Shown: piece after piece, positions 1 through 34,947 of the stretch | Layout of the letters: the number at the start of each line of letters is the position of its first letter | Position numbering within the stretch: position 1 is the stretch's first letter | UHGV virus genome: UHGV-0108399 | Reading direction: 5' to 3' (one strand) | From: a virus | Length of the DNA stretch: 34,947 nt | Position numbers and translations under genes: made by a program | Notes under the pieces: generated by a model | Database searches by the model: none | Told to the model about the DNA's origin: nothing | Seen by the model: the letters and a program-made list of their open reading frames with translations, nothing else

Positions 1-1161
1 TTACCTCGTATTTAAGTAAACTACGTTCTCCTCTTGTGCCGTATTTGTGCCATTGCGACTTATAATCGCATCGATTTTGCTCGCGTGCTCGGTGAGATGC
101 CCAGCTGAAAGGTGGGCGTATCTTTGAACCATTTCGAGAGTTTCCCATCCTCCCATCTCTTTAAGTGCAAGAAGAGAGACACCGGACTGAACCAGCCAGC
201 TTGCCCAGGTATGCCTCAGGTCATGGAAGCGGAAGTTGCTAATGCCTGCCCGCTTTAACGCTCCCTTCCATGCCTTGTTGCTGTCGGTTCTCATCTTCCT
301 TACCGCTGCTGTTTTTGTTCCGTCGCTTCGGTAGGCAGGTTTGGTGTGGACAAATACCCATCTCTTATGGAGCCCCTGCTGTTTTCTTAATATCTGGCAT
401 GCGGTTTCGTTAAGAGGAACTCCGATCGCATTGCCAGCTTTTGTTTCATCAGGGTGCATCCATGCCATTTTCTTATCCAGATCGACCTGTGACCACTCAA
501 GGTCTGTAACGTTGGAACGGCGAAGGCCTGTCGTGATTGCAAACATGACCACAGGGAAGAAATGAGGAGCAATTTCTGCAAACAGGCGCTTCGATTCCTC
601 CTCTGTAAGCCATCTGATGCGTCCATTCTTAACGCGTGGTGTTGATATTTTGGGTGCCCTGTCAAGCCATCCCCATTCAACAGCCATATTGAGAATGGCG
701 CGAAGTATTGCCAGATGCCTCGTCTTCGTTCCTTTGCTTGCCAGCTTTGGTTTATACTCCGGCACCGGATTGCCAAGTCGCAAACACCTGTCCCGGCTCA
801 TCTCCCAGTTCAGGCGATGGCGGCGGTTTTCCATCCCGTCTACCGCCTCCATTATTTTTTCTGTTGTTATGTCAGAGAGAATGGCTTCTCTGAAGTGCAA
901 CATCCAGAACGATATAATGCTCTTGTCATCATCAATGGACTTCTTATCCGATTTCTCACGCAGCCACCGTATGCAGGCTTCCTTGAATAGCTTTTTCGGT
1001 GATTCCCCGAGATTTTTTACTCTCCACGCTTCTGCTTTCAGACGATCGTGAAGTTCTTGCGCTTGCCTTTTGTCCGATGTTTCAAGAGAGCGTCTAACTC
1101 TTGATCCATCTGGCGCGACGAAATCGCAGTGCCACGTGCCACCGCGTAGTTTGATTGACAT
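1..1161 (-). CDS. int: Tyrosine recombinase / phage integrase (P22 Int-like)
   Basis: 386 aa; C-terminal catalytic motifs (HDLRHTWASWLVQ ... MVQRYAH) typical of tyrosine integrases; N-terminus resembles P22 Int; stop codon at window position 1-3. Confidence 0.9.
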   Translation of the reverse strand: MSIKLRGGTWHCDFVAPDGSRVRRSLETSDKRQAQELHDRLKAEAWRVKNLGESPKKLFKEACIRWLREKSDKKSIDDDKSIISFWMLHFREAILSDITTEKIMEAVDGMENRRHRLNWEMSRDRCLRLGNPVPEYKPKLASKGTKTRHLAILRAILNMAVEWGWLDRAPKISTPRVKNGRIRWLTEEESKRLFAEIAPHFFPVVMFAITTGLRRSNVTDLEWSQVDLDKKMAWMHPDETKAGNAIGVPLNETACQILRKQQGLHKRWVFVHTKPAYRSDGTKTAAVRKMRTDSNKAWKGALKRAGISNFRFHDLRHTWASWLVQSGVSLLALKEMGGWETLEMVQRYAHLSAGHLTEHASKIDAIISRNGTNTAQEENVVYLNTR

Positions 1162-1385
1162 GCTTTAACCTCCTGCACATCAACCGCATTCACCGCGCTA
1201 TTGTGTCTCACAGACTTAAGCGCCGCAATGCAGTCTGACTTGCAAATGCGATATGGGCTTTTAGGTTTATCTGGATTTATCTTTGCGGCCTGAAGTCGTC
1301 CACTTCGTATCCACTGCGTGATAGTGCCTTTGTCTACCTTCAGATACGACGCTGCCTCTTCACGAGTGAAGATTTCTTCTTCCAC
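1038..1385 (-). CDS. xis: Excisionase (P22 Xis-like, HTH)
   Basis: 115 aa directly upstream of int and overlapping its 5' end in another frame, as in P22; HTH-like segment TREEAASYLKVDKGTITQWIRSGRL. Confidence 0.75.
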   Translation of the reverse strand: MEEEIFTREEAASYLKVDKGTITQWIRSGRLQAAKINPDKPKSPYRICKSDCIAALKSVRHNSAVNAVDVQEVKACQSNYAVARGTAISSRQMDQELDALLKHRTKGKRKNFTIV

Positions 1386-1475
1386 CTGGAATCTCCATTT
1401 ATTGGATTGGTATTATTGCGGTAGGTCTGGATATCATTGAGCAATGAACAGGCCTCATCGAGTGTGAGGCTGTGG

Positions 1476-1820
1476 TTAGTCCTTGCGTAACTCGCTAATT
1501 CTTCTGTAAGTCTCTGGTGCTTTGTTCCCGTACGTCTTCATTTCAGACTTCAACAGAGCAACGAGTGAATCCCATTCGTTGAGGATTCCTTTGAATGCCG
1601 GAACGCGCTTTGCAACCTTGTCGAATGAATCTCTGATTTCTGGAATCTGCTCAACAAGTGCAACGCATCGTCTGAAATCGGCTGCGTCATGGGGAGCGCC
1701 GAAGTGATGACCATAGATATTCTTTTTCAGCCCACATGCGATTGAGGCAAGAGTTGCGCTACTGATGCCTACATCGCCAGTCGATTGCCATTTCAAAACC
1801 TTCATAGCCAAATCTGACAT
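1476..1820 (-). CDS. Hypothetical protein (114 aa; alternative start at 1847)
   Basis: ORF with GGAGA RBS about 6 nt before the ATG at 1820; the longer track ORF (start 1847) begins inside the upstream terminator hairpin. Confidence 0.5.
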   Translation of the reverse strand: MSDLAMKVLKWQSTGDVGISSATLASIACGLKKNIYGHHFGAPHDAADFRRCVALVEQIPEIRDSFDKVAKRVPAFKGILNEWDSLVALLKSEMKTYGNKAPETYRRISELRKD

Positions 1821-1834
1821 TTCTTGTCTCCAAT

Positions 1835-1862
1835 AAAAAACCGCCATCAGGCGGTTTGGTGT
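1835..1862 (-). terminator. Intrinsic terminator-like hairpin with T-run (AAACCGCC-TGAT-GGCGGTTT-TTTTATT)
   Basis: Perfect 8-bp stem and 4-nt loop followed by T-run on the minus strand; overlaps the stop codon of the small ORF 1847..2014. Confidence 0.5.
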
Positions 1863-2014
1863 TCTTTCAGTTCTTCAATTCGAATATTGGTTACGTCTGC
1901 ATGCGCTATCTGCGCCCATATCATCCAGTGGTTATAGCAGTCGTTGATGTCCTCTGCTTCGATAACTCTGTTGAATGGTTCTCCATTCCATTCACCTGTG
2001 ACTCGGAAGTGCAT
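1847..2014 (-). CDS. Small hypothetical protein (55 aa, MHFRVTGEWNGEPFNRVIEAEDINDCYNHWMIW...)
   Basis: Hand-translated ORF below the track size cutoff; GGAG RBS 7 nt upstream of ATG; TGA stop lies in the loop of the terminator hairpin. Confidence 0.35.
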   Translation of the reverse strand: MHFRVTGEWNGEPFNRVIEAEDINDCYNHWMIWAQIAHADVTNIRIEELKEHQTA

Positions 2015-2132
2015 TTATCATCTCCATAAAACAAAACTCGCCGTAGCGAGTTCAGATAAAAGAAATCCCCGCGAGTGCGAGGATTGTTATTCATTGCCGA
2101 TATTCACCTTTATCGCGAACATCTTTACCGGT

Positions 2133-2375
2133 TTATCTCCTTTGCATAGCACGTAATTTTTTCAGATGGTTCTCCTGTTCTGTTTCAGCCAGGATCTGGT
2201 GATATTCTCTGTGATCAATGTGTTCGAATAAATTATTGAATTTTCTGATGCACACTCTTCCAGGATAGCCATCCATCCTCTTGAAGAATACTGAGTGATC
2301 AGTACTACGAATGATTTTTACTGGATAGCCAGCGCTATCGGTGTATATCTGACCACGTTGAATCAGAGAGAACAT
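2133..2375 (-). CDS. Hypothetical protein (80 aa)
   Basis: Track ORF in the leftward early operon; no recognisable domain. Confidence 0.45.
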   Translation of the reverse strand: MFSLIQRGQIYTDSAGYPVKIIRSTDHSVFFKRMDGYPGRVCIRKFNNLFEHIDHREYHQILAETEQENHLKKLRAMQRR

Positions 2376-2441
2376 TCGTTTATCCCCAGATAAAAATATA
2401 GCAATACCAATTACATAAAATACTTCAGGCCAAGCATCATT

Positions 2442-3089
2442 TCACCCCTGCGGCGGTTCTGGCAGCGGCATCCAGTGTGATGGTATCCACGACGCACCAG
2501 GTATTACCCACCCATCATTAGCGTCAGGATGCCCCGGGATGTAAGTCGCCCATTTCATTCGCCAGTCACCTTTCCTGTCAAACTCCCTGGCAACAAGAAC
2601 GGCTGTTTTGGTATCCGGCATTCGCTCACTACAGCTTATCCAACCATCCGGAGTTACCGGATAGTTGCCAGCCAGCTCGTTCAACTTGTAAGTCTGGCTT
2701 ACAGGTTCGGCACCATGAAGCATGGCGGCACGGCAGGCATTCCAACCATCAACATAATCAAACGTATTGCCATCGTCTGGCTCGATTTCATCCGGCACTA
2801 CCGGCGCTGGTTGGGCGGTGACGTTGGAAAAGGCAGCACGCAACCCTGTCTTAATTTCCTCTACCTCATCAGCGCCTGGCGATGAATCTGACAGTGCGTG
2901 ATGGAATGCGTAAGCCATGTCGTCGTTGATTTCTACAGGCACACTATCAGCTTTGCGACGCTCCTGTAGCTCGCGCAGAGCCGCTGCAACATAATGACTA
3001 TTGTGCTGGTCAGCCCACAGAATGAGCCGAATCAACGTTGCATTTGAAACGTATTCGTCTGTTAGTTTGCTATTGGTAAAAATGGTCAT
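2442..3089 (-). CDS. DUF551-domain protein (Eaa-like early accessory protein)
   Basis: 215 aa; C-terminal W-rich region (WISCSERMPD ... WRMKW ... WMPLPEPP) resembles the DUF551 signature of lambdoid Eaa proteins; start overlaps the stop of the upstream gene (ATGA). Confidence 0.6.
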   Translation of the reverse strand: MTIFTNSKLTDEYVSNATLIRLILWADQHNSHYVAAALRELQERRKADSVPVEINDDMAYAFHHALSDSSPGADEVEEIKTGLRAAFSNVTAQPAPVVPDEIEPDDGNTFDYVDGWNACRAAMLHGAEPVSQTYKLNELAGNYPVTPDGWISCSERMPDTKTAVLVAREFDRKGDWRMKWATYIPGHPDANDGWVIPGASWIPSHWMPLPEPPQG

Positions 3090-3601
3090 GCCGCGTTTCC
3101 TTCTTTCTTATTAACAATTACACCGTCATATATTTCATTAAGGTGCCCTCTCAACTCCATGCGCCTTAATGCAGATAACATGTAATCGCATTCAACCTGC
3201 TTATTTCCAGTAAATGGCTTATCGTCAGGATTACCCCAACAGCAATTACCCTTGGGCCACCCATGTACTTTCCGTACTCTTCCGTTAACAACGTGAAGTA
3301 ATCCCCAGCCAGGTGGTAAATCCTCAATTGAAATAATTCCCGGCTCACTAATAAAGAATCGCCAGTCGCCCATTCCAAGAGACGGATTTTTACGAAAACG
3401 CTTTTTTCTATCTGCCAACAAGTCAGCACGAGAACATTTCGCCTCTATCAGGCATGATGCTGAATTTCTGAATCCCATAGCATCTGGCTGTTCTCCGGTA
3501 CTGGTTACAGCTATAAAGCGGTCATGAAAACAAACCTTGAACCCGTTGCGCTTAAGGAACTTGTACGCAATCTGACAGAGTTCGCGGTGTGTTAGCGCCA
3601 T
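3086..3601 (-). CDS. Putative PD-(D/E)xK-fold nuclease-like protein
   Basis: 171 aa; motif GEQPD ... CLIEAK matches the PD-x(n)-(D/E)xK arrangement of restriction-endonuclease-fold nucleases; translationally coupled to flanking genes. Confidence 0.45.
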   Translation of the reverse strand: MALTHRELCQIAYKFLKRNGFKVCFHDRFIAVTSTGEQPDAMGFRNSASCLIEAKCSRADLLADRKKRFRKNPSLGMGDWRFFISEPGIISIEDLPPGWGLLHVVNGRVRKVHGWPKGNCCWGNPDDKPFTGNKQVECDYMLSALRRMELRGHLNEIYDGVIVNKKEGNAA

Positions 3602-3602
3602 A

Positions 3603-3842
3603 TCACTCTCCTTTGATGCCAGTGTTTAGAACCTGACAAGCCTCTTTGAGCACCCAGTCAACAGCGTCTTTCCATGCTCCGGTTTCGGCTGGCGGATTCT
3701 CACGTTTTACCTGCTCATAGAAGCGCACTGCTTGAACCAGTCCTTCCGGCACTACTGGCGATGGCTGTTTAGCTTCTAAATCAGCAATTCTGTCAACCAC
3801 GGCATCGACAAGCTCTCTGTTAGTCATTCTTTTTCCGCTCAC
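3603..3842 (-). CDS. Hypothetical protein (79 aa, GTG start)
   Basis: Track ORF; start overlaps the stop of the upstream gene (GTGA). Confidence 0.45.
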   Translation of the reverse strand: MSGKRMTNRELVDAVVDRIADLEAKQPSPVVPEGLVQAVRFYEQVKRENPPAETGAWKDAVDWVLKEACQVLNTGIKGE

Positions 3843-4342
3843 TGGTTGCCTCCTTTGCGAAGCTCTGCAGCGAAATATACAGCTGCGGAAACAATAGCTG
3901 CATGTCGGTATTCACCATCAGAAAATAAAGAATCTCCCTTAAGTGCATTGACGATACTCTGATGATTTTTTGCCAGCATCTCCACGCCCTGCGCCCGTAC
4001 TTCAGCCAGAAAAGCATCGGTGGCGGGGGTGTCTGATTGCAGAGACTTTGCGCGATAGTCATTCCACCCTCTTGCATACATGTGATTAACTTGCACTCCA
4101 TCTTTTACGCAATATGCCTGCCCTCCACGGTTGATAACCTTGATTTCGTCCATAGCGCCAGACTTCAGCCCCGCATTCTCCGCTGCCAGCGCCGCGCACT
4201 TGGCCTGCGCTTCAGCAAATTTACGCACCAGATATTCAGCGTTTGTTTCGTTAACCTTTAAATCACTTGGGATGCATTTACCTTTCAGGAATCCATCCAT
4301 CTCAATTAGTGACATTTGTTTCATTTCTTCCCACTCCGCCAC
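3839..4342 (-). CDS. Hypothetical protein, coiled-coil N-terminus (possibly Ead/Ea22-like)
   Basis: 167 aa in the early-left accessory region; family assignment is a guess from composition and position. Confidence 0.5.
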
Positions 4343-4485
4343 ATCGCATTCAGATATTTGTTTTGATTTACTGATGGAAAAGAATTTCTCTTAAGCAATT
4401 CCTCTCTCGATGGCATTGGCTTTACGCGTTGGCGAATAATCATTTCTGCCGGAAGAATGCCGGGATTGTATGCAAGTCCTCTCAT
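4321..4485 (-). CDS. Small hypothetical protein (55 aa, [34 protein letters not shown]...)
   Basis: Internal ATG of track ORF 4321..4635 with GAGGA RBS, located just after the stop of ORF 4496..4789; the upstream part of the track ORF overlaps that gene in another frame. Confidence 0.3.
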
Positions 4486-4495
4486 GGTAAATTCC

Positions 4496-4789
4496 TCAGT
4501 CATTACTGATAGCGCCATAGCGTGAGCGGTAATTACGCAGGCGCGGGTCAATTTCAGGGAAGTGGGTATATGTGGCTTTGCGGAATGGTCGGATTGATGT
4601 CTGGTAAATTCGCTCGCGTTCTTCTTTCTCTGCAAGCCATATACAATGGCGAAATTCCTTTTCCTCTTTCGTTTCCTGCGGTAGCGACATTATCCGGTTG
4701 TAGTTTTTCCTGAATTTATCCAGCACCTCCGATACGGAATTGCCGGAACAGCGGCGCGCGTCATCCGCACCATACAGAGGCGCTGGCAT
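4496..4789 (-). CDS. Hypothetical protein, 97 aa; possible Abc2-like anti-RecBCD protein
   Basis: Strong RBS AGGAGAAAATC-ATG; lies immediately downstream of the recombination module (ssb, SSAP), the position and size of P22 abc2. Assignment is by synteny and size only. Confidence 0.5.
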
Positions 4790-4802
4790 GATTTTCTCCT
4801 GA

Positions 4803-5309
4803 TTAAATTGCGTGAATAGCGTGACGAGGGAAGGGGAGAGTTACTGGTGCAAAGGGTATATCGTCGTCAAAATCCATCGGAGGTTCGTTGTGTTGTGCTG
4901 GTGATGATTGCTGCTGTGGCTTCTGTGATTGCCTGCTGGCTGCTTGTTGTTTGCTGTCGCCAATGCCGCCAAGCATTTGCATCACGCCATTAATTCCGAC
5001 ATGAACCTCGGTTGTGTAACGGTCTTGCCCTGACTGGTCTTTCCACTTTCTGGTTCTCAGCATTCCCTCGAAATAAATCTGATCACCTTTTTTCACATAC
5101 TGCCCCACGACCTCAGCCAGTTTCCCGGATACAGCAACACGATGCCATTCAGTCAATTCCTTTTGCTCGCCAGTATTTTTATCTCGCCATTGTTCTGACG
5201 TGGCTATTGTCAGGTTAGCGAACGCTGTTCCTGATGGTGAGTATCGAACTTCCGGGTCTTGTCCTACCCGACCAAGGATAATCACCTTATTTACGCCTCT
5301 GCTTGCCAT
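4803..5309 (-). CDS. ssb: Single-stranded DNA-binding protein (SSB) with 15-aa extension after the DDDIPF tip
   Basis: OB-fold N-terminus ([36 protein letters not shown]), Q/S-rich linker, conserved [11 protein letters not shown] followed by [15 protein letters not shown] before the stop. Confidence 0.85.
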
Positions 5310-6017
5310 TTATGCCGCCTGTTTTAGTTCGTTAACTCTGATGTTCATTACCTGAACGCATTTAGCCTGCGCCTCCTCGTTGCCAGCCATTAATTGCCAG
5401 TCACGCTGATAACGCTCGATGAGTTTTTTCTTGTCAGTTTCTGTTGACGCATAATCGCTGAAGTCTTTCAGGATTTGTTCGCAGTCAACCGATGGAGATT
5501 TCTGGTTGGTATTTTCTGGTGATGGTTTGTTATCTGATGCTGGGATTGCCCATCCCGGCAGCGATGGAGGGAGCCAGCAAAATCCTGTTCCATCCTTCAG
5601 TTTTGCCCTGTGCCACCCCTGCTTTTTATCGAGAGATGTTTGTGCGAAACCTTCCTCAAGGTTATACAGATACCGACCGATTCCCCACTGAACGGCAGCA
5701 CGCTTCATTGCACCTGAACGACCACCTTTGACGGCTTCTACCTGCGTGTTTTCAGCAGCATCCCATTTGGTTACCCATTCGGAATCAATCTTGATTGATA
5801 TGCCGCATTCAACTCCGCCGTTGTTGGGAATATCGCGGTATTCATTGCGCCATCCTGCTTTGCCGCAAACATCGTCCAGGCGTTTCATGATTGCCCTGTT
5901 CGTGACATAAGCCAGCACCATAGCCCACACCTTTCCATCGCGTGTTTTACCGCTTTGCTGTATTCGCCATTCGATATCTTCAGGGCTGAATGGCTCATCG
6001 AATTTGTTCAAATCCAT
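5310..6017 (-). CDS. Rad52/22-family single-strand annealing recombinase (SSAP)
   Basis: 235 aa; conserved core (VECGISIKIDSEWVTKWDAAEN ... AMKRAAVQWGIGRYLYNL) resembles the Rad52/22 phage recombinase family; sits between kil/cIII and ssb where lambda has bet and P22 has erf. Confidence 0.65.
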   Translation of the reverse strand: MDLNKFDEPFSPEDIEWRIQQSGKTRDGKVWAMVLAYVTNRAIMKRLDDVCGKAGWRNEYRDIPNNGGVECGISIKIDSEWVTKWDAAENTQVEAVKGGRSGAMKRAAVQWGIGRYLYNLEEGFAQTSLDKKQGWHRAKLKDGTGFCWLPPSLPGWAIPASDNKPSPENTNQKSPSVDCEQILKDFSDYASTETDKKKLIERYQRDWQLMAGNEEAQAKCVQVMNIRVNELKQAA

Positions 6018-6025
6018 AATTCACC

Positions 6026-6214
6026 TCAGAATGGTAATTCGGATGGGGAGGAAAGAAATTCGCGCTCATTCATGCGCTCTCTTTGTGCTTGCCATAAACA
6101 AAGTTGTTTCTTTGATTTATCTCCCGCTTTACGCCAGTAACGAGCCTCAGCAATGTGATACTCTCTTTTTAATCGACTTAACTCTGGGGTTTTCGCCAGT
6201 TCTACCGTAATCAT
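6026..6214 (-). CDS. Small hypothetical protein (62 aa; track ORF has an alternative start at 6226)
   Basis: GGAGG RBS before internal ATG; ATGA overlap with the kil-like stop; its TGA stop lies in the RBS of the recombinase gene. Position matches P22 arf, but no similarity is claimed. Confidence 0.4.
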   Translation of the reverse strand: MITVELAKTPELSRLKREYHIAEARYWRKAGDKSKKQLCLWQAQRERMNEREFLSSPSELPF

Positions 6215-6324
6215 TTTGACCTCCATTTTCTGTAGGCTTCGATGGCCTCACGAAACATCTTTTCATCGCCAATAAAAGTGGCGATAGTGAATTTAGTCTG
6301 GATAGCCATAAGTGTTTTATCCAT
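6211..6324 (-). CDS. kil: Kil-like host cell-division inhibitor (37 aa)
   Basis: MDKTLMAIQTKFTIATFIGDEKMFREAIEAYRKW matches my recollection of the lambda Kil N-terminus; ATG overlaps the cIII stop (ATGGATAA). Confidence 0.6.
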   Translation of the reverse strand: MDKTLMAIQTKFTIATFIGDEKMFREAIEAYRKWRSK

Positions 6325-6457
6325 TTTTGGGAACTCCTGGCTGATTAAGTACGTCGATGAGTCGTTTCCATCCGTCACGTAATTTACGGGTGATTCGTTC
6401 AAGTAAAGATTCGGAAGGGCAGCCAGCAACAGGCCACCCTGCAATGGCATATTGCAT
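6317..6457 (-). CDS. cIII: cIII (FtsH/HflB protease inhibitor), 46 aa
   Basis: Hand-translated, not in the track (<60 aa, different frame from track ORF 6211..6450): MQYAIAGWPVAGCPSESLLERITRKLRDGWKRLIDVLNQPGVPKNG, near-identical to the lambda cIII core; RBS TAAGGAG. Confidence 0.8.
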   Translation of the reverse strand: MQYAIAGWPVAGCPSESLLERITRKLRDGWKRLIDVLNQPGVPKNG

Positions 6458-6529
6458 GGTGTGCTCCTTATTTATACATAACGAAAAACGCCTCGAGTGA
6501 AGCGTTATTGGTATGCGGTAACGCCGCGC

Positions 6530-6898
6530 TCAGGCGGCTTTGATAGTCATATCATCTGAATCAAATATTCCTGATGTATCGATATCGGTAATTCTTATTC
6601 CTTCGCTACCATCCATTGGAGGCCATCCTTCCTGACCATTTCCATCATTCCAGTCGAACTCACACACAACACCATATGCATTTAAGTCGCTTGAAATTGC
6701 TATAAGCAGAGCATGTTGCGCCAGCATGATTAATACAGCATTTAATACAGAGCCGTGTTTATTGAGTCGGTATTCAGAGTCTGACCAGAAATTATTAATC
6801 TGGTGAAGTTTTTCCTCTGTCATTACGTCATGGTCGATTTCAATTTCTATTGATGCTTTCCAGTCGTAATCAATGATGTATTTTTTGATGTTTGACAT
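6530..6898 (-). CDS. Hypothetical protein (122 aa), acidic C-terminus
   Basis: Track ORF between cIII and sieB/N with GAGGA RBS; no confident family assignment. Confidence 0.5.
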   Translation of the reverse strand: MSNIKKYIIDYDWKASIEIEIDHDVMTEEKLHQINNFWSDSEYRLNKHGSVLNAVLIMLAQHALLIAISSDLNAYGVVCEFDWNDGNGQEGWPPMDGSEGIRITDIDTSGIFDSDDMTIKAA

Positions 6899-6915
6899 CT
6901 ATTCATATCCTCACA

Positions 6916-6944
6916 GATAAAAAATCGCCCTCACATTGGAGGGC
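6916..6944 (-). terminator. Intrinsic terminator in the pL operon (tL-like): GCCCTC-CAATGT-GAGGGC followed by GATTTTTTATC
   Basis: 6-bp GC stem followed by a T6 run on the minus strand, between the sieB/N region and ORF 6530..6898. Confidence 0.55.
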
Positions 6945-7158
6945 AAAGAAGATTTCCAATAATCAGAACAAGTCGGCTCCTGTTTAGTTACGAGCGACAT
7001 TGCTCAGTGTATTCACTCGTTGGAATGAATACACCGTGCAGTGTTTATTCGTATGCCTGTCTTTTAACCACATCAGGCTCGGTGGTTCTCGTGTACCCCT
7101 ACAGCGAGAAATCGGATAAACTCTATTCACCCCTACAGAGAGCAAAAGAGAAACGCCG

Positions 7159-7740
7159 ATGAACAACTCATGGTGGCAGGAACTAATGCATTTTTTCCTG
7201 CAAGGAATGACACTTAAACAGTTGATTCATATGCTAATCATCCTGATCATATTGATTATTGTTATGCCGGTAAGCGTAAAAGAATGGATAAACCTGCATA
7301 ATCCAGAAATCCTTCCTCATTACTGGATGTATTACATCCTGTTGTTTTGCGTTAGCTATGTGCTTAACGGCGTTGTTAATTCCGCTTATCACGCTGTGAC
7401 TGAAAGAATTGAGGTATTCGCTGCTCAGAAGCGCAAATCTAAAGAAGAGAAATACGTGCAAGATTTGTTTGATTCGTTAACTCTTGGAGAAAGAGCGTAT
7501 TTGGCACTCGCTGTAGTCGCTAATAACCAGCTACAAACGGAAAAGGGAAGCCCTGAAGCAATCTCATTGCTCGAAAAAGGGCTTCTTATTCGGATACCTT
7601 CTGCTACTGGATATCCTGAAATCGACCGTTTTGTTATCCCAGAACGCTATAGAAATGAGTGCTACATTAGGTTTGCTGGGAAGAAAGACAGTCTTATGGA
7701 TGAACTTATCGCTCAGGATAAGCACGGCAAAAACAAGTAA
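7159..7740 (+). CDS. sieB: Superinfection exclusion protein B (SieB)
   Basis: 193 aa; N-terminal MNNSWWQELMHFFLQGMTLKQLIHMLIILIIL... with transmembrane segments, matching lambda SieB as I recall it. Confidence 0.8.
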   Translation: MNNSWWQELMHFFLQGMTLKQLIHMLIILIILIIVMPVSVKEWINLHNPEILPHYWMYYILLFCVSYVLNGVVNSAYHAVTERIEVFAAQKRKSKEEKYVQDLFDSLTLGERAYLALAVVANNQLQTEKGSPEAISLLEKGLLIRIPSATGYPEIDRFVIPERYRNECYIRFAGKKDSLMDELIAQDKHGKNK

Positions 7741-7756
7741 TTAGCAAATTAATTTA

Positions 7757-8140
7757 TCATCTCGCCGTCAGTTGTTTTGATTTCCGGTAGCCTGCCGCGT
7801 AAATGGCTACGTTTGGAAGACATACACCAGTTTCTGGTTGCTTATGTCCAAACTCATTCGCGTACACAATGGCCGCTCGCTCCAGATTGCGTCTGTATTC
7901 TTTCTGTTGCCAGATCACGTCCTGTGCCATGAACTTAATTGGCTTAGCGTCTTCTATGCGCTCAGGCGTTTCGTGAGTACCTTTAGCCTGAATCTGCGCT
8001 CTGCTTAGAGTAGGGCGGTGTAATACTTCTGAACTTATTGCTTCTTCGCGGGCCAGTACGCCGTTAGCTAATGCCTTTGCCTTTAAACGCTCACGACGAC
8101 GAGAACGTGAATTGCCTTTGAACTGAGTTCTGCGTGTCAT
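7757..8140 (-). CDS. N: Antitermination protein N (P22 gp24 / phage 21 N type)
   Basis: Arginine-rich motif near N-terminus (GNSRSRRRERLKAKALANG), C-terminus AIYAAGYRKSKQLTAR; AGGAGG RBS; first gene downstream of pL and nutL. Confidence 0.75.
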   Translation of the reverse strand: MTRRTQFKGNSRSRRRERLKAKALANGVLAREEAISSEVLHRPTLSRAQIQAKGTHETPERIEDAKPIKFMAQDVIWQQKEYRRNLERAAIVYANEFGHKQPETGVCLPNVAIYAAGYRKSKQLTAR

Positions 8141-8305
8141 ATAGACCTCCTGATGAACTTTGGTGGTGTGGTAGGTGGGAGACCCATTTCGACCTGTTTC
8201 GGCCTACTTCAATTCGGCAATAGTCCCGCAGGCCTCGCCGCTTTACGTGCGACATATTCCCGTCCATGAACCCTTCACTACACCCCAAAGTTCACTTTGG
8301 TTATT

Positions 8306-8320
8306 GCGCTTTGTCAGCGC
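8306..8320 (-). promoter_or_regulatory. nutL boxB hairpin (GCGCTGACAAAGCGC, P22-type GACAA loop)
   Basis: Transcribed-strand sequence is a 5-bp stem with GACAA pentaloop, identical in core to the boxB found downstream of cro; no canonical boxA seen next to it. Confidence 0.6.
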
Positions 8321-8388
8321 CGTAGATTCATATTCGAATCGTTGTATATTCACCGCCATGGTGAGTAGTGCGTCCTGCTGATGGCTAA

Positions 8389-8417
8389 ATAGTACGATGT
8401 GTACTTTATTGAGTCAA
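8389..8417 (-). promoter_or_regulatory. pL promoter (-35 TTGACT, 17-nt spacer, -10 TACTAT) overlapping OL operator palindromes
   Basis: Read on the minus strand; the spacer contains the perfect palindrome AGTAC-N5-GTACT (8391..8405); an imperfect second site lies at about 8416..8430. Confidence 0.55.
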
Positions 8418-8480
8418 TACAAAATGTTCTAAATATGGTTGGTTTTTTATAACACTTTGTATTTTATTGATTTATATTTT

Positions 8481-8512
8481 GGAAAAAGAAAACCCGACGC
8501 TAAGGTCGGGTT
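8481..8512 (-). terminator. Intrinsic terminator downstream of cI (AACCCGAC-loop-GTCGGGTT followed by TTTTCTTTTT)
   Basis: 8-bp stem followed by a T-rich run on the minus strand, about 30 nt after the cI stop. Confidence 0.5.
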
Positions 8513-8542
8513 ATTGTTGTGTGTTTTAGAGTGGTGATGCTG

Positions 8543-9202
8543 TTAACTAAATGTCTCTTCAGGCCACTGGCTGGCGATAACTTTCCCTACTACGGAACAG
8601 CTATCATTGCATGGGATCATTGGATATTGCGGGTTTAGTGGTTGTAGGAACACCTGACCGCTATCCCTGATCAGTTTCTTGAAGGTAAACTCCTCACCAC
8701 CAAGTCTGGCTATGCAGAAATCACCTGGCTCAACAGCCTGCTCAGGGTCAACGAGAATTAACATCCCGTCAGGAAAACTTGGCTTGGATCCTGTTGGTGC
8801 GGTCATGGAATTACCTTCAACTTCAAGCCAAAACGCACAATCACTGGCTTTTTTGGTTGTGCTGACCCATCTCTCCGCATCACCTTTGGTAAAGGTTCTA
8901 AGCTCAGGCGAGAACATCCCGGCCTGAACATGAGAAAAAACAGGGTACTCATATTGTTTTTTTACGGGGGCAGATGAGTATTCGCCAACAGGTGAAAATG
9001 TACCGTCGTGGTTGAATGAGACGTTATCAATACCAAGGTATTTAAACACCACACCAATCTCGTCAAGAGATGGATGACGAGATCCGCGCAACCAGTGACC
9101 AATTCCACCCTGCGTCATACCAAGCTCTTCAGCTAACTTCTCTTGAGTTATGCCGAGCTCTTTCATTCTGGATCTAGCCAGTTCATACCATTTCATTTTC
9201 AT
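8543..9202 (-). CDS. cI: CI-type prophage repressor (HTH N-domain + LexA/S24-like C-domain); start at 9202 or 9196
   Basis: C-terminal domain near-identical to the lambda cI C-domain ([39 protein letters not shown] ... [11 protein letters not shown]); N-terminal HTH ([27 protein letters not shown]) is not lambda-like. The track ORF start at 9277 lies in the operator region; AAGGA RBS supports 9202/9196. Confidence 0.85.
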
Positions 9203-9211
9203 ATCCTTATT

Positions 9212-9287
9212 ATTACGCTCTGTACTAAAACCATCCATGCACAAGATGTATTTTTTGTTTGCATTCCAAGAGTACATATCGTATTAT
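9212..9287 (+). promoter_or_regulatory. OR operator region with pR promoter (-35 TTGCAT 9259..9264, -10 TATTAT 9282..9287)
   Basis: Candidate operator palindromes at 9212..9226 (ATTAC-N5-GTACT), 9238..9252 (weak) and 9271..9285 (AGTAC-N5-GTATT); the last sits in the pR spacer. Divergent pRM not precisely mapped. Confidence 0.5.
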
Positions 9288-9313
9288 TGTTTCATGGTTA
9301 CTATGGAGGGCAT

Positions 9314-9529
9314 ATGAGCAACCTACGAAAATATCGAGAGTCACTGAATATCTCTCAAACAACCCTTGCTAAGGCGGTTGGATGCACACAGGGGGCTATC
9401 GGACATTGGGAATCTGGTCGTCGCTTCCCAGACCTTAAAACATGCCGTGCTCTTGTTGCGTGCCTAAACAAGTTAGGCGCAAAAGTCAGTCTTGATGACG
9501 TGTTCCCGCCGGAACACCAAGCCGCTTAA
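9314..9529 (+). CDS. cro: Cro-like repressor (HTH_XRE type, 71 aa)
   Basis: MSNLRKYRESLNISQTTLAKAVGCTQGAIGHWESGRRFP...; GGAGGG RBS; recognition region resembles the cI N-domain (TQG-IGHW). The track ORF 9143..9529 is an upstream extension across OR. Confidence 0.8.
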   Translation: MSNLRKYRESLNISQTTLAKAVGCTQGAIGHWESGRRFPDLKTCRALVACLNKLGAKVSLDDVFPPEHQAA

Positions 9530-9539
9530 TAAGCGGATC

Positions 9540-9585
9540 CGCTCTTTTCACAATGGACATTCGTCCTACGTCGCTGACAAAGCGA
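9540..9585 (+). promoter_or_regulatory. nutR (boxA CGCTCTTT at 9540..9547; boxB CGCTGACAAAGCG at 9572..9584)
   Basis: boxA-like octamer followed about 24 nt later by a boxB hairpin identical to the nutL boxB core; immediately downstream of cro. Confidence 0.65.
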
Positions 9586-9670
9586 GTCCCAAGATATCTG
9601 ACCAACTAAGGCCATATGTGTTTCCACGCATACCTTTCAACTAACTATTCACTAATGGAAATATTAAGAA

Positions 9671-9967
9671 ATGACACAAGCAAGTTACAGCAAGCCAACA
9701 CAGCGAGAAATTGATCGCGCTGAAACTGATTTACTCATCAACCTGTCAACGCTTACCCAGCGCGGTCTGGCAAAGATGATTGGCTGTCATGAATCGAAGA
9801 TAAGCAGAACGGACTGGAGATTTATTGCTTCGGTCTTGTGTGCTTTCGGAATGGCATCAGACATCAGTCCGATTAGCAGGGCTTTTAAGTATGCGCTTGA
9901 TGAAATCACAAAGAAAAAATCCCCGGCCGCCACCGAGGATTTTAAGCAAATTGATATGCAATTCTGA
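9671..9967 (+). CDS. cII: CII transcriptional activator
   Basis: 98 aa; HTH region and C-terminus ([18 protein letters not shown]) resemble lambda cII (KKRPAATERSEQIQMEF). Confidence 0.8.
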
Positions 9968-9999
9968 GGGAATTACTGGATCAATCCACAGGAGTAATT

Positions 10000-10146
10000 A
10001 TGACAAAACAACTCAGTCCTTACCAGGACAAAATTCACAAACACATACTACGTGATCGCTTCCTGTCCAGCTTCAAGCAGCCTGGTCGATTCCGGTCTGA
10101 GTTGGAAAAAGTGAAGCTGATGCAGAAGGAGAAAGGTCATGAGTAA
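10000..10146 (+). CDS. Small hypothetical protein (48 aa) between cII and O
   Basis: Hand-translated ORF ([48 protein letters not shown]) with AGGAG RBS 6 nt upstream; 3' end overlaps the start of the O-like gene. Confidence 0.3.
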
Positions 10147-10999
10147 TATTGCAACCGTAACACATTTAAGGCCTTCACAACGGCCTGTGGAGCGTCGTGT
10201 GGCAGAAGTTGAAGATGGTTATACCCGTCTTGCAAATGCCCTGTATGAAGAGCTTATCGGCGCAGATTTAACGAAAAATCAGAGCAAGGTTGCCCACGCC
10301 ATATGCCGTAAAACATACGGCTACGGTAAAAAGATGGATCGCATCTCTGATAGTCAGTTAGCTCAAATTACCAGGCTGCCAAGACAGAAGGTAAACAAGG
10401 CCAAGAATGAGCTTATCGCGATGAAGGTAATCCTTCGCGAAGGCCAGCAAATCGGGCCTAACAAGAACATCGAGGAATGGCAAATCGAAGGGTGTCACTA
10501 CTCTGGTGATAATGTCACTGCATTGGTGACAAAAAGTGTCACCAAAACGGTGACAGCGCTGTCACCAAAACAGGGACACACAAAAGAAACTATTACAAAA
10601 GAAAAAAGAAATAATAAAAACACTATGTCCGAAAGTGTTCGGACGGAGTGTGAAAAATCATCTGACCGTCACGAAGAAACCGACAAGGCATTCGAGGAAA
10701 TATTCTGGTGTGCAGGCATGCGGAAAGCCGGGAAGAAAAACGCAGCTTCAGCATTCAGAACACAGTTCAGGGAATGGCGTAAAACTACCAGGGGTACGGC
10801 AAGCGAGTTTGCCACGATGCTGGCAGAAGACATCGCATGCAGGAATGGTAAGCAGTTCGGATTCGACAGGTTGTTACCATCGAGCTACCTGAACGGTCAG
10901 CGCTGGAACGACGAAAAGCCAGAAACCATTCAACCACAATCCAAACCATCATCCGCAATCACCGTATCGAAAACTGGCTACGTGTTTTTCGACAGGTGA
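10139..10999 (+). CDS. O: Replication initiator, lambda O-like N-terminal domain
   Basis: N-terminal ~110 aa ([56 protein letters not shown] ... GPNKNIEEW) resembles the lambda O N-domain; C-terminal half is unrelated to lambda O. Confidence 0.8.
10504..10620 (+). repeat. Putative replication origin: GGTGAC / GTCACC iteron palindromes followed by an A-rich segment, inside the O-like gene
   Basis: GGTGATAATGTCAC, GGTGACAAAAAGTGTCACC and GGTGACAGCGCTGTCACC in tandem, then AAAAGAAACTATTACAAAAGAAAAAAGAAATAATAAAAA; architecture matches ori-lambda. Confidence 0.55.
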
Positions 11000-11106
11000 A
11001 CCATGAAATCAAAAATCAAATCGTTACTGGCCGCTGGTTATAACCACGGCTGGTTAAGTATTTCGTTTGTCGATTTCTGGTTTAAAAATCTCAATCTGAG
11101 GGAATC

Positions 11107-12987
11107 ATGACGCCAAGTGAACTTAGCGACCTGCTTTGGGCGCAGGTTGACAGGGTGGCTCCGCACCTGTTGCCAAACGGCAAGAAAGAGGGGCATGAGT
11201 GGGTTGCCGGTAACGTCAACGGTGACAAGGGAAACAGCCTTAAGGTCAACCTTAGCGGCAAGAAAAAATGGGCTGATTTCGCTGAGGGAGACGGCGGTGA
11301 CATGCTTGATTTGTGGATGGCATGTCGTGGAATTAACCTGCATCAGGCTATGCAGGAAGCGAAAGCCTTTCTCGGAATCAAGGATGACGATCACCATTTC
11401 GATGCCAAACGTGAGAAGAAATTCTCCAGACCTGACCGCAAGAAAATCGCCCGCTACGTTACCAGAACAGAATCCCATCTTGAGTACCTGCAATCGCGTG
11501 GCATATCGCCAGAAGTCGTAAAGCGCTACGAGGTTGTCAGCGGCAAGGTGTGGAATGGAGAACGAGAACTTGATGCACTGGTGCTTCCGTACAAACGCGA
11601 TGGTGAGTTGTTGCAGGTCAAGCGAATCAGCACTGAGCGCCCGGACGGGAAGAAAGTCATTATGGCAGAAGGTGATTGCGAACCTTGTCTGTTCGGATGG
11701 CAGGCTCTGGACGCTGGCGTGAGGGCGGTTGTACTTTGCGAAGGCGAAATTGATTGTATGAGCTATGCGCAATACGGCATCTCGGCGTTATCCGTGCCGT
11801 TTGGTGGCGGGAAAGGCGCTAAGCAACAGTGGATTGAGTTTGAGTATCACAACCTCGACAGGTTTGAGGAAATATTCATCTCGATGGATGTTGATGATGT
11901 TGGTCGTGAAGCCGCAAGGGAAATCGCAAGCCGACTCGGTGAACATCGTTGCCGTCTTGTTACTCTGCCGTACAAAGACATCAACGAATGCCTGATGAAC
12001 GGTGTTACCGAGGATGAAATCTGGCAGTACATCGGCACGGCATCCTACTTCGATCCTGAAGAACTCTACAGCGCGCGAGAGTTTTACCAGGACACTATCA
12101 ACGCTTTCTACGGCAAGCAGCAGTATCTGTTTAATCCACCGTGGGAATCTCTGGCAGATAAATTCCAGTTCCGTGAGGCAGAGTTGACGCTGGTCAATGG
12201 TGTGAACGGTCACGGAAAAACGGAGGTTGTCGGGCATATGGCACTTGAGGCAATGCGTCAGGGTGTGAAGACGTGCATCGCGTCACTTGAGCTGAAGCCT
12301 GGTATTCTCCTTAAGCGACTTACCCGTCAGGCAACGTGCTGCAAGATGCCGCCAGTGCTGGAAATTGACTCTGCATTTAAATTTTATGACGAAAGACTCT
12401 GGGTGTTTGGCCTGACCGGAACGGCGAAAGCCGACAGGCTGATCGAAATATTCGACTACGCTCGCCGCCGATACGGCATCCAGTTATTCATCATCGACAG
12501 CCTGATGAAATGCGGCATAGGTGACGATGATTATAACGGGCAGAAAGCATTTGTTGACTCGATTTGCGACTTCAAAAACAAAACAAACTCCCACGTCATT
12601 CTCGTTACTCACTCGCGAAAAGGAGACAGCGAAGAAAAACCAACCGGGAAAATGGACGTAAAAGGCTCTGGAGCGATAACAGACCTGACAGACAACCTTT
12701 TCATCATCTGGCGTAACAAGGCTCGCGAGAGAGCGTTACAGAGAGTTCAGAGTGGTGAAAAGATGTCAGAGAAGGACGAACAGCTACTGGCATCTCCGGC
12801 ATCTGTTTTGATGCTTGAAAAACAACGTAACGGCGAAGGTTGGGAAGGTGGCGTCCCGTTGTTCCTTGACGAGCAATCGCACCAGTTCCTGCAACTTGAA
12901 TCAGGATCGCCATATAGCTACATCGCCAATATGCCGAAATCGGAATATGACGAGGCGTGGCGACAGGAAAACGTGACGGAGTATTAA
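11107..12987 (+). CDS. Bifunctional primase-helicase (DnaG-like TOPRIM + SF4 DnaB/T7 gp4-like helicase)
   Basis: 626 aa; TOPRIM motifs (VVLCEGEIDCMSYAQ; ISMDVDDVGREAA); helicase Walker A NGVNGHGKTE and Walker B LFIIDSLMK; N-terminal region looks like a cysteine-poor relic of a primase zinc-binding domain. Confidence 0.8.
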   Translation: MTPSELSDLLWAQVDRVAPHLLPNGKKEGHEWVAGNVNGDKGNSLKVNLSGKKKWADFAEGDGGDMLDLWMACRGINLHQAMQEAKAFLGIKDDDHHFDAKREKKFSRPDRKKIARYVTRTESHLEYLQSRGISPEVVKRYEVVSGKVWNGERELDALVLPYKRDGELLQVKRISTERPDGKKVIMAEGDCEPCLFGWQALDAGVRAVVLCEGEIDCMSYAQYGISALSVPFGGGKGAKQQWIEFEYHNLDRFEEIFISMDVDDVGREAAREIASRLGEHRCRLVTLPYKDINECLMNGVTEDEIWQYIGTASYFDPEELYSAREFYQDTINAFYGKQQYLFNPPWESLADKFQFREAELTLVNGVNGHGKTEVVGHMALEAMRQGVKTCIASLELKPGILLKRLTRQATCCKMPPVLEIDSAFKFYDERLWVFGLTGTAKADRLIEIFDYARRRYGIQLFIIDSLMKCGIGDDDYNGQKAFVDSICDFKNKTNSHVILVTHSRKGDSEEKPTGKMDVKGSGAITDLTDNLFIIWRNKARERALQRVQSGEKMSEKDEQLLASPASVLMLEKQRNGEGWEGGVPLFLDEQSHQFLQLESGSPYSYIANMPKSEYDEAWRQENVTEY

Positions 12988-13016
12988 ATGACCATCTACA
13001 TCACTGAGCTTGTAAC

Positions 13017-13048
13017 AGGCCTGCTGGTAATCGCAGGCCTTTTTATTT
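13017..13048 (+). terminator. Intrinsic terminator after the primase-helicase gene (AGGCCTGC-loop-GCAGGCCT followed by TTTTTATTT)
   Basis: Perfect 8-bp GC-rich stem followed by a T-run on the plus strand. Confidence 0.6.
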
Positions 13049-13063
13049 GGGGGAGGGTAAATC

Positions 13064-13270
13064 GTGGCTGAGTTAATTTTCTCTGCATTGAGGATTCTCG
13101 GTGCTATGTGGATGGTGGTGACGTTCATTGTGGTTGCCAGCAGTTTTATCCGGTTGGTGGGTGAAGGTAAAGACATGGTGGGTGTGCTTTTCGGTAGCAT
13201 TCTCATGTGGGTGATTATCGGTGTTGCGCCTGTCGCTGTAGCAAAAATGGCGTGGCGTTTTGTGAGTTGA
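13064..13270 (+). CDS. Small hydrophobic membrane protein (68 aa, two predicted TM helices, GTG start)
   Basis: GGGGGAGGG RBS 7 nt before GTG; sequence almost entirely hydrophobic (ILGAMWMVVTFIVVASSF ... VLFGSILMWVIIGVAPVAVA). Confidence 0.45.
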   Translation: MAELIFSALRILGAMWMVVTFIVVASSFIRLVGEGKDMVGVLFGSILMWVIIGVAPVAVAKMAWRFVS

Positions 13271-13287
13271 ACTGATGGTAAGTACCG

Positions 13288-13665
13288 ATGGACGAATCAA
13301 GAAAGCAGTTTGAAGAAAGTTGGTTGCGACGTGGTGGCGAATCTTCAGACCTTATCCGTTACCCTGAAAATCACCATGAAATTGGCAGCGGTAATATTGG
13401 TGGTCAATACGTGATGGACGATGTTCAAGGCCACTGGCAAACGTGGCAGGCATCACGAGCAGCTATTGAACTGGATATCGACTGGCCCGAATCGAATGAC
13501 GACTTTTGGAAAGATGGTGAAGAAGGTGCTTATGCGATGGGTTATGAGGATGGGAGAGACAAAACGGTAATTGCAGTAATGAAAGCTATCAGAGCCGCTG
13601 GAATTAAAGAGAAGAATTTCGATGAAGCAAATATACATACTTCGCAACGAAGCAATCAGAAATAA
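13288..13665 (+). CDS. Hypothetical protein (125 aa)
   Basis: Track ORF upstream of ninB, overlapping its start by 44 nt. Confidence 0.45.
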   Translation: MDESRKQFEESWLRRGGESSDLIRYPENHHEIGSGNIGGQYVMDDVQGHWQTWQASRAAIELDIDWPESNDDFWKDGEEGAYAMGYEDGRDKTVIAVMKAIRAAGIKEKNFDEANIHTSQRSNQK

Positions 13666-14068
13666 CGCCATAGACGCCATTCTCTCACTACCCATCGACG
13701 AAAAGTCACCCCACGAAGTCCACGTTAGAGAACCCAAACGCAGCAAAGCGCAGAATGACCGTATGTGGCCGATGCTGAACGATGTTTCGCGTCAGGTGCT
13801 ATGGCATGGTCAACGGCTGGCGCCGGAAGACTGGAAAGACCTGTTCACTGCCCTGTGGCTTAAGACCAAAAAACTGGAGCAACGAAGTGTTCCTGGTATC
13901 GACGGTGGCGTTGTCATGCTTGGCGTGCGTACCAGCAAAATGCGAAAGGCCAGCATGACTGAGCTTATCGAAATCATGTTCTGGTTCGGCTCAGAGCGCA
14001 ACGTGCGGTGGAGTGATGACTCCCGGCGAGAGTATGAATGGTCACAACGAAAAGGGAGGGCGGCATGA
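13622..14068 (+). CDS. ninB: NinB (Orf-family recombination mediator)
   Basis: 148 aa; conserved segments ([19 protein letters not shown] ... WKDLFTA ... SERNVRWSD) resemble lambda NinB. Confidence 0.8.
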
Positions 14069-14247
14069 GACGACAGCGACGAAGTTTCACCGACATAATC
14101 TGCGAAAACTGCAAATACCTTCCAACGAAACGCTCCAGAAACAAACGCAAGCCAATCCCAAAAGAATCTGACGTAAAAACCTTCAATTACACGGCTCACC
14201 TGTGGGATATACGGTGGCTTAGAGAACGTGCGAGGAAAACAAGGTGA
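14065..14247 (+). CDS. ninE: NinE-like small basic protein (60 aa)
   Basis: [60 protein letters not shown]; GGAGGG RBS; ATGA overlap with the ninB stop. Nin-family name is from memory and may be the wrong member. Confidence 0.5.
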
Positions 14248-14414
14248 TTGACCCAAATCGAAGTTACGAACAAGAAAGCGTCGAGCGGGCTTTAACGTGC
14301 GCTAACTGCGGTCAGAAGCTGCATGTGCTGGAAGTTCACGTGTGCTCCGATTGCTGCGCAGAACTGATGAGCGATCCGAATAGCTCAATGTACGAGGAAG
14401 AAGACGATGAATGA
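14244..14414 (+). CDS. Small Cys-rich protein (56 aa; CxxC ... CxxCC), NinF-like
   Basis: Hand-translated: (V)[55 protein letters not shown]; GTGA overlap with the upstream stop; 3' end overlaps the start of the Rha gene. End coordinate approximate. Confidence 0.4.
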
Positions 14415-15132
14415 GTTAATAAATGGCAATGCCATCAAAATGACAAGCATTGAAATCGCTGAGTTGGTAGAAAGTCGCCATAGCAATGTAAAAGTATCCA
14501 TAGATAGATTGGTGAAACGTGGCGTTATCAAGCCTCCTGCATTGCAGCACACTAACATAATCAATGATTTAGGTGTTATTACCGGGAAGCGTGATTTCTA
14601 CGTCTTCGAAGGCGAACAAGGAAAGCGAGACAGTATTGTCGTTGTAGCCCAGTTGTCGCCGGAATTCACCGCTCGTCTTGTTGACCGTTGGCGAGAGCTT
14701 GAAGAAACTGCGGTTAATATCCCCAAAACGCTACCAGAAGCGTTGCGCCTTGCTGCTGATCTTGCTGAGCAGAAAATGCAACTGGAAAACCAGCTCGCAA
14801 TTGCCGCACCTAAAGTTGAGTTTGCCGATCGAGTTGGCGAGGCCAGCGGAATTTTGATTGGAAACTTTGCAAAGGTTGTTGGAATTGGTCCAAACAAACT
14901 GTTTGCGTGGATGCGCGATCACAAAATCCTTATTGCTTCAGGTTCCCGGCGCAATGTGCCAATGCAGGAATATATGGATCGCGGCTATTTCACAGTGAAA
15001 GAAACAGCGGTCAACACAAATCACGGAATACAGATATCGTTCACCACAAAAATCACCGGACGTGGTCAACAGTGGCTGACCAGAAAGCTGCTCGATAACG
15101 GAATGCTGAAAGTAACAGGGGAGGCTGCTTAA
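14407..15132 (+). CDS. Phage regulatory protein Rha / antirepressor (Rha N-domain + KilA-C/ANT C-domain)
   Basis: N-terminal IEIAELVESRHSNVKVSIDRL... resembles Phage_pRha; C-terminal FAKVVGIGPNKLFAWMRDHKIL... resembles the KilA-C antirepressor domain. Confidence 0.7.
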   Translation: MNELINGNAIKMTSIEIAELVESRHSNVKVSIDRLVKRGVIKPPALQHTNIINDLGVITGKRDFYVFEGEQGKRDSIVVVAQLSPEFTARLVDRWRELEETAVNIPKTLPEALRLAADLAEQKMQLENQLAIAAPKVEFADRVGEASGILIGNFAKVVGIGPNKLFAWMRDHKILIASGSRRNVPMQEYMDRGYFTVKETAVNTNHGIQISFTTKITGRGQQWLTRKLLDNGMLKVTGEAA

Positions 15133-15422
15133 TGGCTAACCTACGCAAAGAAGCACGCGGCAGAGAATGCCAGGTACGTATTTACGGCGTATGCAATGGC
15201 AATCCTGAAACTACAGTTCTGGCACATTACCGGATGTCTGGAATTTGCGGAACGGGAATGAAACCTGACGACCTGATCGGTGCATGGGCTTGTAGCGCGT
15301 GTCACGATGAAATCGACCGACGCACCCATAATCTCGACAACAAAGACGCCAGACTTTACCACCTCGAAGGCGTGATCAGGACGCAGGCGATACTGCTGAA
15401 GGAGGGGAAGATTAAGTCATGA
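15132..15422 (+). CDS. YbcO-like DUF1364 Cys-rich protein (putative nuclease)
   Basis: 96 aa; RECQVRIYGVCNGNPETTVLAHYR ... CSACHDEIDRR resembles DLP12 prophage YbcO; sits immediately upstream of rusA, as in DLP12. Confidence 0.7.
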   Translation: MANLRKEARGRECQVRIYGVCNGNPETTVLAHYRMSGICGTGMKPDDLIGAWACSACHDEIDRRTHNLDNKDARLYHLEGVIRTQAILLKEGKIKS

Positions 15423-15781
15423 ACGAATATCAGTTTGTGCTTCCTTACCCGCCGTCGGTGAATACCTACTGGCGAAGACGGGGAAGCCAATACTACATCA
15501 GCGATAAAGGCCAGAAATACCGAAAAGACGTTCAGCAAATCATCCGCCAACTCAAGTTAGACATTTTCACCAAATCACGACTCCGCATAAAAGTCATCGC
15601 AGACGTTCCAGACTCCCGCCGCCGCGACCTCGATAACATCCTGAAAGGTTTACTCGACTCCCTTATCCATGCCGGATTTGCGGAAGACGACGAGCAATTC
15701 GATGACATTCGCGTAATTCGTGGTGTGAAAGTACCAGGCGGACGGCTTGGAATAAAAATCACCGAACTGGAGAACGTATGA
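15419..15781 (+). CDS. rusA: Holliday junction resolvase RusA
   Basis: 120 aa; LPYPPSVNTYWRRRG ... DVPDSRRRDLDNILKGLLDSLIHAGF ... GGRLGIKITE resembles E. coli RusA. Confidence 0.85.
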   Translation: MNEYQFVLPYPPSVNTYWRRRGSQYYISDKGQKYRKDVQQIIRQLKLDIFTKSRLRIKVIADVPDSRRRDLDNILKGLLDSLIHAGFAEDDEQFDDIRVIRGVKVPGGRLGIKITELENV

Positions 15782-15966
15782 ACGCCACAATTCAAACGAT
15801 ACCAGAGCTTCTTATCAAGACACGAGGCAATCAGACCGAAGTGGCGAGGATGCTTTCCTGCGCAAGAGGAACGGTGCTCAAGTACAACCGAGACAGCAAA
15901 GGCGAGCGTCACGTAATAGTTAACGGCGTCCTGATGGTCACGCCAGGCAAAAAGGGAAGACGATGA
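15778..15966 (+). CDS. ninH: NinH-like small DNA-binding protein
   Basis: 62 aa; TIPELLIKTRGNQTEVARMLSCARGTVLKY ... HVIVNGVLMV resembles lambda NinH. Confidence 0.6.
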   Translation: MNATIQTIPELLIKTRGNQTEVARMLSCARGTVLKYNRDSKGERHVIVNGVLMVTPGKKGRR

Positions 15967-16481
15967 GCATAAGAGAGCTAAATCTCACCAAAGAACAGCA
16001 CGAGTGGCTGAATGGCTGGCTTGAACTGTGGGGCGCATGGGTTTATTCAGGTCGTCTGGAAAAGCGCATGAGCAGCGTAATAGCGAAGTTCATGGAGAGC
16101 GTAGAGCCGGGAAGAGTTATGACAAGGCCAATGTGTAATGATGATGATGGAATGTTGATTTCTCAGGTCGTCGATTCCGTCATGTACATTGACAAGAAAG
16201 CCTTTGGCATCCTCCTCAGCTACTACGCTCATGGTTCATCTAAGCGAGCAATTGCATCCTACTATCACGCGACTGCAAAGCCACGCAAGATGTGTGGACG
16301 TGGTGGCGATGGATGGAGAAAACCTTCACTGGCAACCTGTAGAAACGAAATTGACGACATCCTGAAAGCGTCGTTATTTGTTTTGTACCAACCAATGCAA
16401 AATGCTTTCAAAATGCGTAAACGTGTTGAGAAAGTTAAGCATGTTGCTGTTAAGAGCCTTGACATGCAATTATCCATTTAG
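15963..16481 (+). CDS. Q: Late-gene antiterminator Q (non-lambda type)
   Basis: 172 aa; between ninH and the late promoter and lysis cassette; resembles the Phage_antitermQ family by memory. Confidence 0.65.
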   Translation: MSIRELNLTKEQHEWLNGWLELWGAWVYSGRLEKRMSSVIAKFMESVEPGRVMTRPMCNDDDGMLISQVVDSVMYIDKKAFGILLSYYAHGSSKRAIASYYHATAKPRKMCGRGGDGWRKPSLATCRNEIDDILKASLFVLYQPMQNAFKMRKRVEKVKHVAVKSLDMQLSI

Positions 16482-16488
16482 CCATAAT
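16459..16488 (+). promoter_or_regulatory. Late promoter pR' (-35 TTGACA 16459..16464, 18-nt spacer, -10 CATAAT 16483..16488)
   Basis: Consensus -35 hexamer overlapping the 3' end of Q; predicted start about 16495; the qut site is presumed to overlap. Confidence 0.5.
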
Positions 16489-16498
16489 TAGAAGGTAA

Positions 16499-16540
16499 GC
16501 TGCCGTTAGTGACTCTTAAGTTGCAACGGTGGCTTTTTTT
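16499..16540 (+). terminator. tR'-like intrinsic terminator (9-bp stem with two G-U pairs, followed by T7 run)
   Basis: GCTGCCGTT ... AACGGTGGC-TTTTTTT immediately downstream of the predicted pR' start, giving a short terminated late transcript unless Q-modified. Confidence 0.55.
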
Positions 16541-17078
16541 GTTTGCACAACAGGTAAGAGCATTGAACCCGCAGACCTCGCGGAATTGGTTAAAGGTGCC
16601 GCGCAGTGCTCTTATCGTTGTGGTGAATACGCAGGCTGATGCGTTAATCAGGTGAACGAGATACCCGCCGGTCCGTGATATGGCACACCGTGCCGGTCAT
16701 ATCTGCCGCGGTTAGGTTTACGAGGATTTCGTAAAGCTGGTCTAGGGTGAAGCCGTGAAAGCGGAGGAAGTAAAACGAGGCGTCGGTACACGCCTATCGT
16801 CATTAAGTCGGAGTTCAGCACCGACCGCCACAACCCAAACTGAGCCGTAGCCACTGGCTGTCCTGAATTCATCAGTGATAGTTATGCTGCGGCCTTCTAC
16901 ACATGATCTTCGTGAAAGCGGGCGGCATGAGGTTGCGCTAACAACCTCCTGCCGTTTTGCCCGTGCATATCGGTCACGAACAAATCTGATTACTAAACAC
17001 AGTAGCCTGGATTTGTTCTATCAGTAATCGACCTTATTCCTAATTAAATAGAGCAAATCCCCTTATTGGGGGTAAGAC

Positions 17079-17402
17079 ATGAAGATGCCAGAAAAACATG
17101 ACCTGTTAGCCGCCATTCTCGCGGCAAAGGAACAAGGCATCGGGGCAATCCTTGCGTTTGCAATGGCGTACCTTCGCGGCAGATATAATGGCGGTGCGTT
17201 TACAAAAACAGTAATCGACGCAACGATGTGCGCCATTATCGCCTGGTTCATTCGTGACCTTCTCGACTTCGCCGGACTAAGTAGCAATCTCGCTTATATA
17301 ACGAGCGTGTTCATCGGCTACATCGGTACTGACTCGATTGGTTCGCTTATCAAACGCTTCGCTGCTAAAAAAGCCGGAGTAGAAGATGGTGGAAATCAAT
17401 AA
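17079..17402 (+). CDS. S: Holin (lambda S, class I; dual-start S107/S105)
   Basis: 107 aa, essentially identical to lambda S as I recall it ([41 protein letters not shown]...). Confidence 0.9.
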
Positions 17403-17862
17403 TCAACGTAAGGCGTTCCTCGATATGCTGGCGTGGTCAGAGGGAACAGATAACGGACGACAGAAAACCAGAAATCACGGTTATGACGTCATTGTTGGCG
17501 GAGAGCTATTCACTGATTACTCAGATCACCCTCGCAAACTTGTCACGCTAAACCCCAAACTCAAATCAACAGCAGCCGGACGTTACCAGCTTCTTTCCCG
17601 TTGGTGGGATGCCTATCGTAAGCAGCTTGGCCTGAAAGACTTCTCTCCGAAAAGCCAGGACGCTGTGGCACTGCAACAGATTAAAGAACGTGGCGCTTTA
17701 CCGATGATTGATCGCGGTGATATTCGTCAGGCTATCGACCGTTGCAGCAATATCTGGGCTTCACTGCCTGGCGCTGGTTATGGTCAGTTCGAGCATAAGG
17801 CTGACAGCCTGATAGCAAAATTCAAAGAAGCAGGCGGAACGGTCAGAGAGATTGAGGTATGA
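17386..17862 (+). CDS. R: Endolysin (lambda R lytic transglycosylase)
   Basis: 158 aa, near-identical to lambda R ([42 protein letters not shown]...). Confidence 0.9.
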
Positions 17863-18296
17863 GCAGGGTCACCGCGATTATCTCCGCTCTGGTTATCTGC
17901 ATCATTGTCTGCCTTTCATGGGCTGTTAATCATTACCGTGATAACGCCATCGCCTACAAAGAGCAGCGCGATAAGGCCGCATCCACAATTGCTGACATGC
18001 AGAAGCGTCAACGTGATGTAGCAGAACTCGACGCCAGATACACAAAGGAGCTTGCTGATGCTAACGAGACTATCGAAAGTCTCCGTGCTGATGTTTCTGC
18101 TGGGCGTAAGCGCCTGCAAGTCGCCGCCACCTGTGCAAAGTCAACGACCGGAGCCAGCAGCATGGGCGATGGAGAAAGCCCAAGACTTACAGCAGATGCT
18201 GAACTCAATTATTACCGTCTCAGAAGTGGAATCGATAGGATAACCGCGCAGGTTAACTACCTGCAGGAGTACATCAGGACGCAATGCCTTCGATGA
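17859..18296 (+). CDS. Rz: Inner-membrane spanin Rz
   Basis: 145 aa; N-terminus identical to lambda Rz ([31 protein letters not shown]), coiled-coil central region. Confidence 0.85.
18052..18243 (+). CDS. Rz1: Outer-membrane lipoprotein spanin Rz1 (embedded in Rz, +1 frame)
   Basis: Signal peptide with lipobox (LLGVSAC) and proline-rich mature region; fully nested in Rz; true start probably the ATG at about 18058. Confidence 0.7.
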
Positions 18297-18470
18297 TAGC
18301 GATAATTTTACTCATCATCCTTCACATCTGGCTCTGTAGGCAGGATGGTGAACACTTCTGGAGTGAATCCAGATTAAACATCTCATTGCTGATGCTTGAT
18401 ATTGAGCATATGGCGCGCGGTAAGGGGCTGCGTTGAGATAAGAGCCAGTTCATTACAAATACCAGGATTT

Positions 18471-18496
18471 AGCCTCGCATTTGCGGGGCTTTTTAT
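18471..18496 (+). terminator. Terminator-like hairpin after the lysis cassette (AGCCUCGC-AUUU-GCGGGGCU followed by TTTTTATT)
   Basis: 8-bp stem including one G-U pair, followed by a T-run, about 175 nt after the Rz stop. Confidence 0.4.
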
Positions 18497-18518
18497 TCCC
18501 AACTGCATAGGTAATTTT

Positions 18519-18998
18519 ATGACCCAGCATATTGGCGTAAAACTGATTAACGCCTTTCCGATGACGAGACAGGCATATAACGATTTTCGTGGCTGGCAGC
18601 TTCCTGCCGGAGAAAACGGCGAGGACGAAGGCTATCTGGTTGAATATCTGGATGGCGGAAAACCTAACACCGATCGCTTTGATGGCTACGTTAGCTGGAG
18701 TCCAAAAGAAGTATTCGAAAAGGCTTATCGTCCGGTATCAGGACTAAGTTTCGGCCTTGCCATGGAAGCGTTAAAACAGGGCAAAAGTTTGCAGCGGGCA
18801 GGATGGAATGGGAAAGACCAGTTTGTTTATCTCGTGAAAGGGGAAAAATTAGCGTCTGCGTTGGGTTATGGCTTTGGCGAATATGTTGGCGAGTCAACTT
18901 TCAATGACACGCTTGTATTGAAAAACTCACAGAACCGCCTTGCTACATGGGTTCCATCCATTGGCGACCTGATGGCTGAAGACTGGCAAATCATTTAA
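18519..18998 (+). CDS. DUF2829-like phage protein with extra N-terminal domain (159 aa)
   Basis: C-terminal half (AMEALKQGKSLQRAGWNGKDQFVYLVKGEK ... LATWVPSIGDLMAEDWQII) resembles the DUF2829 signature. The track ORF start 18396 spans the upstream hairpin, so the internal ATG is preferred. Confidence 0.5.
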   Translation: MTQHIGVKLINAFPMTRQAYNDFRGWQLPAGENGEDEGYLVEYLDGGKPNTDRFDGYVSWSPKEVFEKAYRPVSGLSFGLAMEALKQGKSLQRAGWNGKDQFVYLVKGEKLASALGYGFGEYVGESTFNDTLVLKNSQNRLATWVPSIGDLMAEDWQII

Positions 18999-19231
18999 CC
19001 ATGTAGGCATTACAAAGCCTATCTACGGGTGGGCTTGATAATGAAACCGGAATTTATTCTGGGCAACCAGTTACGGCAGTACCGCGAAACAACCCAAGCC
19101 AGTAAGTGGGGAAATAACACTGGCAGCCACTGAAAGATGAACCTCCAGCCTTATGGCAAAAAAGATTCTTTGTGGTGGCGGACTGATGGAAAGACATCCT
19201 AATCAAGCAACCACTCCACAGGGTCATAATT

Positions 19232-19588
19232 ATGAACGACCAGCAAATCGAAAAAGAAATCGTTGAGAAAGGCAAAACGGCACCGCGCGTTACGCCCCAA
19301 TATATCGAAAGCATCATTCTTGAAGAGCATTTCTTTACTGCTTATGACGGTATTCGTGCCGCCAATATGGGCGTTGGCGATGCGTGGACAGCGCATAAAT
19401 CTACAGACCTCCTTACTTTCTGCGTACTGGTGCTGAAGAATGGCTTCACCGTCACCGGAGAGAGTGCCTGTGCAAGCCCGGAAAACTTTGATGCAGAAAT
19501 TGGTCGGAAGATTGCCCGGCAAAATGCTGTAAACAAAATCTGGATGCTCGAAGGTTACTTGCTGAAGCAGAAGCTAAGCGAACAGTAG
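19232..19588 (+). CDS. Hypothetical conserved phage protein (118 aa)
   Basis: Track ORF between the lysis cassette and terS; no confident family assignment. Confidence 0.45.
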   Translation: MNDQQIEKEIVEKGKTAPRVTPQYIESIILEEHFFTAYDGIRAANMGVGDAWTAHKSTDLLTFCVLVLKNGFTVTGESACASPENFDAEIGRKIARQNAVNKIWMLEGYLLKQKLSEQ

Positions 19589-19691
19589 TTATTACAAAAG
19601 CCATTCCTTACTGAGTGGCTTTGACAATGGCTTATACCCTACACGGGATAACTTAACTGATATCCCTTTTAACGGATAAACGGAGCCAACA

Positions 19692-19934
19692 ATGGCAGAG
19701 ATTATTCCCATGACTGAAGAACAGAAATTCCAGTTAGAGATTTACAAGCTGGTCATGAACCAGAACGCAGCAGCAGAGGAAGCATTTCAGTTCATTGGCA
19801 CTGACGAGCTGAAGCTTGAGCTATTCAAAATTCACTTCCAGTCAGGTGGCGCTAATTCAGATATCACGACCCGCACAATCGAAGCGGTGCGTAAATCGAA
19901 GGAAGCGTTAGACCTGTTCACCACCGGAGCATGA
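19692..19934 (+). CDS. Hypothetical protein (80 aa)
   Basis: Track ORF immediately upstream of terS. Confidence 0.45.
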   Translation: MAEIIPMTEEQKFQLEIYKLVMNQNAAAEEAFQFIGTDELKLELFKIHFQSGGANSDITTRTIEAVRKSKEALDLFTTGA

Positions 19935-19969
19935 TGCTCAACCTGAAATAACAACTAAGTGAGATGAAT

Positions 19970-20458
19970 ATGGCAGCACCAAAGGGCAACCGATTTTGGG
20001 AGGCCCGCAGTAGTCATGGGCGAAATCCTAAATTCGAATCGCCTGAGGCGCTGTGGGCTGCTTGTTGTGAATACTTCGAGTGGGTAGAAGCTAACCCGCT
20101 ATGGGAGATGAAGGCGTTCTCGTATCAGGGTGAAGTGATACAAGAGCCTATCGCCAAGATGCGAGCGATGACTATTACAGGCCTCACTCTGTTCATTGAT
20201 GTGACGCTTGAAACATGGCGCACATATCGCCTGCGAGAAGATTTATCTGAAGTCGTTACGCGAGCAGAGCAGGTCATCTACGACCAGAAATTCTCTGGCG
20301 CAGCCGCTGACCTTCTCAACGCTAACATCATCGCCCGTGATTTGGGCCTCAAAGAGCAGTCGCAAGTTGAAGACGTGACACCTGATAAGGGAGATCGCGA
20401 TAAGCGGCGCTCTCGTATCAAGGAGCTTTTCAACCGTGGAACTGGACGCGATTCTTGA
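19970..20458 (+). CDS. Terminase small subunit (P22 gp3-like)
   Basis: 162 aa from [29 protein letters not shown]...; immediately upstream of and overlapping terL; the track ORF begins two codons earlier (19964). Confidence 0.75.
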
Positions 20459-21935
20459 TAACCTGAGCGACGAAGAGCAAATCGAATTGCTCGAACTACT
20501 CGAAGAAGAAGAGAACTACCGGAACACACACCTGCTATATGAATTTACGCCATACAGCAAACAGCGTGAGTTCATCGACGCCGGGTATGACTATCCAGAG
20601 CGATGTTTTATGGCTGGTAACCAGCTTGGCAAGTCATTTACTGGTGCTGCTGAAGTCGCGTTTCACCTTACCGGGCGTTATCCTGGCACAAAAGGCTATC
20701 CTGCTGATGGTAAATATGGCGGTGAGTGGAAAGGTAAGCGTTTCTATGAGCCTGTTGTCTTCTGGATTGGTGGCGAGACAAACGAGACGGTAACCAAAAC
20801 GACTCAACGCATCCTGTGCGGTCGTATCGAAGAGAATGATGAGCCAGGCTACGGTTCCATACCGAAAGAGGACATCATTAGCTGGAAGAAGTCTCCTTTC
20901 TTTCCGAACCTTGTTGATCATCTTCTGGTTAAGCATCACACGGCTGATGGCGTTGAAGATGGCATTTCAATCTGCTACTTCAAGCCATACTCGCAAGGCC
21001 GCGCTCGCTGGCAGGGTGACACAATCCACGGCGTGTGGTTTGACGAAGAGCCACCATACAGCATTTATGGCGAAGGGCTTACCCGTACCAACAAATACGG
21101 GCAATTCTCAATTCTGACGTTTACCCCGCTGATGGGTATGTCTGACGTTGTTACCAAGTTCCTGAAGAATCCCAGCAAGTCGCAGAAAGTGGTCAACATG
21201 ACCATCTATGACGCTGAGCACTATACCGACGAGCAGAAAGAGCAAATCATCGCATCCTATCCTGAGCATGAGAGAGAGGCGCGTGCTCGCGGTATTCCTA
21301 CGATGGGTAGCGGTCGAATCTTCCAGATACCGGAAGAGACGATTAAGTGCCAGCCGTTCGAGTGTCCTGATCACTTCTACGTAATTGGCGGGATGGATTT
21401 CGGATGGGATCACCCGCAGGCGCAGGTTCAGCTTTGGTGGGATAAGGACGCAGACACAATCTACGTTTCACGCGTGTGGAAGGCGAAAGAAAAAACAGCC
21501 GTTCAGGCGTGGGGAGCAGTTAAATCATGGGCGCATAAAGTGCCAACCGCATGGCCTCATGACGGAAACCAGCACGAGAAGGGCGGCGGTGAGCAGCTTA
21601 AAGGGCAGTACGCGGAAGCTGGTTTTATGATGTTGCAGGAGCATGCGACATGGCCTGATGGCGGTAATGCTGTTGAGCCTGGCATCACTGAATTGCGAGA
21701 CATGATGCTCGATGGCCGCTTCAAAGTATTCAACACCTGTGAGCCATTCTTTGAGGAGTTCCGCCTCTATCACCGTGATGAAAACGGGAAGATCGTCAAG
21801 CTTAACGACGACGTTCTCTCAGCCGTTCGCTATGCATACATGATGCGCCGCTTCGCCAAAATGATGCGCGACATCAAAAAACCAAAAGAGAAAAAGATAC
21901 CAGCCCCAATCAGGCCCATCGCACGGAGAACTTAA
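20436..21935 (+). CDS. Terminase large subunit (P22 gp2-like), GTG start
   Basis: 499 aa, same length as P22 gp2; AAGGAG RBS before GTG; C-terminal nuclease-like region. Confidence 0.9.
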
Positions 21936-24101
21936 ATGGCCGACGAAAACAGACTCAATTCCATTCTGTGTAAGTTTGACGCAGACTGGATGGCGAGCGA
22001 TGAAGCCAGAACCGAGGCGACAAATGACCTGTATTTTAGCCGAGTGTCGCAATGGGATGACTGGCTATCAAACTACACCACCCTGCAATATCGCGGACAA
22101 TTCGATGTTGTTCGCCCGGTGGTCAGGAAGCTGGTCGCAGAGATGCGCCGGAACCCTATCGACGTTCTCTTCCGACCCAAAGATGGCGCTAATCCTGATG
22201 CAGCCGATGTGTTGATGGGGATGTATCGTACTGATATGCGCCATAACACGGCAAAGATTGCCGTTAACGTTGGCGTTCGTGAGCAGATAGAGTCCGGCGT
22301 TGGTGCATGGCGTCTGGTCACACAGTACGAAGACAACGACCCAACAAGCAACAATCAGGTAATCCGACGCCTGCCAATCCATGAAGCCTGCTCACACGTC
22401 ATATGGGACGCCAACAGCAAGCAGATGGATAAGAGCGACGCTAAGCACTGCACGGTGATTAACGCTTTGTCACGCAATGGCTGGAAAGAGTTCGCAGAGG
22501 ATTACGGTATTGATCCGGATACCTTGCCATCTTTCCAGAATCCGAACGATACATGGCTGTTCCCTTGGGTATCGAATGATGTCGTCTACGTCGCTGAGTA
22601 TTACGAGGTCGAAGAGAAGAAAGAGAAAGTCTTCATCTACCGCGACCCGCTGACAGGTGAGCCGGTCAGCTATTACCAGCAGGATATCAAAGACGTCATC
22701 GACGACCTGGCTAATCGTGGATTCATTAAGGTAGCAGAGCGCAAGGTGAAGCGTCGGCGTGTGTATAAGTCGATCATCACCTGTACGCAGATACTGAAAG
22801 ACCGCGAGAAGATAGCCGGAGAGCATATTCCAATCGTTCCAGTGTATGGTGAATGGTCATTCGCTGGTGACAAGGAGTGCTACGAAGGAGTGGTAAGGCT
22901 GACGAAAGACGGTCAACGCCTTCGTAACATGATCATGTCGTTCAACGCCGATATTGTTGCTCGTTCACCGAAGAAGAAACCTACCTTCTTCCCTGAGCAA
23001 ATCGAAGGCTACGAATACATGTACGGTGGAAATGATGACTATCCGTACTATCTGCAGAACAGGACCGATGAAAACGGTAACGACCTGCCGATTGGTCCAA
23101 TCTCCTACATGGAAAACCCTGAAGTGCCGCAAGCCAACGCTTACATGCTTGAGGCTGCCACCAACGCAGTGAAAGAGGTGGCTAGTCTTGGCGTTGATGC
23201 GCAGGCAGCAAACTCTCAGGTCGCTTTCGATACCGTCAATCAACTGAACATGCGGGCAGACCTTGAGACATACGTGTTTCAGGATAACCTGGCTACCGCA
23301 ATGCGACGTGATGGCGAGATTTATGCCTCAATGGTAAACGATATTTATGACGTTCCTCGTCATGTAACGCTGACACTTGAAGATGGAAGCGAGAAAGACG
23401 TTCAACTCTATGCGCAAGTTGTCGATTACCAGTCTGGCAATGTGGTCACACTCAACGACATTCGCGGTCGATATGAGTGCTATACAGACGTTGGGCCATC
23501 CTTCCAGAGTATGAAGGAACAGAACCGCGCAGAGATTCAGGAGTTGCTAACCAAGGTTCCGCAAGGTACTCCAGAGTTCCAGATGCTGATGCTGCAATAC
23601 TTCACGCTGCTTGACGGTAAAGGCGTCGAGATGATGCGAGAGTACGCGAACAAGCAACTGGTGATGATGGGGCTGAAGAAACCAGAAACACCTGAAGAGA
23701 TGGAGATGGTACAGCAGGCTCAACAGCAGCCGCAGCAGCCATCAGCAGAGCAAATTCAGGCGCAGGGCATCCTTCTGCAAGGTCAGGCTGAATTGCTCAA
23801 GGCAGAGAACCAACAGGCGCAGATTCAGGTTGAAGCCGCCAAGGTTGAAGCCCAAAACCAACTCAACGCCGCGAAGATTGCAGAAATCTTCAACAATATG
23901 GACCTCGACAAGCAGGCAGAACTGCGTGAGTACCTCAAGCTCGTAGGTCAATTCCAGCAACAGCGCAGCAAGGACGCTCGTGCTAACGCTGAGCTGCTTC
24001 TTAAAGATGCAGACCAGACTCATTCACAACGCATGGATTTCGCGAATCTTATGCGTCAAGTTCAAATCCCCTCCGGCGGAGTAGCCGAGACACCTCAATA
24101 A
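21936..24101 (+). CDS. Portal protein (P22 gp1-like)
   Basis: 721 aa with long Q-rich C-terminal helical region, as in the P22 portal; position after terL. Confidence 0.9.
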
Positions 24102-24114
24102 GAGAGAGTTAATC

Positions 24115-25026
24115 ATGGACCAAACCACCGACATTCAGGCTTCTGAAGAATTAACCCTGCCCGGCAATCATGCAGCGGCATCTGCTGATGGCTTAGTTGT
24201 CGATAATGCCAACGACAACGCAGGTCAGGAAGAAGGCTTCGAGATTGTCCTGAAAGACGATGAGAAACCAAAACAAGACCCGGCAACTAATGCTGAATTT
24301 GCCCGTCGCCGCATCGAACGCAAACGCCAGCGTGAGCTTGAGCAGCAGATGGAAGCGGTTAAGCGAGGGGAGTTGCCGGAGCACCTGCGGGTGAACCCTG
24401 AGTTACCAAAACAACCAGACCCTAACGATTATCTTTCCGAAGACGCACTGGCTAAGTACGACTATGACCAGAGCCGCGCACTGGCTGCCTTCCAGCAGGC
24501 AAACAGTGAATGGCAGATCAAGGCTATGGACGCACGAAGCCAGGCTGTCGCCGAGCAGGGCCGCAAAACTCAGGAGTTCACCCAGCAATCAGCGCAATAC
24601 GTCGAGGCAGCCCGTAAGCACTACGACGCAGCGGAAAAGCTCAATATCCCTGACTATCAGGAGAAAGAGGACGCATTCATGCAACTGGTGCCGCCAGCAG
24701 TCGGTGCCGACATCATGCGCCTCTTCCCGGAGAAATCCGCTGCACTCATGTATCACCTTGGTGCTAATCCTGAGAAAACACGCCAGTTGCTGGCGATGGA
24801 CGGGCAATCCGCGCTGATTGAACTCACTCGACTGTCAGAACGTTTAACTCTCAAGCCTCGAGCCAAACCTGTTTCAGAAGCCCCGCTACCTGATGAACCC
24901 ATTCAGGGACACGCTGTTGCTGCAAATATCTCTGCGATTGAAAAGCAGATGGAAGCGGCAGCAAACAAAGGGGATGTAGAGACGTACCGCAAGCTCAAGG
25001 CGCAACTGAATAAAGGAATTCGATAA
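24115..25026 (+). CDS. Scaffolding protein (P22 gp8-like)
   Basis: 303 aa, same length as P22 gp8; acidic and helical; C-terminus [12 protein letters not shown] resembles the coat-binding helix-turn-helix. Confidence 0.85.
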
Positions 25027-26321
25027 TGGCATTAAATGAAGGTCAACTGGTCACGTATGCTCTGGATGAAATCATCGAAACCGTCCAGAACCTGACGCCA
25101 ATGGCGTCCAAAGTGACAAAATACACCCCTCCGGCAGAATCCATGCAGCGTTCAAGCAACACCGTGTGGATGCCTGTTGAGCAGGAAGCGCCAACCCAGA
25201 CTGGCTGGGATTTAACTGGCAAAGCTACTGGGATTCTGGAACTCTCCGTGAAATGCAACATGGGTGATCCGGATAACGATTTCTTCGAGCTTCGTGCAGA
25301 TGACCTGCGTGATGAGCGTTCTTACCGTCGCCGCATCCAGGCATCCGCCAAAAAACTGGCGAATAACATTGAGTCAGCAATTGCCAAACAGGCAACCGAA
25401 ATGGGCTCACTTGTTGTTCACGATACCCGCGCAATTGGTCCATCTACTGGCCTGTCTGGCTGGGATTTTGTGTCTGATGCAGAGCGCCTGATGTTCTCCC
25501 GTGAGCTAAACCGCGATATGGGCATCAGTTACTTCCTGAACCCTGACGATTACCGCAAAGCAGGCCGCAACCTGGTAGATGGAGACATCTTTGGGCGCGT
25601 TCCTGAAGAAGCGTATCGCAACGGTACTATTCAGCGTCAGATTGCTGGCTTTGATGAAATTCTTCGCTCACCGAAACTTCCGGCAGTTACCAAGTCAACC
25701 GCTACTGGTGTAACTGTTTCTGGTGAGCAGAAGTTTAAGCCGCAGGCATACACCCTTGATACCGATGGTAACAAAGAGAACGTCGACAACCGTGTTGCAA
25801 CGGTGACCGTATCCTCCACCACCGGATTTAAGCGCGGCGACAAAATCAGCTTCACTGGTGTGAAATTCCTGTCTCAGATGGCGAAGAACGTGCTGACTGA
25901 TGACGCGACTTTCTCAATCACCCGTGTGATCGATGGTACTCACATCGAAATCACGCCGAAGCCGATTGCGCTTGATGACGCTTCACTGACAAAAGAAGAG
26001 AAGGCTTACGCTAACGTAAATACTTCTCTTGCTAATAACACTCCGGTAAACGTTCTGAACGTGGCAACAACCACCGCTAACGTGTTCTGGGCTGATGACT
26101 CAATCCGTCTGCTTTCTCAGCCGATCCCGGTAACCCATGAACTGTTTGCTGGCATGAAAACGTCTTCCTTCAGCATTCCAGGTATTGGTGTTAACGGCAT
26201 CTTCGCAACGCAGGGTGATATCAACACTCTGTCTGGTAAGTGCCGTATTGCTGTGTGGTATTCAGCATGTGCTGTACGACCAGAGGCAATTGGTGTTGGT
26301 CTGCCTAACCAGACCGCGTGA
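25026..26321 (+). CDS. Major coat protein (P22 gp5-like)
   Basis: 431 aa; extensive similarity to P22 coat protein throughout (MALNEGQ ... [10 protein letters not shown] ... IAVWY ... [13 protein letters not shown]). Confidence 0.9.
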
Positions 26322-26365
26322 TAACCAGAGGGAGCTTCGGCTCCCTTTTCTATCTGGAGACAAGC

Positions 26366-26614
26366 ATGACACACATGATCTTTCGTCATGGCGACATGAA
26401 GAAGTGGAAAGGCGTTGGCTACGACTTTGAAATCGTGAAAGCCGAAGAGCTTCAGGAATATCTGGATGCTGGTTGGTTTTCACATCCTGATGACCTTTTG
26501 AAGGATGTTGCAGAGCCAGAGCCAGAGCCAGAGCCAGAGCCAGAAGAAAAACAGCGTAAAAAGCCTGGTCGAAAACCTAAGGCGGCAGCAGATGAACCTG
26601 ACAACGAAGGGTGA
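26366..26614 (+). CDS. Small protein with (EP)5 linker and basic C-terminal tail (82 aa)
   Basis: GGAGA RBS before the ATG at 26366; folded-looking N-terminal region, [10 protein letters not shown] encoded by a hexanucleotide repeat, then [13 protein letters not shown]. Confidence 0.45.
26513..26542 (+). repeat. Perfect tandem hexanucleotide repeat (GAGCCA)x5
   Basis: Directly visible at 26513..26542; gives repeat-amino-acid artefacts in several reading frames of the ORF track (SQSQ, GSGS, WLWL). Confidence 0.9.
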
Positions 26615-27092
26615 TTTAGTTCTTGCGGCATTACGTAAGCTCGGTGTGGCATCAAATGCCACGTTAACCGATGTCGAACCGCAGTCTATGGAAGACGGCG
26701 TCAACGACCTTGAAATGATGATGGCTGAATGGCTTGGCGGTGATGCGTCACCTGGTATCAACGTTGGCTACATTTTTGCTGATGCAGATGTTGCTCCGGA
26801 TCCGGGCGATGAGCACGGTTTATCAAATAACGCTATCAATGCCGTCATTTTCAACCTTGCCTGCCGAATTGCTCCAGATTATGCGCTGGAAGCGTCTGCA
26901 AAACTTATAACCACTGCCAGATACGGGAAAGAGCGACTCGTCAAACTGTCTGCAATGGACAGGGCAAAAGCAGCTAAATGTAAGTCCGGTTATCCAAACC
27001 GTATGCCTGTTGGTAGTGGTAACCAGTTTGCGAAGTGGAATGGTTGGAATTACTTCCACCGAAAGGAACCTTGCGATAACGGGAGCGAATAA
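26592..27092 (+). CDS. Head-completion / portal-closure protein (P22 gp4-like)
   Basis: 166 aa from [33 protein letters not shown]...; the track ORF start 26505 is a frame extension through the repeat. Confidence 0.8.
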
Positions 27093-28510
27093 TGCCTATT
27101 CAGAAACTTCCGCTTATGAAAGGTGTCGGCAAAGACTTCCGAAACGCCGATTATATCGACTATCTGCCAGTGAATATGTTGGCTACACCCAAAGAAATCC
27201 TCAACAGTAGCGGATATCTTCGCTCATTCCCGGGCATTGCCAAACGTTCTGATGTGAACGGTGTATCTCGAGGCGTCGAGTACAACATGGCGCAGAGTGC
27301 TGTTTATCGCGTGTGCGGGGGCAAGCTGTATAAGGGCGAAAGCGAAGTCGGTGATGTTGCCGGAAGTGGTCGTGTATCAATGGCGCATGGTCGGACATCA
27401 CAGGCGGTAGGCGTTAATGGTCAACTGGTCGAGTATCGCTATGATGGCACGGTTAAAACAGTCTCAAACTGGCCTACAGACAGCGGATTCACTCAGTATG
27501 AGTTAGGTTCAGTCCGCGACATTACACGCTTACGTGGGCGTTATGCGTGGTCAAAAGACGGCACGGATTCATGGTTTATCACTGACCTTGAAGACGAATC
27601 GCATCCTGACCGTTACAGCGCACAATATCGCGCAGAATCGCAGCCGGACGGCATCATCGGCATAGGTACATGGCGAGACTTCATCGTCTGTTTTGGTTCA
27701 TCGACGATTGAATATTTTTCCCTGACTGGTGCAACCACCGTTGGTGCTGCTTTGTATGTCGCACAGCCATCGCTGATGGTGCAGAAAGGCATTGCCGGAA
27801 CCTACTGCAAAACGCCGTTTGCTGATTCCTATGCGTTCATCAGCAATCCGGCAACAGGTGCTCCGTCTGTATACATCATCGGATCCGGTCAGGTTTCACC
27901 AATCGCCAGCGCGAGCATTGAGAAAATTCTCCGCTCCTACACTGCTGATGAACTGGCTGATGGCGTGATGGAATCGCTGCGATTTGATGCTCATGAGTTG
28001 CTGATTATCCACCTTCCGCGCCACGTCCTCGTGTATGACGCATCTTCAAGCGCTAATGGTCCGCAATGGTGTGTGCTGAAAACAGGCATGTATGACGATG
28101 TGTACCGCGCTATCGACTTCATTTACGAAGGCAATCAGATAACGTGCGGCGATAAGCTGGAGTCCGTGACCGGGAAATTGCAGTTCGATATCAGCAGTCA
28201 GTATGGTCTTCAACAGGAACACCTGCTGTTTACTCCGTTGTTCAAAGCGGATAACGCCAGATGCTTCGATCTGGAGGTGGAATCATCCACTGGCGTAGCT
28301 CAGTACGCCGACCGCCTGTTCCTTTCTGCAACCACTGACGGCATAAATTACGGGCGTGAGCAGATGATTGAGCAGAATGAACCGTTCGTTTACGACAAAC
28401 GCGTTTTGTGGAAGCGTGTCGGGCGAATCAGGAAAAATGTCGGCTTCAAACTTCGCGTTATCACGAAGTCACCTGTAACTCTGTCTGGCGCTCAGATAAG
28501 GATTGAGTAA
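27092..28510 (+). CDS. Tail hub / head-completion protein (P22 gp10-like)
   Basis: 472 aa, same length and position as P22 gp10. Confidence 0.85.
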
Positions 28511-29211
28511 TGGCGGATTCATCACTGAATAATCCTGTCGCGGTTCAGGCTACGCGCCTTGATGCTTCAATTTTGCCACGCAATATATTCAGCCAGTCTT
28601 ACCTGCTGTATGTCATAAATCAGGGTGCTGATGTCGGTGCAATTGCCGGGAAGGCAAATCATGCTGGTCAGGGCGCTTACGAAGCCCAGGTAAAAAACGA
28701 TGAACAGGACGTCGAACTGGCTGATCACGACGCAAGAATCACCGCAAACACAAAAGCGATAAATCTCCTTGAGGTCAGGTTAACAACCGCCGAAGGGAAG
28801 ATAGTCGTACTGCGTAGCGATGTTGATTACTTGCTGGATGAGGTTATCGATATTCAGGCGCATCTGGTCACTGTTGACAAAAGACTGGATAGCGTAGAAA
28901 GCGATGTATCTGACATTAAGAGTGATTACGTATCAAAAACTGTAACCGAATCGCAGTCTCTTGCGTCACCGCTGGATGTAAAAACATCATATTCAGTTGA
29001 TGGAATTCAGGTCGTTGGAGCAAGGCATACCGGATGGACAGCGGCCACAGGCACACCACTTCTTGGCTCATTCAACGCTAACCAGTCATACACAGTCGGC
29101 ACTACGTACACACAATCCGAAGTCGCAGCTATCGCTACAGGTTTGCAGCAGGCGCGGCAGCGTATTCTGGCGCTTGAAACAGCACTTAGATTACATGGGC
29201 TGATTGACTGA
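28510..29211 (+). CDS. Tail needle (P22 gp26-like)
   Basis: 233 aa, same length as P22 gp26; conserved N- and C-terminal tips, variable coiled-coil core. Confidence 0.85.
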
Positions 29212-29666
29212 TGATTACATTCAAACCAACGCGAAACATCGACCTGATAGAAGCCGTGGGAAATCACCCCGACATTATCGCCGGGAGCAACAACGGTGAT
29301 GGATACGACTACAAACCTGAATGCCGTTACTTTGAGGTGAACGTGCACGGGCAGTTCGGCGGAATTGTTTACTATCAGGAGATTCAGCCACTGACATTCG
29401 ATTGCCACGCCATGTACCTGCCAGAGGTTCGTGGATTCAGCAAGGAAATCGGGCTGGCGTTCTGGCGATACATTCTGACCAACACCACCGTTCAGTGCGT
29501 CACATCATTTGCTGCACGCAAATTCCGCCACGGGCAGATGTACTGCGCAATGATTGGCCTTAAGCGTGTAGGAACCATCAAGAAATACTTCAAAGGCGTG
29601 GATGACGTGACGTTTTACAGCGCCACACGCGAAGAACTAATCGACTTCCTGAATCACGGGAGATAG
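29211..29666 (+). CDS. Virion assembly protein (P22 gp14 position)
   Basis: 151 aa between the tail needle and ejection proteins; assigned by synteny. Confidence 0.6.
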   Translation: MITFKPTRNIDLIEAVGNHPDIIAGSNNGDGYDYKPECRYFEVNVHGQFGGIVYYQEIQPLTFDCHAMYLPEVRGFSKEIGLAFWRYILTNTTVQCVTSFAARKFRHGQMYCAMIGLKRVGTIKKYFKGVDDVTFYSATREELIDFLNHGR

Positions 29667-29668
29667 CC

Positions 29669-30364
29669 ATGTTATATGCATTTACGCTGGGCAGAAAACT
29701 GCGCGGCGAGGAACCTTATTGCCCTGAAAAAGGCGGGAAAGGTGGCAGTTCTGATAAAAGCGCAAAGTATGCCGCAGAAGCTCAGAAGTATGCCGCAGAC
29801 CTGCAGAATAAGCAGTGGCAGACGATCATGAAAAACCTTGCTCCGTTCACGCCACTCGCTCAGCAGTACGTATCACAATTGCAGAATCTTTCCTCTCTTC
29901 AGGGGCAAGGTCAGGCACTTAACCAGTATTACAACTCTCAGCAGTACAAAGATCTTGCTGGTCAGGCTCGCTATCAGAGTCTGGCTGCAGCGGAAGCAAC
30001 AGGTGGATTGGGTTCCACTGCAACCGGTAATCAGTTAGCAACAATCGCACCAACGCTTGGTCAGCAGTGGCTGTCTGGTCAGATGAACAACTACCAGAAT
30101 CTGGCAAATATTGGTCTTGGCGCACTGCAAGGTCAGGCAAACGCCGGGCAGACATATGCCAACAACATGAGTCAGATTTCGCAGCAAAGTGCGGCTCTTG
30201 CCGCTGCTAATGCCAATAAACCATCAGGTCTTCAGACAGCAATTAGCGGCGGAGCTTCAGGGGCTATGACTGGCGCTGCTCTTGGCTCTATTGTTCCCGG
30301 ACTTGGCACTGGATTAGGTGCGGCAATTGGCGGCGGACTTGGCCTGCTTGGATCGTTGTTTTAA
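29669..30364 (+). CDS. Ejection protein (P22 gp7-like)
   Basis: 231 aa; Q/N/G-rich low-complexity region and glycine-rich hydrophobic C-terminus, typical of P22 gp7. Confidence 0.75.
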   Translation: MLYAFTLGRKLRGEEPYCPEKGGKGGSSDKSAKYAAEAQKYAADLQNKQWQTIMKNLAPFTPLAQQYVSQLQNLSSLQGQGQALNQYYNSQQYKDLAGQARYQSLAAAEATGGLGSTATGNQLATIAPTLGQQWLSGQMNNYQNLANIGLGALQGQANAGQTYANNMSQISQQSAALAAANANKPSGLQTAISGGASGAMTGAALGSIVPGLGTGLGAAIGGGLGLLGSLF

Positions 30365-30373
30365 GGGGTAATC

Positions 30374-31705
30374 ATGGCTACTTGGCAAGGATCAAATGGC
30401 GGATTGTTGGCTGGTATCGGCGGCGTCAACTCAAACGCTCCGAGCGTAAATGACATCGGCAATACGCTTCAGCTTATCAGGCAGAACAATGATATTGAGC
30501 GTTCAGGCGCTAACAATGTTGGGCTGACTGCTTTGCAAGGCCTTTCAGGTATTGCGGGGGTGTTTCAGCAGGAAAAGCAGGCTCAGCGGCAGAAAGAATT
30601 TCAGCAGGCATACGCTAATGCTTATGCTTCTGGTGATCGCGGAGCTTTGCGTCAGTTGGCTACTCAATATCCAGACCAGATTGAATCCGTTCGTAAAGGC
30701 ATGGGATTCATCGATGAAGAGCAGCGTAATTCTATCGGCACCTTAGCGGCTGGCGCACGCCTTGCGTCATCGTCTCCAGAAGCAATGCAATCATGGCTGC
30801 AAAACAACGCCGGTGAGTTAGCTCGTGTTGGCGTTAATCCTCATGACGTCGCTCAGATGTACCAACAGAACCCGCGGCAGTTCGGCGAATTTGTCGATCA
30901 CCTGGGGATGAACAGTCTCGGGCCAGAAAAATACTTTGACCTACAGGATAAAATGCAGGGTATCCAGGTTACCATGCGCGGTCAGGATCTGGATTCGCAA
31001 ACCGCCGCTCGGAATCAGGCAATCACAATGCGCGGACAAGATATCCAGGCGAATTTAGGTCAGCAGCGCATTAATCTGGACGCAGAAACAAACCGCATTA
31101 ACAACGAAAATAAGCGCCTTGACCGGATGCTATCAGCGGAAACTAACGACCTGAAGCGCCAGGAAATACAGAGCCGCATAGCAGCCAACAACCAGCAGTT
31201 GCAGCAGAAGCAGCAAGCGCTAAATGATGGCTACAAAGACGGCATCAACACCCTCACAACCAGCATGTTCACTCTGAACGATATCGTTAGTTCTCCTTCA
31301 CTTAAGAGCATTACAGGCTTACGTGGAGTAATCCCCAACGTTCCAGGCTCACAGGCTGCAGACACTCAGGCACGACTTGATACCTTTAAATCACAAGCAT
31401 ACCTGACAGCGGTTCAGGCCATGCGAGGCATGGGCGCACTTTCTGATGCCGAGGGCAAAAAGCTCGACCAGGCTGTTGGTTCGCTGCAGAACTCGCAGAG
31501 CGAGGAGTCCTTTCGTCGCAACGCTGGCGTCATCCTGAACACGCTCAACCAGAAGCGTAATGAGGCGGTTGGTAAGTACGTTCAGCAAAACGGTATCAAG
31601 CGAGTGGAAGCGCCTCAGGCTTCTATAGATTACCTGAAGCAGCACCCCGAGCTGTCAATCGACTTCATTAATCGCTACGGATATCTTCCATCTTTGGGGC
31701 AGTAA
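30374..31705 (+). CDS. Ejection protein (P22 gp20-like)
   Basis: 443 aa; position and composition match P22 gp20. Confidence 0.75.
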   Translation: MATWQGSNGGLLAGIGGVNSNAPSVNDIGNTLQLIRQNNDIERSGANNVGLTALQGLSGIAGVFQQEKQAQRQKEFQQAYANAYASGDRGALRQLATQYPDQIESVRKGMGFIDEEQRNSIGTLAAGARLASSSPEAMQSWLQNNAGELARVGVNPHDVAQMYQQNPRQFGEFVDHLGMNSLGPEKYFDLQDKMQGIQVTMRGQDLDSQTAARNQAITMRGQDIQANLGQQRINLDAETNRINNENKRLDRMLSAETNDLKRQEIQSRIAANNQQLQQKQQALNDGYKDGINTLTTSMFTLNDIVSSPSLKSITGLRGVIPNVPGSQAADTQARLDTFKSQAYLTAVQAMRGMGALSDAEGKKLDQAVGSLQNSQSEESFRRNAGVILNTLNQKRNEAVGKYVQQNGIKRVEAPQASIDYLKQHPELSIDFINRYGYLPSLGQ

Positions 31706-34099
31706 ATGGCTAATTACCGTGATTTGTTAGAGCAGGCTGGCGCACGTTACGGTGTGCCAGAAGGGTTGATGACTGCACTGGGTGCCAAGGAGTCTTCTTA
31801 CGACCCTGCCGCAGTAAGCTCCGCCGGGGCTGTAGGATTGACTCAGGTCATGCCTGGGACATGGCGTGATATGGGTTATACCGATGAGCAAATGCAAAAC
31901 CCCGAATATCAGGCTGACGCTGGCGCGCGCTATCTGGCAAAGATGTACCAGCAGTTTGGTAACTGGCGTGACGCTCTTCAGGCTTATCACGACGGTCCCG
32001 GCAACGTTATGAAGGCAAAGCGTGGTGAATATACGCCAGGACCTGAAGGCCGCGGTTACGTTGATGATCGCTTTGCTCAATGGGCGGGTGACCCGGTGAC
32101 AGACTCAACAGTCGAACAGCGCGCCACCTCTGCAAAGGTACATCCTCAGCAAGACCCTAACAACCCGTTTGCACAACTGGAAGTACAGTCATCCGAACAA
32201 GTATCGGCATCAGGTGTGCAGTCAGACCCAAATAATCCATTTGCTCAGATTGAGCAGCAGGCAGCCAGTCAGCAGCCACCTCAACCCGTAAGTTCTGTCG
32301 CACCGAAACCTGTTCAGCAACAAGGCGGAATAATGTCTGACCTTGGTAATGGACTTGCTGAAACCGGGCGCGGCTTACTACAGGCAGGAATCAACGTGGC
32401 GAACATACCTGCTGAACTCACTGATGCTGTAACAAGCGCGGCGGCTTGGGCTGGCGGTAAACTCGGCATTGGCGATGGTACATATCAACCAGCACCACGA
32501 TTAACAACGCAGGGATTAGAGCAGGACTTTGGCCTTCAGCAAGGAGCGCTGACTCCACAAACGACAGAGGGAAGGGTATTTGCTGAAGCATTGCCTTACC
32601 TCACTCCTGCCGGCGTTGAGAGAGCGGCAACACAGGCACCAACACTTGCTGGTCGAATTGCTCAGGGTGCAACTCGCCTTCTCGCTGAAAACGCAGTTGG
32701 ATCACTTGCTGCAAACAGTGTGAAAGATGATGCGGAAGCACTAGCCACCGACTTAGGCGTTGGCGTTCTGGCTGGCGGAGCTATTAACGCTGCCGGACGT
32801 GGATTAGGTGCTGCTTATCGTGGAGTTCGTGGTGCGATAGCGCCAGAAGCGCAACAGGCTATCAGGTTTGCAGAGCGTGAAGGAGTGCCTCTGCACACCA
32901 CAGACCTGTTACAACCTACTTCCCGCGTCGGAAAAATGGCGCAGACTACAGCAGAAAATATCCCTCTGGCTGGCACAAGCGGAATGAGAGCAACGCAACA
33001 GGAAGCGAGAAGCCAGTTGGTGCAGAGATTTGCTGATAAATTCGGTGAGTATGATCCAGCTGTTGTTATTGAAAGCCTTAAAGCGAAAACATCAGGAATT
33101 CGTCGTGCTGCAGGTAATCGACTTGAACAGGTTCAGAATGCAATGGCGGGAGTCAACATTCAGCCTGTGCGAGCAATTCAGCAGATTGATACTGAGATAT
33201 CTAACCTGCAGAAGCTTGGTAAGGTCGCTGATAACGAGACGATTTCAAAACTTCAATCCTATCGTGATGAGCTTATTCGCAATGCTGGTCATGATGGTCC
33301 GGTAAATCTGGATTTGAAGCAATTAAGCGATCTGCGCAGCCAGTTCAGAATGGACGTGAAGGGTGAGCGACCAGTGTTACCAAATCGTTCCGATGCCGCC
33401 ATACAGCGCGTTTACAAGGCGATGACCGACGATATCAATGGTGCCATTGGTCATAATCTTGGCAACGATACTCTCCGTAAATATCAGCAGGCCAATGCCG
33501 TCTACGCTGACGAAGCGGCGAAACTAAAGAATACCAGGCTGAAGAATGTTCTCATGAAAGGCGACCTGACACCGGAAATTGTCAACAACATGCTATTCAG
33601 CAAGAACAAATCGGAAATTAAGACGCTGTATAACTCAGTTGGTCGTGTTGGCAGGGCGCAAATGCGCAATGGCATCATTGGAAAGGCGATGGAGAAATCT
33701 GGCGGATCCCCTGACCAGTTCCTTCGGCAGCTTAACATCCTGCAAAACCAGACTGGCATCACATTTAAGGGGCAGGATGCTGCTTATCTGAAAGGATTGA
33801 AAAATTACCTTCAGTCCACTCAGCAGGCAGCAAAAGCGGCAGTAACAACACCCACAGGGCAGCAAACCATCCCGTTCATTATCGGGTATGGGACGGCAAT
33901 GAACCCGGCGACAACTGGCGCAGCAGTAAGCTACGGACTTCTTACTCGCGCCTATGAGAGCGAACCATTCAGAAATGCAATGCTCAGAATGGCAAACACC
34001 CCACGCGGATCAACAGCCTTTGAGAAAGCAATGCAGCAGGCACAAAAGGCAATTAACGCTCTGACGCAGGGGGCTAAGTCTGATTCGTTGTCAGAATAG
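31706..34099 (+). CDS. Ejection protein (gp16 position) with N-terminal soluble lytic transglycosylase domain
   Basis: 797 aa; N-terminal SLT motif (GAKESSYDPAAVSSAGAVGLTQVMPGTWRDMGY); long A/G/Q-rich extended region; internal DPNNPFAQ duplication. Confidence 0.75.
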   Translation: MANYRDLLEQAGARYGVPEGLMTALGAKESSYDPAAVSSAGAVGLTQVMPGTWRDMGYTDEQMQNPEYQADAGARYLAKMYQQFGNWRDALQAYHDGPGNVMKAKRGEYTPGPEGRGYVDDRFAQWAGDPVTDSTVEQRATSAKVHPQQDPNNPFAQLEVQSSEQVSASGVQSDPNNPFAQIEQQAASQQPPQPVSSVAPKPVQQQGGIMSDLGNGLAETGRGLLQAGINVANIPAELTDAVTSAAAWAGGKLGIGDGTYQPAPRLTTQGLEQDFGLQQGALTPQTTEGRVFAEALPYLTPAGVERAATQAPTLAGRIAQGATRLLAENAVGSLAANSVKDDAEALATDLGVGVLAGGAINAAGRGLGAAYRGVRGAIAPEAQQAIRFAEREGVPLHTTDLLQPTSRVGKMAQTTAENIPLAGTSGMRATQQEARSQLVQRFADKFGEYDPAVVIESLKAKTSGIRRAAGNRLEQVQNAMAGVNIQPVRAIQQIDTEISNLQKLGKVADNETISKLQSYRDELIRNAGHDGPVNLDLKQLSDLRSQFRMDVKGERPVLPNRSDAAIQRVYKAMTDDINGAIGHNLGNDTLRKYQQANAVYADEAAKLKNTRLKNVLMKGDLTPEIVNNMLFSKNKSEIKTLYNSVGRVGRAQMRNGIIGKAMEKSGGSPDQFLRQLNILQNQTGITFKGQDAAYLKGLKNYLQSTQQAAKAAVTTPTGQQTIPFIIGYGTAMNPATTGAAVSYGLLTRAYESEPFRNAMLRMANTPRGSTAFEKAMQQAQKAINALTQGAKSDSLSE

Positions 34100-34262
34100 C
34101 TTTGCAAACACCAGAAATGTGCAAAAACCAAATATATAGAACGCAATATTCAACTGATCTTTTTGCATAGACTCATCTCATAGTTAACAAATCATAACTT
34201 ACATTAATGCAATGCCGGGCAAGTTGCATCTTGTTCCGCATTGCTACGTCTGGAGAAAATTA

Positions 34263-34947
34263 AATGACAGACATTACAGCCAATGTTGTAGTGAGTATGC
34301 CTTCGCAACTCTTCACTATGGCGCGTTCTTTTAAAGCAGTAGCCAACGGCAAAATTTATATCGGAAAAATTGACACTGACCCGGTAAGTCCAGAAAACCA
34401 GATTCAGGTTTATGTAGAGAACGAAGACGGCTCTCATGTTCCTGTTTCGCAGCCAATCATCATTAACGCTGCTGGATATCCGGTATATAACGGGCAGATT
34501 GCCAAATTCGTAACTGTTCAAGGCCATTCTATGGCTGTATATGATGCATATGGCACTCAGCAGTTCTATTTCCCTAATGTGCTGAAGTATGACCCGGATC
34601 AGCTACGGCAGCAGTTAGAAGACCCGGATGGTGCTAAAAAATATCCCGAATTGCAGATTGCACGATGGCGTGATGACAAAGATGTTCGCGGTTGGGGGGC
34701 TATCAGTGATGGAATAACTGACGCTACTGAGGCATTCTCTAACGCAGGCTATAGAATGTTTGTTCCTGATGGCGATTTTGCAGTAAATACTCTCGAAGTT
34801 GATGTATCTTCTGCTCGAGGTATTGGGAGGATTGTTGCAGATAATGGCTCTCTTATTTCCGTTTCTCGTCTACTTGAAACTGACAAACTTGCGCAGAGAA
34901 AAATGATGGAACCTTTTTTTGGTTTTCAGGGAGAAACAAACACAGAA
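34263..34947 (+). CDS. Tailspike protein, N-terminal part (P22 gp9-type head-binding domain + start of divergent receptor-binding domain); truncated by window end
   Basis: Hand-translated: [41 protein letters not shown] ... [15 protein letters not shown] ... NVLKYDPDQ closely matches the P22 tailspike head-binding domain; downstream sequence is not P22-like; no stop before the window end; GGAGA RBS. Confidence 0.85.

What the first reader, a model, noticed from the sequence alone, without database searches (positions are those of the whole stretch)
1476..2014. Terminator-embedded small gene followed by a 114-aa gene next to xis
A 55-aa ORF with a good RBS ends with its stop codon in the loop of a terminator hairpin; the next gene's RBS and ATG follow immediately after the T-run. 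The organisation (small gene, terminator, second gene) near the attachment-site end is reminiscent of moron or two-gene toxin/antitoxin-like cassettes, but nothing in the sequences identifies the function.
Basis: inference. Interest (0 to 1): 0.35.

Follow-up and report, generated by a model that had tools for sequence, protein, structure and literature searches.

The report
Lambda orf55, phage-434 ORF114, terminator joints
The two small genes and the hairpin are real, but they are near-identical copies of phage lambda orf55 and phage 434 ORF114 (function still unknown), two independent genes at the end of the early leftward operon that are separated by terminator-like hairpins where related phages swap gene modules, and they are not a toxin/antitoxin pair.

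Summary
All features lie on the minus strand. A 55-aa ORF (2014..1847) has a GGAG ribosome-binding site, and its TGA stop forms the first three bases of the loop of hairpin AAACCGCC-TGAT-GGCGGTTT. A T6 run, a second GGAG and the ATG of a 114-aa ORF (1820..1476) follow, then xis and int.

It is not new. The 55-aa protein is 95% identical to lambda Orf55 (lambdap35). GenBank M60848 (phage 434) annotates ORF55, ORF114 and terminators t-L4 and t'-I at this locus. In lambda the same stop-in-loop hairpin sits directly before the pI/cII box and xis.

Both ORFs are under purifying selection (pN/pS 0.25 and 0.08) and give confident AlphaFold2 models.

They are not an obligate pair. In 5,426 complete E. 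coli genomes ORF55 occurs in 2,445, ORF114 in 940, and the intact junction in 471. No toxin/antitoxin or defence family matches, and no promoter-like site was found.

The hairpin/T-run/ribosome-binding-site units are mosaic joints: five alternative modules follow the ORF55 hairpin. The window encodes an N antiterminator, so the hairpins probably act as N-suppressible terminators.

ORF114 belongs to a large unannotated phage early-gene family with no structural relative in the PDB.

Verdict: already known, low interest.

The parts
1847..2014 (-). orf55: a 55-aa acidic protein (pI 4.9), the homologue of lambda Orf55/lambdap35 and phage 434 ORF55 (PHROG 676). Predicted fold is strand-strand-helix-strand with a disordered last 5 residues.
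   Evidence: 95% identical to lambda NP_597778. PHROG 676, E = 5e-39. pN/pS 0.25, with polymorphic sites 19/9/40 by codon position. AlphaFold2 pLDDT 91. pI.
2022..2025 (-). Shine-Dalgarno GGAG of orf55, 7 nt before the ATG.
   Evidence: Read from the sequence.
1835..1857 (-). Intrinsic-terminator-like hairpin AAACCGCC-TGAT-GGCGGTTT plus a T6 run. The orf55 stop TGA (1849..1847) is in the loop. It is the same element that precedes pI/xis in lambda, and it is a mosaic joint.
   Evidence: Terminator scan. Fold z = -3.05. Lambda comparison. Variants, including one compensated pair. Five alternative downstream modules. Identity drops sharply after the T-run.
1828..1831 (-). Shine-Dalgarno GGAG of ORF114, inside the junction motif TTTTATTGGAGA.
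   Evidence: Sequence. The same motif is found at other cassette starts.
1476..1820 (-). ORF114: a 114-aa basic (pI 9.2) all-alpha protein, the homologue of phage 434 ORF114 (PHROG 1229). It belongs to a large unannotated phage early-gene family.
2064..2085 (-). Hairpin AATCCTCGC-ACTC-GCGGGGATT plus a T-rich tail, equivalent to the tL4 terminator annotated in the HK022 and 434 records. It is also a mosaic joint.
2034..2053 (-). Second hairpin GAACTCGC-TACG-GCGAGTTT plus TGTTTTAT, immediately before the orf55 ribosome-binding site. In about 35 of 78 loci it directly precedes ORF114 instead.
1415..1473 (-). Frameshifted fossil of the first ~20 codons of an HTH-type excisionase. It contains the T-less inverted repeat 1470..1452.
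   Evidence: Translation, and comparison with the intact xis that follows the Cronobacter ORF114 homologue.
1038..1385 (-). xis (excisionase, HTH_17), GTG start. This is the next functional gene downstream.
1..1161 (-). int (tyrosine integrase, 386 aa).
7757..8140 (-). N-type transcription antiterminator, at the head of the same leftward operon. It is expected to let RNA polymerase read through the hairpins.
   Evidence: Pfam PF25694 N_peptide, E = 2e-15.

Best explanation
The region is the distal end of the N-dependent early leftward (pL) operon of a lambdoid prophage.

What is there:
- It carries two independent, conserved accessory genes, lambda-type orf55 and phage-434-type ORF114.
- Each is built as a cassette: a terminator-like hairpin, a T-run, AT(T)GGAGA, 7 nt, then the ATG.

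What the hairpins most likely do:
- They most likely act as intrinsic terminators that stop unmodified RNA polymerase and are read through by N-modified polymerase. ORF114, xis and int would then be made only from antiterminated pL transcripts.
- Because the orf55 stop codon lies in the loop, a ribosome finishing orf55 would cover the hairpin. That should further weaken termination on actively translated transcripts.
- The same hairpin/T-run/ribosome-binding-site units are the short conserved joints at which lambdoid phages exchange modules. This explains why orf55 is followed by ORF114, by one of several xis/int types, or by another small gene in different phages.

What the proteins most likely are:
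- Orf55 is a small acidic protein whose strand-strand-helix-strand fold is of the kind seen in small phage-encoded inhibitors of host proteins.
- ORF114 is a basic all-alpha protein from a large phage early-gene family.
- The biochemical target of both is unknown.

Shown here: identity, coding status, independence of the two genes, the mosaic joints, and the presence of N.
Inferred: terminator activity, N-dependence, any ribosome effect, and the protein functions.
For: Identity:
- 94-96% DNA identity to HK022, 434 and mEp phages. The annotations read 'ORF114 | ORF55 | terminator' and 'tL4 terminator'.
- Lambda lambdap35 is 95% identical, and its hairpin abuts the pI/cII box and xis.

Coding status:
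- pN/pS is 0.25 for ORF55 and 0.08 for ORF114. Variation is concentrated at third codon positions.
- Divergent homologues show pS 0.73-0.80 against pN 0.17-0.30.
- AlphaFold2 pLDDT is 91 and 94.

Independence.

Joints:
- The last 40 nt of orf55 are 96-99% identical across 96 contexts.
- Only 30% of pairs are alike immediately after the T-run.
- Five downstream classes follow the hairpin.
- ORF114 is joined either to the orf55 hairpin or to the tL4 second hairpin through TTTTAT(T)GGAGA.
- The Cronobacter ORF114 homologue ends in the same GCCGCC-TGAT-GGCGGC-T6 element.

Hairpin selection: the 434 variant GGAGG is mismatched, and it is compensated to GCCTCC/GGAGG in L108.

Antitermination: N is encoded in the window, in the same operon orientation.

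Ribosome effect: terminators placed a few bases after a stop codon are almost completely repressed in vivo (PMC4824070).

Literature on the proteins:
- Lambda Orf55 is uncharacterised. It was modelled as Gp2-like (PMC8614690).
- It lies in the region implicated in blocking host replication initiation (PMC9239242).
Against: - No transcript 3'-end or termination data were available, so terminator activity of this hairpin rests on sequence features only.
- Its G-C core is short (5 bp). Some natural variants weaken it to about -7 kcal/mol (GAC and AAC codons, and the phage 434 mismatch), so selection on the structure is not strict.
- The 434 GenBank record annotates t-L4 and t'-I but not this hairpin.
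- Breakpoints at gene ends could simply reflect selection against disrupting genes rather than any role of the hairpin.
Confidence: 0.7

Rival explanations
1. A two-gene toxin/antitoxin-like cassette: acidic Orf55 neutralises basic ORF114, or the reverse.
For: - The charges are opposite: pI 4.9 and net charge -6 for ORF55 against pI 9.2 and +3.8 for ORF114.
- Both genes are small and adjacent.
Against: - The genes are not an obligate pair. ORF55 is in 2,445 complete E. coli genomes, ORF114 in 940, and the junction in 471.
- 66 of 83 ORF55 loci lack ORF114, and about 35 of 78 ORF114 loci lack ORF55.
- Divergent homologues in Klebsiella, Citrobacter and Cronobacter never occur together.
- Neither protein hits Pfam, NCBIfam or PADLOC.
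- There is no promoter-like site.
- A terminator-like hairpin separates the two genes.
Confidence: 0.03
2. ORF114, or the orf55-ORF114 pair, is a classical moron: an autonomous transcription unit expressed from the repressed prophage for the benefit of the host.
For: - ORF114 is present in some otherwise similar phages and absent in others at the same site. In 4 loci a 71-aa gene occupies that slot instead.
- It is bounded upstream by a terminator-like hairpin, and in 434 downstream by t'-I.
- It lies near the attachment-site end of the prophage.
Against: - No sigma-70-like promoter match was found in 1-6000, against 7.9 +/- 3.2 expected from shuffles.
- It has the same orientation as the pL operon and continues directly from it.
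- In this window there is no T-run terminator after ORF114. The repeat at 1470..1452 lies inside a fossil xis.
- Distant family members sit among early phage genes, not at prophage ends.
Confidence: 0.12
3. orf55 is not a functional protein gene. Only the hairpin and the adjacent regulatory DNA are conserved, and the ORF is incidental or acts only as a leader whose translation gates the terminator.
For: - The 3' 40 nt of orf55 are more conserved than the rest.
- Many database chimeras keep only the C-terminal ~23 codons plus the hairpin.
- The last codons are shaped by the stem.
Against: - pN/pS is 0.25, with polymorphic sites 19/9/40 by codon position.
- The Klebsiella copy keeps 75% amino-acid identity although synonymous sites are near saturation (pS 0.73).
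- The length is a constant 55 codons in 109 copies.
- The AlphaFold2 model is confident, and only the last 5 residues are disordered.
- It has a good ribosome-binding site.
Confidence: 0.04
4. Orf55 is a T7 Gp2-like inhibitor of host RNA polymerase, as proposed in the literature.
For: - Published modelling (PMC8614690).
- The protein is acidic and made early.
- R45, the counterpart of one critical Gp2 arginine, is nearly invariant.
Against: - The same fold is shared by p56, AcrIE2 and Dmd, which have unrelated targets.
- The second critical arginine is Asn in Orf55.
- There are no binding data.
Confidence: 0.12

Closest known systems
Phage 434 int-xis region, GenBank M60848 (ORF55, ORF114, terminators t-L4 and t'-I), and the equivalent regions of HK022 and the mEp phages
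   Same: - The gene order is the same: tL4 hairpins, ORF55, stop-in-loop hairpin, ORF114, then the fossil xis segment.
- DNA identity is 94-96%, and ORF114 is 96% identical at the protein level.
   Different: - Downstream, 434 and HK022 continue with the t'-I hairpin, the lambda-type pI/cII box and lambda-type xis/int. The window instead joins to an HTH_17-type xis (GTG start) and a 386-aa integrase.
- The 434 copy of the ORF55 hairpin carries a mismatch, GGAGG.
Phage lambda orf55 (lambdap35, NP_597778) and the hairpin upstream of pI
   Same: - The protein is 95% identical.
- The stop-in-loop hairpin is the same (GCCGCC-TGAT-GGCGG-T6).
- The tL4 hairpins upstream are the same.
   Different: Lambda has no ORF114. 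The T-run runs straight into the cII box of pI and into xis.
Morons, and the mosaic module boundaries of lambdoid phages (concept from the HK97/HK022 comparative genomics; from my own knowledge)
   Same: ORF114 is a variably present accessory gene bracketed by terminator-like hairpins, and the exchange points fall at gene boundaries.
   Different: No promoter of its own was detected. It lies in line with the N-dependent early operon.
T7 Gp2 and other small phage inhibitor proteins (phi29-type p56, AcrIE2, T4 Dmd)
   Different: There is no sequence relationship, non-inhibitor proteins give better fold matches, and no target is known.

Membership tests
Lambda Orf55 family (PHROG 676) | Sequence match over the full 55 residues to lambda lambdap35. 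| tested here: met
   52 of 55 residues identical. PHROG 676, E = 4.7e-39, covering positions 1-55 of the 55-position profile.
Lambda Orf55 family (PHROG 676) | Position at the distal end of the early-left operon, after the tL4 hairpins and before xis/int. | tested here: met
   The Klebsiella homologue also lies just before xis/int.
Phage 434 ORF114 family (PHROG 1229) | Full-length sequence match to 434 ORF114. | tested here: met
   96% identity to the M60848 ORF114. PHROG 1229, E = 1.8e-51.
Intrinsic (Rho-independent) terminator | G+C-rich stem, short loop, and a U-run directly after the stem. | tested here: met
   8 pairs (5 G-C), 4-nt loop, T6. Free energy -13.1 kcal/mol, z = -3.05.
Intrinsic (Rho-independent) terminator | Transcripts actually end at the U-run. 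| not testable with these tools
   No transcript 3'-end data. The papers behind the annotated lambda/434 terminators were not held in the library.
Type II toxin-antitoxin pair | The two genes co-occur as an obligate pair. | tested here: not met
   Genome counts are 2,445, 940 and 471. Locus surveys agree, and divergent homologues occur separately.
Type II toxin-antitoxin pair | Homology to known toxin or antitoxin families, or to defence systems. | tested here: not met
   No Pfam, NCBIfam or PADLOC match.
Type II toxin-antitoxin pair | Toxicity of one product that is neutralised by the other. | not testable with these tools
   Needs expression experiments.
Moron | Present in some related phages and absent in others at the same site. 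| tested here: met
   ORF114 follows the ORF55 hairpin in 17 of 83 loci. A 71-aa gene or a xis follows in the others.
Moron | Own promoter that allows expression from the repressed prophage. | tested here: not met
   No sigma-70-like match in 1-6000. This was a consensus scan only, so weak or non-sigma-70 promoters are not excluded.
T7 Gp2-like RNA polymerase inhibitor | A specific structural match to Gp2. | tested here: inconclusive
T7 Gp2-like RNA polymerase inhibitor | Binding to the RNA polymerase beta-prime jaw and inhibition of sigma-70 transcription. | not testable with these tools
   Only a published speculative model exists (PMC8614690).

The most novel reading that the evidence does not exclude
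ORF114 may represent a large phage early-protein family with a specific, still undiscovered host-directed activity such as host takeover or anti-defence.

- The family has at least 2,846 clusters at 50% identity.
- It has no Pfam or NCBIfam model.
- Its all-alpha fold has no relative in the PDB.
- It carries an invariant signature, W...SS...P-x-D-x2-D-x2-R-C...P...W.

A second possibility is that the stop-in-loop hairpin/T-run/ribosome-binding-site units are translation-gated attenuators that also serve as portable cassette junctions in lambdoid early operons.
Probability: 0.25. Interest if true: 0.5.

Novelty: already known. Interest (0 to 1): 0.2.

Why it matters
This locus lies in the least understood stretch of the lambda-type early operon, the exo-xis region, which affects the lysis-lysogeny decision and host replication. 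Parts of it are carried by about half of all complete E. coli genomes.

Showing that the pair is not a toxin/antitoxin system, and is the known orf55/ORF114 arrangement, saves follow-up effort.

Two modest leads remain:
- The terminator-like hairpins with embedded stop codons mark the exact points where modules are exchanged.
- ORF114 belongs to a very large phage family that no curated database describes and that has no known fold relative. That makes it a reasonable target for functional screens.

Tried and rejected
Literature and library look-ups:
- The search for ORF55/ORF114/434 returned only unrelated viruses.
- PMID 6305007, cited for the 434 terminator, and the lambda ribosome-profiling paper PMC3718152 are not held. 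Direct evidence for termination or translation could therefore not be read.
- The search for tL3/tL4 gave nothing relevant.
- 'ORF55' in the anti-defence preprint 10.1101/2025.06.06.658234 is an unrelated DNA ligase from phage DruSM1.

Database searches with no result:
- Rfam gave no credible RNA family in 1-6000.
- Pfam, NCBIfam and PADLOC gave nothing for either ORF.
- PDB sequence search with a diverse ORF114 profile found nothing; the best E-value was 1.5.
- The BFVD viral structure library returned only uncharacterised phage proteins.
- The afdb50 fold library was not available.
- Pfam on ten longer fusion proteins gave only one informative fusion, a CCA-adding enzyme plus HD domain. One case is too few to infer function.

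Ideas considered and rejected:
- The 123-aa form of ORF114 starting at the loop ATG. The T-run length varies from 5 to 8.
- The inverted repeat at 1470..1452 as a terminator. It has no T-run and lies within a fossil xis coding segment.

A first breakpoint calculation anchored on the T-run end was distorted by T-run length differences. It was redone anchored on the stop codon.

Full report
**What is in the sequence**

All features lie on the minus strand.
- A 55-codon ORF runs from the ATG at 2014 to the TGA at 1849..1847. A GGAG precedes it by 7 nt.
- The last three sense codons and the stop are embedded in hairpin AAACCGCC-TGAT-GGCGGTTT (1857..1838), with the TGA as the first three loop bases.
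- A run of six T follows, then ATT-GGAG-ACAAGAA-ATG, which opens a 114-codon ORF (1820..1476).
- The terminator scan calls the hairpin (8 pairs, 5 G-C). It folds better than shuffles: -13.1 against -6.7 +/- 2.1 kcal/mol, z = -3.05.
- Two stronger hairpins with T-rich tails lie just upstream of the 55-aa ORF, at 2085..2064 and 2053..2034.
- Downstream come an HTH_17 excisionase and a 386-aa tyrosine integrase.

**What it is**

- The 761-bp region is 94-96% identical to phages HK022, 434, mEp043/213 and many Stx phages.
- GenBank M60848 (phage 434) annotates exactly these features as ORF55, ORF114, terminator t-L4 and terminator t'-I. X51962 (HK022) annotates the tL4 terminator.
- Lambda itself carries the 55-aa gene (lambdap35) at 95% protein identity.
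- In lambda the same stop-in-loop hairpin (GCCGCC-TGAT-GGCGG-T6) runs directly into the cII box of pI and the start of xis, with no ORF114.
- The proteins fall in PHROG 676 and PHROG 1229, both of unknown function. Neither matches Pfam, NCBIfam or PADLOC.
- The window also encodes an N-type antiterminator (PF25694), SieB, a cI-type repressor, Abc2, a Rad52-like recombinase, SSB and Q.
- The two ORFs are therefore the last accessory genes of an N-dependent early-left operon, just before xis and int.

**Are the ORFs real genes?**

- Among 66 distinct orf55 sequences, polymorphic sites fall 19/9/40 by codon position, and pN/pS is 0.25. For 62 distinct ORF114 sequences the figures are 13/9/40 and 0.08.
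- Against a Klebsiella orf55, pS is 0.73 and pN 0.17.
- Against the Cronobacter and Citrobacter ORF114 homologues, pS is about 0.8 and pN 0.17-0.30.
- AlphaFold2 models are confident. Orf55 has pLDDT 91 and a strand-strand-helix-strand fold in which only the last five residues are disordered. ORF114 has pLDDT 94 and seven helices.

Both are protein-coding. The disordered tail of Orf55 corresponds to the codons that form the 5' arm of the hairpin. The last codon is always GCC, and the penultimate residue varies among A, T, S, D and N.

**Are they a pair?**

No.
- In 5,426 complete E. coli genomes, orf55 is found in 2,445, ORF114 in 940, and the intact orf55-hairpin-ORF114 junction in 471.
- In 83 IMG/VR and reference loci carrying orf55, the sequence after the T-run falls into five unrelated classes:
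  - the lambda pI/xis module (30 loci);
  - an AlpA-like xis with a P4-type integrase (26);
  - ORF114 (17);
  - another xis (6);
  - a 71-aa small gene (4).
- In 78 loci carrying ORF114, about 43 have orf55 and its hairpin upstream. About 35 have ORF114 joined directly to the second tL4 hairpin (...GCGAGTTTTGTTTTATGGAGACAAGAAATG), so orf55 is precisely absent.
- The Klebsiella orf55 homologue and the Citrobacter and Cronobacter ORF114 homologues each sit just upstream of xis/int without the other gene.

This independence, together with the lack of any toxin, antitoxin or defence-family match and of any promoter-like site, rules out the toxin/antitoxin reading for practical purposes. The opposite charges of the two proteins (pI 4.9 and 9.2) are the only point in its favour.

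**The hairpins as joints**

- Anchored on the stop codon, the last 40 nt of orf55 are 96-99% identical in all pairs of 96 distinct contexts. In the first 20 nt after the T-run only 30% of pairs are alike.
- The same unit recurs at other cassette starts: a hairpin with the stop in or next to it, a T-run, then (A/C)TTG or ATTGGAGA.
  - It precedes the Cronobacter ORF114 homologue and the gene after it.
  - The Cronobacter ORF114 homologue itself ends in GCC-GCC-TGA-TGGCGGC-T6, the element that ends orf55 in lambda.
  - The Klebsiella orf55 ends with its stop in a 6-nt loop.
- The tL4 first hairpin behaves the same way. At least five unrelated upstream sequences, each with its own hairpin, converge on the same T-rich tract.
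- Some selection on structure is visible. The mismatch in phage 434 (GGAGG) is compensated in one relative (GCCTCC/GGAGG). Other variants weaken the stem to about -7 kcal/mol, so the constraint is not strict.
- After ORF114 lies a frameshifted fossil of the first ~20 codons of an HTH excisionase. The intact version follows the ORF114 homologue in Cronobacter. This suggests that ORF114 once travelled with that xis/int module.

**How it most likely works**

- By analogy with the lambda pL operon (established knowledge), the hairpins are intrinsic terminators. They stop unmodified polymerase and are overridden by N-modified polymerase, which restricts ORF114, xis and int to antiterminated early transcription. 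The window does encode N.
- A ribosome terminating at a stop codon inside the loop would cover the stem. In vivo, a terminator placed a few bases after a stop codon is almost completely repressed (PMC4824070). This hairpin should therefore terminate mainly untranslated or uncoupled transcripts.
- These steps are inferred. No transcript-end data could be consulted.

**Protein function**

- Lambda Orf55 is uncharacterised. It has been modelled as T7 Gp2-like (PMC8614690). It lies in the segment implicated in blocking host replication initiation (PMC9239242). It was not tested in a CRISPRi essentiality screen (PMC10695390).
- An exhaustive profile search finds 2,846 cluster representatives at E <= 1e-3, of which 631 are below 1e-10.
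- Ten positions are invariant across a diverse alignment: W11, S20, S21, P43, D45, D48, R51, C52, P60 and W83.
- All named relatives are 'hypothetical'. Distant members sit among early phage genes such as Ea22, Lar, Dam, NinX, RdgC and an HU-like protein.
- Occasional tandem duplication, and one fusion to a CCA-adding enzyme, give no clear functional clue.

**Verdict**

The object is already known as lambda orf55 and phage 434 ORF114 with their terminators, and it is extremely common in E. coli. Two points of residual interest remain: the sharp module joints at stop-in-loop terminator-like hairpins, and the large unannotated ORF114 family.

Noticed in passing
window 1415-1473 (- strand): A frameshifted fossil of the first ~20 codons of an HTH excisionase (NHSLTLDEACSLLN.../ISRPTA) lies directly after ORF114. 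The intact gene (MEQYSLTLDEACAMLGISRPTATNWIKSGRLQA...) follows the ORF114 homologue in Cronobacter (L171, from position 2880). The inverted repeat 1470..1452 lies inside this fossil and has no T-run.
   Followed up: partly
window 2034-2085 (- strand); loci L005-L164: The tL4 double hairpin upstream of orf55 is itself a mosaic joint. At least five unrelated upstream sequences, each with its own hairpin, converge on TTTCTTTTATCTGAACTCGCTACGGCGAGTTTTGTTTTATGGAGA.
   Followed up: partly
window 1-6000: The sigma-70-like promoter scan found 0 sites, against 7.9 +/- 3.2 in shuffled sequence. This is an apparent depletion across the int-to-SSB stretch.
   Followed up: no
proteins P0163, P0266 and other ORF114-family members: The ORF114 domain occurs as a tandem duplicate (P0163). 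It occurs once fused to the C-terminus of a CCA-adding enzyme with an HD domain (P0266). It also occurs with various uncharacterised N- or C-terminal extensions. The family has no Pfam or NCBIfam model despite about 2,800 clusters.
   Followed up: partly
window 1847-1857 (- strand); lambda L004; Cronobacter L171/L173: The 5' arm of the hairpin encodes the protein C-terminus. The last residue is always Ala. Lambda Orf55 and the Cronobacter ORF114 homologue both end in Ala-Ala-COOH, which resembles ssrA-like ClpX recognition tails. This is an untested idea that the joint also sets protein stability.
   Followed up: no
proteins P0155, P0131, P0153, P0158, P0015, P0033, P0034: Many database proteins are chimeras that keep only part of orf55 or ORF114 fused to other early genes (the window's own DUF551 protein, Kil, Ea22, Erf, DUF550). 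This shows frequent recombination within as well as between these genes. P0155 joins at an (I/L)WAQ microhomology.
   Followed up: no
window 3086-3601 and 3839-4342 (- strand): Two further early-left ORFs (171 aa, PHROG 9263/631; and 167 aa) have no Pfam match. The 171-aa protein has only a weak PHROG hit to a 'DNA repair protein' family.
   Followed up: no
window 1818-1849 (- strand): The orf55 stop overlaps an ATG (TGATG) that is in frame with ORF114 in this window and gives a 123-aa ORF. Several database entries use it. The frame is lost in relatives with T5, T7 or T8 runs.
   Followed up: yes

What the first reader, a model, noticed from the sequence alone, without database searches (positions are those of the whole stretch)
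2442..3601. Coupled PD-(D/E)xK-like nuclease and DUF551 protein in the int-proximal accessory region
ORF 3086..3601 carries a PD ... IEAK arrangement consistent with a restriction-endonuclease-fold nuclease. It is translationally coupled (overlapping ATGA stop-start) to a DUF551 protein with a tryptophan-rich C-terminal domain. Both lie in the variable accessory region between xis and the recombination genes, where lambdoid phages keep anti-defence and host-takeover functions. A nuclease paired with an uncharacterised partner here is a candidate for an undescribed defence, anti-defence or DNA-processing module.
Basis: partly seen in the sequence, partly recalled or inferred. Interest (0 to 1): 0.55.

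Follow-up and report, generated by a model that had tools for sequence, protein, structure and literature searches.

The report
Phage MmcB-like nuclease, shuffled DUF551 neighbour
The prophage gene at 3086-3601 encodes an uncharacterised DNA-cutting enzyme distantly related to the bacterial repair nuclease MmcB, but the DUF551 gene overlapping it is a freely shuffled neighbour, so the two do not form a dedicated two-gene system.

Summary
Two minus-strand genes, 3086-3601 (171 aa) and 2442-3089 (215 aa), overlap by ATGA. The first carries P39-D40...I52-E53-A54-K55. The second ends in a tryptophan-rich Pfam DUF551 domain (E 1e-20).

The "coupled module" reading is not supported.
- Only 39 of 81 distinct overlapping downstream partners carry DUF551. 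Others include RusA, a methylase and TraC.
- Only 4 DUF551 proteins appear among the neighbours at 36 diverse loci.
- The same DUF551 domain sits at 4,877 places in E. coli genomes, against 1,297 for the nuclease.
- Four-base overlaps are routine in this phage.

Most likely this is a stand-alone, early-expressed endonuclease for damaged or branched DNA; that function is inferred. It is a new member of a known kind, of modest interest.

The parts
3086..3601 (-). Gene for a 171-aa MmcB-like PD-(D/E)xK nuclease. It has no Pfam model; PHROG 9263/631, function unknown.
3437..3493 (-). Predicted catalytic core, residues E37 to K55: E37, P39-D40, E53-x-K55. It continues into the conserved S57-R58-x-D60-F61-x-x-D64.
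   Evidence: Codons read. D40 and D60 are invariant. E37, P39, E53, K55, S57, F61 and D64 are at least 90% conserved in 75 diverse homologues. D40 lies just before strand 41-45, and E53 within strand 48-54 with K55 just after it, in the model. These residues align to D39 and E53-C-K55 of MmcB proteins.
3606..3613 (-). Shine-Dalgarno-like AAGGAGAG, 4 nt upstream of the nuclease ATG, inside the end of the upstream gene.
   Evidence: Read. The upstream TGA is at 3603-3605, followed by one base and then the ATG at 3599-3601.
3086..3089 (-). ATGA stop/start overlap between the nuclease gene and the downstream gene.
   Evidence: The same overlap is present in 102 of 115 related loci, whatever the downstream gene is.
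2442..3089 (-). Gene for a 215-aa mosaic 'ea'-type protein: a helical N-terminal module, a GWNACRAAML module, an AEPV-type linker and a DUF551 C-terminal domain.
   Evidence: PHROG 12449 covers residues 1-152. This exact protein was seen on only 7 contigs, against at least 1,000 for the exact nuclease. Modular shuffling is shown.
2448..2645 (-). DUF551 domain (residues 149-214). It is Trp-rich and ends in HWMPLPEPPQ.
   Evidence: Pfam PF04448, E 1e-20. The domain is more than 90% conserved while joined to many unrelated N-terminal parts, including a dATP/dGTP pyrophosphohydrolase and a metallophosphoesterase.

Best explanation
Gene 3086-3601 encodes a stand-alone, metal-dependent DNA endonuclease of the PD-(D/E)xK superfamily. 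It belongs to a large branch of the MmcB-like (PF06319/DUF1052) lineage that is carried by mobile elements and is not covered by Pfam. It is transcribed as part of the early-left operon after infection or induction. E37, D40, E53 and K55 would bind the metal and cut a phosphodiester bond. The most likely substrates are damaged or branched DNA, such as stalled forks, cross-linked DNA or recombination intermediates, in support of phage replication and recombination. The downstream 215-aa DUF551 gene is a separately shuffled mosaic accessory gene. Its overlap with the nuclease gene reflects the tight packing of the operon and a conserved recombination junction, not a dedicated partnership. Shown here: the genes, the motif and its conservation, the predicted fold, the homology to MmcB, and the lack of a fixed partner. 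Inferred: catalytic activity, the substrate and the biological role.
For: Fold and homology:
- 3dnx is the DUF1052/PF06319 structure within the PD-(D/E)xK superfamily (PMC3424549). Its relatives are named MmcB family DNA repair proteins.
- The family profile hits 3dnx at E 5e-5. hhalign against MmcB proteins gives 98.2%, E 4e-14, over 124 columns that include D, ExK, SRxDFxxD, LPxxxGLL and the ARRL helix.
- Viral predicted structures named MmcB-like are among the top fold matches.
- The catalytic residues are conserved in 75 diverse homologues.
- MmcB is an SOS-regulated PD-(D/E)XK endonuclease that protects Caulobacter from mitomycin C and cisplatin (PMC9578287).

Context across mobile elements:
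- Next to primase in Cba120, after two helicases in SSP002, in a recombination cluster in X29, and after NinB in phiARM81mr.
- Neighbours elsewhere include methylases, NinB, NinG and RusA.
- In the window it lies downstream of the Rad52-like annealing protein and SSB, with no promoter-like site in 1300-5000 (0 found against 5.2 expected).

Independence from DUF551.
Against: No biochemical or genetic data exist for any member of this phage branch; every source calls it hypothetical. The window protein does not reach any Pfam model, PF06319 included. The model is only moderately confident, and weak over residues 115-171. The window already encodes RusA, YbcO and NinB, so a recombination role could be redundant. 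About half of the E. coli variants do have a DUF551 partner. A Vibrio phage has DUF551 directly upstream. A looser functional link therefore cannot be excluded.
Confidence: 0.55

Rival explanations
1. The nuclease and the DUF551 protein form a dedicated two-gene module, with the DUF551 protein acting as an adaptor or regulator of the nuclease.
For: The ATGA overlap is kept in 102 of 115 loci. 39 of 81 distinct overlapping partners carry DUF551. The Ea22-like / nuclease / DUF551 gene order recurs in P7 and Stx phages. Vibrio phage X29 has a DUF551 gene immediately upstream of its homologue.
Against: 42 of the 81 partners lack DUF551; they include RusA, a DNA methylase, TraC, a dATP/dGTP pyrophosphohydrolase and Ead/Ea22. 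Only 4 of 147 neighbour proteins at 36 diverse loci are DUF551. Lytic-phage and conjugative-element copies have no DUF551 neighbour. The exact nuclease is on at least 1,000 contigs, while this partner is on 7. Near-identical DUF551 domains on at least 1,000 and 264 contigs have no nuclease within 3 kb. There are 4,877 DUF551 places against 1,297 nuclease places in E. coli genomes. Four-base overlaps also occur at 3839-3842, 15419-15422, 17859-17862 and 26318-26321.
Confidence: 0.1
2. The nuclease alone is a host-takeover or anti-defence factor of mobile elements. It would, for example, destroy a host defence nucleic acid or host DNA early after entry.
For: It lies in the variable early accessory region. 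It occurs in temperate phages, lytic phages, P1/P7 phage-plasmids and conjugative transfer operons, between TraV and TraC. DNA methylases, which often serve anti-restriction, are the most frequent neighbour class, with 8 hits among the 147 neighbour proteins at the 36 loci.
Against: There is no match to PADLOC or any annotated anti-defence family. The only characterised relative is a repair nuclease. The lytic-phage copies sit inside replication modules.
Confidence: 0.2
3. It is a Holliday-junction resolvase of the Hjc type that serves the phage recombination system.
Against: The window and many relatives already carry RusA or NinG. RusA is at 15419-15781 in the window, directly downstream of the nuclease in L020 and in X29. 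NinG is near the gene in L024. The match to MmcB is far stronger than the match to Hjc.
Confidence: 0.1
4. It is the endonuclease of a restriction-modification-like or exclusion system carried by the prophage.
For: Restriction endonucleases are prominent among the fold matches. Methylase genes are adjacent in several loci: L011, L028, phage 431E45.1 and phage Jeremy.
Against: No methylase is among the neighbours in the window, nor in most loci. The gene sits in a promoter-poor early lytic operon, so it is unlikely to be expressed in lysogens. There is no PADLOC hit. The protein is small, with no evident DNA-recognition domain.
Confidence: 0.05

Closest known systems
MmcB-like DNA repair protein family (Pfam PF06319, formerly DUF1052; structure 3dnx, SPO1766 of Ruegeria pomeroyi; Caulobacter MmcB)
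   Different: The window protein does not reach the Pfam model at E<=1; only 8 of 75 family members give weak hits. It has an extra conserved E37 and H5, and an insertion at about residues 113-133. It is carried by phages, phage-plasmids and conjugative elements across several bacterial phyla, whereas MmcB is a chromosomal, SOS-regulated gene found mostly in alpha-proteobacteria (PMC3424549). No role in cross-link repair has been shown.
Archaeal Holliday junction resolvase Hjc (PF01870)
   Same: It is a small PD-(D/E)xK nuclease with the same D...ExK arrangement. There are weak sequence and fold matches.
   Different: The similarity is much weaker than to MmcB, and no family member reaches significance. 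The phages concerned usually carry RusA or NinG as well.
DUF551 (PF04448) proteins: P22 EaA/Eaa, E. coli CPS-53 YfdS, Ea22 variant V2 of Stx phages
   Same: The 215-aa protein has a clear DUF551 C-terminal domain. As described for Ea22 variants, it behaves as a portable domain on mosaic proteins of the lambdoid early region (PMC10834534).
   Different: The N-terminal two thirds of this protein is a rare combination of modules (7 contigs). No function is known for the domain. YfdS has been linked only to oxidative-stress tolerance and to multicopy suppression of over-initiation (PMC4776307).

Membership tests
PD-(D/E)xK nuclease superfamily | Restriction-endonuclease-like alpha/beta core fold | tested here: met
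PD-(D/E)xK nuclease superfamily | Conserved catalytic D ... (D/E)xK on consecutive strands | tested here: met
   D40 is invariant and E53 and K55 are at least 90% conserved in 75 homologues. D40 precedes strand 41-45; E53 lies in strand 48-54 and K55 just after it.
PD-(D/E)xK nuclease superfamily | Metal-dependent phosphodiester cleavage | not testable with these tools
   This requires purified protein and active-site mutants.
MmcB-like (Pfam PF06319) | Match to the family model above Pfam's gathering score | tested here: not met
   No Pfam family matches the window protein at E<=1. 8 of 75 relatives give only weak hits, best E 2.9e-4.
MmcB-like (Pfam PF06319) | Homology detectable by profile-profile comparison, with shared extended motifs | tested here: met
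   hhalign of A2 against A6 gives 98.2%, E 4.1e-14, over 124 columns. The family profile hits 3dnx at E 5.2e-5.
MmcB-like (Pfam PF06319) | Protects against mitomycin C or cross-link damage; SOS-regulated | not tested
   This is known only for Caulobacter MmcB (PMC9578287). Here the gene sits in a phage early operon, and no LexA box was examined.
Hjc Holliday junction resolvase (PF01870) | Significant match to the family model or structure | tested here: not met
DUF551 (PF04448) | Match above the gathering score | tested here: met
   74.8 bits against a cut-off of 22, residues 149-214, covering profile positions 1-68 of 68.
Dedicated two-gene system (defence or anti-defence operon) | The two components co-occur across genomes | tested here: not met
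   39 of 81 partners carry DUF551. 4 of 147 neighbour proteins at 36 diverse loci are DUF551. DUF551 occurs without the nuclease. Place counts are 4,877 against 1,297.
Known anti-phage defence systems (PADLOC-DB 2.0) | Match to any component model | tested here: not met
   There are no families at E<=1 for either protein or for the two upstream ORFs.
Type II restriction-modification | Cognate methyltransferase encoded next to the nuclease | tested here: not met
   None of the window neighbours scanned is a methylase. Methylases account for only 8 of the 147 neighbour proteins at the 36 diverse loci.

The most novel reading that the evidence does not exclude
The 171-aa protein represents a very large, unrecognised mobile-element branch of the MmcB nucleases. 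This branch would give phages, phage-plasmids and conjugative elements their own tolerance to DNA damage or cross-links. For example, it could clean up the prophage genome when induction is triggered by the same DNA damage that harmed it. In enterobacterial phages, the shuffled DUF551 and other C-terminal cassettes downstream might be interchangeable targeting domains that act with it.
Probability: 0.15. Interest if true: 0.55.

Novelty: new member of a known kind. Interest (0 to 1): 0.3.

Why it matters
A gene labelled "hypothetical protein" can now be read as an MmcB-like PD-(D/E)xK nuclease. The gene is present in about one in six complete E. coli genomes, including Shiga-toxin phages and P1/P7 phage-plasmids. 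The family has more than 3,000 clusters at 50% identity and no Pfam model, so a new family model would improve phage and plasmid annotation. It would also correct the "adenylosuccinate synthase" label seen in several phage records. If the repair role is right, some phages carry their own means of dealing with damaged or branched DNA during induction. The negative result matters too: adjacency and an ATGA overlap in lambdoid early operons do not by themselves indicate a functional pair.

Tried and rejected
Dead ends:
- Sequence searches of the nuclease against Pfam, NCBIfam and PADLOC gave nothing. The single sequence against the PDB gave only noise.
- PHROGs gave only families of unknown function, plus a weak "DNA repair protein" hit at E 0.003.
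- The structure prediction of the 215-aa DUF551 protein failed (mean pLDDT 48, pTM 0.29). The available homologues of the domain are more than 76% identical. I therefore ran no fold search on it.
- A profile of the DUF551 alignment found no solved structure.
- The afdb50 fold library was unavailable.
- Literature searches found no experimental work on this phage nuclease.

Ideas considered and rejected:
- That a 171-aa gene upstream of DUF551 in Salmonella nin regions was the same nuclease. tblastn shows it is unrelated, and the equal length is a coincidence.
- That the nuclease replaces the missing exonuclease partner of the Rad52-like annealing protein. The same gene co-occurs with exo-bet-gam in Stx1 phage AU5Stx1.
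- That the ATGA overlap signals a specific partnership. It persists with unrelated downstream genes.

Full report
**1. Observation**

The window is a P22/HK620-like lambdoid E. coli prophage. Its best matches are phages HZ41, IME10 and mEp043, and it carries integrase, xis, O and primase-helicase replication genes, and P22-type structural genes.

On the minus strand, ORF 3086..3601 encodes 171 aa and ORF 2442..3089 encodes 215 aa. The + strand reads tcat at 3086-3089, which is ATGA on the coding strand, so the downstream ATG overlaps the upstream TGA. Both genes have Shine-Dalgarno-like sequences: AAGGAGAG at 3606-3613 and AAGGAA at 3097-3102.

The first protein contains P39-D40 and I52-E53-A54-K55. 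The second matches Pfam DUF551 over residues 149-214 (E 1e-20, 74.8 bits against a cut-off of 22), and that stretch has six tryptophans. The genes lie between xis and the SSB and Rad52-like genes at 4803-6017.

**2. The nuclease**

*Standard searches.* The protein matches nothing in Pfam, NCBIfam or PADLOC. In PHROGs it matches only families of unknown function, plus a weak "DNA repair protein" hit. Every public source calls it hypothetical, although the exact sequence occurs on at least 1,000 contigs.

*Family size and conservation.* A profile of 26 relatives found 3,245 cluster representatives at E<=1e-3 and 2,386 at E<=1e-10. In 75 of these, at 34-59% identity to the window protein, D40 and D60 are invariant. 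H5, E37, P39, E53, K55, S57, F61, D64, K67, R70, G76, P96, W99-G100-L101, E137 and R146 are at least 90% conserved. The short motif is therefore not a chance match.

*Predicted fold.* The AlphaFold2 model is moderately confident (mean pLDDT 72, weakest after residue 115). D40 sits just before strand 41-45, E53 lies within strand 48-54, and K55 follows it directly. This is the canonical PD-(D/E)xK geometry.
- The next matches are SdaI, AF2093, AF1548, an XisH-like protein, Can2, PaqCI, N.BspD6I, NucS, FokI and Hjc.

*Link to MmcB.*
- 3dnx is the structure of DUF1052/PF06319 in the PD-(D/E)xK census (PMC3424549). Its close relatives are named "MmcB family DNA repair protein".
- The 75-sequence profile hits 3dnx at E 5.2e-5.
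- A profile-profile comparison with 25 MmcB proteins gives 98.2% probability, E 4.1e-14, over 124 columns. The aligned columns include D, ExK, SRxDFxxD, LPxxxGLL and the C-terminal ARRL helix.
- Predicted viral structures labelled MmcB-like are among the best matches in BFVD.

The protein is thus a remote but genuine homologue of MmcB. It lies outside the current Pfam model; only 8 of 75 relatives give weak PF06319 hits, and 16 give weak Hjc hits.

**3. The partnership**

I collected 34 loci from one genome per species and 80 viral contigs with near-identical copies.

*The overlap is generic.*
- In 102 of 115 loci the stop of the nuclease gene overlaps an ATG as ATGA.
- The gene that starts there varies enormously, with 90 distinct products among the 103 read out.
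- These products are built from a few alternative N-terminal modules, AEPV-type linkers, middle modules and alternative C-terminal cassettes.

*DUF551 is only one of several partners.*
- Of 81 distinct complete partners, 39 carry DUF551.
- Most of the rest have no Pfam domain. One each carries RusA, a DNA methylase, TraC/TraG, a dATP/dGTP pyrophosphohydrolase or Ead/Ea22.
- Among 147 neighbours (two on each side) at 36 diverse loci, DUF551 appears 4 times, Ead/Ea22 5 times, DNA methylases 8 times in all, NinB 3 times and NinG twice.

*DUF551 is independent of the nuclease.*
- The same DUF551 domain, more than 90% identical, is joined to many unrelated N-terminal parts.
- Its two most abundant carriers, on at least 1,000 and 264 contigs, have no nuclease homologue within 3 kb.
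- In 5,426 complete E. coli genomes, the nuclease gene is in 928 genomes at 1,297 places, 248 of them on plasmids. The DUF551 segment is in 2,410 genomes at 4,877 places.
- The exact 215-aa partner of this window is on only 7 contigs.

*Overlaps are routine here.* Four-base overlaps also occur at 3839-3842, 15419-15422, 17859-17862 and 26318-26321.

The two genes do not co-occur as a unit.

**4. Context and likely function**

The family is found in several kinds of mobile element:
- Temperate lambdoid phages.
- P7 (Upf89.0) and many E. coli plasmid records (248 of the 1,297 places).
- Stx phages, with the gene order Ead/Ea22, nuclease, then a DUF551 gene.
- Kuttervirus Cba120, directly upstream of the primase gene.
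- Vibrio phage SSP002, after DNA polymerase and two helicases.
- Vibrio phage X29, in a cluster with exonucleases, RusA, Dam and SSB, and with a DUF551 gene just upstream.
- Aeromonas phage phiARM81mr, after NinB.
- Next to methylases in several phages.
- F-like transfer operons, between TraV and TraC.

In the window, the region 1300-5000 has no promoter-like site (0 found against 5.2 expected). This fits expression as part of the long early-left operon rather than in the lysogen.

The one characterised relative, Caulobacter MmcB, is an SOS-induced PD-(D/E)XK endonuclease that protects against mitomycin C and cisplatin (PMC9578287).

My best explanation is a stand-alone, early-expressed endonuclease acting on damaged or branched DNA in aid of phage replication and recombination (confidence 0.55). 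Its activity, substrate and role are all inferred.

I consider four rivals:
- An anti-defence or takeover nuclease (0.2).
- A true nuclease-DUF551 module (0.1).
- An Hjc-type resolvase (0.1). This is weakened because RusA or NinG is present in the same phages.
- A restriction-like nuclease (0.05).

**5. The DUF551 protein**

Published work treats DUF551 as a portable domain. It is found in an Ea22 variant of Stx phages, in YfdS of prophage CPS-53 and on a MazZ-type enzyme, and its function is unknown (PMC10834534, PMC4776307). My attempt to model the 215-aa protein failed (pLDDT 48). No solved structure matches the domain. Nothing here shows what it binds.

**6. Verdict**

The proposed coupled module is not supported.

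This is a new member, and effectively a new unmodelled family, of a known kind. It is useful for annotation and is a reasonable target for biochemistry, but it is not a surprising system. Interest is 0.3.

Noticed in passing
L120 3489-4148 (phiARM81mr), L121 3492-4133 (Pseudomonas phage Jeremy), hit H86 (Salmonella phage AR2819): Homologues of this nuclease are annotated as 'adenylosuccinate synthase' in several deposited phage genomes. Given the MmcB-like fold, this looks like a propagated misannotation.
   Followed up: partly
L025 3412-7083 (Pantoea sp. BAV 3049); L031 1076-4312 (Alteromonas gracilis): The nuclease family also sits inside F-like conjugative transfer operons. In L025 it lies between TraV and TraC, the position that TraR occupies in the F plasmid. 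In L031 it lies right after TraC. In Stx phages, a DksA/TraR-like gene lies just upstream of the Ea22-nuclease genes (L002).
   Followed up: partly
window 2442-4342 and related loci L037-L116: The genes around the nuclease are built from shuffled short modules: N-terminal MITITKERLL.../MTTLTDKEMI.../MTIFTNSKLT..., then ...GWNACRAAML..., AEPV-type linkers and varied C-terminal cassettes. Recombination junctions fall right after the shared start codon. The nuclease gene stays 99-100% identical while its downstream neighbour has dozens of forms.
   Followed up: partly
window 4803-6017: The recombination module consists of a Rad52/Rad22-family annealing protein (5310-6017) and an SSB (4803-5309). 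No recognisable exonuclease or Abc-type partner was found among the ORFs scanned.
   Followed up: no
window 13622-15781: The nin region carries NinB (13622-14068), an Ant/Rha-type antirepressor (14407-15132), a YbcO putative nuclease (15132-15422) and RusA (15419-15781). The last two overlap by 4 bases.
   Followed up: no
window 1300-5000: There are no sigma-70 promoter-like sites on either strand (0 against 5.2 +/- 2.2 expected). There are six terminator-like hairpins (2.8 expected), including a bidirectional one at 1838-1857 and two at 2034-2085, all between small genes downstream of the DUF551 gene.
   Followed up: no
window 3603-4342: The two ORFs upstream of the nuclease (79 aa, GTG start, and 167 aa) overlap by 4 bases. 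They match only PHROGs of unknown function. In P7 and Stx phages this position holds an Ead/Ea22-like gene, so they may be diverged or split Ea22-type modules.
   Followed up: no
L124-L128 2141-2656 (Salmonella prophage nin regions): A different 171-aa protein ending in ...AWNACRAAMLNGGKS lies upstream of a DUF551 gene. It is unrelated to the nuclease despite the identical length, which makes it an easy trap for length-based comparison.
   Followed up: yes

Follow-up and report, generated by a model that had tools for sequence, protein, structure and literature searches.

Two tandem open reading frames (ORFs) lie on the minus strand at positions 4321-4789 of the virus genome UHGV-0108399, directly downstream of genes for an annealase (SAP) and a single-stranded DNA-binding protein (SSB), and the locus raises the question of whether this phage carries a modulator of host RecBCD at the end of its recombination module and what the smaller second gene contributes. 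A preliminary description of the sequence had proposed, from size and position only, that the first ORF, of 97 aa, encodes Abc2, that a 55-aa ORF with its own ribosome binding site (RBS) follows, for which no function was offered, and that the phage pairs a Rad52-type annealase with Abc2 and not with lambda Gam. Here we analyzed both genes in the context of the window, which is the whole stretch of 34,947 nucleotides (positions 1-34947). Our best explanation, which we hold with high confidence from sequence comparison, is that the 97-aa gene is the orthologue of P22 abc2 and closes the Rec module of the early-left (pL) operon in a P22-like/lambdoid Escherichia phage, that its product would, by homology, have a RecBCD hijack role as in P22, and that the gene behind it, which encodes a DUF2737 protein, is most likely an independent accessory gene.

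Gene organization

The two tandem ORFs are seen in the ORF list and in a read of the minus strand (Table 1). The ATG of abc2 lies 13 nt past the ssb stop codon (TAA, 4805-4803) with no gene in between, and is preceded at a distance of 6 nt by an AGGAG motif, the strong RBS that had been described. The DUF2737 ATG follows 10 nt past the abc2 stop codon, and its GAGGA RBS, 7 nt 5' of the ATG, overlaps that stop. The ORF previously counted as 55 aa is thus a gene with its own RBS, whose 55 codons include the stop and encode 54 aa. Chance cannot account for either ORF, with full-length Pfam matches and dN/dS values against P22 of 0.14 for abc2 and 0.065 for the DUF2737 gene. Family matches were also sought for the opposite-strand and alternative ORFs of 4321-4789; none was found, and the opposite-strand ORFs, lacking any family match, were rejected as genes. 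A search of the same interval for promoter-like sites, terminator-like sites and Rfam RNAs returned none inside it, and an embedded RNA or terminator there was rejected, as no Rfam family or terminator-like site is present.

Table 1. Features assigned in the window by sequence comparison, in order of position
Feature	Position	Strand	Basis and remarks
Integrase gene	1-1161		
Ea22/EaE-like gene (161 aa)	3839..4324	minus	ATG overlaps the DUF2737 stop (ATGA); phrog_614/492/368, labelled unknown function
DUF2737 gene	4321..4485	minus	ATG 4485 to TGA 4321, 54 aa; equivalent to P22 orf56, HK620 hkaI and HK97 gene 38
abc2 (anti-RecBCD protein 2)	4496..4789	minus	ATG 4789 to TGA 4496, 97 aa; ORF list and direct minus-strand read
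SSB	4803..5309	minus	Directly upstream of abc2; Pfam SSB E 1.6e-36; TIGR00621 ssb; 100% identical to HK75_31
SAP (235 aa)	5310..6017	minus	Pfam Rad52_Rad22 over residues 4-136, E 5e-26; phrog_1097 Erf-like SSAP; 99% identical to HK75_32
HkaM-like ORF (66 aa)	6026..6226	minus	'Arf position' upstream of SAP; 97% identical to HK620 HkaM over 62 aa; phrog_1723
79-aa ORF	6211-6450	minus	Only residues 44-74 match lambda Kil
cIII	6296-6470	minus	96% identical to lambda cIII; premature stop gives 46 aa against 54, as noted for HK620 cIII
Lambda cIII thermoregulator RNA	6412-6470		Rfam RF01804, 88.5 bits
Terminator-like hairpin	6506-6487		Just upstream of cIII
Repressor gene	8543-9277		

Identity of the 97-aa protein

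Comparison of the 97-aa protein with Pfam aligned residues 1-97 with positions 1-97 of profile PF11043 (Anti-RecBCD_p2) at 207.4 bits (E 2.7e-62; curated cut-off 25 bits), and the protein likewise matches phrog_656, 'abc2 anti-RecBCD', at E 2.9e-54. Among NCBIfam models, one matches the SSB, and none matches Abc2, DUF2737, SAP or the neighbouring small genes. The pairwise alignment with P22 Abc2 (annotated in P22-pbi) that the preliminary description had suggested as a check returned 89 of 97 residues identical (92%) with no gaps in BLASTP, the two proteins being of the same size, as had been pointed out. Identity reaches 98% with HK75 gp30 (HK75_30) and 100% with the 'anti-RecBCD protein 2' of phage N7, and Abc2 is carried by 224 phage records, most of which annotate it as such.

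The solved Abc2 chain 8b1t_A (PDB 8B1T/8B1U) is matched at E 1.3e-56. The 15 Abc2 residues reported to bond with RecC (A3, R13, C14, S15, G16, Y30, I33, M34, L36, E39, K41, K44, E45, R47 and H48; Figure 4-source data 1, PMC9836394, eLife 2022) are all identical to those of P22 Abc2, and none of the eight substitutions that separate the two proteins (positions 11, 31, 32, 65, 76, 78, 86 and 97) falls on a listed contact. Pro68 is also kept, and is invariant among the 53 distinct Abc2 sequences that we collected. In the same 53 sequences a variable block spans approximately residues 24-65, while residues 1-23 and 66-97 are almost invariant. The C-terminal tail 66-97, which begins IRPFRKATY, is disordered in the cryo-EM structures (PMC9836394); its strong conservation in spite of this disorder points to a further function of the tail.

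In phage g341c a 91%-identical homologue is annotated 'Putative ABC transporter ATP-binding protein', with a similar label in phage 22, from which it might be concluded that the 97-aa protein is not a RecBCD modulator. We give this reading practically no credence: the label is an evident mix-up with the gene name 'abc' (anti-RecBC), the protein has no ABC-transporter match in Pfam and Anti-RecBCD_p2 as its sole family match, and the structure of the 92%-identical P22 protein was solved bound to RecC; the Pfam and PDB matches already refute the reading. The full-length family matches, the ungapped alignment, the match to the solved chain, the unchanged RecC contacts and Pro68 confirm that the gene is abc2, in agreement with what had been proposed from its size and position.

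The recombination module

On the minus strand the genes follow the order cIII, kil, HkaM-like ORF, SAP, SSB and abc2, then the DUF2737 gene and the Ea22/EaE-like gene. The preliminary description had placed the 97-aa gene exactly where P22 encodes abc2, next to the annealase and ssb genes. The position at the distal end of the pL-operon Rec module is indeed shared with P22, as is the Orf56/DUF2737 gene 10 nt further on, but the neighbour is not, since abc2 adjoins abc1 in P22 and the SSB gene in the window; the SAP-ssb-abc2 order is instead that of HK75 and HK620. The window further differs from P22 in lacking Abc1 and Arf, in its host (Escherichia, against Salmonella for P22) and in the N-terminal domain of its annealase, which is Erf in P22 and of Rad52_Rad22 type here. 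The SAP is chimeric: its N-terminal domain is of the Rad52/22 type and unrelated in sequence to that of P22 Erf, and its C-terminal ~72 aa are 63% identical to residues 134-205 of P22 Erf.

A close counterpart is the module of HK75, in which the gene order and spacing are the same and the SAP (gp32), SSB (gp31), Abc2 (gp30) and DUF2737 (gp29) proteins are 99%, 100%, 98% and 96% identical, respectively, to those of the window. The two phages differ upstream of SAP, where HK75 has gp33 and the window an HkaM homologue, in the kil and cIII genes, which are lambda-like in the window, and in the Ea22-like protein, which is only 47% identical. HK620 likewise carries Abc2 (hkaJ) and DUF2737 (hkaI), with the order abc2-DUF2737-gp37-like in both phages and identities of 100% for HkaI and 97% for HkaM; unlike in the window, with its Rad52-type SAP and canonical SSB, the annealase that goes with Abc2 there is of the Sak4 (RecA-like) kind and the SSB is non-canonical (PMC5928155).

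Lambda Gam resembles Abc2 in its target, host RecBCD, and in its general location in the Rec module of the pL operon, but the two act differently (PMC9836394): Gam mimics DNA, obstructing the DNA-binding site and shutting off every RecBCD activity, while with Abc2, which attaches to RecC, the helicase stays active. Lambda also encodes its own exonuclease, and the module of the window has none. In tblastn searches across the 35-kb window, no homologue of lambda Exo or Bet was found, and lambda Gam gave only a spurious match (E 0.13) inside the integrase gene. The pairing of a Rad52-type annealase with Abc2 in place of lambda Gam, as previously suggested, therefore stands. Among P22 and HK75 proteins searched for in the same way, Arf gave no match, Abc1 only a 19-aa match (E 0.03) close to the window's far end, and HK75 gp33 was not found. 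The HK75 functional type of lambdoid Rec module has been defined as anti-RecBCD+, SSB+, nuclease- and SAP+, and accounts for 27 of 325 lambdoid phages (Table 1 of PMC12315714, Genome Research 2025). With Abc2, SSB and a Rad52-type SAP present and no lambda Exo homologue, the module of the window is, by gene content, of the HK75 type.

The slot upstream of SAP, occupied by Arf in P22, deserves separate mention. Its HkaM-like ORF, which likely starts at an internal ATG to give 62 aa, has no homology to P22 Arf or HK75 gp33; PHROG 1723, which it matches, carries the label 'recombinase'. HK75 gp33, and not Abc2, has been reported to trigger the P2 OLD abortive system (2026 preprint), and small genes that bear on defence sensing seem to be exchanged for one another in this slot. 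Further upstream, the alignment with lambda Kil begins at the internal ATG at 6324 (88% identity), so that the real kil is probably the short frame starting there, which overlaps cIII at its 3' end, as happens in lambda.

The window as a whole is a mosaic P22-like/lambdoid genome, in which the integrase and repressor genes (Table 1) are followed by replication, lysis, head and ejection genes, and no phage record spans more than approximately half of its first 25 kb. The Chi site (GCTGGTGG) occurs on neither strand of the window, against ~1 occurrence expected, which fits the anti-RecBCD class and carries no statistical weight.

Proposed mode of action

P22 Abc2 binds RecC at its Chi-recognition domains without inhibiting the helicase, and co-purifies with the host protein PpiB by way of Pro68, which sits in the PpiB active site; the response to Chi and RecBCD-dependent recombination are abolished, while nuclease activity remains (PMC9836394). 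In the proposed hijack model, RecBCD resects the phage DNA ends and loads the phage annealase (Erf) in place of RecA (PMC9836394). We transfer three properties from the P22 protein to the window's Abc2: RecC binding, a lost response to Chi and engagement by PpiB.

By homology, Abc2 of the window would attach to host RecBCD through the Chi-recognition ('inactivated helicase') domains of its RecC subunit, and would thereby stop the Chi response and RecA-dependent recombination while sparing the helicase and the 5'-exonuclease, unlike a Gam-type block. RecBCD would then resect the phage DNA ends, and the resulting single strands would pass to the phage Rad52-type SAP with its cognate SSB. The conserved Pro68 should be the residue that PpiB, a prolyl isomerase of the host, engages. 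The hijack model fits the absence of a phage exonuclease from the module. For HK620, oligonucleotide recombineering was no higher when abc2 was co-expressed with the annealase of that phage (PMC5928155), a result from which a benefit of Abc2 would be expected only for double-stranded DNA ends.

The DUF2737 gene

Residues 1-52 of the 54-aa protein align with positions 1-52 of the 53 in Pfam profile PF10930 at 107.7 bits (E 2.6e-31; curated cut-off 25 bits), and the protein matches phrog_1117, which is labelled as of unknown function. It is 100% identical to HK620 HkaI, 96% to HK75_29 (gp29) and 75% to P22 Orf56. Across 23 homologues 15 columns are invariant, and the core motif of the family, common to proteins of Jerseyvirus, phiEap-2 and ENT47670, is present. 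Synonymous sites are saturated relative to P22, and, judging from the low dN/dS noted above, the gene is translated and under purifying selection. Divergence at synonymous sites from P22 differs about ninefold between the two neighbours (dS ~2.9 for the DUF2737 gene against 0.32 for abc2), which means that the two have had different histories.

The protein is very short, and the mechanical ORF list gives in its place a TTG-initiated ORF of 104 aa (4321-4635) that overlaps abc2; one could thus take the 54-aa ORF for a chance frame between abc2 and the Ea22-like gene, or the 104-aa version for the real product. An AlphaFold2 model built on the 23-sequence alignment showed three short helices with low confidence (pLDDT 64.7, pTM 0.22), and the annotators of HK620 predicted a terminator, tL3, inside hkaI, both of which could be taken in the same direction. 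The alignment is shallow, the homologue search having returned only 'DUF2737 family protein' entries from Escherichia, Salmonella and Shigella that are all at least 74% identical. Inside the gene of the window, no terminator-like site was found. The curated Pfam match spans the whole of the 54 aa and begins at residue 51 of the 104-aa version (residues 51-102), and all homologues start with MRGLAYNP, so that the 54-aa form is the gene and the 104-aa ORF was rejected. The purifying selection with saturated synonymous change, the invariant columns, the GAGGA RBS and the ATGA overlap with the next gene point the same way, and both readings against the 54-aa gene appear very improbable. A sequence search of the PDB with the DUF2737 protein yielded no relative up to E 1, and in the literature on DUF2737, hkaI and orf56 we found no functional study.

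The gene with which DUF2737 overlaps is the first large gene of the accessory 'ea' region. Its product is 47% identical to HK75_28 and mEpX1 gp30 (HK97 gp37-like) and has a motif in common with P22 EaE. The ORF list starts this gene at a GTG at 4342 (3839-4342); that start was rejected, as the homologues HK75 gp28 and mEpX1 gp30 and the ATGA overlap place the ATG at 4324. The family is highly mosaic, the downstream proteins being 38-98% identical among loci whose DUF2737 proteins are 98-100% identical.

Association of DUF2737 with abc2

Among the best 80 IMG/VR loci, a sample biased towards near-identical DUF2737 sequences, the DUF2737 gene lies directly 3' of abc2 with an identical 10-nt spacer in all 79 that could be assessed; the Abc2 proteins of these loci are 61-100% identical, and their flanking and upstream SAP/SSB genes vary. 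The pair also occurs in six of six loci from species-representative (GTDB) genomes, once with an insertion of ~300 nt; these loci (E. coli, Escherichia sp., Shimwellia and Intestinirhabdus) came from a scan with Abc2 as the single protein query, which finds no more than close relatives. With a concatenated query, both genes were found adjacent in 210 phage records, against the 224 with abc2 (~94%), and the two genes stay together whether the module is of the Erf, Rad52 or Sak4 type. Together with the reported instability of Abc2 expressed alone (PMC9836394), these data could be read as a functional cassette, in which the 54-aa protein would assist the RecBCD hijack as a cofactor, stabilizing Abc2 or contacting RecB/RecC or PpiB, or a shield against host systems that sense tampering with RecBCD. 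We consider such a cassette rather unlikely. DUF2737 follows recombination modules without abc2 in mEpX1 (RecT, MuGam-like, regulator, DUF2737) and in Cronobacter phage ENT47670 (RecT, exonuclease, DUF2737), and its core motif occurs without abc2 in ~480 records of virulent Guernseyvirinae (Jerseyvirus and Kagunavirus). Conversely, SPN9CC has abc2 without DUF2737, other genes are inserted between the two in ES18, in E. coli F11 and in one further locus (L089), and RecBCD-Abc2 complexes were reconstituted and solved without Orf56 (PMC9836394). The skew of the IMG/VR sample towards near-identical DUF2737 sequences also tempers the constancy of the spacer. In the virulent phages, as at the loci of Salmonella phage Ent2 and Enterobacter phage phiEap-2, the core motif lies in a group of small early genes that separates the lysis cassette from the terminase, and abc2 is absent from the vicinity.

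The occurrence of DUF2737 behind recombination modules without abc2, together with that of its core motif in virulent phages without abc2, argues that DUF2737 probably does not depend on Abc2 and is probably not a cofactor that Abc2 needs. In the temperate phages examined (the window, HK75, HK620, mEpX1, ENT47670 and P22), DUF2737 overlaps the start of the Ea22/EaE-like gene. The likeliest reading is that DUF2737 is a small, early and independent accessory protein, encoded by the first gene of the 'ea' region and translationally coupled to the Ea22/EaE-like gene. A bolder proposal, to which we assign a similarly small chance as to the cassette, is that the near-constant adjacency, which extends with the same 10-nt spacer over four Abc2 sequence classes and three annealase families, is itself functional and that DUF2737 is a second modulator of host DNA-end processing or a counter to sensors of RecBCD tampering; if that were true, the relatives of DUF2737 found in RecT/MuGam phages and virulent Guernseyvirinae would serve the same purpose there.

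Prevalence and implications

Matches to a 701-bp stretch (4200-4900) were found in 1400 of 5426 complete E. coli genomes, and in 590 of these the match covers 80% or more of the stretch; RefSeq names the products in E. coli genomes 'phage anti-RecBCD protein' and 'DUF2737 family protein'. What is seen at this locus had been described before, from the gene family and its solved structure to the type of module and the near-identical copies in named phages and in many E. coli genomes. DUF2737 is a very widespread 54-aa phage protein, present in ~700 phage records and usually following abc2. In practice, SAP, SSB and Abc2 together could be used as a cassette for recombineering in Escherichia hosts that are recBCD+. 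The main value of the analysis lies in a correct annotation, that of a standard HK75-type module in which Abc2 would repurpose host RecBCD for the resection of phage DNA ends.

What the first reader, a model, noticed from the sequence alone, without database searches (positions are those of the whole stretch)
4803..4850. SSB whose conserved C-terminal DDDIPF tip is followed by a 15-residue extension
The SSB ORF continues beyond the near-universal [11 protein letters not shown] terminus for 15 more residues ([15 protein letters not shown]) before a stop lying 14 nt from the next gene's ATG. In bacterial SSBs the terminal acidic tip is the docking site for partner proteins (established knowledge). 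A masked tip could change which host proteins are recruited to ssDNA, or it could be a recent stop-loss mutation or a sequencing error.
Basis: seen in the sequence. Interest (0 to 1): 0.5.

Follow-up and report, generated by a model that had tools for sequence, protein, structure and literature searches.

The report
Phage SSB with capped docking tip
A prophage single-stranded-DNA-binding protein carries a conserved 15-residue tail after the normally terminal docking tip; the tail is shared by many temperate phages and IncN-type plasmids, so it is a real, selected and apparently unstudied feature rather than an error.

Summary
The ssb ORF (4803..5309, minus strand, 168 aa) reads ...[26 protein letters not shown].

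It is neither a sequencing error nor a recent stop-loss:
- The same junction lies inside annotated ssb genes in 297 of 5426 complete E. coli genomes.
- It occurs in phages HK75, mEp235, mEpX2, epsilon34 and ECP1, in prophages of at least eight enterobacterial genera and Proteus, and in 87 mostly IncN-type conjugative plasmids.
- It was absent from 80 SSB loci taken from species-representative genomes.

The extension is almost always 15 residues. It is as conserved as the OB fold (0.82 versus 0.40 identity for the linker) and changes mostly synonymously, so the peptide is under purifying selection. AlphaFold predicts it to be disordered.

Among close relatives, every SSB that ends at IPF has a homing-type endonuclease gene directly downstream. 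The Sf6-type HNH cassette sits exactly between the IPF codon and the extension, which then becomes the endonuclease's own C-terminus.

Function is inferred, not shown. Capping the terminal Phe should block canonical host-partner docking, and the tail may be a new docking or regulatory motif. I found no published description.

The parts
4803..5309 (-). ssb gene, 168 aa plus stop
   Evidence: ORF list. Pfam PF00436 SSB at E=1.6e-36 on residues 6-104. phrog_44. PDB SSB chains align to residues 1-153.
4971..5309 (-). OB-fold DNA-binding/tetramerisation core (residues 1-113)
   Evidence: AF2 model gives confident beta strands over residues 8-113. Alignment to E. coli-type SSB structures.
4884..4970 (-). 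Disordered Q/S/P-rich linker (residues 114-142)
   Evidence: pLDDT below 50. Mean pairwise identity is only 0.40 among 137 extension-bearing homologues.
4851..4883 (-). Canonical acidic SSB-Ct tip, [11 protein letters not shown] (residues 143-153), here internal
   Evidence: Read from the sequence. Mean pairwise identity 0.95.
4806..4850 (-). 15-residue post-tip extension [15 protein letters not shown] (residues 154-168)
   Evidence: Conserved motif [AS]P[VIAL][TG]L[PQ][FY][PS][RK]Hx[IV][HY][AVL][IL]. Synonymous changes far outnumber non-synonymous ones. Predicted disordered.
4850..4851 (-). Boundary between the Phe codon (4851-4853) and the first extension codon (GCA, 4848-4850). This is the site where the Sf6/Huey-type HNH cassette is inserted in related phages
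   Evidence: DNA alignments of the window against Huey, Sf6, CurroJimenez and IMG/VR loci.
4803..4805 (-). TAA stop codon of ssb
4790..4802 (-). 13-nt spacer TCAGGAGAAAATC carrying the Shine-Dalgarno sequence of abc2
   Evidence: The same spacer follows the extension in HK75, ECP1, CP-1639, Huey and Sf6.
4496..4789 (-). abc2 (anti-RecBCD protein 2), downstream member of the Rec module
   Evidence: Pfam PF11043 at E=2.7e-62. phrog_656.
5310..6017 (-). Rad52/Erf-like single-strand annealing protein, upstream member of the Rec module
   Evidence: Pfam PF04098 at E=5e-26. phrog_1097.

Best explanation
The 15 codons are a genuine, translated and selectively maintained C-terminal short linear motif. 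I call it a post-tip cap. It characterises a lineage of SSBs encoded by mobile elements: the recombination (Rec) modules of lambdoid and P22-like temperate phages, and IncN-type conjugative plasmids.

Shown here:
- The extension is real, widespread and nearly fixed in length.
- It is disordered in the AF2 model.
- It is as conserved as the OB fold and evolves mainly by synonymous change.
- It is absent from the sampled species-representative genome SSBs.
- The locus is polymorphic for homing-type endonuclease cassettes. The Sf6/Huey-type HNH cassette consists of a stop codon, an RBS and an ORF without its own stop. It sits exactly between the IPF codon and the extension. That restores a free canonical tip on SSB and hands the extension to the endonuclease as its C-terminus.

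Inferred from published SSB biochemistry:
- Partner pockets in ExoI, RecO, chi, PriA and DnaG contact the alpha-carboxylate of the terminal Phe, and a C-terminal GFP fusion abolishes ExoI binding. Making Phe153 internal should therefore weaken or abolish canonical docking of host SSB-interacting proteins.
- The element's SSB would then coat its ssDNA without recruiting host nucleases or mediators.
- The conserved tail itself (invariant P155, L158, H163 and a hydrophobic C-terminus) probably serves as a new docking or regulatory motif for a partner not yet identified.
For: Presence:
- Sequence and ORF.
- Identical extended SSB in HK75 and mEp235, and the same extension on SSBs of mEpX2, epsilon34, ECP1 and CP-1639.
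- 297 of 5426 E. coli genomes carry the junction.
- The exact protein is on at least 1000 contigs.
- About 105 of the 120 best homologues carry a post-tip extension, nearly always 15 residues long. They come from E. coli, Salmonella, Klebsiella, Citrobacter, Enterobacter, Kluyvera, Pluralibacter and Phytobacter.
- 50 of 80 IMG/VR phage loci carry it, as do 87 plasmids, mostly conjugative IncN-type.
- A Proteus prophage and a Pseudoalteromonas SSB carry variants.

Selection:
- Regional mean identity among 137 unique proteins is OB 0.845, linker 0.396, tip 0.947 and extension 0.824.
- L132 differs from the window by 7 synonymous and 0 non-synonymous changes, and L133 by 5 and 0. Pooled pN/pS is 0.30.
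- The IncN extension differs at 13 of 45 nt but at only 2 residues.

Not native to the HNH gene:
- HNH homologues share ...WHKHNKPIYP[DE] and then have unrelated tails.
- The phrog_2340 profile stops at residue 143 of Sf6 gp26.

Restricted to mobile elements:
- 0 of 80 SSB loci from species-representative genomes have the extension.

Structure:
- Residues 114-168 have pLDDT below 50.

Masking logic:
- PMC7293020 and PMC5872125.
Against: - No binding, genetic or structural test of the extension was possible here, so the masking step is inference.
- Phages with a free tip (Sf6, Huey) and phages with the cap (HK75, mEp235) both exist, sometimes with otherwise identical SSB bodies. The cap is therefore not essential for phage viability.
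- The extension is found next to several different recombinase families: Rad52/Erf-like, Sak4-like, one locus with a YqaJ-like exonuclease and one with an RdgC-like protein (the last three named by eye from the ORF translations, not family-scanned). No obvious dedicated partner emerges.
- More distant relatives have the same gene order with IPF* directly before the exonuclease gene and no extension (L160, L162). The ancestral state is therefore unresolved.
- The codon statistics come from a 45-nt region and from non-independent sequence pairs.
Confidence: 0.6

Rival explanations
1. Neutral scar. An in-frame deletion removed an HNH endonuclease gene that once lay between ssb and abc2, fusing the last 14-15 HNH codons onto ssb. 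The tail would then have no function of its own.
For: The 45-bp segment is identical at the 3' end of the HNH genes of Sf6, Huey and CurroJimenez. Deletion chimeras in this region do exist: SSB-HNH fusions P0131 and P0134, and HNH-exonuclease fusions P0144, P0173, P0180 and P0183.
Against: - HNH family members elsewhere end with unrelated tails right after PIYP[DE], and the family profile does not cover the extension.
- The extension exists in diverged forms where no HNH gene was found next to ssb in the loci examined: IncN plasmids and a Proteus prophage, with mostly synonymous divergence. Klebsiella and other enterobacterial SSBs carry similarly diverged forms, but their gene neighbourhoods were not examined.
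- It is as conserved as the OB fold.
- HNH tails mirror the local SSB-extension variants (AIYAI, APITL...HAL), as expected if the HNH gene captured them.
Confidence: 0.05
2. DNA-level element. The 45 bp are conserved as a mosaic module-boundary or linker sequence, as the homing site of the HNH endonuclease, or for translational coupling to the downstream gene. Translation of the segment would be incidental.
For: - The segment is nearly invariant at the DNA level among E. coli and Salmonella phages whose ssb bodies differ by about 20%.
- It always lies at a junction where abc2, the DnaQ-like exonuclease gene or the HNH gene are swapped.
- Huey differs from the window at 0 of the first 431 nt of ssb but at 8 of the last 25 nt next to the insertion point. 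This looks like a co-conversion tract.
Against: Across wider divergence the nucleotides change freely while the amino acids, frame and length stay fixed: 7 synonymous and 0 non-synonymous for L132, and 13 nt but only 2 residues for IncN. No promoter-like or terminator-like site was found. This explanation could hold in addition to peptide function, but it cannot replace it.
Confidence: 0.12
3. The tail is a specific regulatory signal rather than a mask. Three readings are possible: a C-terminal degradation tag (basic-hydrophobic ...RHAIHAI, loosely like the ClpX C-motif-2 RRKKAI of MuA), a beta-clamp-type hydrophobic docking motif (PVTLPF compared with QLSLPL/QLxLF), or a type IV secretion signal in the plasmid copies.
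For: The most conserved positions are hydrophobic or aromatic plus R162/H163 and the C-terminal I/L, as expected for a short linear motif. Plasmid SSBs of the F type are translocated through the conjugation channel (PMC8406263). The motif resemblances come from my own recollection and were not tested.
Against: - The invariant first residue is Pro, not the Gln typical of clamp motifs.
- The resemblance to RRKKAI is weak.
- Phages have no type IV secretion system yet carry the same tail.
- No experiment or complex prediction was possible with the tools available.
Confidence: 0.15
4. Sequencing or assembly error, or a very recent stop-loss mutation private to this genome.
Against: The identical junction is found in 297 complete E. 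coli genomes, in several independently sequenced phages and on at least 1000 contigs. Diverged copies occur in other genera and in plasmids.
Confidence: 0.01

Closest known systems
E. coli chromosomal SSB (Pfam PF00436; PDB 1EQQ/4MZ9 and relatives)
   Same: OB-fold core, disordered linker and the acidic [11 protein letters not shown] tip are all present. Residues 1-153 align end to end with solved SSB chains.
   Different: The tip is not C-terminal, because 15 conserved residues follow the Phe. The linker is short and Q/S-rich rather than G/Q/P-rich. The gene lies in a phage recombination module, not at the housekeeping locus. None of the PDB chains covers residues 154-168.
'SSB-1' of lambdoid Rec modules (Sf6 gp27, ES18 gp48; HK75-class module, Genome Res 2025, PMC12315714)
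   Same: Same protein family and same module layout (SAP - SSB - anti-RecBCD). The window has the HK75-type arrangement.
   Different: Sf6 gp27 ends at ...DSDIPF* and is followed by the gp26 endonuclease, which carries the tail. The paper states that these SSBs have not been studied experimentally, and the passages I read do not mention the extension. The Sf6 GenBank note on gp26 ('14 contiguous amino acids identical to ... E. coli SSB protein') is the only prior trace I found.
Engineered SSB C-terminal fusions (SSB-C-term-GFP; Dubiel et al. 2020, PMC7293020)
   Same: Residues are appended directly after the terminal Phe. This is the closest experimental analogue of a capped tip.
   Different: The fusion is artificial and bulky, fails to bind ExoI and behaves as a dominant negative. 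The natural cap is a 15-residue conserved peptide on an accessory SSB that coexists with the host SSB.
HK620 SSB (HkaK) and its Sak4 partner (PMC5928155)
   Same: A phage Rec-module SSB whose C-terminal tail governs interaction with the phage's own annealing protein. This is a precedent for private phage SSB-partner contacts.
   Different: It belongs to an unrelated SSB family. Its NDYPPF tip is terminal and there is no post-tip extension.
Free-standing homing endonuclease genes inserted at the 3' end of a host gene (phage intron-less homing; in-frame HEG insertions in fungal mitochondrial genes). Cited from my own knowledge.
   Same: Presence/absence polymorphism at one precise site, two unrelated endonuclease families at the same spot, an AT-rich cassette, and a cluster of substitutions in the flank next to the insertion.
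   Different: Here the inserted ORF has no stop codon of its own and reads into the displaced 15 codons of the host gene, and the insertion restores the canonical terminus of the host protein. Cleavage and homing were not tested.
Conjugative-plasmid leading-region SSBs (F-type)
   Same: An accessory SSB encoded by a mobile element. The IncN copies sit beside anti-restriction genes.
   Different: Every other plasmid SSB hit in the rows listed aligned to the query only through the tip (residues 1-153), which is consistent with a canonical free tip. I did not translate them. Only the roughly 87 plasmids of the IncN-type lineage carry the extension.

Membership tests
Bacterial SSB family (PF00436) | OB-fold ssDNA-binding core with sequence homology to E. 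coli SSB | tested here: met
   Pfam E=1.6e-36. PDB phmmer E=2e-59 to 7F2N and 6.6e-58 to 1EQQ. AF2 strands over residues 8-113.
Bacterial SSB family (PF00436) | Disordered linker followed by the acidic D-F-D-D-D-I-P-F motif | tested here: met
   [11 protein letters not shown] at residues 143-153. Linker pLDDT below 50.
Bacterial SSB family (PF00436) | The acidic tip is the extreme C-terminus, with a free Phe carboxylate for partner docking | tested here: not met
   15 residues follow Phe153. 78 of 80 SSB loci from species-representative genomes end at the tip motif, one more ends in DTPF and one has no tip.
Bacterial SSB family (PF00436) | Homotetramer formation and ssDNA binding | not testable with these tools
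   Only a monomer model was produced.
Lambdoid 'HK75-class' Rec module (anti-RecBCD + SSB + SAP, no nuclease) | Contiguous SAP - SSB - Abc2 genes in the early-left operon | tested here: met
   Rad52/Erf-like at 5310..6017, ssb at 4803..5309 and abc2 at 4496..4789. 99.4% nucleotide identity to HK75 over 701 nt. Classification from PMC12315714.
Homing-endonuclease insertion polymorphism | Endonuclease ORF present or absent at one precise site between otherwise collinear alleles | tested here: met
   Comparison of the window and HK75 with Huey, Sf6 and 15 IMG/VR loci. A second, HNH_3-type cassette lies at the same place in L119 and L136.
Homing-endonuclease insertion polymorphism | Flanking co-conversion or recoded target sequence next to the insertion | tested here: met
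   Huey versus window: 0 mismatches in ssb nt 1-431 and 8 mismatches in nt 432-456.
Homing-endonuclease insertion polymorphism | The endonuclease cleaves the empty (extension-fused) allele and is copied into it | not testable with these tools
   Requires enzyme assays or co-infection crosses.
Homing-endonuclease insertion polymorphism | The Sf6 gp26-type protein is a recognised HNH / His-Me nuclease | tested here: inconclusive
   phrog_2340 'endonuclease' at E=2.6e-47, but no Pfam hit. The HHCDYxKP...WLC..CH..WH motif was seen by eye.
Known C-terminal degron, clamp-binding or T4SS signals | Match to a defined consensus and demonstrated dependence | not tested
   The resemblance is recalled from memory only. 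No tool was available for peptide-partner prediction.

The most novel reading that the evidence does not exclude
The post-tip cap is a dedicated adaptation of mobile elements. It would turn SSB from the host's recruitment hub into a 'private' or 'stealth' ssDNA coat. It would hide phage or plasmid ssDNA from ExoI, RecO, RecQ, PriA and possibly from SSB-sensing defence systems, while offering its own conserved motif to an unidentified partner. This state would be toggled in nature by a homing endonuclease cassette that inserts exactly at the tip|cap boundary and carries the cap away on the nuclease.
Probability: 0.3. Interest if true: 0.8.

Novelty: new variant of a known kind. Interest (0 to 1): 0.6.

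Why it matters
The free C-terminal ...DDDIPF of bacterial SSB is a central docking site in bacterial genome maintenance and an antibacterial target. Here is a natural, widespread and selectively maintained SSB in which that tip is capped. It is found in temperate phages and conjugative plasmids but not in the sampled species-representative genome SSBs. This suggests that mobile elements tune which proteins reach their ssDNA.

The finding offers three things:
- A ready-made natural allele series: a capped SSB and a free-tip SSB with otherwise identical bodies (the window or HK75 versus Huey).
- A possible design parameter for recombineering SSAP-SSB pairs.
- An unusually precise example of an endonuclease cassette inserting in frame at a motif boundary and capturing the displaced peptide.

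Phage SSBs are also triggers of several defence systems, so tail variants may matter for immune sensing.

Tried and rejected
- The genome-contig scan with the SSB profile returned more distant, apparently chromosomal SSBs rather than prophage relatives. I reused it only as a control set.
- I first suspected that the HNH tail ...HKHNKPIYPDEE was a degenerate duplicate of the ssb tail ...[12 protein letters not shown]. I rejected this because KPIYP[DE] is conserved across the HNH family in unrelated contexts.
- I considered deletion of the HNH gene as the origin of the extension and rejected it (see rival explanations).
- A fuzzy-regex search for extension remnants timed out. A simple identity scan replaced it and found no remnant downstream of the HNH_3 cassette or in relatives that lack the extension.
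- AF2 gave no structure for the tail, so no fold search was attempted.
- No promoter-like or terminator-like site lies in 4400-5500.
- Literature searches for the peptide strings found nothing. Searches on phage or prophage SSB tails found no description of a post-tip extension.
- I could not retrieve the T7 gp2.5 'penultimate Phe' experiment that I recalled, so I do not rely on it.
- Retron-Eco8 sensing of phage SSB does not depend on the C-tail, so that link was dropped.
- The 50%-cluster representative search mostly returned frameshifted or fragmentary representatives. It was useful only for showing a few other, unrelated short post-tip extensions.

Full report
**1. The observation**

The minus-strand ORF 4803..5309 encodes a 168-residue protein: MASRGVNKV...[30 protein letters not shown].
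- Codons 154-168 occupy 4806..4850 and the TAA stop occupies 4803..4805.
- A 13-nt spacer (TCAGGAGAAAATC, 4790..4802) precedes the ATG of the next gene.
- The finding's coordinates are exact. The '14 nt' is a one-base counting difference.
- The protein is a bona fide SSB. Pfam PF00436 matches at E=1.6e-36. Solved E. coli-type SSB chains align to residues 1-153 at E=1e-58 to 1e-59. AF2 builds a confident OB fold.

**2. Genomic context**

The window is a P22-like/lambdoid prophage. It encodes integrase, repressor, O-like initiator, primase-helicase, terminase, portal, coat and DNA-transfer proteins.

ssb lies in the early-left recombination module:
- Upstream is a Rad52/Erf-like annealing protein (5310..6017).
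- Downstream is abc2, an anti-RecBCD gene (4496..4789).
- This is the 'HK75-class' Rec module of a 2025 survey, which states that these SSBs have never been studied experimentally (PMC12315714).
- The 701-nt region is 99.4% identical to phage HK75.

**3. Not an error and not recent**

- The same extended SSB is encoded by HK75 and mEp235. The same 15-residue extension is attached to diverged SSB bodies in epsilon34, ECP1 and CP-1639.
- The tip+extension junction lies inside annotated ssb genes in 297 of 5426 complete E. coli genomes.
- The exact protein is recorded on at least 1000 contigs.
- About 105 of the 120 best homologues in a 5.8-billion-protein collection carry a post-tip extension, nearly always 15 residues long. 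They come from E. coli, Salmonella, Klebsiella spp., Citrobacter, Enterobacter, Kluyvera, Pluralibacter and Phytobacter.
- 50 of 80 related IMG/VR phage loci carry it.
- It also occurs on the SSB of conjugative IncN-type plasmids, for example pTR4 (...[23 protein letters not shown]). There are 87 such plasmids, and in the two loci examined the gene sits beside anti-restriction genes.
- A Proteus prophage carries APIGLPYPRHAIYVI. A Pseudoalteromonas SSB has a related form, APIGLQYPALLSVM.
- By contrast, none of 80 SSB loci from species-representative genomes has an extension. Of these, 78 end at the tip motif, one ends in DTPF and one has no tip.

**4. The peptide is under selection**

Among 137 unique extension-bearing proteins, mean pairwise identity by region is:

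| Region | Mean pairwise identity |
|---|---|
| OB core | 0.845 |
| Linker | 0.396 |
| Tip | 0.947 |
| Extension | 0.824 |

- P155, L158 and H163 are (near-)invariant.
- Positions 156, 160, 165 and 168 take only conservative substitutions (V/I/A/L, F/Y, I/V, I/L/V).
- At the codon level, L132 differs from the window by 7 synonymous and 0 non-synonymous changes. L133 differs by 5 and 0, and L153 by 5 and 1. Pooled pN/pS over 17 distinct extension sequences is 0.30.
- The IncN copy differs at 13 of 45 nucleotides but at only 2 residues.
- The pairs are not independent and the region is short. Even so, frame, length and residues are held while nucleotides drift. This argues for constraint on the peptide rather than only on the DNA.
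- AF2 gives pLDDT below 50 for residues 114-168, so the tail behaves as part of the disordered C-terminus, that is, as a short linear motif.

**5. What the IPF-ending relatives reveal**

Phages Huey and Sf6 have SSBs that stop at ...IPF. In both, the next gene is an endonuclease whose last residues are ...[22 protein letters not shown].
- DNA alignments show the 45-bp segment CCAGTAACTCTCCCCTTCCCTCGTCACGCTATTCACGCAATTTAA at the 3' end of this gene. It is followed by the same abc2 or exonuclease junction as in the window.
- In Salmonella-type copies the reading is ...PIYPDE-APVTLPF..., so all 15 codons including the Ala are retained.

The tail is not native to the endonuclease family.
- Homologues elsewhere share the core up to ...WHKHNKPIYP[DE] and then have unrelated endings such as EGLEVA, EDLKAA and EDNQANTPSNPDLTQ.
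- The PHROG family profile ends at residue 143 of Sf6 gp26.
- The HNH-borne tails mirror local SSB-extension variants (...AIYAI; APITL...HAL).

So the cassette (stop codon + RBS + an ORF lacking its own stop) is inserted exactly between the Phe codon and the extension.
- Among the close relatives in the IMG/VR sample (about 66% identity or more), every IPF-terminal SSB except L145 and L147 (65-66% identical) has an endonuclease gene directly downstream.
- In eleven loci this is the Sf6/Huey type. In two loci (L119, L136) it is an unrelated AT-rich HNH_3-type gene that has replaced the extension altogether.
- Huey's ssb is identical to the window's over nt 1-431 and differs at 8 positions within nt 432-456, immediately next to the insertion. 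This pattern is typical of co-conversion around homing endonuclease genes.
- In an IMG/VR-wide scan for the extension-coding pattern, the peptide ended an SSB in 65 of 80 cases and this HNH protein in 15. It ended no other protein.
- More distant relatives (L160, L162) have IPF* directly followed by the exonuclease gene's RBS. They differ from the extended arrangement by exactly the 45 nt. The extension therefore behaves as a discrete 15-codon module, and its polarity (gain or loss) at deep nodes is unresolved.

**6. Mechanism**

Shown: the points in sections 3 to 5.

Inferred: in E. coli SSB the partner pockets of DnaG, ExoI, RecO, chi and PriA share a basic residue that pairs with the carboxylate of the terminal Phe (PMC5872125).
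[quoted passage not shown] Insertions within the linker do not (PMC7293020).
- A 15-residue cap should therefore weaken or abolish canonical docking.
- The element's SSB would then coat ssDNA without recruiting host nucleases and mediators. This fits its company: anti-RecBCD Abc2 in phages and anti-restriction genes in IncN plasmids.
- The high conservation of the tail itself suggests that it is more than a blocker and probably binds something.
- No partner stands out. The tail occurs next to Rad52/Erf-like and Sak4-like recombinases, and in single loci next to a YqaJ-like exonuclease and an RdgC-like protein. The last three were named by eye from the ORF translations and were not family-scanned. 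It occurs with or without the DnaQ-like exonuclease.
- Free-tip and capped alleles with otherwise identical bodies coexist, so the cap is advantageous but dispensable.

**7. Rivals**

- A neutral HNH-deletion scar is contradicted by sections 4 and 5.
- A purely DNA-level element (module linker, homing site or coupling) may contribute to the near-identity of the 45 bp among E. coli and Salmonella phages. It cannot explain synonymous-only divergence elsewhere.
- Degron, clamp-motif or secretion-signal readings are resemblances from memory and remain untested. The secretion signal is unlikely because phages share the tail.
- Error or recent stop-loss is excluded.

**8. Comparison with what is known, and novelty**

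The protein is an SSB-family member in every tested respect except the defining terminal position of the tip.
- I found no paper describing a post-tip extension.
- The only trace is the Sf6 GenBank note that gp26 shares 14 contiguous residues with 'E. coli SSB protein'.
- I rate it a new variant of a known kind. The feature is well supported as real and selected. Its function is a testable inference.

**9. Verdict**

The finding is confirmed and upgraded from 'possible artefact' to a conserved, mobile-element-specific capped-tip SSB with an associated endonuclease-cassette polymorphism. Interest is 0.6. The extension contradicts the usual assumption that the SSB tip must be terminal, and it offers natural allele pairs for direct tests. 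Its mechanism remains unproven.

Noticed in passing
L003 2069-2536 (Huey), L004 2075-2554 (Sf6 gp26), L005 875-1354; insertion point corresponds to window 4850|4851: An endonuclease cassette without its own stop codon is inserted exactly between the SSB tip and the extension. It reads into the 15 displaced codons. The last 25 nt of ssb next to it are recoded (8 mismatches, against 0 in the preceding 431 nt).
   Followed up: yes
L119 2734-3231 and L136 2188-2709: A second, unrelated AT-rich HNH_3-type homing endonuclease gene (PF13392 plus zf-His_Me_endon) lies immediately after an IPF-terminal ssb at the same locus. The extension segment is absent there and abc2 has a different 5' region.
   Followed up: partly
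L002 2107-2655 (mEp235), L008 1807-2355 (epsilon34), many IMG/VR loci: A DnaQ-like 3'-5' exonuclease gene (PF16473, Rv2179c-like) is present or absent between the stop codon of the extended ssb and abc2, always with the junction ...GCAATTTAA GGACTTACATG. In L160 and L162 the same gene follows IPF* directly, so those arrangements differ by exactly the 45-nt extension.
   Followed up: partly
L288 2005-2538 (pTR4, NC_019163.1), L289 2001-2531: IncN-type conjugative plasmids encode an SSB with an E. coli-like Gly-rich linker and the same kind of extension ([15 protein letters not shown]). In these two loci the gene sits next to SprT-like, ArdA-like and ArdR genes. 87 plasmids match the 3' end.
   Followed up: partly
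P0131, P0134, P0144, P0173, P0180, P0183: Chimeric proteins fuse an SSB N-terminus to the HNH C-terminal half, or the HNH N-terminus to the DnaQ-like exonuclease. They indicate recurrent deletions within this three-gene region.
   Followed up: no
P0236, P0270, P0279, P0307, P0233, P0229: Other SSB cluster representatives carry different short post-tip extensions, for example MGLGYDTARSAIYAL, SNYELRSVI, RQYQHRQLY and AQHMKHTFI. Several end in a hydrophobic or aromatic residue. Capped tips may therefore be more general than this one family.
   Followed up: no
L139 1984-2511, L145 1984-2511 and the same region of L147: A 175-aa ORF (MASRGVVELYASGMSIPQVS... in L145) lies directly upstream of ssb and overlaps its start; in L139 it sits between the annealing-protein gene and ssb. 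It may be another inserted gene. I did not run a family search on it.
   Followed up: no
window 4324-4485 (-), 3839-4342 (-), 3086-3601 (-), 2442-3089 (-): Downstream of abc2 lie a 54-aa ORF (phrog_1117; the corresponding HK75 gene is annotated DUF2737) and several early-left ORFs of unknown function (phrog_614, phrog_9263, phrog_12449). This is ordinary for such prophages.
   Followed up: no
P0001: The representative of a 588-member Salmonella cluster ends ...LPFPRHAI, which is 12 residues and lacks the final HAI. It is a naturally truncated form of the extension.
   Followed up: no

What the first reader, a model, noticed from the sequence alone, without database searches (positions are those of the whole stretch)
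6999..7158. Perfect 9-bp inverted repeat and 13-nt direct repeats upstream of sieB
GTGTATTCA-N10-TGAATACAC (about 7007..7034) is a perfect inverted repeat without a T-run, so more likely a protein-binding site or RNA structure than a terminator. Downstream, CCCCTACAG(C/A)GAG occurs twice (about 7096..7109 and 7131..7143) just before the sieB start. Together they suggest specific regulation of the superinfection-exclusion gene, which in lambda is expressed in the lysogen.
Basis: seen in the sequence. Interest (0 to 1): 0.4.

Follow-up and report, generated by a model that had tools for sequence, protein, structure and literature searches.

The report
PreS-flanking hairpin plus sieB promoter repeats
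The inverted repeat is not a sieB control site: it is a conserved RNA hairpin lying directly in front of the recently described phage small RNA PreS on the opposite strand, and the direct repeats are a conserved motif pair inside the already mapped sieB promoter.

Summary
Both features exist as described. They are two unrelated elements, adjacent only because this lambdoid prophage lacks the 339-bp ral/orf28 segment of lambda.

**Inverted repeat (7007-7034).** It belongs to the minus strand, the early-left pL transcript. There it forms a 14-bp hairpin (7036-7023 with 7018-7005). Its last paired base, G7005, is nucleotide +1 of PreS/LPR1, the 88-nt Hfq-dependent lambda sRNA (window 7005->6918, 87/88 identical). 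All 221 PreS homologues examined carry a hairpin at this spot. Five unrelated stem sequences occur, so the structure is conserved while the sequence is not: 9 of 14 pairs change on both sides, and there are 30 G.U cells against 0 A.C. I infer a processing or stability hairpin that sets the PreS 5' end. The held PreS preprint does not describe it.

**Direct repeats.** ACCCCTACAG occupies -34..-25 and +1..+10 of the sieB promoter, mapped through the identical, annotated P22 sequence. Both copies persist in five to six diverged sieB lineages while the spacer and leader vary. Their function is unassigned.

Joint regulation of sieB by the two features is not supported. Interest is moderate.

The parts
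7005..7036 (-). Stem 7036-7023 pairs with 7018-7005 (14 bp including 2 G.U); loop CAAC at 7022-7019. G7005, which closes the stem, is PreS nucleotide +1.
   Evidence: Fold. Covariation. A hairpin is present upstream of all 221 PreS homologues. Strand asymmetry.
6997..7044 (-). Extended lower stem of HP1, found in the long form shared by lambda and this window. 7040-7038 pairs with 7003-7001, and 7044-7042 with 6999-6997, so the first 9 nt of PreS are paired to upstream RNA in the precursor.
   Evidence: This part is absent in the short-form variants.
6918..7005 (-). PreS (LPR1) small RNA, 88 nt, 87/88 identical to lambda 34011->33924. The single difference lies in the terminator loop.
   Evidence: The ends come from primers P810, P1103 and P1104 of bioRxiv 10.1101/2024.10.31.621285. 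Identity.
6967..6984 (-). HP2 inside PreS: AACAGG (6984-6979) pairs with CUUGUU (6972-6967).
   Evidence: RNAalifold. Pair counts: 4 of 7 pairs change on both sides.
6950..6970 (-). PreS seed region, UGUUCUGAUUAUUGGAAAUCU (PreS positions 36-56), identical to lambda.
   Evidence: Mutant primers and the alaS pairing figure of the preprint. Identity.
6919..6946 (-). Intrinsic terminator at the position of lambda tL2a (stem-loop 6946-6925, U-run 6924-6919). It forms the 3' end of PreS.
   Evidence: Terminator scan. The preprint states that the LPR1 3' end is tL2a.
7045..7053 (.). Mosaic junction. TTATTC (7045-7050) is the right-hand end of the PreS module. GTA (7051-7053) replaces lambda 34057-34395, which holds ral and orf28.
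   Evidence: BLAST against lambda, ev017 and VT1-Sakai. Junction types.
7086..7110 (.). Imperfect palindrome TTCTCG-TGTA-CCCC-TACA-g-CGAGAA, which encloses repeat copy 1 and overlaps the -35 region of the sieB promoter.
   Evidence: Sequence. Folds in six lineages.
7092..7122 (+). sieB promoter PsieB: -35 TGTACC at 7092-7097 and -10 TAAACT at 7117-7122, placed by identity with the annotated P22 promoter 29690-29720.
7095..7108 (+). Direct repeat copy 1, ACCCCTACAGCGAG, at -34..-21 relative to the inferred start.
7129..7142 (+). Direct repeat copy 2, ACCCCTACAGAGAG. A7129 corresponds to the annotated P22 sieB RNA start (29727), so this copy is +1..+14 of sieB mRNA.
   Evidence: It is an island of conservation in six lineages.
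7159..7740 (+). sieB, 193 aa (Pfam SieB; 83% identical to P22 SieB). The in-frame esc start (Met25) is at 7231.
6530..6898 (-). ea10 (DUF2528), the gene downstream of PreS/tL2a on the leftward transcript.

Best explanation
The finding combines two independent elements. They sit next to each other only because this prophage lacks the ral/orf28 segment.

**(1) The inverted repeat.**
- Shown: it is an RNA hairpin (HP1) in the leftward, N-antiterminated pL transcript.
- Shown: it lies immediately 5' of the Hfq-dependent sRNA PreS/LPR1, and its closing C-G pair uses PreS nucleotide +1.
- Inferred: PreS has no promoter of its own. It is cut out of the pL transcript by an endonucleolytic cleavage at the 3' base of HP1. 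RNase III acting on the 13-14-bp helix is my first guess; RNase E positioned by the hairpin is the second.
- Inferred: the cut creates the monophosphorylated PreS 5' end and leaves the upstream message capped by a stable 3' hairpin. The tL2a terminator makes the PreS 3' end.

**(2) The direct repeats.**
- Shown by homology: they are two copies of ACCCCTACAG inside the sieB promoter, at -34..-25 (overlapping the weak -35) and +1..+10 (the first transcribed bases).
- Inferred: they probably descend from a 34-bp tandem duplication. They are kept because each overlaps a functional part of the promoter or the 5' end of the mRNA.
- A dedicated regulator is possible but not shown.
For: **Hairpin HP1.**
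- The minus-strand fold is -24.9 kcal/mol, z -7.5. The whole precursor 7050->6915 gives z -6.9.
- The preprint's primers define PreS +1 as GAGCAAUGUC..., and its full-deletion design leaves the hairpin intact. This maps PreS to window 7005-6918 at 87/88 identity.
- A profile built from PreS alone found 221 loci with usable upstream sequence. Every one has a 10-14-bp hairpin ending 0-3 nt from +1, with 20 distinct hairpin sequences.
- Five unrelated stems are seen: lambda type, P22 type, BTP1 type, ES18 type and a U.G variant. One within-type double change occurs: ATAGCAGA/TCTGCTAT becomes ATAGCTGA/TCAGCTAT.
- Pair counts: 93% of cells paired, 9 of 14 pairs changed on both sides, 0/500 shuffles reach the score, and slid controls give 29-46%. 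RNAalifold finds the same helix independently.
- There are 30 G.U cells and 0 A.C cells. That gives 93.3% pairing as minus-strand RNA against 78.8% as plus-strand RNA.
- The C-G pair involving +1 is invariant (16/16). The 3' arm from loop to +1 is 13-14 nt in every type.

**No own promoter for PreS.**
- Sequence upstream of HP1 belongs to many unrelated modules.
- The preprint reports LPR1 only in the lytic cycle, from 10 min after induction.

**Direct repeats.**
- The P22 record annotates the promoter and RNA start on sequence identical to the window.
- Both copies are kept with 34-35-bp spacing in P22-, lambda-, Rac-, Hafnia- and Klebsiella-type loci, while the spacer and leader diverge.
- The adjacent 34-mers are 21/34 identical.
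Against: **Hairpin.**
- No cleavage data were available. The PreS 5' end rests on the authors' construct design and an approximately 88-nt northern band, not on base-resolution mapping that I could read.
- The P22-, BTP1- and ES18-type stems have only 10-13 stacked layers. That is short for a classical RNase III site.
- Much of the data set was collected with an anchor lying in the first 18 nt of PreS. Divergent PreS genes without a hairpin could therefore have been missed.
- Two singleton SNPs in the lambda-type stem are compatible with the plus strand instead.
- The published version of the PreS paper (PMC12767721) was not readable. It may already describe how PreS is made.

**Direct repeats.**
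- Within P22- and lambda-type loci the whole 85-bp block is more than 97% conserved, so conservation there says little.
- Salmonella phage S9-5 and two IMG/VR loci keep sieB with copy 1 replaced.
- The promoter is weak by consensus, and the scan did not call it.
Confidence: 0.6

Rival explanations
1. The inverted repeat is a DNA operator, or an RNA structure of the sieB transcript. Together with the direct repeats it gives sieB specific regulation in the lysogen.
For: - In this window the hairpin is only about 58 bp upstream of the sieB -35.
- The ral-less arrangement is common: 31 of 80 P22-type and 5 of 43 lambda-type sieB loci have it.
Against: - The hairpin lies upstream of the sieB RNA start, so it is not in sieB mRNA.
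- In lambda, P22 and most loci, 0.34-0.85 kb of other genes separate it from the promoter.
- The stem sequence is identical in phages with different repressors and completely different in others, with compensatory changes.
- The G.U pattern points to the opposite strand.
- The hairpin always accompanies PreS, not sieB.
Confidence: 0.04
2. HP1 is only a 3' stabiliser hairpin for whichever gene lies upstream on the pL transcript (ral, orf87 and others). The PreS 5' end is made independently, and the adjacency is incidental.
For: - In many contexts the hairpin starts 4-5 nt after the stop codon of the upstream ORF, within the conserved CGAATAA.
- Several stems carry very stable tetraloops, for example UACG in the P22 type.
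Against: - In lambda and in this window no ORF ends at GAATAA.
- The upstream gene varies, while the hairpin-to-PreS junction is fixed to the nucleotide, with an invariant C-G pair that uses PreS +1.
Confidence: 0.2
3. The two ACCCCTACAG copies are cis sites for a trans-acting partner rather than plain promoter parts. One option is a DNA-binding repressor or activator bracketing the -10. The other is an RNA mechanism. In it, leftward RNA (P22 sas antisense RNA or pL read-through) presents the complement of copy 1 in the GGGG loop of a hairpin (7110->7086). That loop then kisses the CCCC 5' end of sieB mRNA, as IS10 RNA-OUT does with RNA-IN.
For: - Copy 2 is an island of conservation between variable flanks in six lineages.
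- Copy 1 sits in a conserved imperfect palindrome or hairpin.
- The predicted duplex of the sieB 5' end with that region is -23.3 kcal/mol.
- An antisense RNA, sas (105 nt), is known to switch sieB/esc translation in P22.
Against: - No candidate protein is known.
- The sas ends could not be located.
- The copy-1 hairpin shows no clear strand preference.
- Some sieB loci lack copy 1.
- A 34-bp duplication explains the repeat without any partner.
Confidence: 0.2
4. The hairpin is a DNA-level feature: a cruciform or recombination boundary that marks a mosaic junction.
For: - Homology between phages often breaks just outside the hairpin.
- Hairpin types and PreS body types recombine with each other; for example mEp213 and L045 carry a P22-type hairpin on a lambda-type PreS.
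Against: - G.U pairs are tolerated and A.C pairs are not, which is a property of RNA, not of duplex DNA.
- The helix register relative to PreS +1 is fixed.
Confidence: 0.05

Closest known systems
PreS / LPR1 sRNA of phage lambda (Silverman et al., bioRxiv 10.1101/2024.10.31.621285; reviewed in PMC12197685)
   Same: - Same locus, with 87/88 identical sequence.
- The 3' end is at the tL2a terminator.
- The seed is identical.
- It lies in the early-left operon next to ea10.
   Different: - The annotated 88-nt sRNA starts one base-pair inside the base of the hairpin, so the hairpin itself is outside it.
- The authors' deletion leaves the hairpin in place.
- The text and supplement I could read do not mention a hairpin, a promoter, or an RNase that makes the 5' end.
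- In this window ral is missing, so PreS lies between ea10 and the sieB promoter.
P22 sieB promoter and RNA start (Ranade & Poteete 1993, as annotated in NC_002371 / BK000583)
   Same: The sequence is identical from 7054 to 7142, including the annotated promoter and the start nucleotide.
   Different: - The repeat motif is not annotated in those records.
- The window's leader is 1 nt shorter.
- SieB is 83% identical.
DicF sRNA of the Qin prophage (from my own knowledge: excised from the polycistronic dicB early-left-type transcript by RNase E and RNase III)
   Same: It is an Hfq-binding sRNA embedded in a lambdoid early-left operon and released by processing rather than by its own promoter.
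   Different: - There is no sequence similarity.
- Processing of PreS is inferred here, not demonstrated.
RNase III hairpins of the lambda pL transcript: the N-leader site and sib (from my own knowledge)
   Same: These are stable hairpins without U-runs in the same transcript that act as processing signals.
   Different: - Those helices span about two turns.
- Several HP1 types have only 10-13 bp.
- Cleavage at HP1 is untested.
KilS sRNA of the Rac prophage (b4833, annotated in NC_000913)
   Same: It occupies the same relative position: on the early-left strand, between sieB and the kil-side genes.
   Different: It is not homologous to PreS or HP1. Only a 17/20 inverted match was found, with E 0.027 in a 600-bp search.

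Membership tests
PreS/LPR1 sRNA locus | Sequence match to the 88-nt lambda LPR1, including the seed | tested here: met
   87/88 identical. The only change is in the terminator loop. The ends come from the authors' primers.
PreS/LPR1 sRNA locus | 3' end formed by a GC-rich stem plus poly-U (tL2a) | tested here: met
   Terminator-like site 6946-6925 plus U6 on the minus strand.
PreS/LPR1 sRNA locus | Location in the N-dependent early-left operon upstream of ea10 | tested here: met
   N peptide gene at 7757-8140(-), ea10 at 6530-6898(-), cIII thermoregulator at 6412-6470(-).
PreS/LPR1 sRNA locus | Hfq binding, lytic-cycle expression, activation of dnaN | not testable with these tools
   Reported for lambda only.
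Sigma-70 promoter PsieB | Identity with an experimentally mapped promoter and start site | tested here: met
   Window 7092-7129 is identical to P22 29690-29727, which is annotated as promoter and RNA start.
Sigma-70 promoter PsieB | Consensus-like -35 and -10 hexamers with 16-18-bp spacing | tested here: not met
   TGTACC, then 19 bp, then TAAACT. The scan did not call it. It is a weak or atypical promoter.
Intrinsic terminator (as a reading of the inverted repeat) | Stem-loop followed directly by a U-run | tested here: not met
   The minus strand continues GAGCAAUGUCG. The plus strand continues CGUGCAGUGU before UUAUUC.
Repressor operator (as a reading of the inverted repeat) | Conserved palindromic DNA sequence that co-varies with a cognate DNA-binding protein | tested here: not met
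   - The same stem occurs in lambda and in this phage, whose repressor is different.
- Other phages have unrelated stems beside variable neighbouring genes.
- G.U tolerance is confined to one strand.
Conserved structured RNA element | Compensatory base-pair changes at fixed positions | tested here: met
   - 9 of 14 pairs change on both sides, and 93% of cells are paired.
- Slid controls give 29-46%, and 0/500 shuffles reach the score.
- An independent RNAalifold prediction agrees.
RNase III processing site | Helix of at least about 11 bp between loop and scissile bond, cleaved in vivo in an rnc-dependent way | tested here: inconclusive
   The helix length from loop to PreS +1 is 13-14 layers in all types. 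Cleavage itself cannot be tested here.

The most novel reading that the evidence does not exclude
HP1 is an undescribed, obligatory biogenesis element of the PreS sRNA family. It would be a measuring hairpin whose 13-14-bp helix positions the endonucleolytic cut that creates the PreS 5' end. It exists in at least five interchangeable stem alleles, and it extends the PreS family from lambda-like coliphages to P22-, BTP1- and ES18-like Salmonella phages with altered seed flanks. A second, weaker novel reading is that the sieB promoter repeats form a loop-to-5'-end kissing pair for antisense control of sieB.
Probability: 0.4. Interest if true: 0.5.

Novelty: new member of a known kind. Interest (0 to 1): 0.4.

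Why it matters
- PreS is a newly recognised phage sRNA that boosts host DnaN and phage replication. How it is released from a roughly 1.4-kb-distant promoter has not been explained in what I could read.
- A universally associated, covarying hairpin whose closing pair contains PreS +1 gives a concrete, testable model of how PreS is made.
- The hairpin also offers a sharper way to annotate PreS. The hairpin-plus-PreS unit is present and unannotated in 2,237 of 5,426 complete E. coli genomes, and spurious ORFs are called across it, for example BTP1_033.
- For sieB, the conserved ACCCYTACAG pair flags which bases to mutate when studying how the exclusion gene is expressed or silenced.
- For genome scanning, the case shows that two neighbouring motifs can belong to different strands and different mosaic modules.

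Tried and rejected
- **Rfam.** A permissive scan of 5500-9500 found only the cIII thermoregulator and nothing over 6900-7160. PreS is not in Rfam 15.
- **Promoter scan.** It found no plus-strand promoter at 7054-7158. The promoter was placed by homology instead.
- **Literature on tL2/tL1 and sieB.** These searches were swamped by unrelated terms. The Ranade & Poteete papers are not held, nor is the published PreS paper.
- **EHEC Hfq-CLIP paper.** It covers late-region sRNAs only.
- **Genome-contig scan.** Only about 22 loci were real.
- **Locating P22 sas RNA.** It is not annotated in NC_002371, BK000583 or AF217253. Manual inspection of the minus strand of 7160-7290 gave no convincing promoter, so sas is left unplaced.
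- **A promoter for PreS inside or upstream of HP1.** None is conserved, by manual inspection of the sequences.
- **KilS as a PreS homologue.** Rejected.
- **Terminator and operator readings of the inverted repeat.** Rejected; see the membership tests.
- **Small ORFs 7007-7162(+) and 6984-7166(-).** They are interrupted by ral-region insertions in relatives, so they are not genes.
- **Strand preference for the copy-1 hairpin.** Sought but inconclusive.

Full report
**Context.** The window carries the early-left region of a lambdoid prophage, read on the minus strand.
- The genes are an N-peptide gene (7757-8140, -), sieB (7159-7740, +), ea10/DUF2528 (6530-6898, -) and the cIII thermoregulator (6412-6470, -). 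An S24/HTH repressor lies at 8543-9277.
- SieB is 83% identical to P22 SieB.
- The 302 bp around the finding match 377 phage records.

**Observation.**
- GTGTATTCA-N10-TGAATACAC is at 7007-7034, exactly as reported.
- The repeats are at 7096-7108 and 7130-7142, with core ACCCCTACAG at 7095 and 7129.
- Within this window neither is statistically unusual on its own. Three perfect 9-bp inverted repeats occur, against 1.4 +/- 1.4 in shuffles. Repeats of the 13-mer kind occur at four loci, against about one position per shuffle.
- The case for both features therefore rests on structure and comparison.

**Two modules, not one.**
- BLAST against lambda shows window 6851-7050 = lambda 33857-34056, and window 7054-7138 = lambda 34396-34480. 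This phage therefore lacks lambda 34057-34395, which holds ral and orf28. VT1-Sakai has the same arrangement.
- The inverted repeat belongs to the ea10-side block. The direct repeats belong to the sieB-side block.
- In lambda the two are 0.34 kb apart, and in P22 about 0.85 kb.
- The ral-less junction occurs in 31 of 80 P22-type and 5 of 43 lambda-type sieB loci.

**The direct repeats.**
- The P22 records annotate a sieB promoter (29690-29720), the sieB RNA start (29727), sieB and esc.
- The P22 sequence is identical to the window over 7054-7142. This places the elements as follows:

| Element | Window position |
|---|---|
| -35 TGTACC | 7092-7097 |
| -10 TAAACT | 7117-7122 |
| RNA start | A7129 |
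| sieB AUG | 7159 |
| esc AUG | 7231 |

- Copy 1 is therefore -34..-25, and copy 2 is +1..+10.
- Within P22- and lambda-type loci the whole block is nearly invariant, so conservation there says little. More distant loci are informative.
- Rac of K-12, Hafnia phage Pocitis76 and Klebsiella phage Kp4866-6 keep both copies, with 34-35-bp spacing. Only the Rac second copy differs, as ACCCTTACAG.
- In those loci the spacer varies apart from a TAA in the -10, and the leader varies too. Copy 2 stands out as an island of invariant columns.
- Salmonella phage S9-5 and two IMG/VR loci retain only copy 2.
- The 34-mers starting at 7095 and 7129 are 21/34 identical, the window maximum for that period. This suggests an old tandem duplication of a promoter/leader unit.
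- Copy 1 also sits in an imperfect palindrome at 7086-7110. It folds in all lineages, without a clear strand preference.
- I could not assign a partner. A regulator, or an antisense 'kissing' role connected with the known P22 sas RNA, remains possible.

**The inverted repeat.**
- As RNA it is very stable on both strands. On the minus strand it forms 14 continuous pairs plus 3+3 outer pairs (-24.9 kcal/mol, z -7.5).
- P22 has, at the homologous place and between conserved flanks, a different perfect repeat: ATAGCAGA-N8-TCTGCTAT.
- A scan of IMG/VR with the conserved flank, added to the sieB loci, gave 190 instances. They carry five unrelated stems:
  - lambda type;
  - P22 type, including a double change to ATAGCTGA/TCAGCTAT;
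  - AATGACCA/TGGTCATT, as in BTP1;
  - AATGCGGA/TCCGCATT, as in ES18;
  - a lambda-type variant whose T-to-C change gives U.G only on the minus strand.
- On a 16-sequence minus-strand alignment, 93% of cells pair and 9 of 14 pairs change on both sides. No shuffle reaches the score, and slid controls give 29-46%. RNAalifold predicts the same helix.
- The helix has 30 G.U cells and no A.C cells. That is 93.3% pairing as minus-strand RNA against 78.8% as plus-strand RNA.
- It is therefore an RNA hairpin of the leftward transcript. It is not a DNA operator and not part of sieB mRNA.

**What the hairpin belongs to.**
- Downstream of it on the minus strand lie a conserved 19-mer, a second covarying hairpin, an A/U-rich stretch and an intrinsic terminator. 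Variable genes flank this unit on both sides.
- A review (PMC12197685) and the primary preprint (10.1101/2024.10.31.621285) identify this unit as PreS/LPR1.
- They describe PreS as an Hfq-dependent sRNA between ea10 and ral. It is about 88 nt, with a processed form of about 68 nt, and it ends at tL2a.
- They also report that PreS is made only in the lytic cycle, activates host dnaN and represses alaS.
- Their primers define +1 as GAGCAAUGUC... and the 3' end as ...GAGGGCGAUUUUUUA.
- In the window this is 7005->6918, 87/88 identical to lambda.
- G7005 is the 3' member of the closing C-G pair of the hairpin, and that pair is invariant in all types.
- The authors' full deletion leaves the hairpin intact.
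- Neither the text nor the supplement mentions a hairpin, a promoter, or RNase E/III in connection with the 5' end.
- A PreS-only profile found 221 loci with upstream sequence. All have a 10-14-bp hairpin ending 0-3 nt from +1, and the 3' arm is always 13-14 nt.
- The unit is present in 2,237 of 5,426 complete E. coli genomes with no annotation. The P22-type version is in 94 phage records.

**Mechanism.**
- Shown: the hairpin, its strand, its covariation, and its fixed junction with PreS +1.
- Inferred: PreS lacks its own promoter, for two reasons. Sequence upstream of the hairpin belongs to unrelated modules, and expression is confined to the lytic cycle.
- Inferred: its 5' end must therefore come from cleavage of the pL transcript at the base of the hairpin. 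The constant helix length fits a measuring nuclease such as RNase III. The short stems of some types keep RNase E, or a purely stabilising role, open.

**Verdict.**
- The repeat half of the finding falls inside a known promoter, with an unexplained conserved motif.
- The hairpin half is an apparently undescribed accessory of a known sRNA.
- This gives moderate interest and clear experiments.

Noticed in passing
L333 2906-3003 (NC_000913 1418405-1418502, minus strand): The Rac prophage of K-12 carries the annotated sRNA KilS between sieB and kilR. That is the same relative position as PreS in lambdoid phages, but the sequence is unrelated. Early-left operons may repeatedly host sRNAs at this spot.
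   Followed up: partly
window 6987-6996 (minus strand, PreS positions 10-19): CGCUCGUAAC, in the strongly conserved 5' segment of PreS, resembles the boxA element CGCUCUUA of nut sites. This segment is removed in the 68-nt processed form.
   Followed up: no
window 7176-7201: A 7-bp inverted repeat, GCAGGAA-N12-TTCCTGC, lies inside sieB codons 6-15, between the sieB AUG (7159) and the esc AUG (7231). It could bear on the known SieB/Esc translational switch.
   Followed up: no
window 10523-10575: A 9-bp inverted repeat and repeats of TGTCACCAAAAC spaced 23 bp apart lie inside the O-like replication gene (10139-10999). They are probably origin iterons.
   Followed up: no
window 6317-6457 (minus strand): The cIII ORF is 46 aa here, against 54 aa (165 bp) in the lambda and VT1-Sakai annotations. 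The upstream cIII thermoregulator RNA is intact (Rfam RF01804, 88.5 bits).
   Followed up: no
L328 145-291 (BTP1, LT714109) and several phage records: Hypothetical-protein CDSs are annotated straight across the hairpin plus PreS homologue (for example BTP1_033). These are probably spurious ORFs over a non-coding RNA.
   Followed up: partly
L331 (phage mEp213) about 200-330: This phage is a mosaic: a P22-type hairpin is joined to a lambda-type PreS body, and the terminator stem is replaced by other sequence. Recombination evidently occurs inside the PreS unit.
   Followed up: no
window 26510-26545 and 29764-29800: There are short tandem repeats with periods of 18 bp (GCCAGA-rich) and 21 bp. They are the other loci picked up by the direct-repeat control.
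   Followed up: no
window 7064-7085: The hairpin AACCAC-N10-GTGGTT, upstream of the sieB -35, is retained with changes in Rac, Hafnia and Klebsiella sieB loci. Its function is unknown.
   Followed up: no

Follow-up and report, generated by a model that had tools for sequence, protein, structure and literature searches.

The N/nut systems closest to the locus analysed here, which is part of a 34,947-nt stretch of viral DNA (the window hereafter), are those of phages H-19B and 933W (Neely and Friedman, 1998, 2000; Sen laboratory). Two hairpins have been described at the H-19B nutR site, where N together with NusA/NusG protects the spacer and boxB in footprints while boxA stays unprotected; it overlaps with the rut of tR1, a Rho-dependent terminator, whereas no Rho terminator overlaps nutL (PMC3526286). 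Phage lambda has the same layout as the window, but its N, a member of PF11438, binds boxB of the GAAAA/GAAGA type, and boxA is present at both of its sites, where point mutations block N. Lambda N likewise works without NusB once boxA has been removed, and antitermination was efficient and NusB-independent with the boxA69 transversion or with boxA deleted (PMC2800207, PMC2724277). In P22, both nutL and nutR carry a consensus boxA (CGCTCTTTA), unlike nutL of the window, and the spacers are short (~10 nt) and unstructured, with none of the ACAAY/hairpin/UACG unit seen in the window. That unit, followed by boxB, recurs at both sites of Nil2 and epsilon34, whose nutR spacer hairpin is the same as in the window, although their boxB has a GAAA tetraloop and their N a different arginine-rich motif (ARM). 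Furthermore, boxA is absent at both nut sites of epsilon34, while nutL of Nil2 keeps the consensus boxA GCTCTTTAA and so displays what the H-19B-type nutL has lost.

Identity and genomic context of the locus

The whole window matches, at 100% identity, a prophage carried in the chromosome of E. coli MB46. On its minus strand lie the N antitermination gene (7757..8140, 127 aa), which PGAP (NCBI) names 'transcriptional antitermination N peptide' in MB46, and a cI-like repressor gene (8543 to about 9202); on the plus strand follow cro of a Nil2-type immunity module (9315..9529, 71 aa from the ATG at 9315, TAA at 9527-9529) and cII (9671..9967), which the MB46 annotation calls a CII family regulator. 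A consensus scan located a candidate sigma-70-like pL promoter (TTGACT, 17 nt, TACTAT) at 8389..8417 of the minus strand, 5' to the left hairpin described below, and the pL transcript probably starts at A8382 (ATCAGCAGG...), judging from its homology to the start that EF120460 gives for the lambda pL transcript. The left hairpin thus precedes N within the pL leader, and the right one is transcribed from pR in the interval from cro to cII; nutL and nutR canonically occupy these places. The N protein matches the Pfam family PF25694 (N_peptide, E = 2e-15), of which the P22 gene 24 protein is also a member, has an N-terminal ARM and shares 98% amino acid identity with H-19B N, encoded at the same genomic position; at the DNA level, the N gene and its leader are 97-99.5% identical to those of Stx phages, H-19B, HK106 and mEp234. 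Taken together, the region very probably comprises both nut sites, left and right, of an N antitermination module of the H-19B/933W type in an E. coli prophage.

Compared with H-19B, nutL of the window differs at only 1 of 88 nt, a loop nucleotide, and the H-19B nutL likewise contains no consensus boxA. The H-19B nutR agrees in spacer hairpin, UACG and boxB, and differs at boxA position 5 (CGCTCTTTT in the window, CGCTATTTT in H-19B) and at three positions downstream of boxB. Larger differences are found around the module: the window has another immunity module (Nil2-like cI/cro with a palindrome at the cro stop) and another N-leader cassette than H-19B, and it has a P22-like late region and is no Stx phage. 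The first-pass annotation of this DNA, made from the sequence alone, was correct in all its statements on both boxB 13-mers, the nutR boxA and the palindrome; what it missed is that the nut system is the published H-19B/933W type, that the left/right asymmetry is a trait of this family and that constraint on the nutR boxA is relaxed as well. The H-19B/933W-type N/nut module of the window is therefore an already known system. The nutL without boxA is genuine, but it is shared within the H-19B/933W phage group and was described previously, which makes it an ordinary finding. Its importance beyond correct annotation is small, as the module is textbook-adjacent and has been studied experimentally as H-19B nutR.

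Besides, several elements were observed near the nut sites. An Rfam scan of 6000-11000 matched only the cIII thermoregulator (Lambda_thermo, 6412-6470, minus strand, 88.5 bits, E = 2e-21), which marks the start of cIII in the pL operon; Rfam has no nut family. A bidirectional terminator hairpin follows closely on cI, at a place resembling that of Timm (8491-8512, both strands), and an oop-like intrinsic terminator is antisense to the 3' end of cII (9916-9943, minus strand). Among phages with the same N (loci L002-L083), three unrelated N-leader cassettes of ~100-230 nt occur between CTTTGGGGTG and CACCACCAAAGTTCATCAGGAGG (8141-8300 on the minus strand of the window), and at least five different pL/operator modules are joined exactly at the transcript start CATCAGCAGGACGC. 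A paper on mEpimmI deals with a different system and was set aside.

boxB hairpins, N protein and the conserved spacer scaffold

Identical boxB hairpins with a GACAA loop had been reported on both transcribed strands, and the 13-mer CGCTGACAAAGCG indeed occurs exactly at 8307-8319 (minus strand, between pL and N) and at 9572-9584 (plus strand, between cro and cII). Both cores extend to 15-nt hairpins with a 5-bp stem, namely GCGCU-GACAA-AGCGC at nutL (8320..8306, minus strand; 8306..8324 with its UACG linker) and UCGCU-GACAA-AGCGA at nutR (9571..9585, plus strand), whose closing pair differs in a compensatory manner, G-C on the left and U-A on the right. The P22 nutL boxB GCGCUGACAAAGCGC has exactly the sequence of the nutL 15-mer, which is invariant across all E. 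coli relatives among 85 loci found through the N protein. The ARM of the window's N, FKGNSRSRRRERLKAKALA, aligns with that of P22, FAGNAKTRRHERRRKLAIE, and the C-terminal 30 aa of the two proteins are 67% identical. A GACAA pentaloop on a 5-bp G+C-rich stem, paired with a matching ARM in an N of the P22-containing family PF25694, makes 'P22-type', as the hairpins had been called, an apt description.

That the two 13-mers arose by chance or through recombination alone, and do not function in antitermination, we find hardly credible. Nothing but the mosaic nature of the region speaks for this. Allowing up to one mismatch, the window contains three matches to CGCTGACAAAGCG, where shuffled sequence would give 0.06; both exact copies sit in canonical positions (pL to N, cro to cII), the change in their closing pairs is compensatory, the H-19B nutR used in experiments has the identical sequence, and boxB co-varies with the ARM of N in relatives. 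The third match (CGCTGACGAAGCG, 33505-33517, plus strand, one mismatch, loop GACGA) lies inside the late ORF 31706-34099 and is probably due to chance.

The co-variation is seen in Oslo, epsilon34 and Nil2, where ARM and boxB loop change together. vB_SosS_Oslo and 118970_sal4 carry the ARM changes N10T and S13A relative to the window, while epsilon34 and Nil2 have GAAA tetraloop boxBs with a compensatory change of the closing pair. In the two Salmonella phages vB_SosS_Oslo and 118970_sal4 (L085 and L086), the nutL boxB (GCUC-CGUCAAC-GAGC) is furthermore unlike their own nutR boxB (UCGCU-GACAA-GGCGA), so one N would need to read two different loops. Many other loci, L087 and L090 among them, join the same spacer hairpin and UACG to boxB hairpins that have a GAAA tetraloop and a covarying outer stem pair (CGGCU/AGCCG, AGGCU/AGCCU, UGGCU/AGCCA); with one scaffold bearing such varied hairpins, boxB behaves as an exchangeable specificity cassette in a conserved nut scaffold. 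Downstream of the nutL boxB, a boxC-like GGGGTGTAGTG was noticed at 8270-8295 (minus strand), in a region with the motif GGGGTGT that is homologous to the CTTTGGGGTGTGTG region of lambda.

Both nut sites of the window share the order ACAAY, spacer hairpin, UACG, boxB, and a dyad symmetry is present in the spacer 5' of each boxB. RNA folding predicted three hairpins per leader (nutL z = -2.8). On the left, from the 5' side (all on the minus strand), these comprise the hairpin UCACC-AUGGC-GGUGA shared with the lambda pL leader (8350..8364), with a near-invariant stem (G33A in 2 of 85 loci) and a variable loop, and, 3' of the conserved single-stranded ACAAC (8341..8345), the spacer hairpin GAUUC-GAAUAU-GAAUC (8325..8340, -4.3 kcal/mol, z = -2.6), followed by boxB. 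The right site presents ACAAU, the spacer hairpin GGAC-AUUC-GUCC and UACG at 9550..9570 (plus strand, -5.0 kcal/mol, z = -2.7). Among the 85 loci, which fall into 14 nutL haplotypes, the nutL spacer stem GAUUC/GAAUC is invariant and its loop has at least six variants; in the nutR stem GGAC/GUCC, pairing survives one A-to-G exchange in the 5' arm, as A-U becomes G-U, with the search pattern itself allowing GGRC. Nil2 nutL contributes, from a single record, the stem GUCGA/UCGAC. Three stem sequences in one and the same position (GGAC/GUCC, GAUUC/GAAUC and GUCGA/UCGAC) are good evidence for a selected structure.

boxA at the left and right sites

The absence of a boxA next to the nutL boxB, as first annotated, is borne out by a scan of the leader and by a survey of relatives. 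The 8-mer CGCTCTTT with up to one mismatch has no match from 7498 to 9155 and hence none in the pL-N leader, so that a boxA 3' of boxB, or at any other place in the leader, was rejected as well. GCTCTTT was found within 70 nt upstream at none of 201 related nutL sites (68 distinct), which were gathered by a pattern scan for the nutL spacer hairpin from contigs partly fetched twice, so that the counts are not independent. A single-stranded YGCUCUU(U)A 5' of boxB and conserved among relatives is thus lacking at nutL. An exact CGCTCTTT does occur on the pL-sense strand at 7490-7497 (minus strand), ~260 nt beyond the stop codon of N and in antisense orientation to the sieB-like ORF 7159-7740; it was judged a chance match, with no boxB nearby and buried in the local hairpin CTCTT-tctcc-AAGAG.

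A degenerate boxA conserved across relatives had been named as an example of what could overturn this claim, and its sole candidate is CGCACTACT (8364..8372, minus strand), annotated as 'putative nutL boxA' in related records. It would be very unlikely, in our estimate, that this element (CGCACUACU at 8372..8364, ~43 nt upstream of boxB) is functional and recruits NusB-NusE as in lambda. The form CGCAYTACT is labelled in this way in GenBank EF120460 and stands 5'-most in the nutL feature of GQ499361, and CGCACUACU agrees with CGCUCUUUA at positions 1-3, 5 and 6, including the equivalents of G2, C5 and U6 that are defined by lambda mutants. Matches of this quality nevertheless arise at chance rate: the 9-mer has four mismatches to CGCTCTTTA, and the window has 736 matches to the boxA 9-mer with up to three mismatches, where 721 are expected, or one in roughly 95 nt. 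NusB-NusE reads all eight boxA nucleotides base-specifically, three of which are mismatched in the candidate, and the 3' end of the candidate is paired within the leader hairpin.

Its conservation and homology also argue against a boxA. Five of the nine positions vary among the 85 loci (C1T, G2A, C3T, C5T, U6C), with C5 changed to U in about a third of the loci and G2 to A in Salmonella phages, and the variable positions 2, 5 and 6 are the equivalents of the lambda boxA5, boxA16 and U39G mutations; in more distant relatives the sequence at this position is unrelated. The relatives are closely related, which limits the power of such conservation statistics. In alignment with lambda, the first ~35 nt of the leader are homologous (CATCAGCAGGACGCACTnnnCACCAnGnnGGTGA here; ATCAGCAGGACGCACT..CACCA..GGTGA in lambda), and the true lambda boxA comes only after GGTGA; the P22 leader shares CATCAGCAGGACGC, and the P22 boxA lies about 25 nt further on. 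The candidate is homologous to CGCACTGAC of lambda and CGCTGGTAG of P22, neither of which is a boxA, and it was rejected. The Nil2 nutL, from the sister N type, shows the proper place of boxA in this architecture, with the consensus boxA directly 5' of ACAAC, where the window has GGTGAATAT (window 8341-8349, in the leader, reads AUAUACAAC). By sequence, ACAAC corresponds to the 3' tail of the rrn-type extended boxA, and the H-19B-type nutL appears to have lost the boxA core while keeping the ACAAC tail. The 'putative nutL boxA' of some GenBank records is probably not a boxA.

At nutR, CGCTCTTT was found at 9540-9547, 24 nt before the right 13-mer, as had been noted; extended to CGCUCUUUU (9540..9548, plus strand), it is a YGCUCUU(U)A tract 5' of boxB that is predicted to be unpaired and represents the most consensus-like allele of the family. 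The exact 8-mer occurs three times in the window, and 31 times against 34 expected with up to one mismatch; at such a chance frequency, the nutR boxA draws its meaning from position and homology and not from rarity. Among 151 nutR-type sites (again with contigs partly fetched twice and counts that are not independent), the boxA slot is polymorphic at positions 2, 3 and 5. The commonest allele is CGCTATTTT (78 of 151), which carries the same C-to-A change as lambda boxA16 (PMC2724277), a mutation that lowers the NusB:NusE affinity about 40-fold, from 90 nM to 3.4 uM (PMC2800207). The window allele CGCTCTTTT accounts for 52 sites, CACTCTTTT for two, and CGTTCTTTT, ACCTCTTTT and GCTCTTTGT for one each, the last being the boxA-like sequence of Nil2 in a shifted register; the remaining 16 sites, from Salmonella-type relatives, have a C-rich sequence that is no boxA. 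All 151 sites, including these 16, retain the spacer hairpin, UACG and the boxB hairpin, with the boxB loop or a stem base changed in some, the 16 among them. The nutR boxA itself is, on this comparison, weakly constrained and drifting among relatives. As the window carries the consensus-like allele, NusB-NusE could still bind there and contribute.

The palindrome CCGCTTAATAAGCGG reported across the cro stop codon was recovered at 9522-9536 (plus strand), over the TAA, and folds into six base pairs around a 3-nt loop (-7.5 kcal/mol, z = -2.85); on the minus strand it was called terminator-like, yet with no proper T tract. It occurs only with this cro type (the window, L010, L048, L057, L060 and Nil2), and the homology breakpoint against H-19B/933W falls at 9539/9540, between palindrome and boxA. 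Since it moves with the cro allele and is separated from boxA by this breakpoint, a place for the palindrome in nutR was rejected; by sequence comparison, it belongs to the exchangeable cro/immunity module and not to the nut site.

Proposed antitermination with a dispensable boxA

We propose that the pL and pR transcripts each form a GACAA-pentaloop boxB, which would be bound by the P22-like ARM at the N terminus of N. The ACAAY/spacer hairpin/UACG unit 5' of each boxB would serve as the spacer, which in H-19B nutR is contacted by NusA (and Rho), and N and NusA would then modify RNA polymerase and lead to readthrough of downstream terminators. The NusB-NusE/boxA arm of the lambda mechanism would be dispensable in this N family: at nutL the boxA core would be gone altogether, with the ACAAC tail alone remaining, and the boxA-like tract of nutR may be a weakly constrained remnant that is probably also part of the Rho-dependent tR1 rut region. 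Neely and Friedman, in 2000, reportedly found that the H-19B/933W N-nut system does not require boxA, NusB or S10. By analogy to the literature on the near-identical H-19B sites, readthrough that depends on N and NusA would proceed without boxA, NusB and S10 here as well, and we infer the same behaviour for this prophage and its nutL, with N binding boxB, NusA binding the spacer unit and boxA being dispensable. The sequence identity, the architecture, the conservation pattern and the absence of boxA were observed directly in the window and its relatives.

The boxA-like tract of nutR could, alternatively, be kept mainly as a C/U-rich, unstructured part of the tR1 rut (the equivalent of rutA) instead of as a NusB-NusE site, a possibility that we regard as tentative. 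nutL would then have no such tract because no Rho-dependent terminator overlaps it. It is in line with this idea that lambda rutA is annotated as abutting and overlapping nutR, that the rut of tR1 overlaps nutR in H-19B, with a Rho footprint on the spacer and no such terminator at nutL (PMC3526286), and that Salmonella-type relatives have swapped boxA for the C-rich, G-poor tract CACCACTTCCA. That published Rho footprint, however, covers the spacer and not boxA, and CGCT[C/A]TTTT is kept at 130 of 151 sites, more than base composition would demand. A rut function of the tract complements the boxA-independent mechanism proposed above and is not exclusive of it.

We also considered that the nutL/nutR asymmetry is functional and not vestigial, the left operon being obligately NusB-NusE-independent while the right one retains a tunable boxA whose fifth position is naturally C or A, which seems improbable to us. 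If it were true, delayed-early rightward expression would respond to the availability of host NusB/S10 in a lineage-specific way, and in Stx phages this response would extend to the route to Q and toxin. As to the boxA-independent mechanism, a core of ACAAY, spacer hairpin, UACG and boxB is conserved across ~150-200 related sites, with boxA lost at nutL and drifting at nutR. This pattern of a conserved scaffold fits the published work on H-19B N, in which the requirement for host factors is reduced and the spacer and boxB are protected but boxA is not, and it provides a natural-variation counterpart to the published independence from boxA.

Follow-up and report, generated by a model that had tools for sequence, protein, structure and literature searches.

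What kind of immunity region lies at positions 8389-9313 of virus genome UHGV-0108399, and does it represent a new specificity? An earlier note on this DNA had read it as a chimera in which a lambda-type cI C-terminal domain (CTD) is fused to an N-terminal domain (NTD) unlike lambda's, with a Cro that matches the NTD and palindromic operators in both pL and pR. Within the window, that is, the whole stretch of 34,947 nucleotides that was analysed, every one of these details was confirmed. The chimeric repressor is real, but it belongs to an ordinary and already known immunity type. Very probably, the region serves a P22-like lambdoid Escherichia coli prophage as its primary lysis/lysogeny switch and is of the VT2-Sakai/Stx2-II/Nil2/2851 type ('cI2c/cro4'). 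The genes and transcript features of the region are the following.

7757..8140, minus strand: N antiterminator gene, first of the pL operon (Pfam N_peptide, E=2.1e-15; annotated N in the near-identical MB46 prophage)
8350..8383, minus strand: lambda-like pL transcript leader (blastn to lambda 35550-35583, 85% identity)
8491..8512, minus strand: intrinsic terminator right after cI, lambda tIMM-like (terminator scan)
8543-9202, minus strand: cI open reading frame, with its start ATG at 9202 or, alternatively, 9196
8543..8953, minus strand: C-terminal part of cI, comprising the cleavage site and the lambda-type Peptidase_S24 oligomerisation/autocleavage domain (identity to lambda cI, Pfam)
8954..9202, minus strand: N-terminal HTH_3 DNA-binding domain of cI plus linker, VT2-Sa/Nil2 type (Pfam, Stx-phage identity)
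9314-9529, plus strand: cro, a 71-residue all-helical HTH_3 Cro (Pfam HTH_3; paralogue of the cI NTD)
9671..9967, plus strand: cII (Pfam Phage_CII, E=4e-33)

Comparing the two cI domains separately with lambdoid repressors, a check that the earlier note had named, gave a lambda-type CTD and an NTD of VT2-Sa/Nil2 type. Pfam assigns residues 11-58 to HTH_3 (E=8e-11) and residues 87-209 to Peptidase_S24 (E=9e-29). The CTD is, as claimed, nearly that of lambda cI: 132 of 135 residues (97.8%) are identical, and blastn aligned window 8549-8953 with lambda 37233-37637 at 94.1% identity over 405 bp. This DNA homology stops abruptly inside the inter-domain linker (junction 8953/8954). The DNA-binding domain is indeed unlike lambda's; it yields a local alignment of 29 residues with 12 identities, and blastn against lambda detected no DNA similarity in it. 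Similarly, phmmer against the PDB found residues 85-219 almost identical to the lambda repressor (3bdn, 8gmu); upstream of these residues, in the N-terminal part, the alignment was only weak. The cleavage and catalytic motifs VQAGMF, GNSMT, and FKKL align identically with the same structures, and the protein has the Ala-Gly cleavage site and Ser/Lys dyad of autocleaving repressors of the LexA/lambda-cI type. From the 97.8% CTD identity, RecA-stimulated self-cleavage of the window CI is to be expected.

The NTD is 100% identical to that of phage phi458 and 96% identical to those of Stx-phage cI proteins (78/81 residues for AP005153; 96.3% by tblastn for 1717, the PA series, and Stx2a phages), with all differences from the latter outside the recognition helix. 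A protein homologue search with the 83-residue N-domain returned 12 short fragments and no full-length partners; partners of the C-domain were surveyed by tblastn against phage records. Unrelated NTDs of at least three types are found joined to the lambda-type CTD, namely those of lambda, the window, and S137. In S137, a CTD 81.5% identical to that of the window is joined to another NTD and accompanied by other operators. Conversely, SEN22 combines an NTD and operators of the window type with an S24 CTD of another kind (50% identical). These two phages directly show modular exchange of repressor domains.

It could be argued that the lambda-like CTD reflects vertical descent under strong purifying selection, with no recombination between phages. 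All lambdoid repressors have homologous S24 domains, and those of SEN22 and S137 retain the identities just given. However, the lambda DNA identity becomes undetectable past a sharp linker boundary, the NTD/operator/Cro module of the window also accompanies the 50%-identical CTD of SEN22, and one CTD type is found with several NTD types. Furthermore, other lambda-like patches flank nonhomologous segments in a classic mosaic pattern: the pL leader, which forms the left edge of the immunity-specific segment; the tIMM region (window 8485-8520 versus lambda 35799-35834, 89% by blastn), with rexAB absent between cI and the terminator; and a further short patch at the end of cII (blastn). We therefore regard vertical descent as very improbable and favor recombination within the linker.

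The earlier note had also stated that the recognition segment TQG-IGHW is common to the cI NTD and a small HTH Cro, which agrees with the 35% identity of Cro and the NTD across 62 residues (E=6e-13) and the presence of the segment in both recognition helices. Cro is 98.6% identical to the Cro of VT2-Sakai, 2851, and the PA series. It matches only Pfam families of the HTH_3 type, not the alpha+beta fold of lambda Cro, and among solved structures the HTH protein 28tn_A is nearest to it (E=5e-17). The predicted folds of cI and Cro are fixed by sequence identity to solved lambda CI and by the Pfam assignments. The cro gene starts just beyond the segment originally delimited as 8389-9313.

The control sequences on either side of cI are listed below, with no strand given for the operators. 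The first reading had named only the strongest sites; there are three candidate operators per side.

8389..8417, minus strand: pL promoter, TTGACT-17-TACTAT (promoter scan; position upstream of N)
8390..8406: OL1 TAGTACGATGTGTACTT, with perfect palindromic half-sites (exact motif; one central base differs from VT2-Sa OL1 TAGTACGATATGTACTT)
8415..8431: OL2 CAATACAAAATGTTCTA, overlapping the pL -35 (motif with two mismatches; half-sites identical to VT2-Sa OL2 CAATACAATTTGTTCTA)
8448..8464: OL3 TATAACACTTTGTATTT (counterpart of VT2-Sa OL3 TACAACGCTTTGTATTT)
9207..9237, minus strand: putative pRM, -35 TGGATG and -10 TAATAA (AP005153 'putative maintenance promoter' mapped over; geometry read from the sequence)
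9211..9227: OR3 TATTACGCTCTGTACTA, overlapping the putative pRM core (exact motif; 16/17 bases as in VT2-Sa OR3; AP005153 'putative operator')
9237..9253: OR2 ATGCACAAGATGTATTT, centered about -43 from the putative pRM start (counterpart of VT2-Sa OR2 ATGCACAATGTGTATTT; AP005153 annotation)
9258..9287, plus strand: pR promoter, TTTGCA-18-TATTAT (promoter scan)
9270..9286: OR1 GAGTACATATCGTATTA, within the pR spacer/-10 (exact motif; counterpart of VT2-Sa OR1 AAGTACATATTGTATTT)

The palindromes proposed for the pL and pR spacers, A(G/T)TAC-N5-GTA(C/T)T, were found there as exact matches, at 8391-8405 in the pL spacer/-10 and at 9271-9285 in the pR spacer/-10 according to the promoter scan. The motif AKTACN5GTAYT has five exact matches in the window against 0.12 expected (~40-fold), a count that none of 100 shuffles reached; the site at 8391-8405, as a perfect palindrome, is counted on both strands, and the others are at 9212-9226, 9271-9285, and 7319-7333. 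The six operators share the general form A-N-T-A-C N5 G-T-A-N-T. Among their twelve half-sites, the A at position 5 and the C at position 6 are invariant, and position 2 is A in 11. Spacings are 33 bp for OR1-OR2, 26 bp for OR2-OR3, 25 bp for OL1-OL2, and 33 bp for OL2-OL3. OR2 has a poor left half-site (TGCAC), and the CAC...TGTATT of this operator is conserved in PM43 and SEN22; about 24 bp from OR1, where an OR2 with lambda-like spacing would lie, the sequence holds no plausible half-sites. Neither OL nor OR contains lambda half-sites, whose window-wide count is at chance level (9 versus 6.3 expected).

Each of the six published VT2-Sa operators has its own counterpart in the window, and the half-sites agree with those of VT2-Sakai at 58 of 60 bases. 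The AP005153 annotation places three operators, pRM, and pR at matching positions. Relative to the more diverged PM43, the OR footprint keeps 27/30 half-site bases, compared with 5/15 in the spacers and 29/66 in other intergenic DNA (Fisher p=3.6e-6). With OL and OR combined, the values are 51/60 for half-sites and 77/152 for spacers and flanks (p=2e-6), although the OL footprint alone is not significant (p=0.07). Half-sites also change together with the protein. The recognition helix TQGAIGHW of SEN22 and PM43 goes with operators ATTAC/AGTAC...GTATT, and the helix SRLGNYE/SRIGNYE of S137 and CurroJimenez goes with ATCAC-N5-GTGAT; by this comparison of sequences, operator specificity co-varies with the recognition helix. 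The window, SEN22, S137, and CurroJimenez make up a clean natural two-by-two case of repressor domain shuffling at the linker.

Could the palindromes instead be coincidences of AT-rich promoter regions, with the repressor binding elsewhere? No report of direct binding by the cognate CI or Cro to these sites turned up in the literature searched, and the published EMSAs used lambda CI only, with weak, micromolar binding (PMC10742460). One exact copy of the motif (7319-7333) also lies in sieB, away from promoters. We considered this copy as an extra operator and rejected it; it encodes HYWMYY, which is kept along with the protein in SEN22, so that chance combined with coding constraint explains it more simply. 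Against coincidence stand the enrichment, the location of the sites in the pL and pR cores, the retention of half-sites in PM43 amid diverged spacers and flanks, and their switch together with the recognition helix in S137 and CurroJimenez. In addition, the same sites emerged from the independent predictions of three groups, and a related phage, epsilon34, has the operator consensus WTACRAWWTGTAT (PMC2629481). Coincidence is thus highly unlikely; the palindromes are supported as predicted operators by their enrichment, their overlap with promoters, their conservation in diverged relatives, and their identity with the VT2-Sa set.

The whole cI-OR-cro unit corresponds end to end to the immunity region of VT2-Sakai/Sp5, Stx2-II, the Stx1 phage AP005153, Nil2, 2851, and 1717; several P22-like coliphages have it too, with DNA identities of 95-97%. 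Against phage records, tblastn found the window-type NTD at 95% identity or more in 63 and the window-type Cro at 95-99% in 64. At least 80% of the module is held by 768 of 5,426 complete E. coli genomes (~14%). Window 8380-9540 is 100% identical to a prophage of E. coli MB46; equating the whole window with that prophage was rejected, as the two are collinear (99.5%) only at 6917-14506 and the remainder is mosaic. The proposal that modules of different phages had recombined is therefore upheld as to domain exchange, which SEN22 and S137 display, but not as to the novelty it implied. The earlier note had named an end-to-end match of the whole protein to one well-known immunity type as refuting its reading, and such a match exists: the repressor, its Cro, and the full set of six operators belong to the VT2-Sakai/Stx2-II/Nil2/2851 type. 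This match makes the chimera old and widespread rather than false.

For the 'cI2c/cro4' immunity region of Stx phages, the sources are Fattah 2000, Sato 2003, and Smith 2012. A lambda-like C-domain with a distinct N-domain was already described in PMC3430580, PMC2629481, and PMC4587872 (Smith 2012, 'cI2c/cro4'; Villafane 2008), and the same chimera by Fattah 2000, as cited in PMC10742460. The authors of the epsilon34 study predicted its specificity to be distinct (PMC2629481). Decay of the module into a nonfunctional remnant is the least probable reading of all: the cI genes of VT2-Sakai, where a stop codon interrupts it, and PM43 are split in their records (PMC3430580), but the window cI is an intact frame that retains every catalytic and cleavage residue and matches, exactly or almost so, the cI of phi458, 683R2, Louie, and Dewey, phages that have been isolated and form plaques. 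The window also has the P22-like genes in full (int, N, replication, nin, lysis, and head genes).

Among named systems, the closest overall are vB_EcoP-683R2, vB_EcoP-720R6, Louie, Dewey, and phi458, which have an equally compact layout and 95-97% DNA identity across OL-cI-OR-cro; they differ from the window by point differences only, whereas flanking early-left and replication genes differ in mosaic fashion. The Stx phages (VT2-Sakai/Sp5, Stx2 converting phage II, AP005153, Nil2, 2851, and 1717) match the cI of the window at 96% (NTD) and 97% (CTD), arrange pR and pRM in the same way, and have a similar cII. Their ~7% DNA divergence falls mainly in operator spacers and inter-operator DNA; OL3 has ATAAC in the window and ACAAC in VT2-Sa. 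In the window, cI is followed directly by terminator and OL; in the Stx phages, ~1.5 kb of cargo genes occupies that slot. The Salmonella P22-like phages SEN22/PM43, L, epsilon34, g341c, and SPN9CC share the N-domain family at 52-54% identity overall. Here SEN22 has the identical helix TQGAIGHW, and SEN22/PM43 have the TAC-N5-GTA operator core and a 69% identical Cro, but their CTD (50% identity) is of another S24 lineage.

Like lambda, the window has three OL and three OR operators, divergent pRM and pR, and an OR2 ~42-43 bp upstream of the pRM start, with acidic residues in cI at the positions of lambda's positive-control patch. Unlike lambda, its NTD is 20 residues shorter and of another type, its operators are A-N-TAC-N5-GTA-N-T rather than TATCACCGC-type (the region is not imm-lambda), its Cro is an HTH_3 paralogue of the repressor, its operators are 25-33 rather than 20-24 bp apart, and it lacks rexAB. 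With 434 and P22 c2/Cro it shares a small all-helical HTH_3 Cro paralogous to the repressor N-domain, with which this Cro has its recognition helix and operators in common, yet across the systems the sequences are distant (NTD versus 434 and P22 c2, E>0.2; Cro versus P22 c2, E ~0.01) and the operator sequences differ.

From these likenesses we infer how the switch may operate, including binding itself and any order of affinity among the operators. CI dimers would use their HTH_3 N-domains to bind six operators of 17 bp, three in OL (8390-8464) and three in OR (9211-9286). Occupancy of OL1/OL2 would block pL and that of OR1 would block pR, while CI at OR2 would activate cI transcription in a lambda-like manner, yielding a near-leaderless cI mRNA from pRM, and OR3 would serve negative autoregulation. 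Dimerisation, together with cooperative and higher-order contacts, would come from the lambda-type C-domain; lambda-style pairwise cooperativity is an assumption here, because the operator spacings differ from those of lambda. After DNA damage, self-cleavage at Ala-Gly via the Ser/Lys dyad, stimulated by RecA, would induce the prophage, and in lytic growth Cro would bind the operators of CI. The chimera itself very probably originated by recombination in the linker, an ancient and widely disseminated event that is not specific to the window.

Given the near-lambda C-domain, the different DNA-binding domain, and the prevalence of the module in E. coli, mixed dimers or oligomers with lambda-type CIs in polylysogens, and hence heteroimmune cross-talk, are conceivable but on balance unlikely. 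If they form, they could cause negative dominance, co-induction, or partial lambda/VT2-Sa cross-immunity, the last of which has been attributed, as cited, to Fattah et al. 2000. Similarly doubtful is the separate idea that the switch has a geometry unlike that of lambda; if true, C-domain cooperativity would act at 25-33 bp spacings, with mirror-image OL and OR, despite identical contact surfaces.

The chimeric repressor, Cro, and operators have been published since 1999-2003 and are annotated in GenBank records, and for this reason the region carries little weight as a discovery. Its genome is that of a P22-like podovirus without stx. Of some practical use is the finding that stx-negative P22-like prophages carry an intact immunity of the Sp5/VT2-Sakai type, which is very common in E. 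coli. Strains with the module should be immune to Stx2 phages of this class, a prediction that matters for the spread of Stx phages and for toxin induction in polylysogens.

Gene order and orientation from N to cII follow the canonical lambdoid immunity layout, and the genome that carries this region is P22-like over the whole window. The features of the region, together with the left end of the genome, are as follows (HTH_3, N_peptide, Peptidase_S24, and Phage_CII are domain names; OL and OR, left and right operator regions).

1-1161, minus strand: integrase-sized open reading frame of 386 aa at the left end of the window
7159-7740, plus strand: sieB, superinfection exclusion
7757-8140, minus strand: N (Pfam N_peptide)
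8350-8383: lambda-like patch, pL leader
about 8389-8464: OL/pL segment
8417..8389, minus strand: pL, TTGACT-17-TACTAT (promoter scan)
8485-8520: lambda-like patch, terminator after rexB (lambda 35799-35834)
8491-8512, minus strand: intrinsic terminator after cI, found in the promoter scan step
8543-9202, minus strand: cI (Pfam HTH_3, residues 11-58; Peptidase_S24, residues 87-209)
between cI and cro: OR, intergenic, about 110 bp
9258..9287, plus strand: pR, TTTGCA-18-TATTAT (promoter scan)
9314-9529, plus strand: cro, 71 aa (HTH_3)
9671-9967: cII (Phage_CII)
9906-10007: lambda-like patch, end of cII

Our results confirm that the repressor is chimeric, as the earlier note had proposed. Residues 85-219 of cI match lambda repressor at nearly every position in a phmmer search of the PDB (3bdn, E=8e-96; also 8gmu, 2ho0, 1kca, and 1f39), and in a domain-wise comparison the C-terminal domain (CTD) is identical to that of lambda at 132 of 135 positions, while the N-terminal domains (NTDs) align only locally, with 12 identities over 29 residues. 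At the DNA level, window 8549-8953 matches lambda 37233-37637 with 94.1% identity, and this homology ends sharply within the linker, ~10 codons before the Ala-Gly cleavage site. That site is retained, as are the catalytic-dyad Ser and Lys. By a hand count from the alignments, the only substitutions relative to lambda are S139C, D187E, E217D, and G236S (lambda numbering). Because none of these falls at the cleavage site, Ser149, or Lys192, RecA-dependent induction and oligomerization would be expected of this CTD.

The recognition segment was also correctly seen to be shared with Cro: the cI NTD and Cro are 35% identical over 62 residues (E=6e-13), have TQG(G/A)IGHW in common, and are paralogues. 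Residues ~40-71 of Cro, its C-terminal half (window 9431-9526; …LNKLGAKVSLDDVFPPE..AA), are conserved in the Cros of phages SEN22, CurroJimenez, and S137, despite differing recognition helices and operators, and in a solved "lambda repressor-like protein" (PDB 28tn_A, E=5e-17). This pattern suggests a dimerization module common to otherwise heteroimmune Cros.

The palindromes noted in the pL and pR spacers proved to be strongly enriched. AKTAC-N5-GTAYT has five exact matches in the window (the perfectly palindromic OL1 match at 8391-8405 being counted on both strands) against 0.12 expected, a number reached in 0 of 100 shuffles; four of the five lie inside OL or OR, and the copies at pL and pR fall within the spacer/-10 of those promoters. 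The sites originally named are thus real, but they are only the strongest of a set of three candidate operators per side. This set pairs one-to-one with six VT2-Sa operators published as oligonucleotides.

Published VT2-Sa operators and the corresponding window sites (PMC10742460 Table S1)
OR1: published AAGTACATATTGTATTT; window GAGTACATATCGTATTA
OR2: published ATGCACAATGTGTATTT; window ATGCACAAGATGTATTT
OR3: published TATTACGCTCTGTACTG; window TATTACGCTCTGTACTA
OL1: published TAGTACGATATGTACTT; window TAGTACGATGTGTACTT
OL2: published CAATACAATTTGTTCTA; window CAATACAAAATGTTCTA
OL3: published TACAACGCTTTGTATTT; window TATAACACTTTGTATTT

In addition, record AP005153 annotates three "putative operators" in OR, along with pRM and pR, and these operators map to window 9211-9227, 9237-9253, and 9270-9286. 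OL1-3 and OR1-3 have likewise been tabulated for Sakai-type phages (Yin et al. 2015, PMC4587872). The twelve half-sites yield the consensus (T/A)A-N-T-A-C, in which positions 5 and 6 are always A and C, position 2 is A in 11, and position 4 is T in nine. Operator centers lie at 8398, 8423, and 8456 in OL and at 9219, 9245, and 9278 in OR, giving spacings of 25 and 33 bp and of 26 and 33 bp in a mirror-image arrangement, where the closely spaced pair at OR is OR2-OR3 rather than OR1-OR2. Spacing in lambda is 20-24 bp, compared with 25-33 bp here, even though the cooperativity domain is nearly identical. The fifth exact motif copy (ATTACTGGATGTATT, 7319-7333) lies within sieB and is kept in the sieB of SEN22 (SEN22 locus 123-137). 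It encodes HYWMYY, so a coding constraint combined with chance probably accounts for it, although a real CI/Cro site is conceivable.

Because no measurements of cognate CI binding turned up in our literature search, we tested the operator assignment comparatively. The Cros of Salmonella phages PM43 and SEN22 are 69% identical to that of the window. The SEN22 repressor combines an NTD of the same family (54% identity over 63 residues; recognition helix TQGAIGHWLNG) with an S24 domain that shares only 50% identity with the lambda type. At homologous positions in OR and OL, these two phages carry ATTAC-GAGAT-GTATT, CACAC-ATATT-GTATT, AGTAC-GAAAT-GTATT, and two copies of AATAC-AAAAT-GTACT. Between the window and PM43, OR half-sites are conserved at 27 of 30 positions, against 5/15 in central spacers and 29/66 in other intergenic sequence (Fisher p=3.6e-6). 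The corresponding values for OL are 24/30, 8/15, and 35/56 (p=0.07), and the combined p is 2e-6. Substitutions avoid half-sites among close relatives too, with 29/30 conserved in both OR and OL of VT2-Sakai. The converse case is Salmonella phage S137, in which a lambda-type CTD (81.5% identity to the window, 83% to lambda) is joined to a different NTD (30% identity) and OR contains sites of the form ATCAC-N5-GTGAT, and the CurroJimenez_Bas106 repressor joins an S137-type NTD (64% identity) to a SEN22-like CTD (62%). Across the compared phages, differences in the recognition helix go with differences in half-site sequence. Taken together, these comparisons show that NTD, operators, and Cro travel as one specificity module, with the S24 domain swapped independently at the linker. 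They support both the predicted operator assignment and the proposal that this immunity was recombined from modules of different phages.

The positions of the operators point to how the switch could work. Of the OL sites, OL1 falls in the pL spacer/-10 and OL2 overlaps the pL -35; at OR, OR1 falls in the pR spacer/-10, OR3 overlaps the core of the maintenance promoter pRM annotated in AP005153, and OR2 adjoins the pRM -35 hexamer TGGATG (9237..9232). With TAATAA (9215..9210) as its -10, pRM would start at or beside the A of ATG 9202. The cI mRNA would then be leaderless, like that of lambda, and OR2 would be centered near -43, matching the activation geometry of lambda; by our own reading of the PDB alignment, HTH helix 2 has acidic residues at the lambda E34 and D38 positions. 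A second ATG at 9196, with AAGGA upstream at a proper distance, could serve transcripts of an upstream promoter, e.g., pRE. Either ATG 9202 (leaderless) or ATG 9196 is the likely start of cI. PGAP (RefSeq, E. coli MB46 prophage) and AP005153 place the start 12-14 codons further upstream (window 9203-9238), giving 231 aa. Their start codon falls within OR2, on the upstream side of the inferred pRM, and probably extends the gene too far; phage 683R2 cI is annotated as the 217-aa form.

In addition to the CTD, resemblance to lambda occurs in three short patches that frame the specificity module (pL leader, terminator, and end of cII). In window 8485-8548, the distance from the cI stop to the tIMM-like terminator patch is only 28 nt, and rexA and rexB are absent, whereas lambda has 1.4 kb containing both genes (35799-37232). 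VT2-Sakai carries about 1.5 kb of unrelated genes in this slot (VT2-Sakai locus 435-1228) and epsilon34 carries others; the slot between cI and its terminator behaves as a moron insertion site. Elsewhere, the window encodes nin and lysis genes, a toprim primase/helicase, an antirepressor, and head genes resembling those of IME10/APC_JM3.2. Site-specific integrases are among the best E. coli matches to 1-7200. Collinearity with the MB46 prophage, whose immunity region is 100% identical, is confined to 6917-14506 (99.5%); the left arm (1-6916) and late region (14507-34947) have their matches elsewhere, among prophages and phages (IME10, APC_JM3.2), which is typical P22-like mosaicism. In the nin region, a 241-aa open reading frame (14407-15132, plus strand) is about 96.6% identical to an MB46 "phage antirepressor KilAC domain-containing protein," directly upstream of which MB46 has a truncated Rha-family regulator gene. 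This putative antirepressor could offer an induction route independent of CI cleavage.

The immunity type itself is already known, being widespread, published, and annotated in GenBank. Smith et al. (2012, PMC3430580) assigned a "cI2c" repressor to VT2-Sa, Stx2 II, YYZ-2008, and 1717, described it as ~100% identical to lambda CI at the carboxy terminus with the lambda amino terminus unique, and named the Cro "cro4." Fattah et al. (2000), as cited in PMC10742460, likewise reported that the homology of the VT2-Sa and lambda repressors is high in the C-terminal part and low in the N-terminal part. Villafane et al. (2008, PMC2629481) grouped the NTDs of L, VT2-Sa, and Nil2, pointed out that in epsilon34 such an NTD is coupled to a protease domain like that of lambda, and proposed the operator consensus WTACRAWWTGTAT. 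A megablast of window 8100-9700 matched 231 phage records. Specifically, cI-OR-cro-cII (8543-9693) is 92.9% identical to Nil2, Stx1 converting phage AP005153, Stx2 phage II, 2851, and the O157:H7 "PA" Stx2a phages, and OL-cI-OR-cro is 95-97% identical to the P22-like coliphages 683R2, 720R6, Louie, Dewey, and phi458. For the NTD, identity is 96.3% to phage 1717, the PA series, and Stx2a phages and 100% to phi458; for Cro, it is 98.6% to VT2-Sakai (Sp5), with Cros of 95-99% identity in 64 phage records. At least 80% of window 8380-9540 is found in 768 of 5,426 complete E. coli genomes. The cI genes of VT2-Sakai (locus 1730-2425) and PM43 (locus 1219-1924) are each recorded as two coding sequences, through a nonsense mutation or frameshift; those of the window and SEN22 are intact. 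No lambda-type operators are present in OL or OR of the window, and the immunity is therefore not imm-lambda. Rather, the window carries VT2-Sakai/Nil2-type immunity on a stx-negative P22-like prophage.

Follow-up and report, generated by a model that had tools for sequence, protein, structure and literature searches.

Two short open reading frames flanking the O-like initiator gene of a P22/lambda-like prophage are probably genuine microprotein genes with a conserved coupling layout

Introduction

Two reading frames of fewer than 50 codons flank the O-like initiator gene of a P22/lambda-like prophage, raising the question of whether they encode proteins or only link the translation of their neighbours. 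The window analysed here is the whole of a 34,947-nucleotide stretch of viral DNA (UHGV virus genome UHGV-0108399), in which the gene order is cII, ORF1, an O-like initiator, ORF2 and a T7-gp4-like primase-helicase. A sequence-only reading of this DNA had singled out ORF1 and ORF2 as unannotated and had proposed that either might be a real micro-protein or just a coupling frame. The analysis reported here suggests that both are probably real, translated microprotein genes within the early-right (pR) replication block, each laid out for coupling to the next replication gene.

Results

Layout of the locus

The coordinates, lengths, sequences and junctions originally given for the two small ORFs were all correct. 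As had been described, a consensus ribosome-binding site precedes the 48-aa ORF, and the 35-aa ORF bridges the O stop and the primase start with an ATGA overlap at the latter. The ribosome-binding site (AGGAG, 9990-9994) is located 5 nt from the ATG, and the 35-aa ORF begins 3 nt past the O stop. The features of the region are listed in order of position.

9916..9943, minus strand: intrinsic terminator of the leftward oop antisense RNA, within the 3′ end of cII, consisting of a 12-pair stem with a T run behind it, which aligns with the lambda oop terminator region
9990..9994, plus strand: Shine-Dalgarno sequence of ORF1 (AGGAG), 5 nt 5′ of the ATG, from sequence reading and alignment with lambda position 38686
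9997..10025, minus strand: putative oop promoter Po, from its position and homology to P22 Po (-3 to +26 of orf48)
10000..10146, plus strand: ORF1, ATG at 10000 and TAA at 10144-10146, 48 aa (DUF2740 / P22 orf48 / HK620 hkaW)
10126..10131, plus strand: Shine-Dalgarno sequence of O (AAGGAG), within the ORF1 coding sequence, from sequence reading
10139..10999, plus strand: O-like replication initiator, with Pfam, PHROG and NCBIfam TIGR01610 matches
10994..10999, plus strand: Shine-Dalgarno sequence of ORF2 (AGGTGA), which overlaps the O stop TGA (10997-10999) and is kept in all close relatives
11003..11110, plus strand: ORF2, ATG at 11003 and TGA at 11108-11110, 35 aa (PHROG 21848)
11098..11102, plus strand: Shine-Dalgarno sequence of the primase-helicase (GAGGG), in Leu-Arg codons near the ORF2 end
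11107..12987, plus strand: T7-gp4-like primase-helicase, 626 aa, with matches to Pfam and PHROG 239

The O-like initiator contains a Phage_rep_O N-terminal domain and a C-terminal domain, with ori iterons at approximately 10500-10570, and its C-terminal tail is conserved 5′ of ORF2. The primase-helicase contains Toprim and DnaB/RecA-like ATPase domains and shares ~26% identity with T7-group gp4. A 244-aa antisense ORF (11038-11772) is located opposite this well-supported primase gene.

Both small ORFs belong to catalogued families

ORF1 matched Pfam DUF2740 (PF10872) with a score of 97.6 bits against a cut-off of 27, covering model positions 1-43 of 43, and the family is also catalogued as PHROG 1913. 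An identical protein is called by PGAP and appears as 'DUF2740 family protein' in RefSeq E. coli genomes, while the P22 counterpart (83% identical) is annotated as orf48, so the description of ORF1 as unannotated was mistaken. ORF1 is a member of the DUF2740 family, and nothing of substance sets it apart. The protein is basic, with a pI of 10.1. In PHROG and RefSeq the family carries the label 'tail protein', to which its genomic position gives no support; a literature search found no paper mentioning DUF2740.

ORF2 matched PHROG 21848 (E = 4.4e-25, 88.2 bits, profile positions 1-34 of 35), a family that includes ES18 gp60, epsilon34 gp51 and g341c gp46. The ORF is annotated in several phage records, namely ES18 (gp60), epsilon34 (gp51), g341c, 720R6, SaltyDalty and EKP1, and the term unannotated applies to ORF2 only as regards PGAP: it was uncalled in the RefSeq records examined, the stretch was bare in the E. 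coli locus viewed whole, and 10/12 sampled E. coli rows listed only flanking genes at this position. No Pfam or NCBIfam model matched the ORF2 family, and a literature search for ES18 gp60 gave nothing. The protein is basic and has the consensus MK...K..L..GYNHG.....FV...F....LR.., within which GYN(H/Y)G is invariant in homologs down to 43-50% identity and FV and LR are invariant or nearly so. Compared with its PHROG 21848 relatives, the window allele has a private V10A change. When 1.84 billion representative proteins were searched, the only matches were the ORF2 family itself and two spurious repeat proteins; none was a fusion to the primase or the initiator.

AF2 models predicted a helical hairpin both for ORF1 (pLDDT 79) and for ORF2 (pLDDT 77). 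For both ORFs, PDB sequence searches, Foldseek searches with the AF2 models, NCBIfam and PADLOC gave nothing usable, the PADLOC negative weighing little as its library holds defence rather than anti-defence proteins. ORF2 was also considered as a transmembrane peptide; this was rejected, with the highest hydropathy over 19 residues reaching 0.6-0.9 in all variants.

The oop RNA lies to the left of ORF1

The sequence-only reading had placed ORF1 where lambda encodes only the antisense oop RNA. This does not hold for the RNA itself, which runs leftward from ~9990 to ~9912, overlapping the 3′ end of cII and lying left of ORF1; by homology, ORF1 overlaps only the oop promoter. The position of the oop terminator agrees with the P22 annotation and with the description in Fig. 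S1 of PMC3349717. From homology to P22 we infer that Po is located at the start of ORF1. The putative -10 element (CATAAT, 9997-10002) reads as ATTATG on the opposite strand and covers the start codon of ORF1, while the putative -35 element (TGGTAA), in ORF1 codons 7-9, is weak (3/6); a consensus scan gave no Po call. Lambda, P22, ES18 and an Erwinia phage all retain the sequence around the putative promoter. An Rfam scan of 9400-11400 detected no family at or near gathering score, and elsewhere in the stretch there were two weak, sub-threshold chance matches. Lambda has no sequence equivalent to ORF1, and its O gene opens at the ATG that ORF1 uses in the window; a 2012 paper describes lambda as naturally missing orf48 (PMC3349717).

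Both ORFs are under frame-specific purifying selection

The sequence-only reading had proposed comparing synonymous with non-synonymous change in related prophages. This comparison revealed constraint in the proper frame of both ORFs (~0.25-0.35 in frame versus ~0.6-2.3 off frame), favouring real micro-proteins, where the statistics for both ORFs rest on short sequences and embedded ribosome-binding sites and the promoter add some constraint. For ORF1, omega lay at 0.25-0.33 in its own frame and at 0.56-2.3 in the two alternatives. The first 80 ORF1 loci, at 98% identity to the window, were barely informative; at 58% amino-acid identity, all 48 codons were kept and neither indels nor stops had arisen, although 47 of the 147 nt differed.

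For ORF2, pN/pS was 0.22-0.35 in frame versus ~0.7-1.7 off frame. Within clades, values of 0.26 (P = 0.0012) and 0.22 (P = 0.015) were obtained in the ORF2 frame only, and comparing the two main alleles gave an omega of 0.30-0.35 at a dS of 0.59, the same as the dS of the primase. Among 13 diverged homologs the pooled pN/pS was 0.33, with the first 50 primase codons at 0.29, whereas the off-frames gave 1.15 and 1.73 and each contained 1-5 stops; the protein was conserved where the DNA had diverged to saturation (pS 0.70). Every one of the 30 DNA alleles found across 160 loci encodes 35 aa, and a 1-nt deletion in the A-run of codons 2-5 was present in two IMG/VR loci, against 160 that were intact. 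The dN of ORF2 was ~10 times that of the whole primase (0.18-0.21 versus 0.021).

The junctions have the layout of coupled gene pairs

At the ORF1/O junction, the O ATG (10139) is located 5 nt before the ORF1 stop, such that the last 8 nt of ORF1 (ATGAGTAA) overlap O. The window, P22 and Erwinia phage Midgardsormr38 have in common the ORF1 slot and this 8-nt initiator overlap, and the GGTCATGAGTAA junction is identical in all three. In the window the O/ORF2 junction is TGA-ACC-ATG and the ORF2/primase junction is ATGA (primase ATG at 11107). Depending on the clade, the ORF2 ATG is spaced -4, 1, 3, 4 or 7 nt from the initiator stop. The ORF2 stop and primase start were always tightly spaced (13/13 diverse homologs), either joined as ATGA or TAATG or a few nt apart, with a GAGG or GGAG element ahead. 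The layout expected of a coupled gene pair, in which stop and start overlap or nearly touch and the upstream ORF contains the next ribosome-binding site, was found at ORF1/O, O/ORF2 and ORF2/primase, and the arrangement is kept in relatives. Judged by these sequence features, both small ORFs appear laid out for translational coupling. Two further possibilities were rejected: a read-through extension of O into ORF2, as the in-frame relation to O is not conserved, and an N-terminally extended primase isoform, as the primase frame has two stops within ORF2.

On the choice between a real micro-protein and just a coupling frame, the micro-protein is thus favoured for both ORFs and the coupling layout is conserved as well. 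Because both hold, the two readings are not exclusive.

ORF2 is inherited with the primase-helicase

Relatives of ORF2 were gathered by tblastn, by a degenerate DNA pattern and by using the primase N-terminus as a handle. With the primase N-terminus, ORF2 was found in 12/12 species-level loci retrieved; ten have exactly 35 codons, and in the other two ORF2 forms the 3′ part of a longer frame whose first ATG is upstream of the conserved 35 codons. The ORF2 region was present in 292/5426 complete E. coli genomes. ORF2 distance correlated with primase distance (r = 0.83, Mantel p = 2e-4), compared with r = 0.32 for the N-terminal part and 0.49 for the C-terminal part of the initiator. In SaltyDalty and EKP1, ORF2 follows an initiator that is essentially unrelated (~20% identity) and precedes a primase with ~60% identity. 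Where an HNH gene or a 130-nt insert parts ORF2 from the primase, ORF2 is still intact.

ORF2 is missing from the related primase-helicase modules of a Vibrio phage (60% identity) and of Pseudomonas phages (~40%), where initiator and primase directly overlap each other; scanning the regions upstream of the primase in these relatives with a profile did not find it either. This absence indicates that ORF2 is lineage-specific, belonging to phages of Enterobacterales, and that it is not an intrinsic requirement of the primase-helicase. The same absence, with the negative upstream profile search, rules out ORF2 as a universal subunit of the primase-helicase family.

Alternative explanations

If the two ORFs were pure coupling frames, serving only to ferry ribosomes or to hold the next ribosome-binding site and encoding functionless peptides, this would fit with every junction overlapping or abutting and with downstream ribosome-binding sites lying inside the small ORFs, with lambda, Vibrio and Pseudomonas phages managing without small ORFs, and with ORF2 evolving faster than the whole primase. 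However, a spacer need only stay open, yet the amino acids are constrained (frame-specific omega 0.22-0.35), GYN(H/Y)G, FV and LR are invariant or nearly so at 43-50% identity, the lengths are fixed at 35 and 48 codons, and ORF2 is maintained when an HNH gene or 130-nt insert separates it from the primase; we consider this explanation very unlikely. The conservation could alternatively belong to cis-acting elements in the DNA or RNA (a promoter, either that of oop or an internal one, or RNA structure) or to read-through of O, rather than to separate genes. The first ~26 nt of ORF1 coincide by homology with the oop promoter, ACCAGGA.AAA is conserved even in ES18, whose slot ORF is otherwise unrelated, a promoter-like site is present at 10989-11016, and O and ORF2 of the window share a reading frame interrupted only by one TGA (TGA ACC ATG). 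However, variation concentrates at synonymous sites and in one frame only, and the protein is conserved at saturating DNA divergence (pS 0.70); the in-frame relation of ORF2 to O varies among clades (-4, 1, 3, 4, 7 nt), the promoter-like count is under the shuffle expectation (1 found versus 1.9), and no Rfam family came at or close to its gathering score. An explanation from cis-elements or read-through is extremely improbable.

The ORFs could also be real microprotein genes but constitute moron-like cargo (for counter-defence, host takeover or superinfection) that rides in permissive junctions of the replication block. Small ORFs from no fewer than two unrelated families (DUF2740 and PHROG 1331) occupy the cII-O slot, the ORF2-primase junction tolerates insertions, as seen with an HNH endonuclease gene and with a 130-nt insert, ORF2 is lineage-specific, being found in Enterobacterales phages only, and small basic hairpins are typical of phage inhibitor peptides, all of which speak for cargo. 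On the other hand, ORF2 is present in every sampled enterobacterial member of the primase clade and co-diverges with the primase (r = 0.83) rather than coming and going as morons do, the ORF1 overlap of the O start is always the same 8 nt, and no PADLOC match was found, a weak point since the library holds defence and not anti-defence proteins. We regard the cargo explanation as unlikely.

Discussion

The reading that both ORFs are translated microprotein genes, coupled to the next replication gene, is the one we favour. Their coding-type conservation, gene order, co-inheritance and junction anatomy are direct observations. ORF1, a 48-aa basic predicted hairpin, begins at the initiation region that lambda uses for O, together with a putative oop promoter assigned by homology, and ends 8 nt inside O, with the ribosome-binding site of O contained in its last codons. 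ORF2, a 35-aa basic predicted hairpin with an invariant GYN(H/Y)G turn, is a lineage-specific companion of the gp4-like primase-helicase in Enterobacterales phages; it begins at or on the initiator stop and ends on or beside the primase start, its last codons holding the primase ribosome-binding site. Under this reading, ribosomes would pass from each gene to the next.

We suggest only tentatively that both peptides act in replication. ORF1 may be an accessory factor acting with O, and ORF2 may serve the primase-helicase as a small partner, or may modulate either this enzyme or the way in which the initiator tail recruits it. As counter-points to the favoured reading, lambda is without ORF1, and ES18 and epsilon34 hold an unrelated 53-aa PHROG 1331 ORF in the ORF1 slot; for ORF2, the absence from the Vibrio and Pseudomonas relatives, the tenfold dN relative to the primase and the two loci with a 1-nt deletion also count against it.

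A more specific and rather unlikely proposal is that, in lambdoid phages of Enterobacterales, the gp4-like primase-helicase has in ORF2 its own 35-aa subunit or adaptor, whose conserved GYN(H/Y)G hairpin might bridge the C-terminal tail of the initiator and the N-terminus of the primase. The initiator tail is co-varying (...SxEVFIN in one clade), and the N-terminus of the primase-helicase is a degenerate zinc-ribbon-like region. If this proposal were true, ORF2 would fill the role of lambda P, as a minimal helicase-recruitment factor that had so far escaped notice.

As both ORFs fall in catalogued families, the original finding is correct but largely ordinary, and no new kind of system is revealed. 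Its importance is modest: two sub-50-codon frames in a very common prophage module would be genuine genes. It also points to annotation gaps, with ORF2 uncalled by PGAP in the RefSeq records examined and ORF1 bearing a misleading 'tail protein' label. The strict linkage between ORF2 and the primase-helicase provides a cheap, testable lead on the way in which O-type initiators recruit a gp4-like primase-helicase that is self-contained, in place of host DnaB.

Comparison with known systems

Lambda P recruits the helicase, and Cnr of phage P4 binds the alpha primase-helicase. From this general knowledge, the likeness to ORF2 is one of functional analogy only, in that a small protein is encoded beside a replicative helicase or primase and is co-inherited with it. 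No sequence or fold similarity was found for ORF2, which is far smaller (35 aa) and is dispensable in the Vibrio and Pseudomonas relatives.

In its cII-oop-O region, lambda shares with the window a homologous terminator of oop, a homologous ACTGGATC.ATC.ACAGGAGT.ATTATGAC initiation region and the layout of the putative promoter Po. The conserved ATG, however, directly opens O in lambda and opens ORF1 in the window, where the start of O is 139 nt further on and has a ribosome-binding site of its own. A different ORF is found in this position in HK97 (gp53), ES18 (gp58) and epsilon34 (gp49): these 53-aa PHROG 1331 proteins resemble ORF1 in their cII-O slot, conserved start region and overlap with the O start, but past the first few codons their sequence is unrelated and gives no DUF2740 match. 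PHROG 1331 is an alternative occupant of the slot and not an ORF1 homolog.

Known counterparts of ORF1 include the hkaW protein of HK620 and the orf48 protein of HK022, which share 98% identity with it and whose genes adjoin O. In P22, orf48 likewise encodes 48 aa, lies between the cII/c1 gene with oop and O/18, and has the 8-nt ATGAGTAA overlap, all as in ORF1. The helicase encoded downstream differs, being the gp4-like primase-helicase in the window, the DnaB-like gp12 in P22 and a lambda-type P in HK022. As its neighbours include these differing helicase types, the DUF2740 family goes with O rather than with the helicase. For ORF2, the nearest known systems are ES18 and epsilon34, whose 35-aa proteins (gp60 and gp51) are 94% and 71% identical to it and which share the window order of initiator, ORF2 and toprim primase-helicase.

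Two small genes flank the O-like initiator

In this window, a lambdoid prophage of the P22/lambda-like type, two small ORFs (ORF1 and ORF2) flank the O-like initiator gene.

Genes of the replication locus
8543-9277, minus strand: cI-like repressor
9315-9529: cro-like gene
9671-9967: cII
10000-10146, plus strand: ORF1 (DUF2740)
10139-10999, plus strand: O-like initiator (Phage_rep_O)
11003-11110, plus strand: ORF2 (PHROG 21848)
11107-12987, plus strand: primase-helicase, 626 aa (Toprim plus DnaB/RecA-like)
12988-13071: 27-aa hydrophobic ORF (PHROG 5907), starting on the nucleotide that follows the primase stop
13064-13270: 68-aa ORF (PHROG 1165), overlapping the 27-aa ORF by 8 nt

ORF1 has a ribosome-binding site (AGGAG) 5 nt ahead of its ATG, and its final 8 nt (ATGAGTAA) overlap O, the start of which is preceded by its own AAGGAG. 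The ATG of ORF2, preceded by AGGTGA, lies 3 nt past the O stop, and the 3' end of ORF2 forms an ATGA overlap with the start of the primase-helicase, a protein ~26% identical to gp4 of T7-group phages. The last codons of each small ORF contain the ribosome-binding site of the next gene (O for ORF1, the primase-helicase for ORF2). Genes overlap or abut one another at the ORF1/O, O/ORF2 and ORF2/primase junctions, forming a chain, and these junctions are conserved in relatives. The tight chain extends beyond the primase-helicase to the 27-aa and 68-aa ORFs. Inside O, GGTGACA/TGTCACC repeats (10500-10570) resemble the ori iterons of the ES18 and epsilon34 annotations and explain several minus-strand "terminator-like" matches of a consensus scan.

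Both ORFs belong to known families

The sequence-only reading gave the coordinates and sequences of both ORFs correctly, as re-reading the window confirmed, but was wrong to describe the frames as unannotated; the observation is correct and in substance already known. ORF1 scored 97.6 bits against Pfam DUF2740 (cut-off 27) and is called by PGAP in an E. coli prophage that is near-identical; P22 has it as orf48, and homologues in HK620 (hkaW) and HK022 adjoin O. ORF2 scored 88 bits against PHROG 21848 and is annotated as ES18 gp60, epsilon34 gp51, g341c gp46 and in several newer phage records. Every testable feature of membership was present, and ORF1 belongs to DUF2740 (P22 orf48) and ORF2 to PHROG 21848 (ES18 gp60). 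Among the RefSeq records covered, no PGAP call for ORF2 was found: one E. coli locus was read throughout and has no annotation there, and of 12 sampled E. coli rows, 10 list the flanking genes only. The searches run with both families returned no solved structure, fold match or defence-system protein match, and a representative-protein search with ORF2 recovered the family itself only, with no fusions.

PHROG 1913 and RefSeq phage records (P22, mEp043, HK620, HK630) call DUF2740/orf48 a "tail protein". Nothing in its location within the early replication operon supports this label, which looks like a propagated misannotation.

Both frames are maintained as protein-coding

Synonymous and non-synonymous changes in relatives, the comparison that had been proposed as a check, revealed frame-specific constraint on both ORFs. 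Among the window, P22 and Erwinia phage Midgardsormr38 (17-50 differences in 147 nt), ORF1 was constant at 48 codons with zero indels, and omega was 0.25-0.33 in its own frame versus 0.56-2.3 in the other two. Most positions were conserved across 21 cluster representatives (E. coli, Salmonella, Citrobacter). The protein is strongly basic (pI 10.1), and AF2 predicted a helical hairpin (pLDDT 79).

ORF2 loci were gathered with a degenerate DNA pattern for GYNHGWL and combined with loci fetched earlier, giving 160 loci and 30 distinct DNA alleles, every one of which encodes 35 aa. When distinct mutations were counted inside the two main clades, pN/pS was 0.26 in one (12 synonymous, 12 non-synonymous; binomial P = 0.0012) and 0.22 in the other (P = 0.015), and low values were confined to the ORF2 frame (other frames 0.66-1.6). 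The two main alleles differ at 25 of 108 nt (omega 0.30-0.35), with a dS of 0.59 that equals the primase dS. In two further loci (L113 and another IMG/VR locus) the A-run of codons 2-5 has lost 1 nt, placing the ATG out of frame with the remainder of ORF2; either a sequencing error or a rare knockout in nature may explain this.

A search of one-genome-per-species contigs with the primase N-terminus retrieved 12 loci, and in all of them ORF2 lies directly upstream of the primase-helicase (hosts included Shimwellia, Pseudocitrobacter, Pseudescherichia, Citrobacter, Enterobacter, Intestinirhabdus, Leclercia and Pantoea). The frame was exactly 35 codons in 10; in the other two it opens at an ATG further upstream, with the conserved 35 codons as its 3' part. 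Phages SaltyDalty and EKP1 also have ORF2, at ~50% identity. For 13 diverged homologues the pooled pN/pS was 0.33, versus 0.29 for the first 50 primase codons, and off-frame values were 1.15 and 1.73 with 1-5 stops per sequence. The consensus is MK...K..L..GYNHG.....FV...F....LR.., and the single-sequence AF2 prediction (pLDDT 77) is a helical hairpin of helices 3-14 and 20-33, its turn carrying the invariant motif. Hydropathy was too low for a membrane helix.

ORF2 travels with the primase-helicase

Across 12 homologues, ORF2 distance correlated with primase distance (r = 0.83, Mantel p = 2e-4) and weakly with initiator distance (N-terminal part 0.32, C-terminal part 0.49). The primase of SaltyDalty and EKP1 is ~60% identical to that of the window, and their initiator is essentially unrelated to the window O (18-22% identity). 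Where a NUMOD4/HNH gene or a 130-nt insert lies between ORF2 and the primase, ORF2 is intact and the primase still follows. ORF2 was absent from a Vibrio phage (primase 60% identity) and Pseudomonas phages (~40%), an upstream profile search being empty; in these relatives the initiator overlaps the primase start directly. Because of this absence ORF2 is a lineage-specific companion of this primase-helicase in phages of Enterobacterales, and a role as universal primase-helicase subunit is ruled out.

The initiator tail, at the extreme C-terminus, likewise follows the primase clade rather than the rest of that protein. Comparing the window (10955-10996) with the C-termini in related loci L210, L211 and L215-L223, the last ~12 residues are of two types, ...TVSK(T/S)GYV(F/Y)(F/Y) and ...SxE(V/I)F(I/L)N, retained even behind otherwise different C-terminal sequences. 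This is a candidate docking tail.

Eight IMG/VR loci (e.g. L019) and at least one E. coli chromosome (NZ_LR536431) have the NUMOD4/HNH homing-endonuclease gene (164 aa) inserted precisely where the ORF2 stop meets the primase-helicase ATG (window site 11107-11110), and the HNH stop forms a new ATGA overlap with the primase start. In Klebsiella phage phiKp_30 (L089) the insert of ~130 nt sits at the junction, and ORF2 has a variant C-terminus. The primase-helicase match of phiKp_30 and of Min27 (L088) spans ~2.9 kb in 2-3 tblastn pieces rather than 1.9 kb, suggesting that the gene contains an insertion, which may be an intein or a mobile ORF.

Possible roles of the small ORFs

Taken together, both ORFs are probably real genes in a coupled layout. 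Translational coupling would co-express them with O and with the primase-helicase, and their peptides may act in replication. That ORF2 is a specific replication partner is a tentative proposal, and the same proposal for ORF1 is rated lower. Frames serving purely for coupling are improbable, as both ORFs are constrained at the amino-acid level. Still less plausible, to the point of being very unlikely, is a cis-element or a read-through extension of O, since synonymous variation is frame-specific and the frame relation of ORF2 to the initiator varies. Accessory cargo unrelated to replication is unlikely; in its favour are the lineage restriction of ORF2 and the interchangeable content of the cII-O slot, occupied either by DUF2740 or by an unrelated 53-aa ORF of PHROG 1331. 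What is modestly new is the quantitative evidence for ORF2 as a selected gene locked to a gp4-like primase-helicase, which makes a small-adaptor hypothesis directly testable.

Comparison with lambda, P22 and ES18

The PHROG 1331 ORF (HK97 gp53 type) occupies the cII-O slot in ES18 (gp58; L003 1026-1187) and epsilon34 (gp49; L087 501-662). It is unrelated to DUF2740, and only the start region and an ACCAGGA.AAA stretch, which may be the -35 region of the oop promoter, are common to both. ORF1 had been placed where lambda encodes oop; instead, the oop terminator (9943-9916, minus strand) lies within the 3' end of cII, and in the P22 record the oop promoter spans -3 to +26 of orf48, so by homology ORF1 would overlap only the putative promoter. 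The whole cII-3'/oop/initiation region of the window can be aligned with lambda, from which orf48 is naturally missing (Hayes et al., PMC3349717). In lambda the conserved ...ACAGGAGT.ATTATGAC opens gene O, whereas in the window the ATG homologous to the lambda O start opens ORF1, and O comes after with its own AAGGAG.
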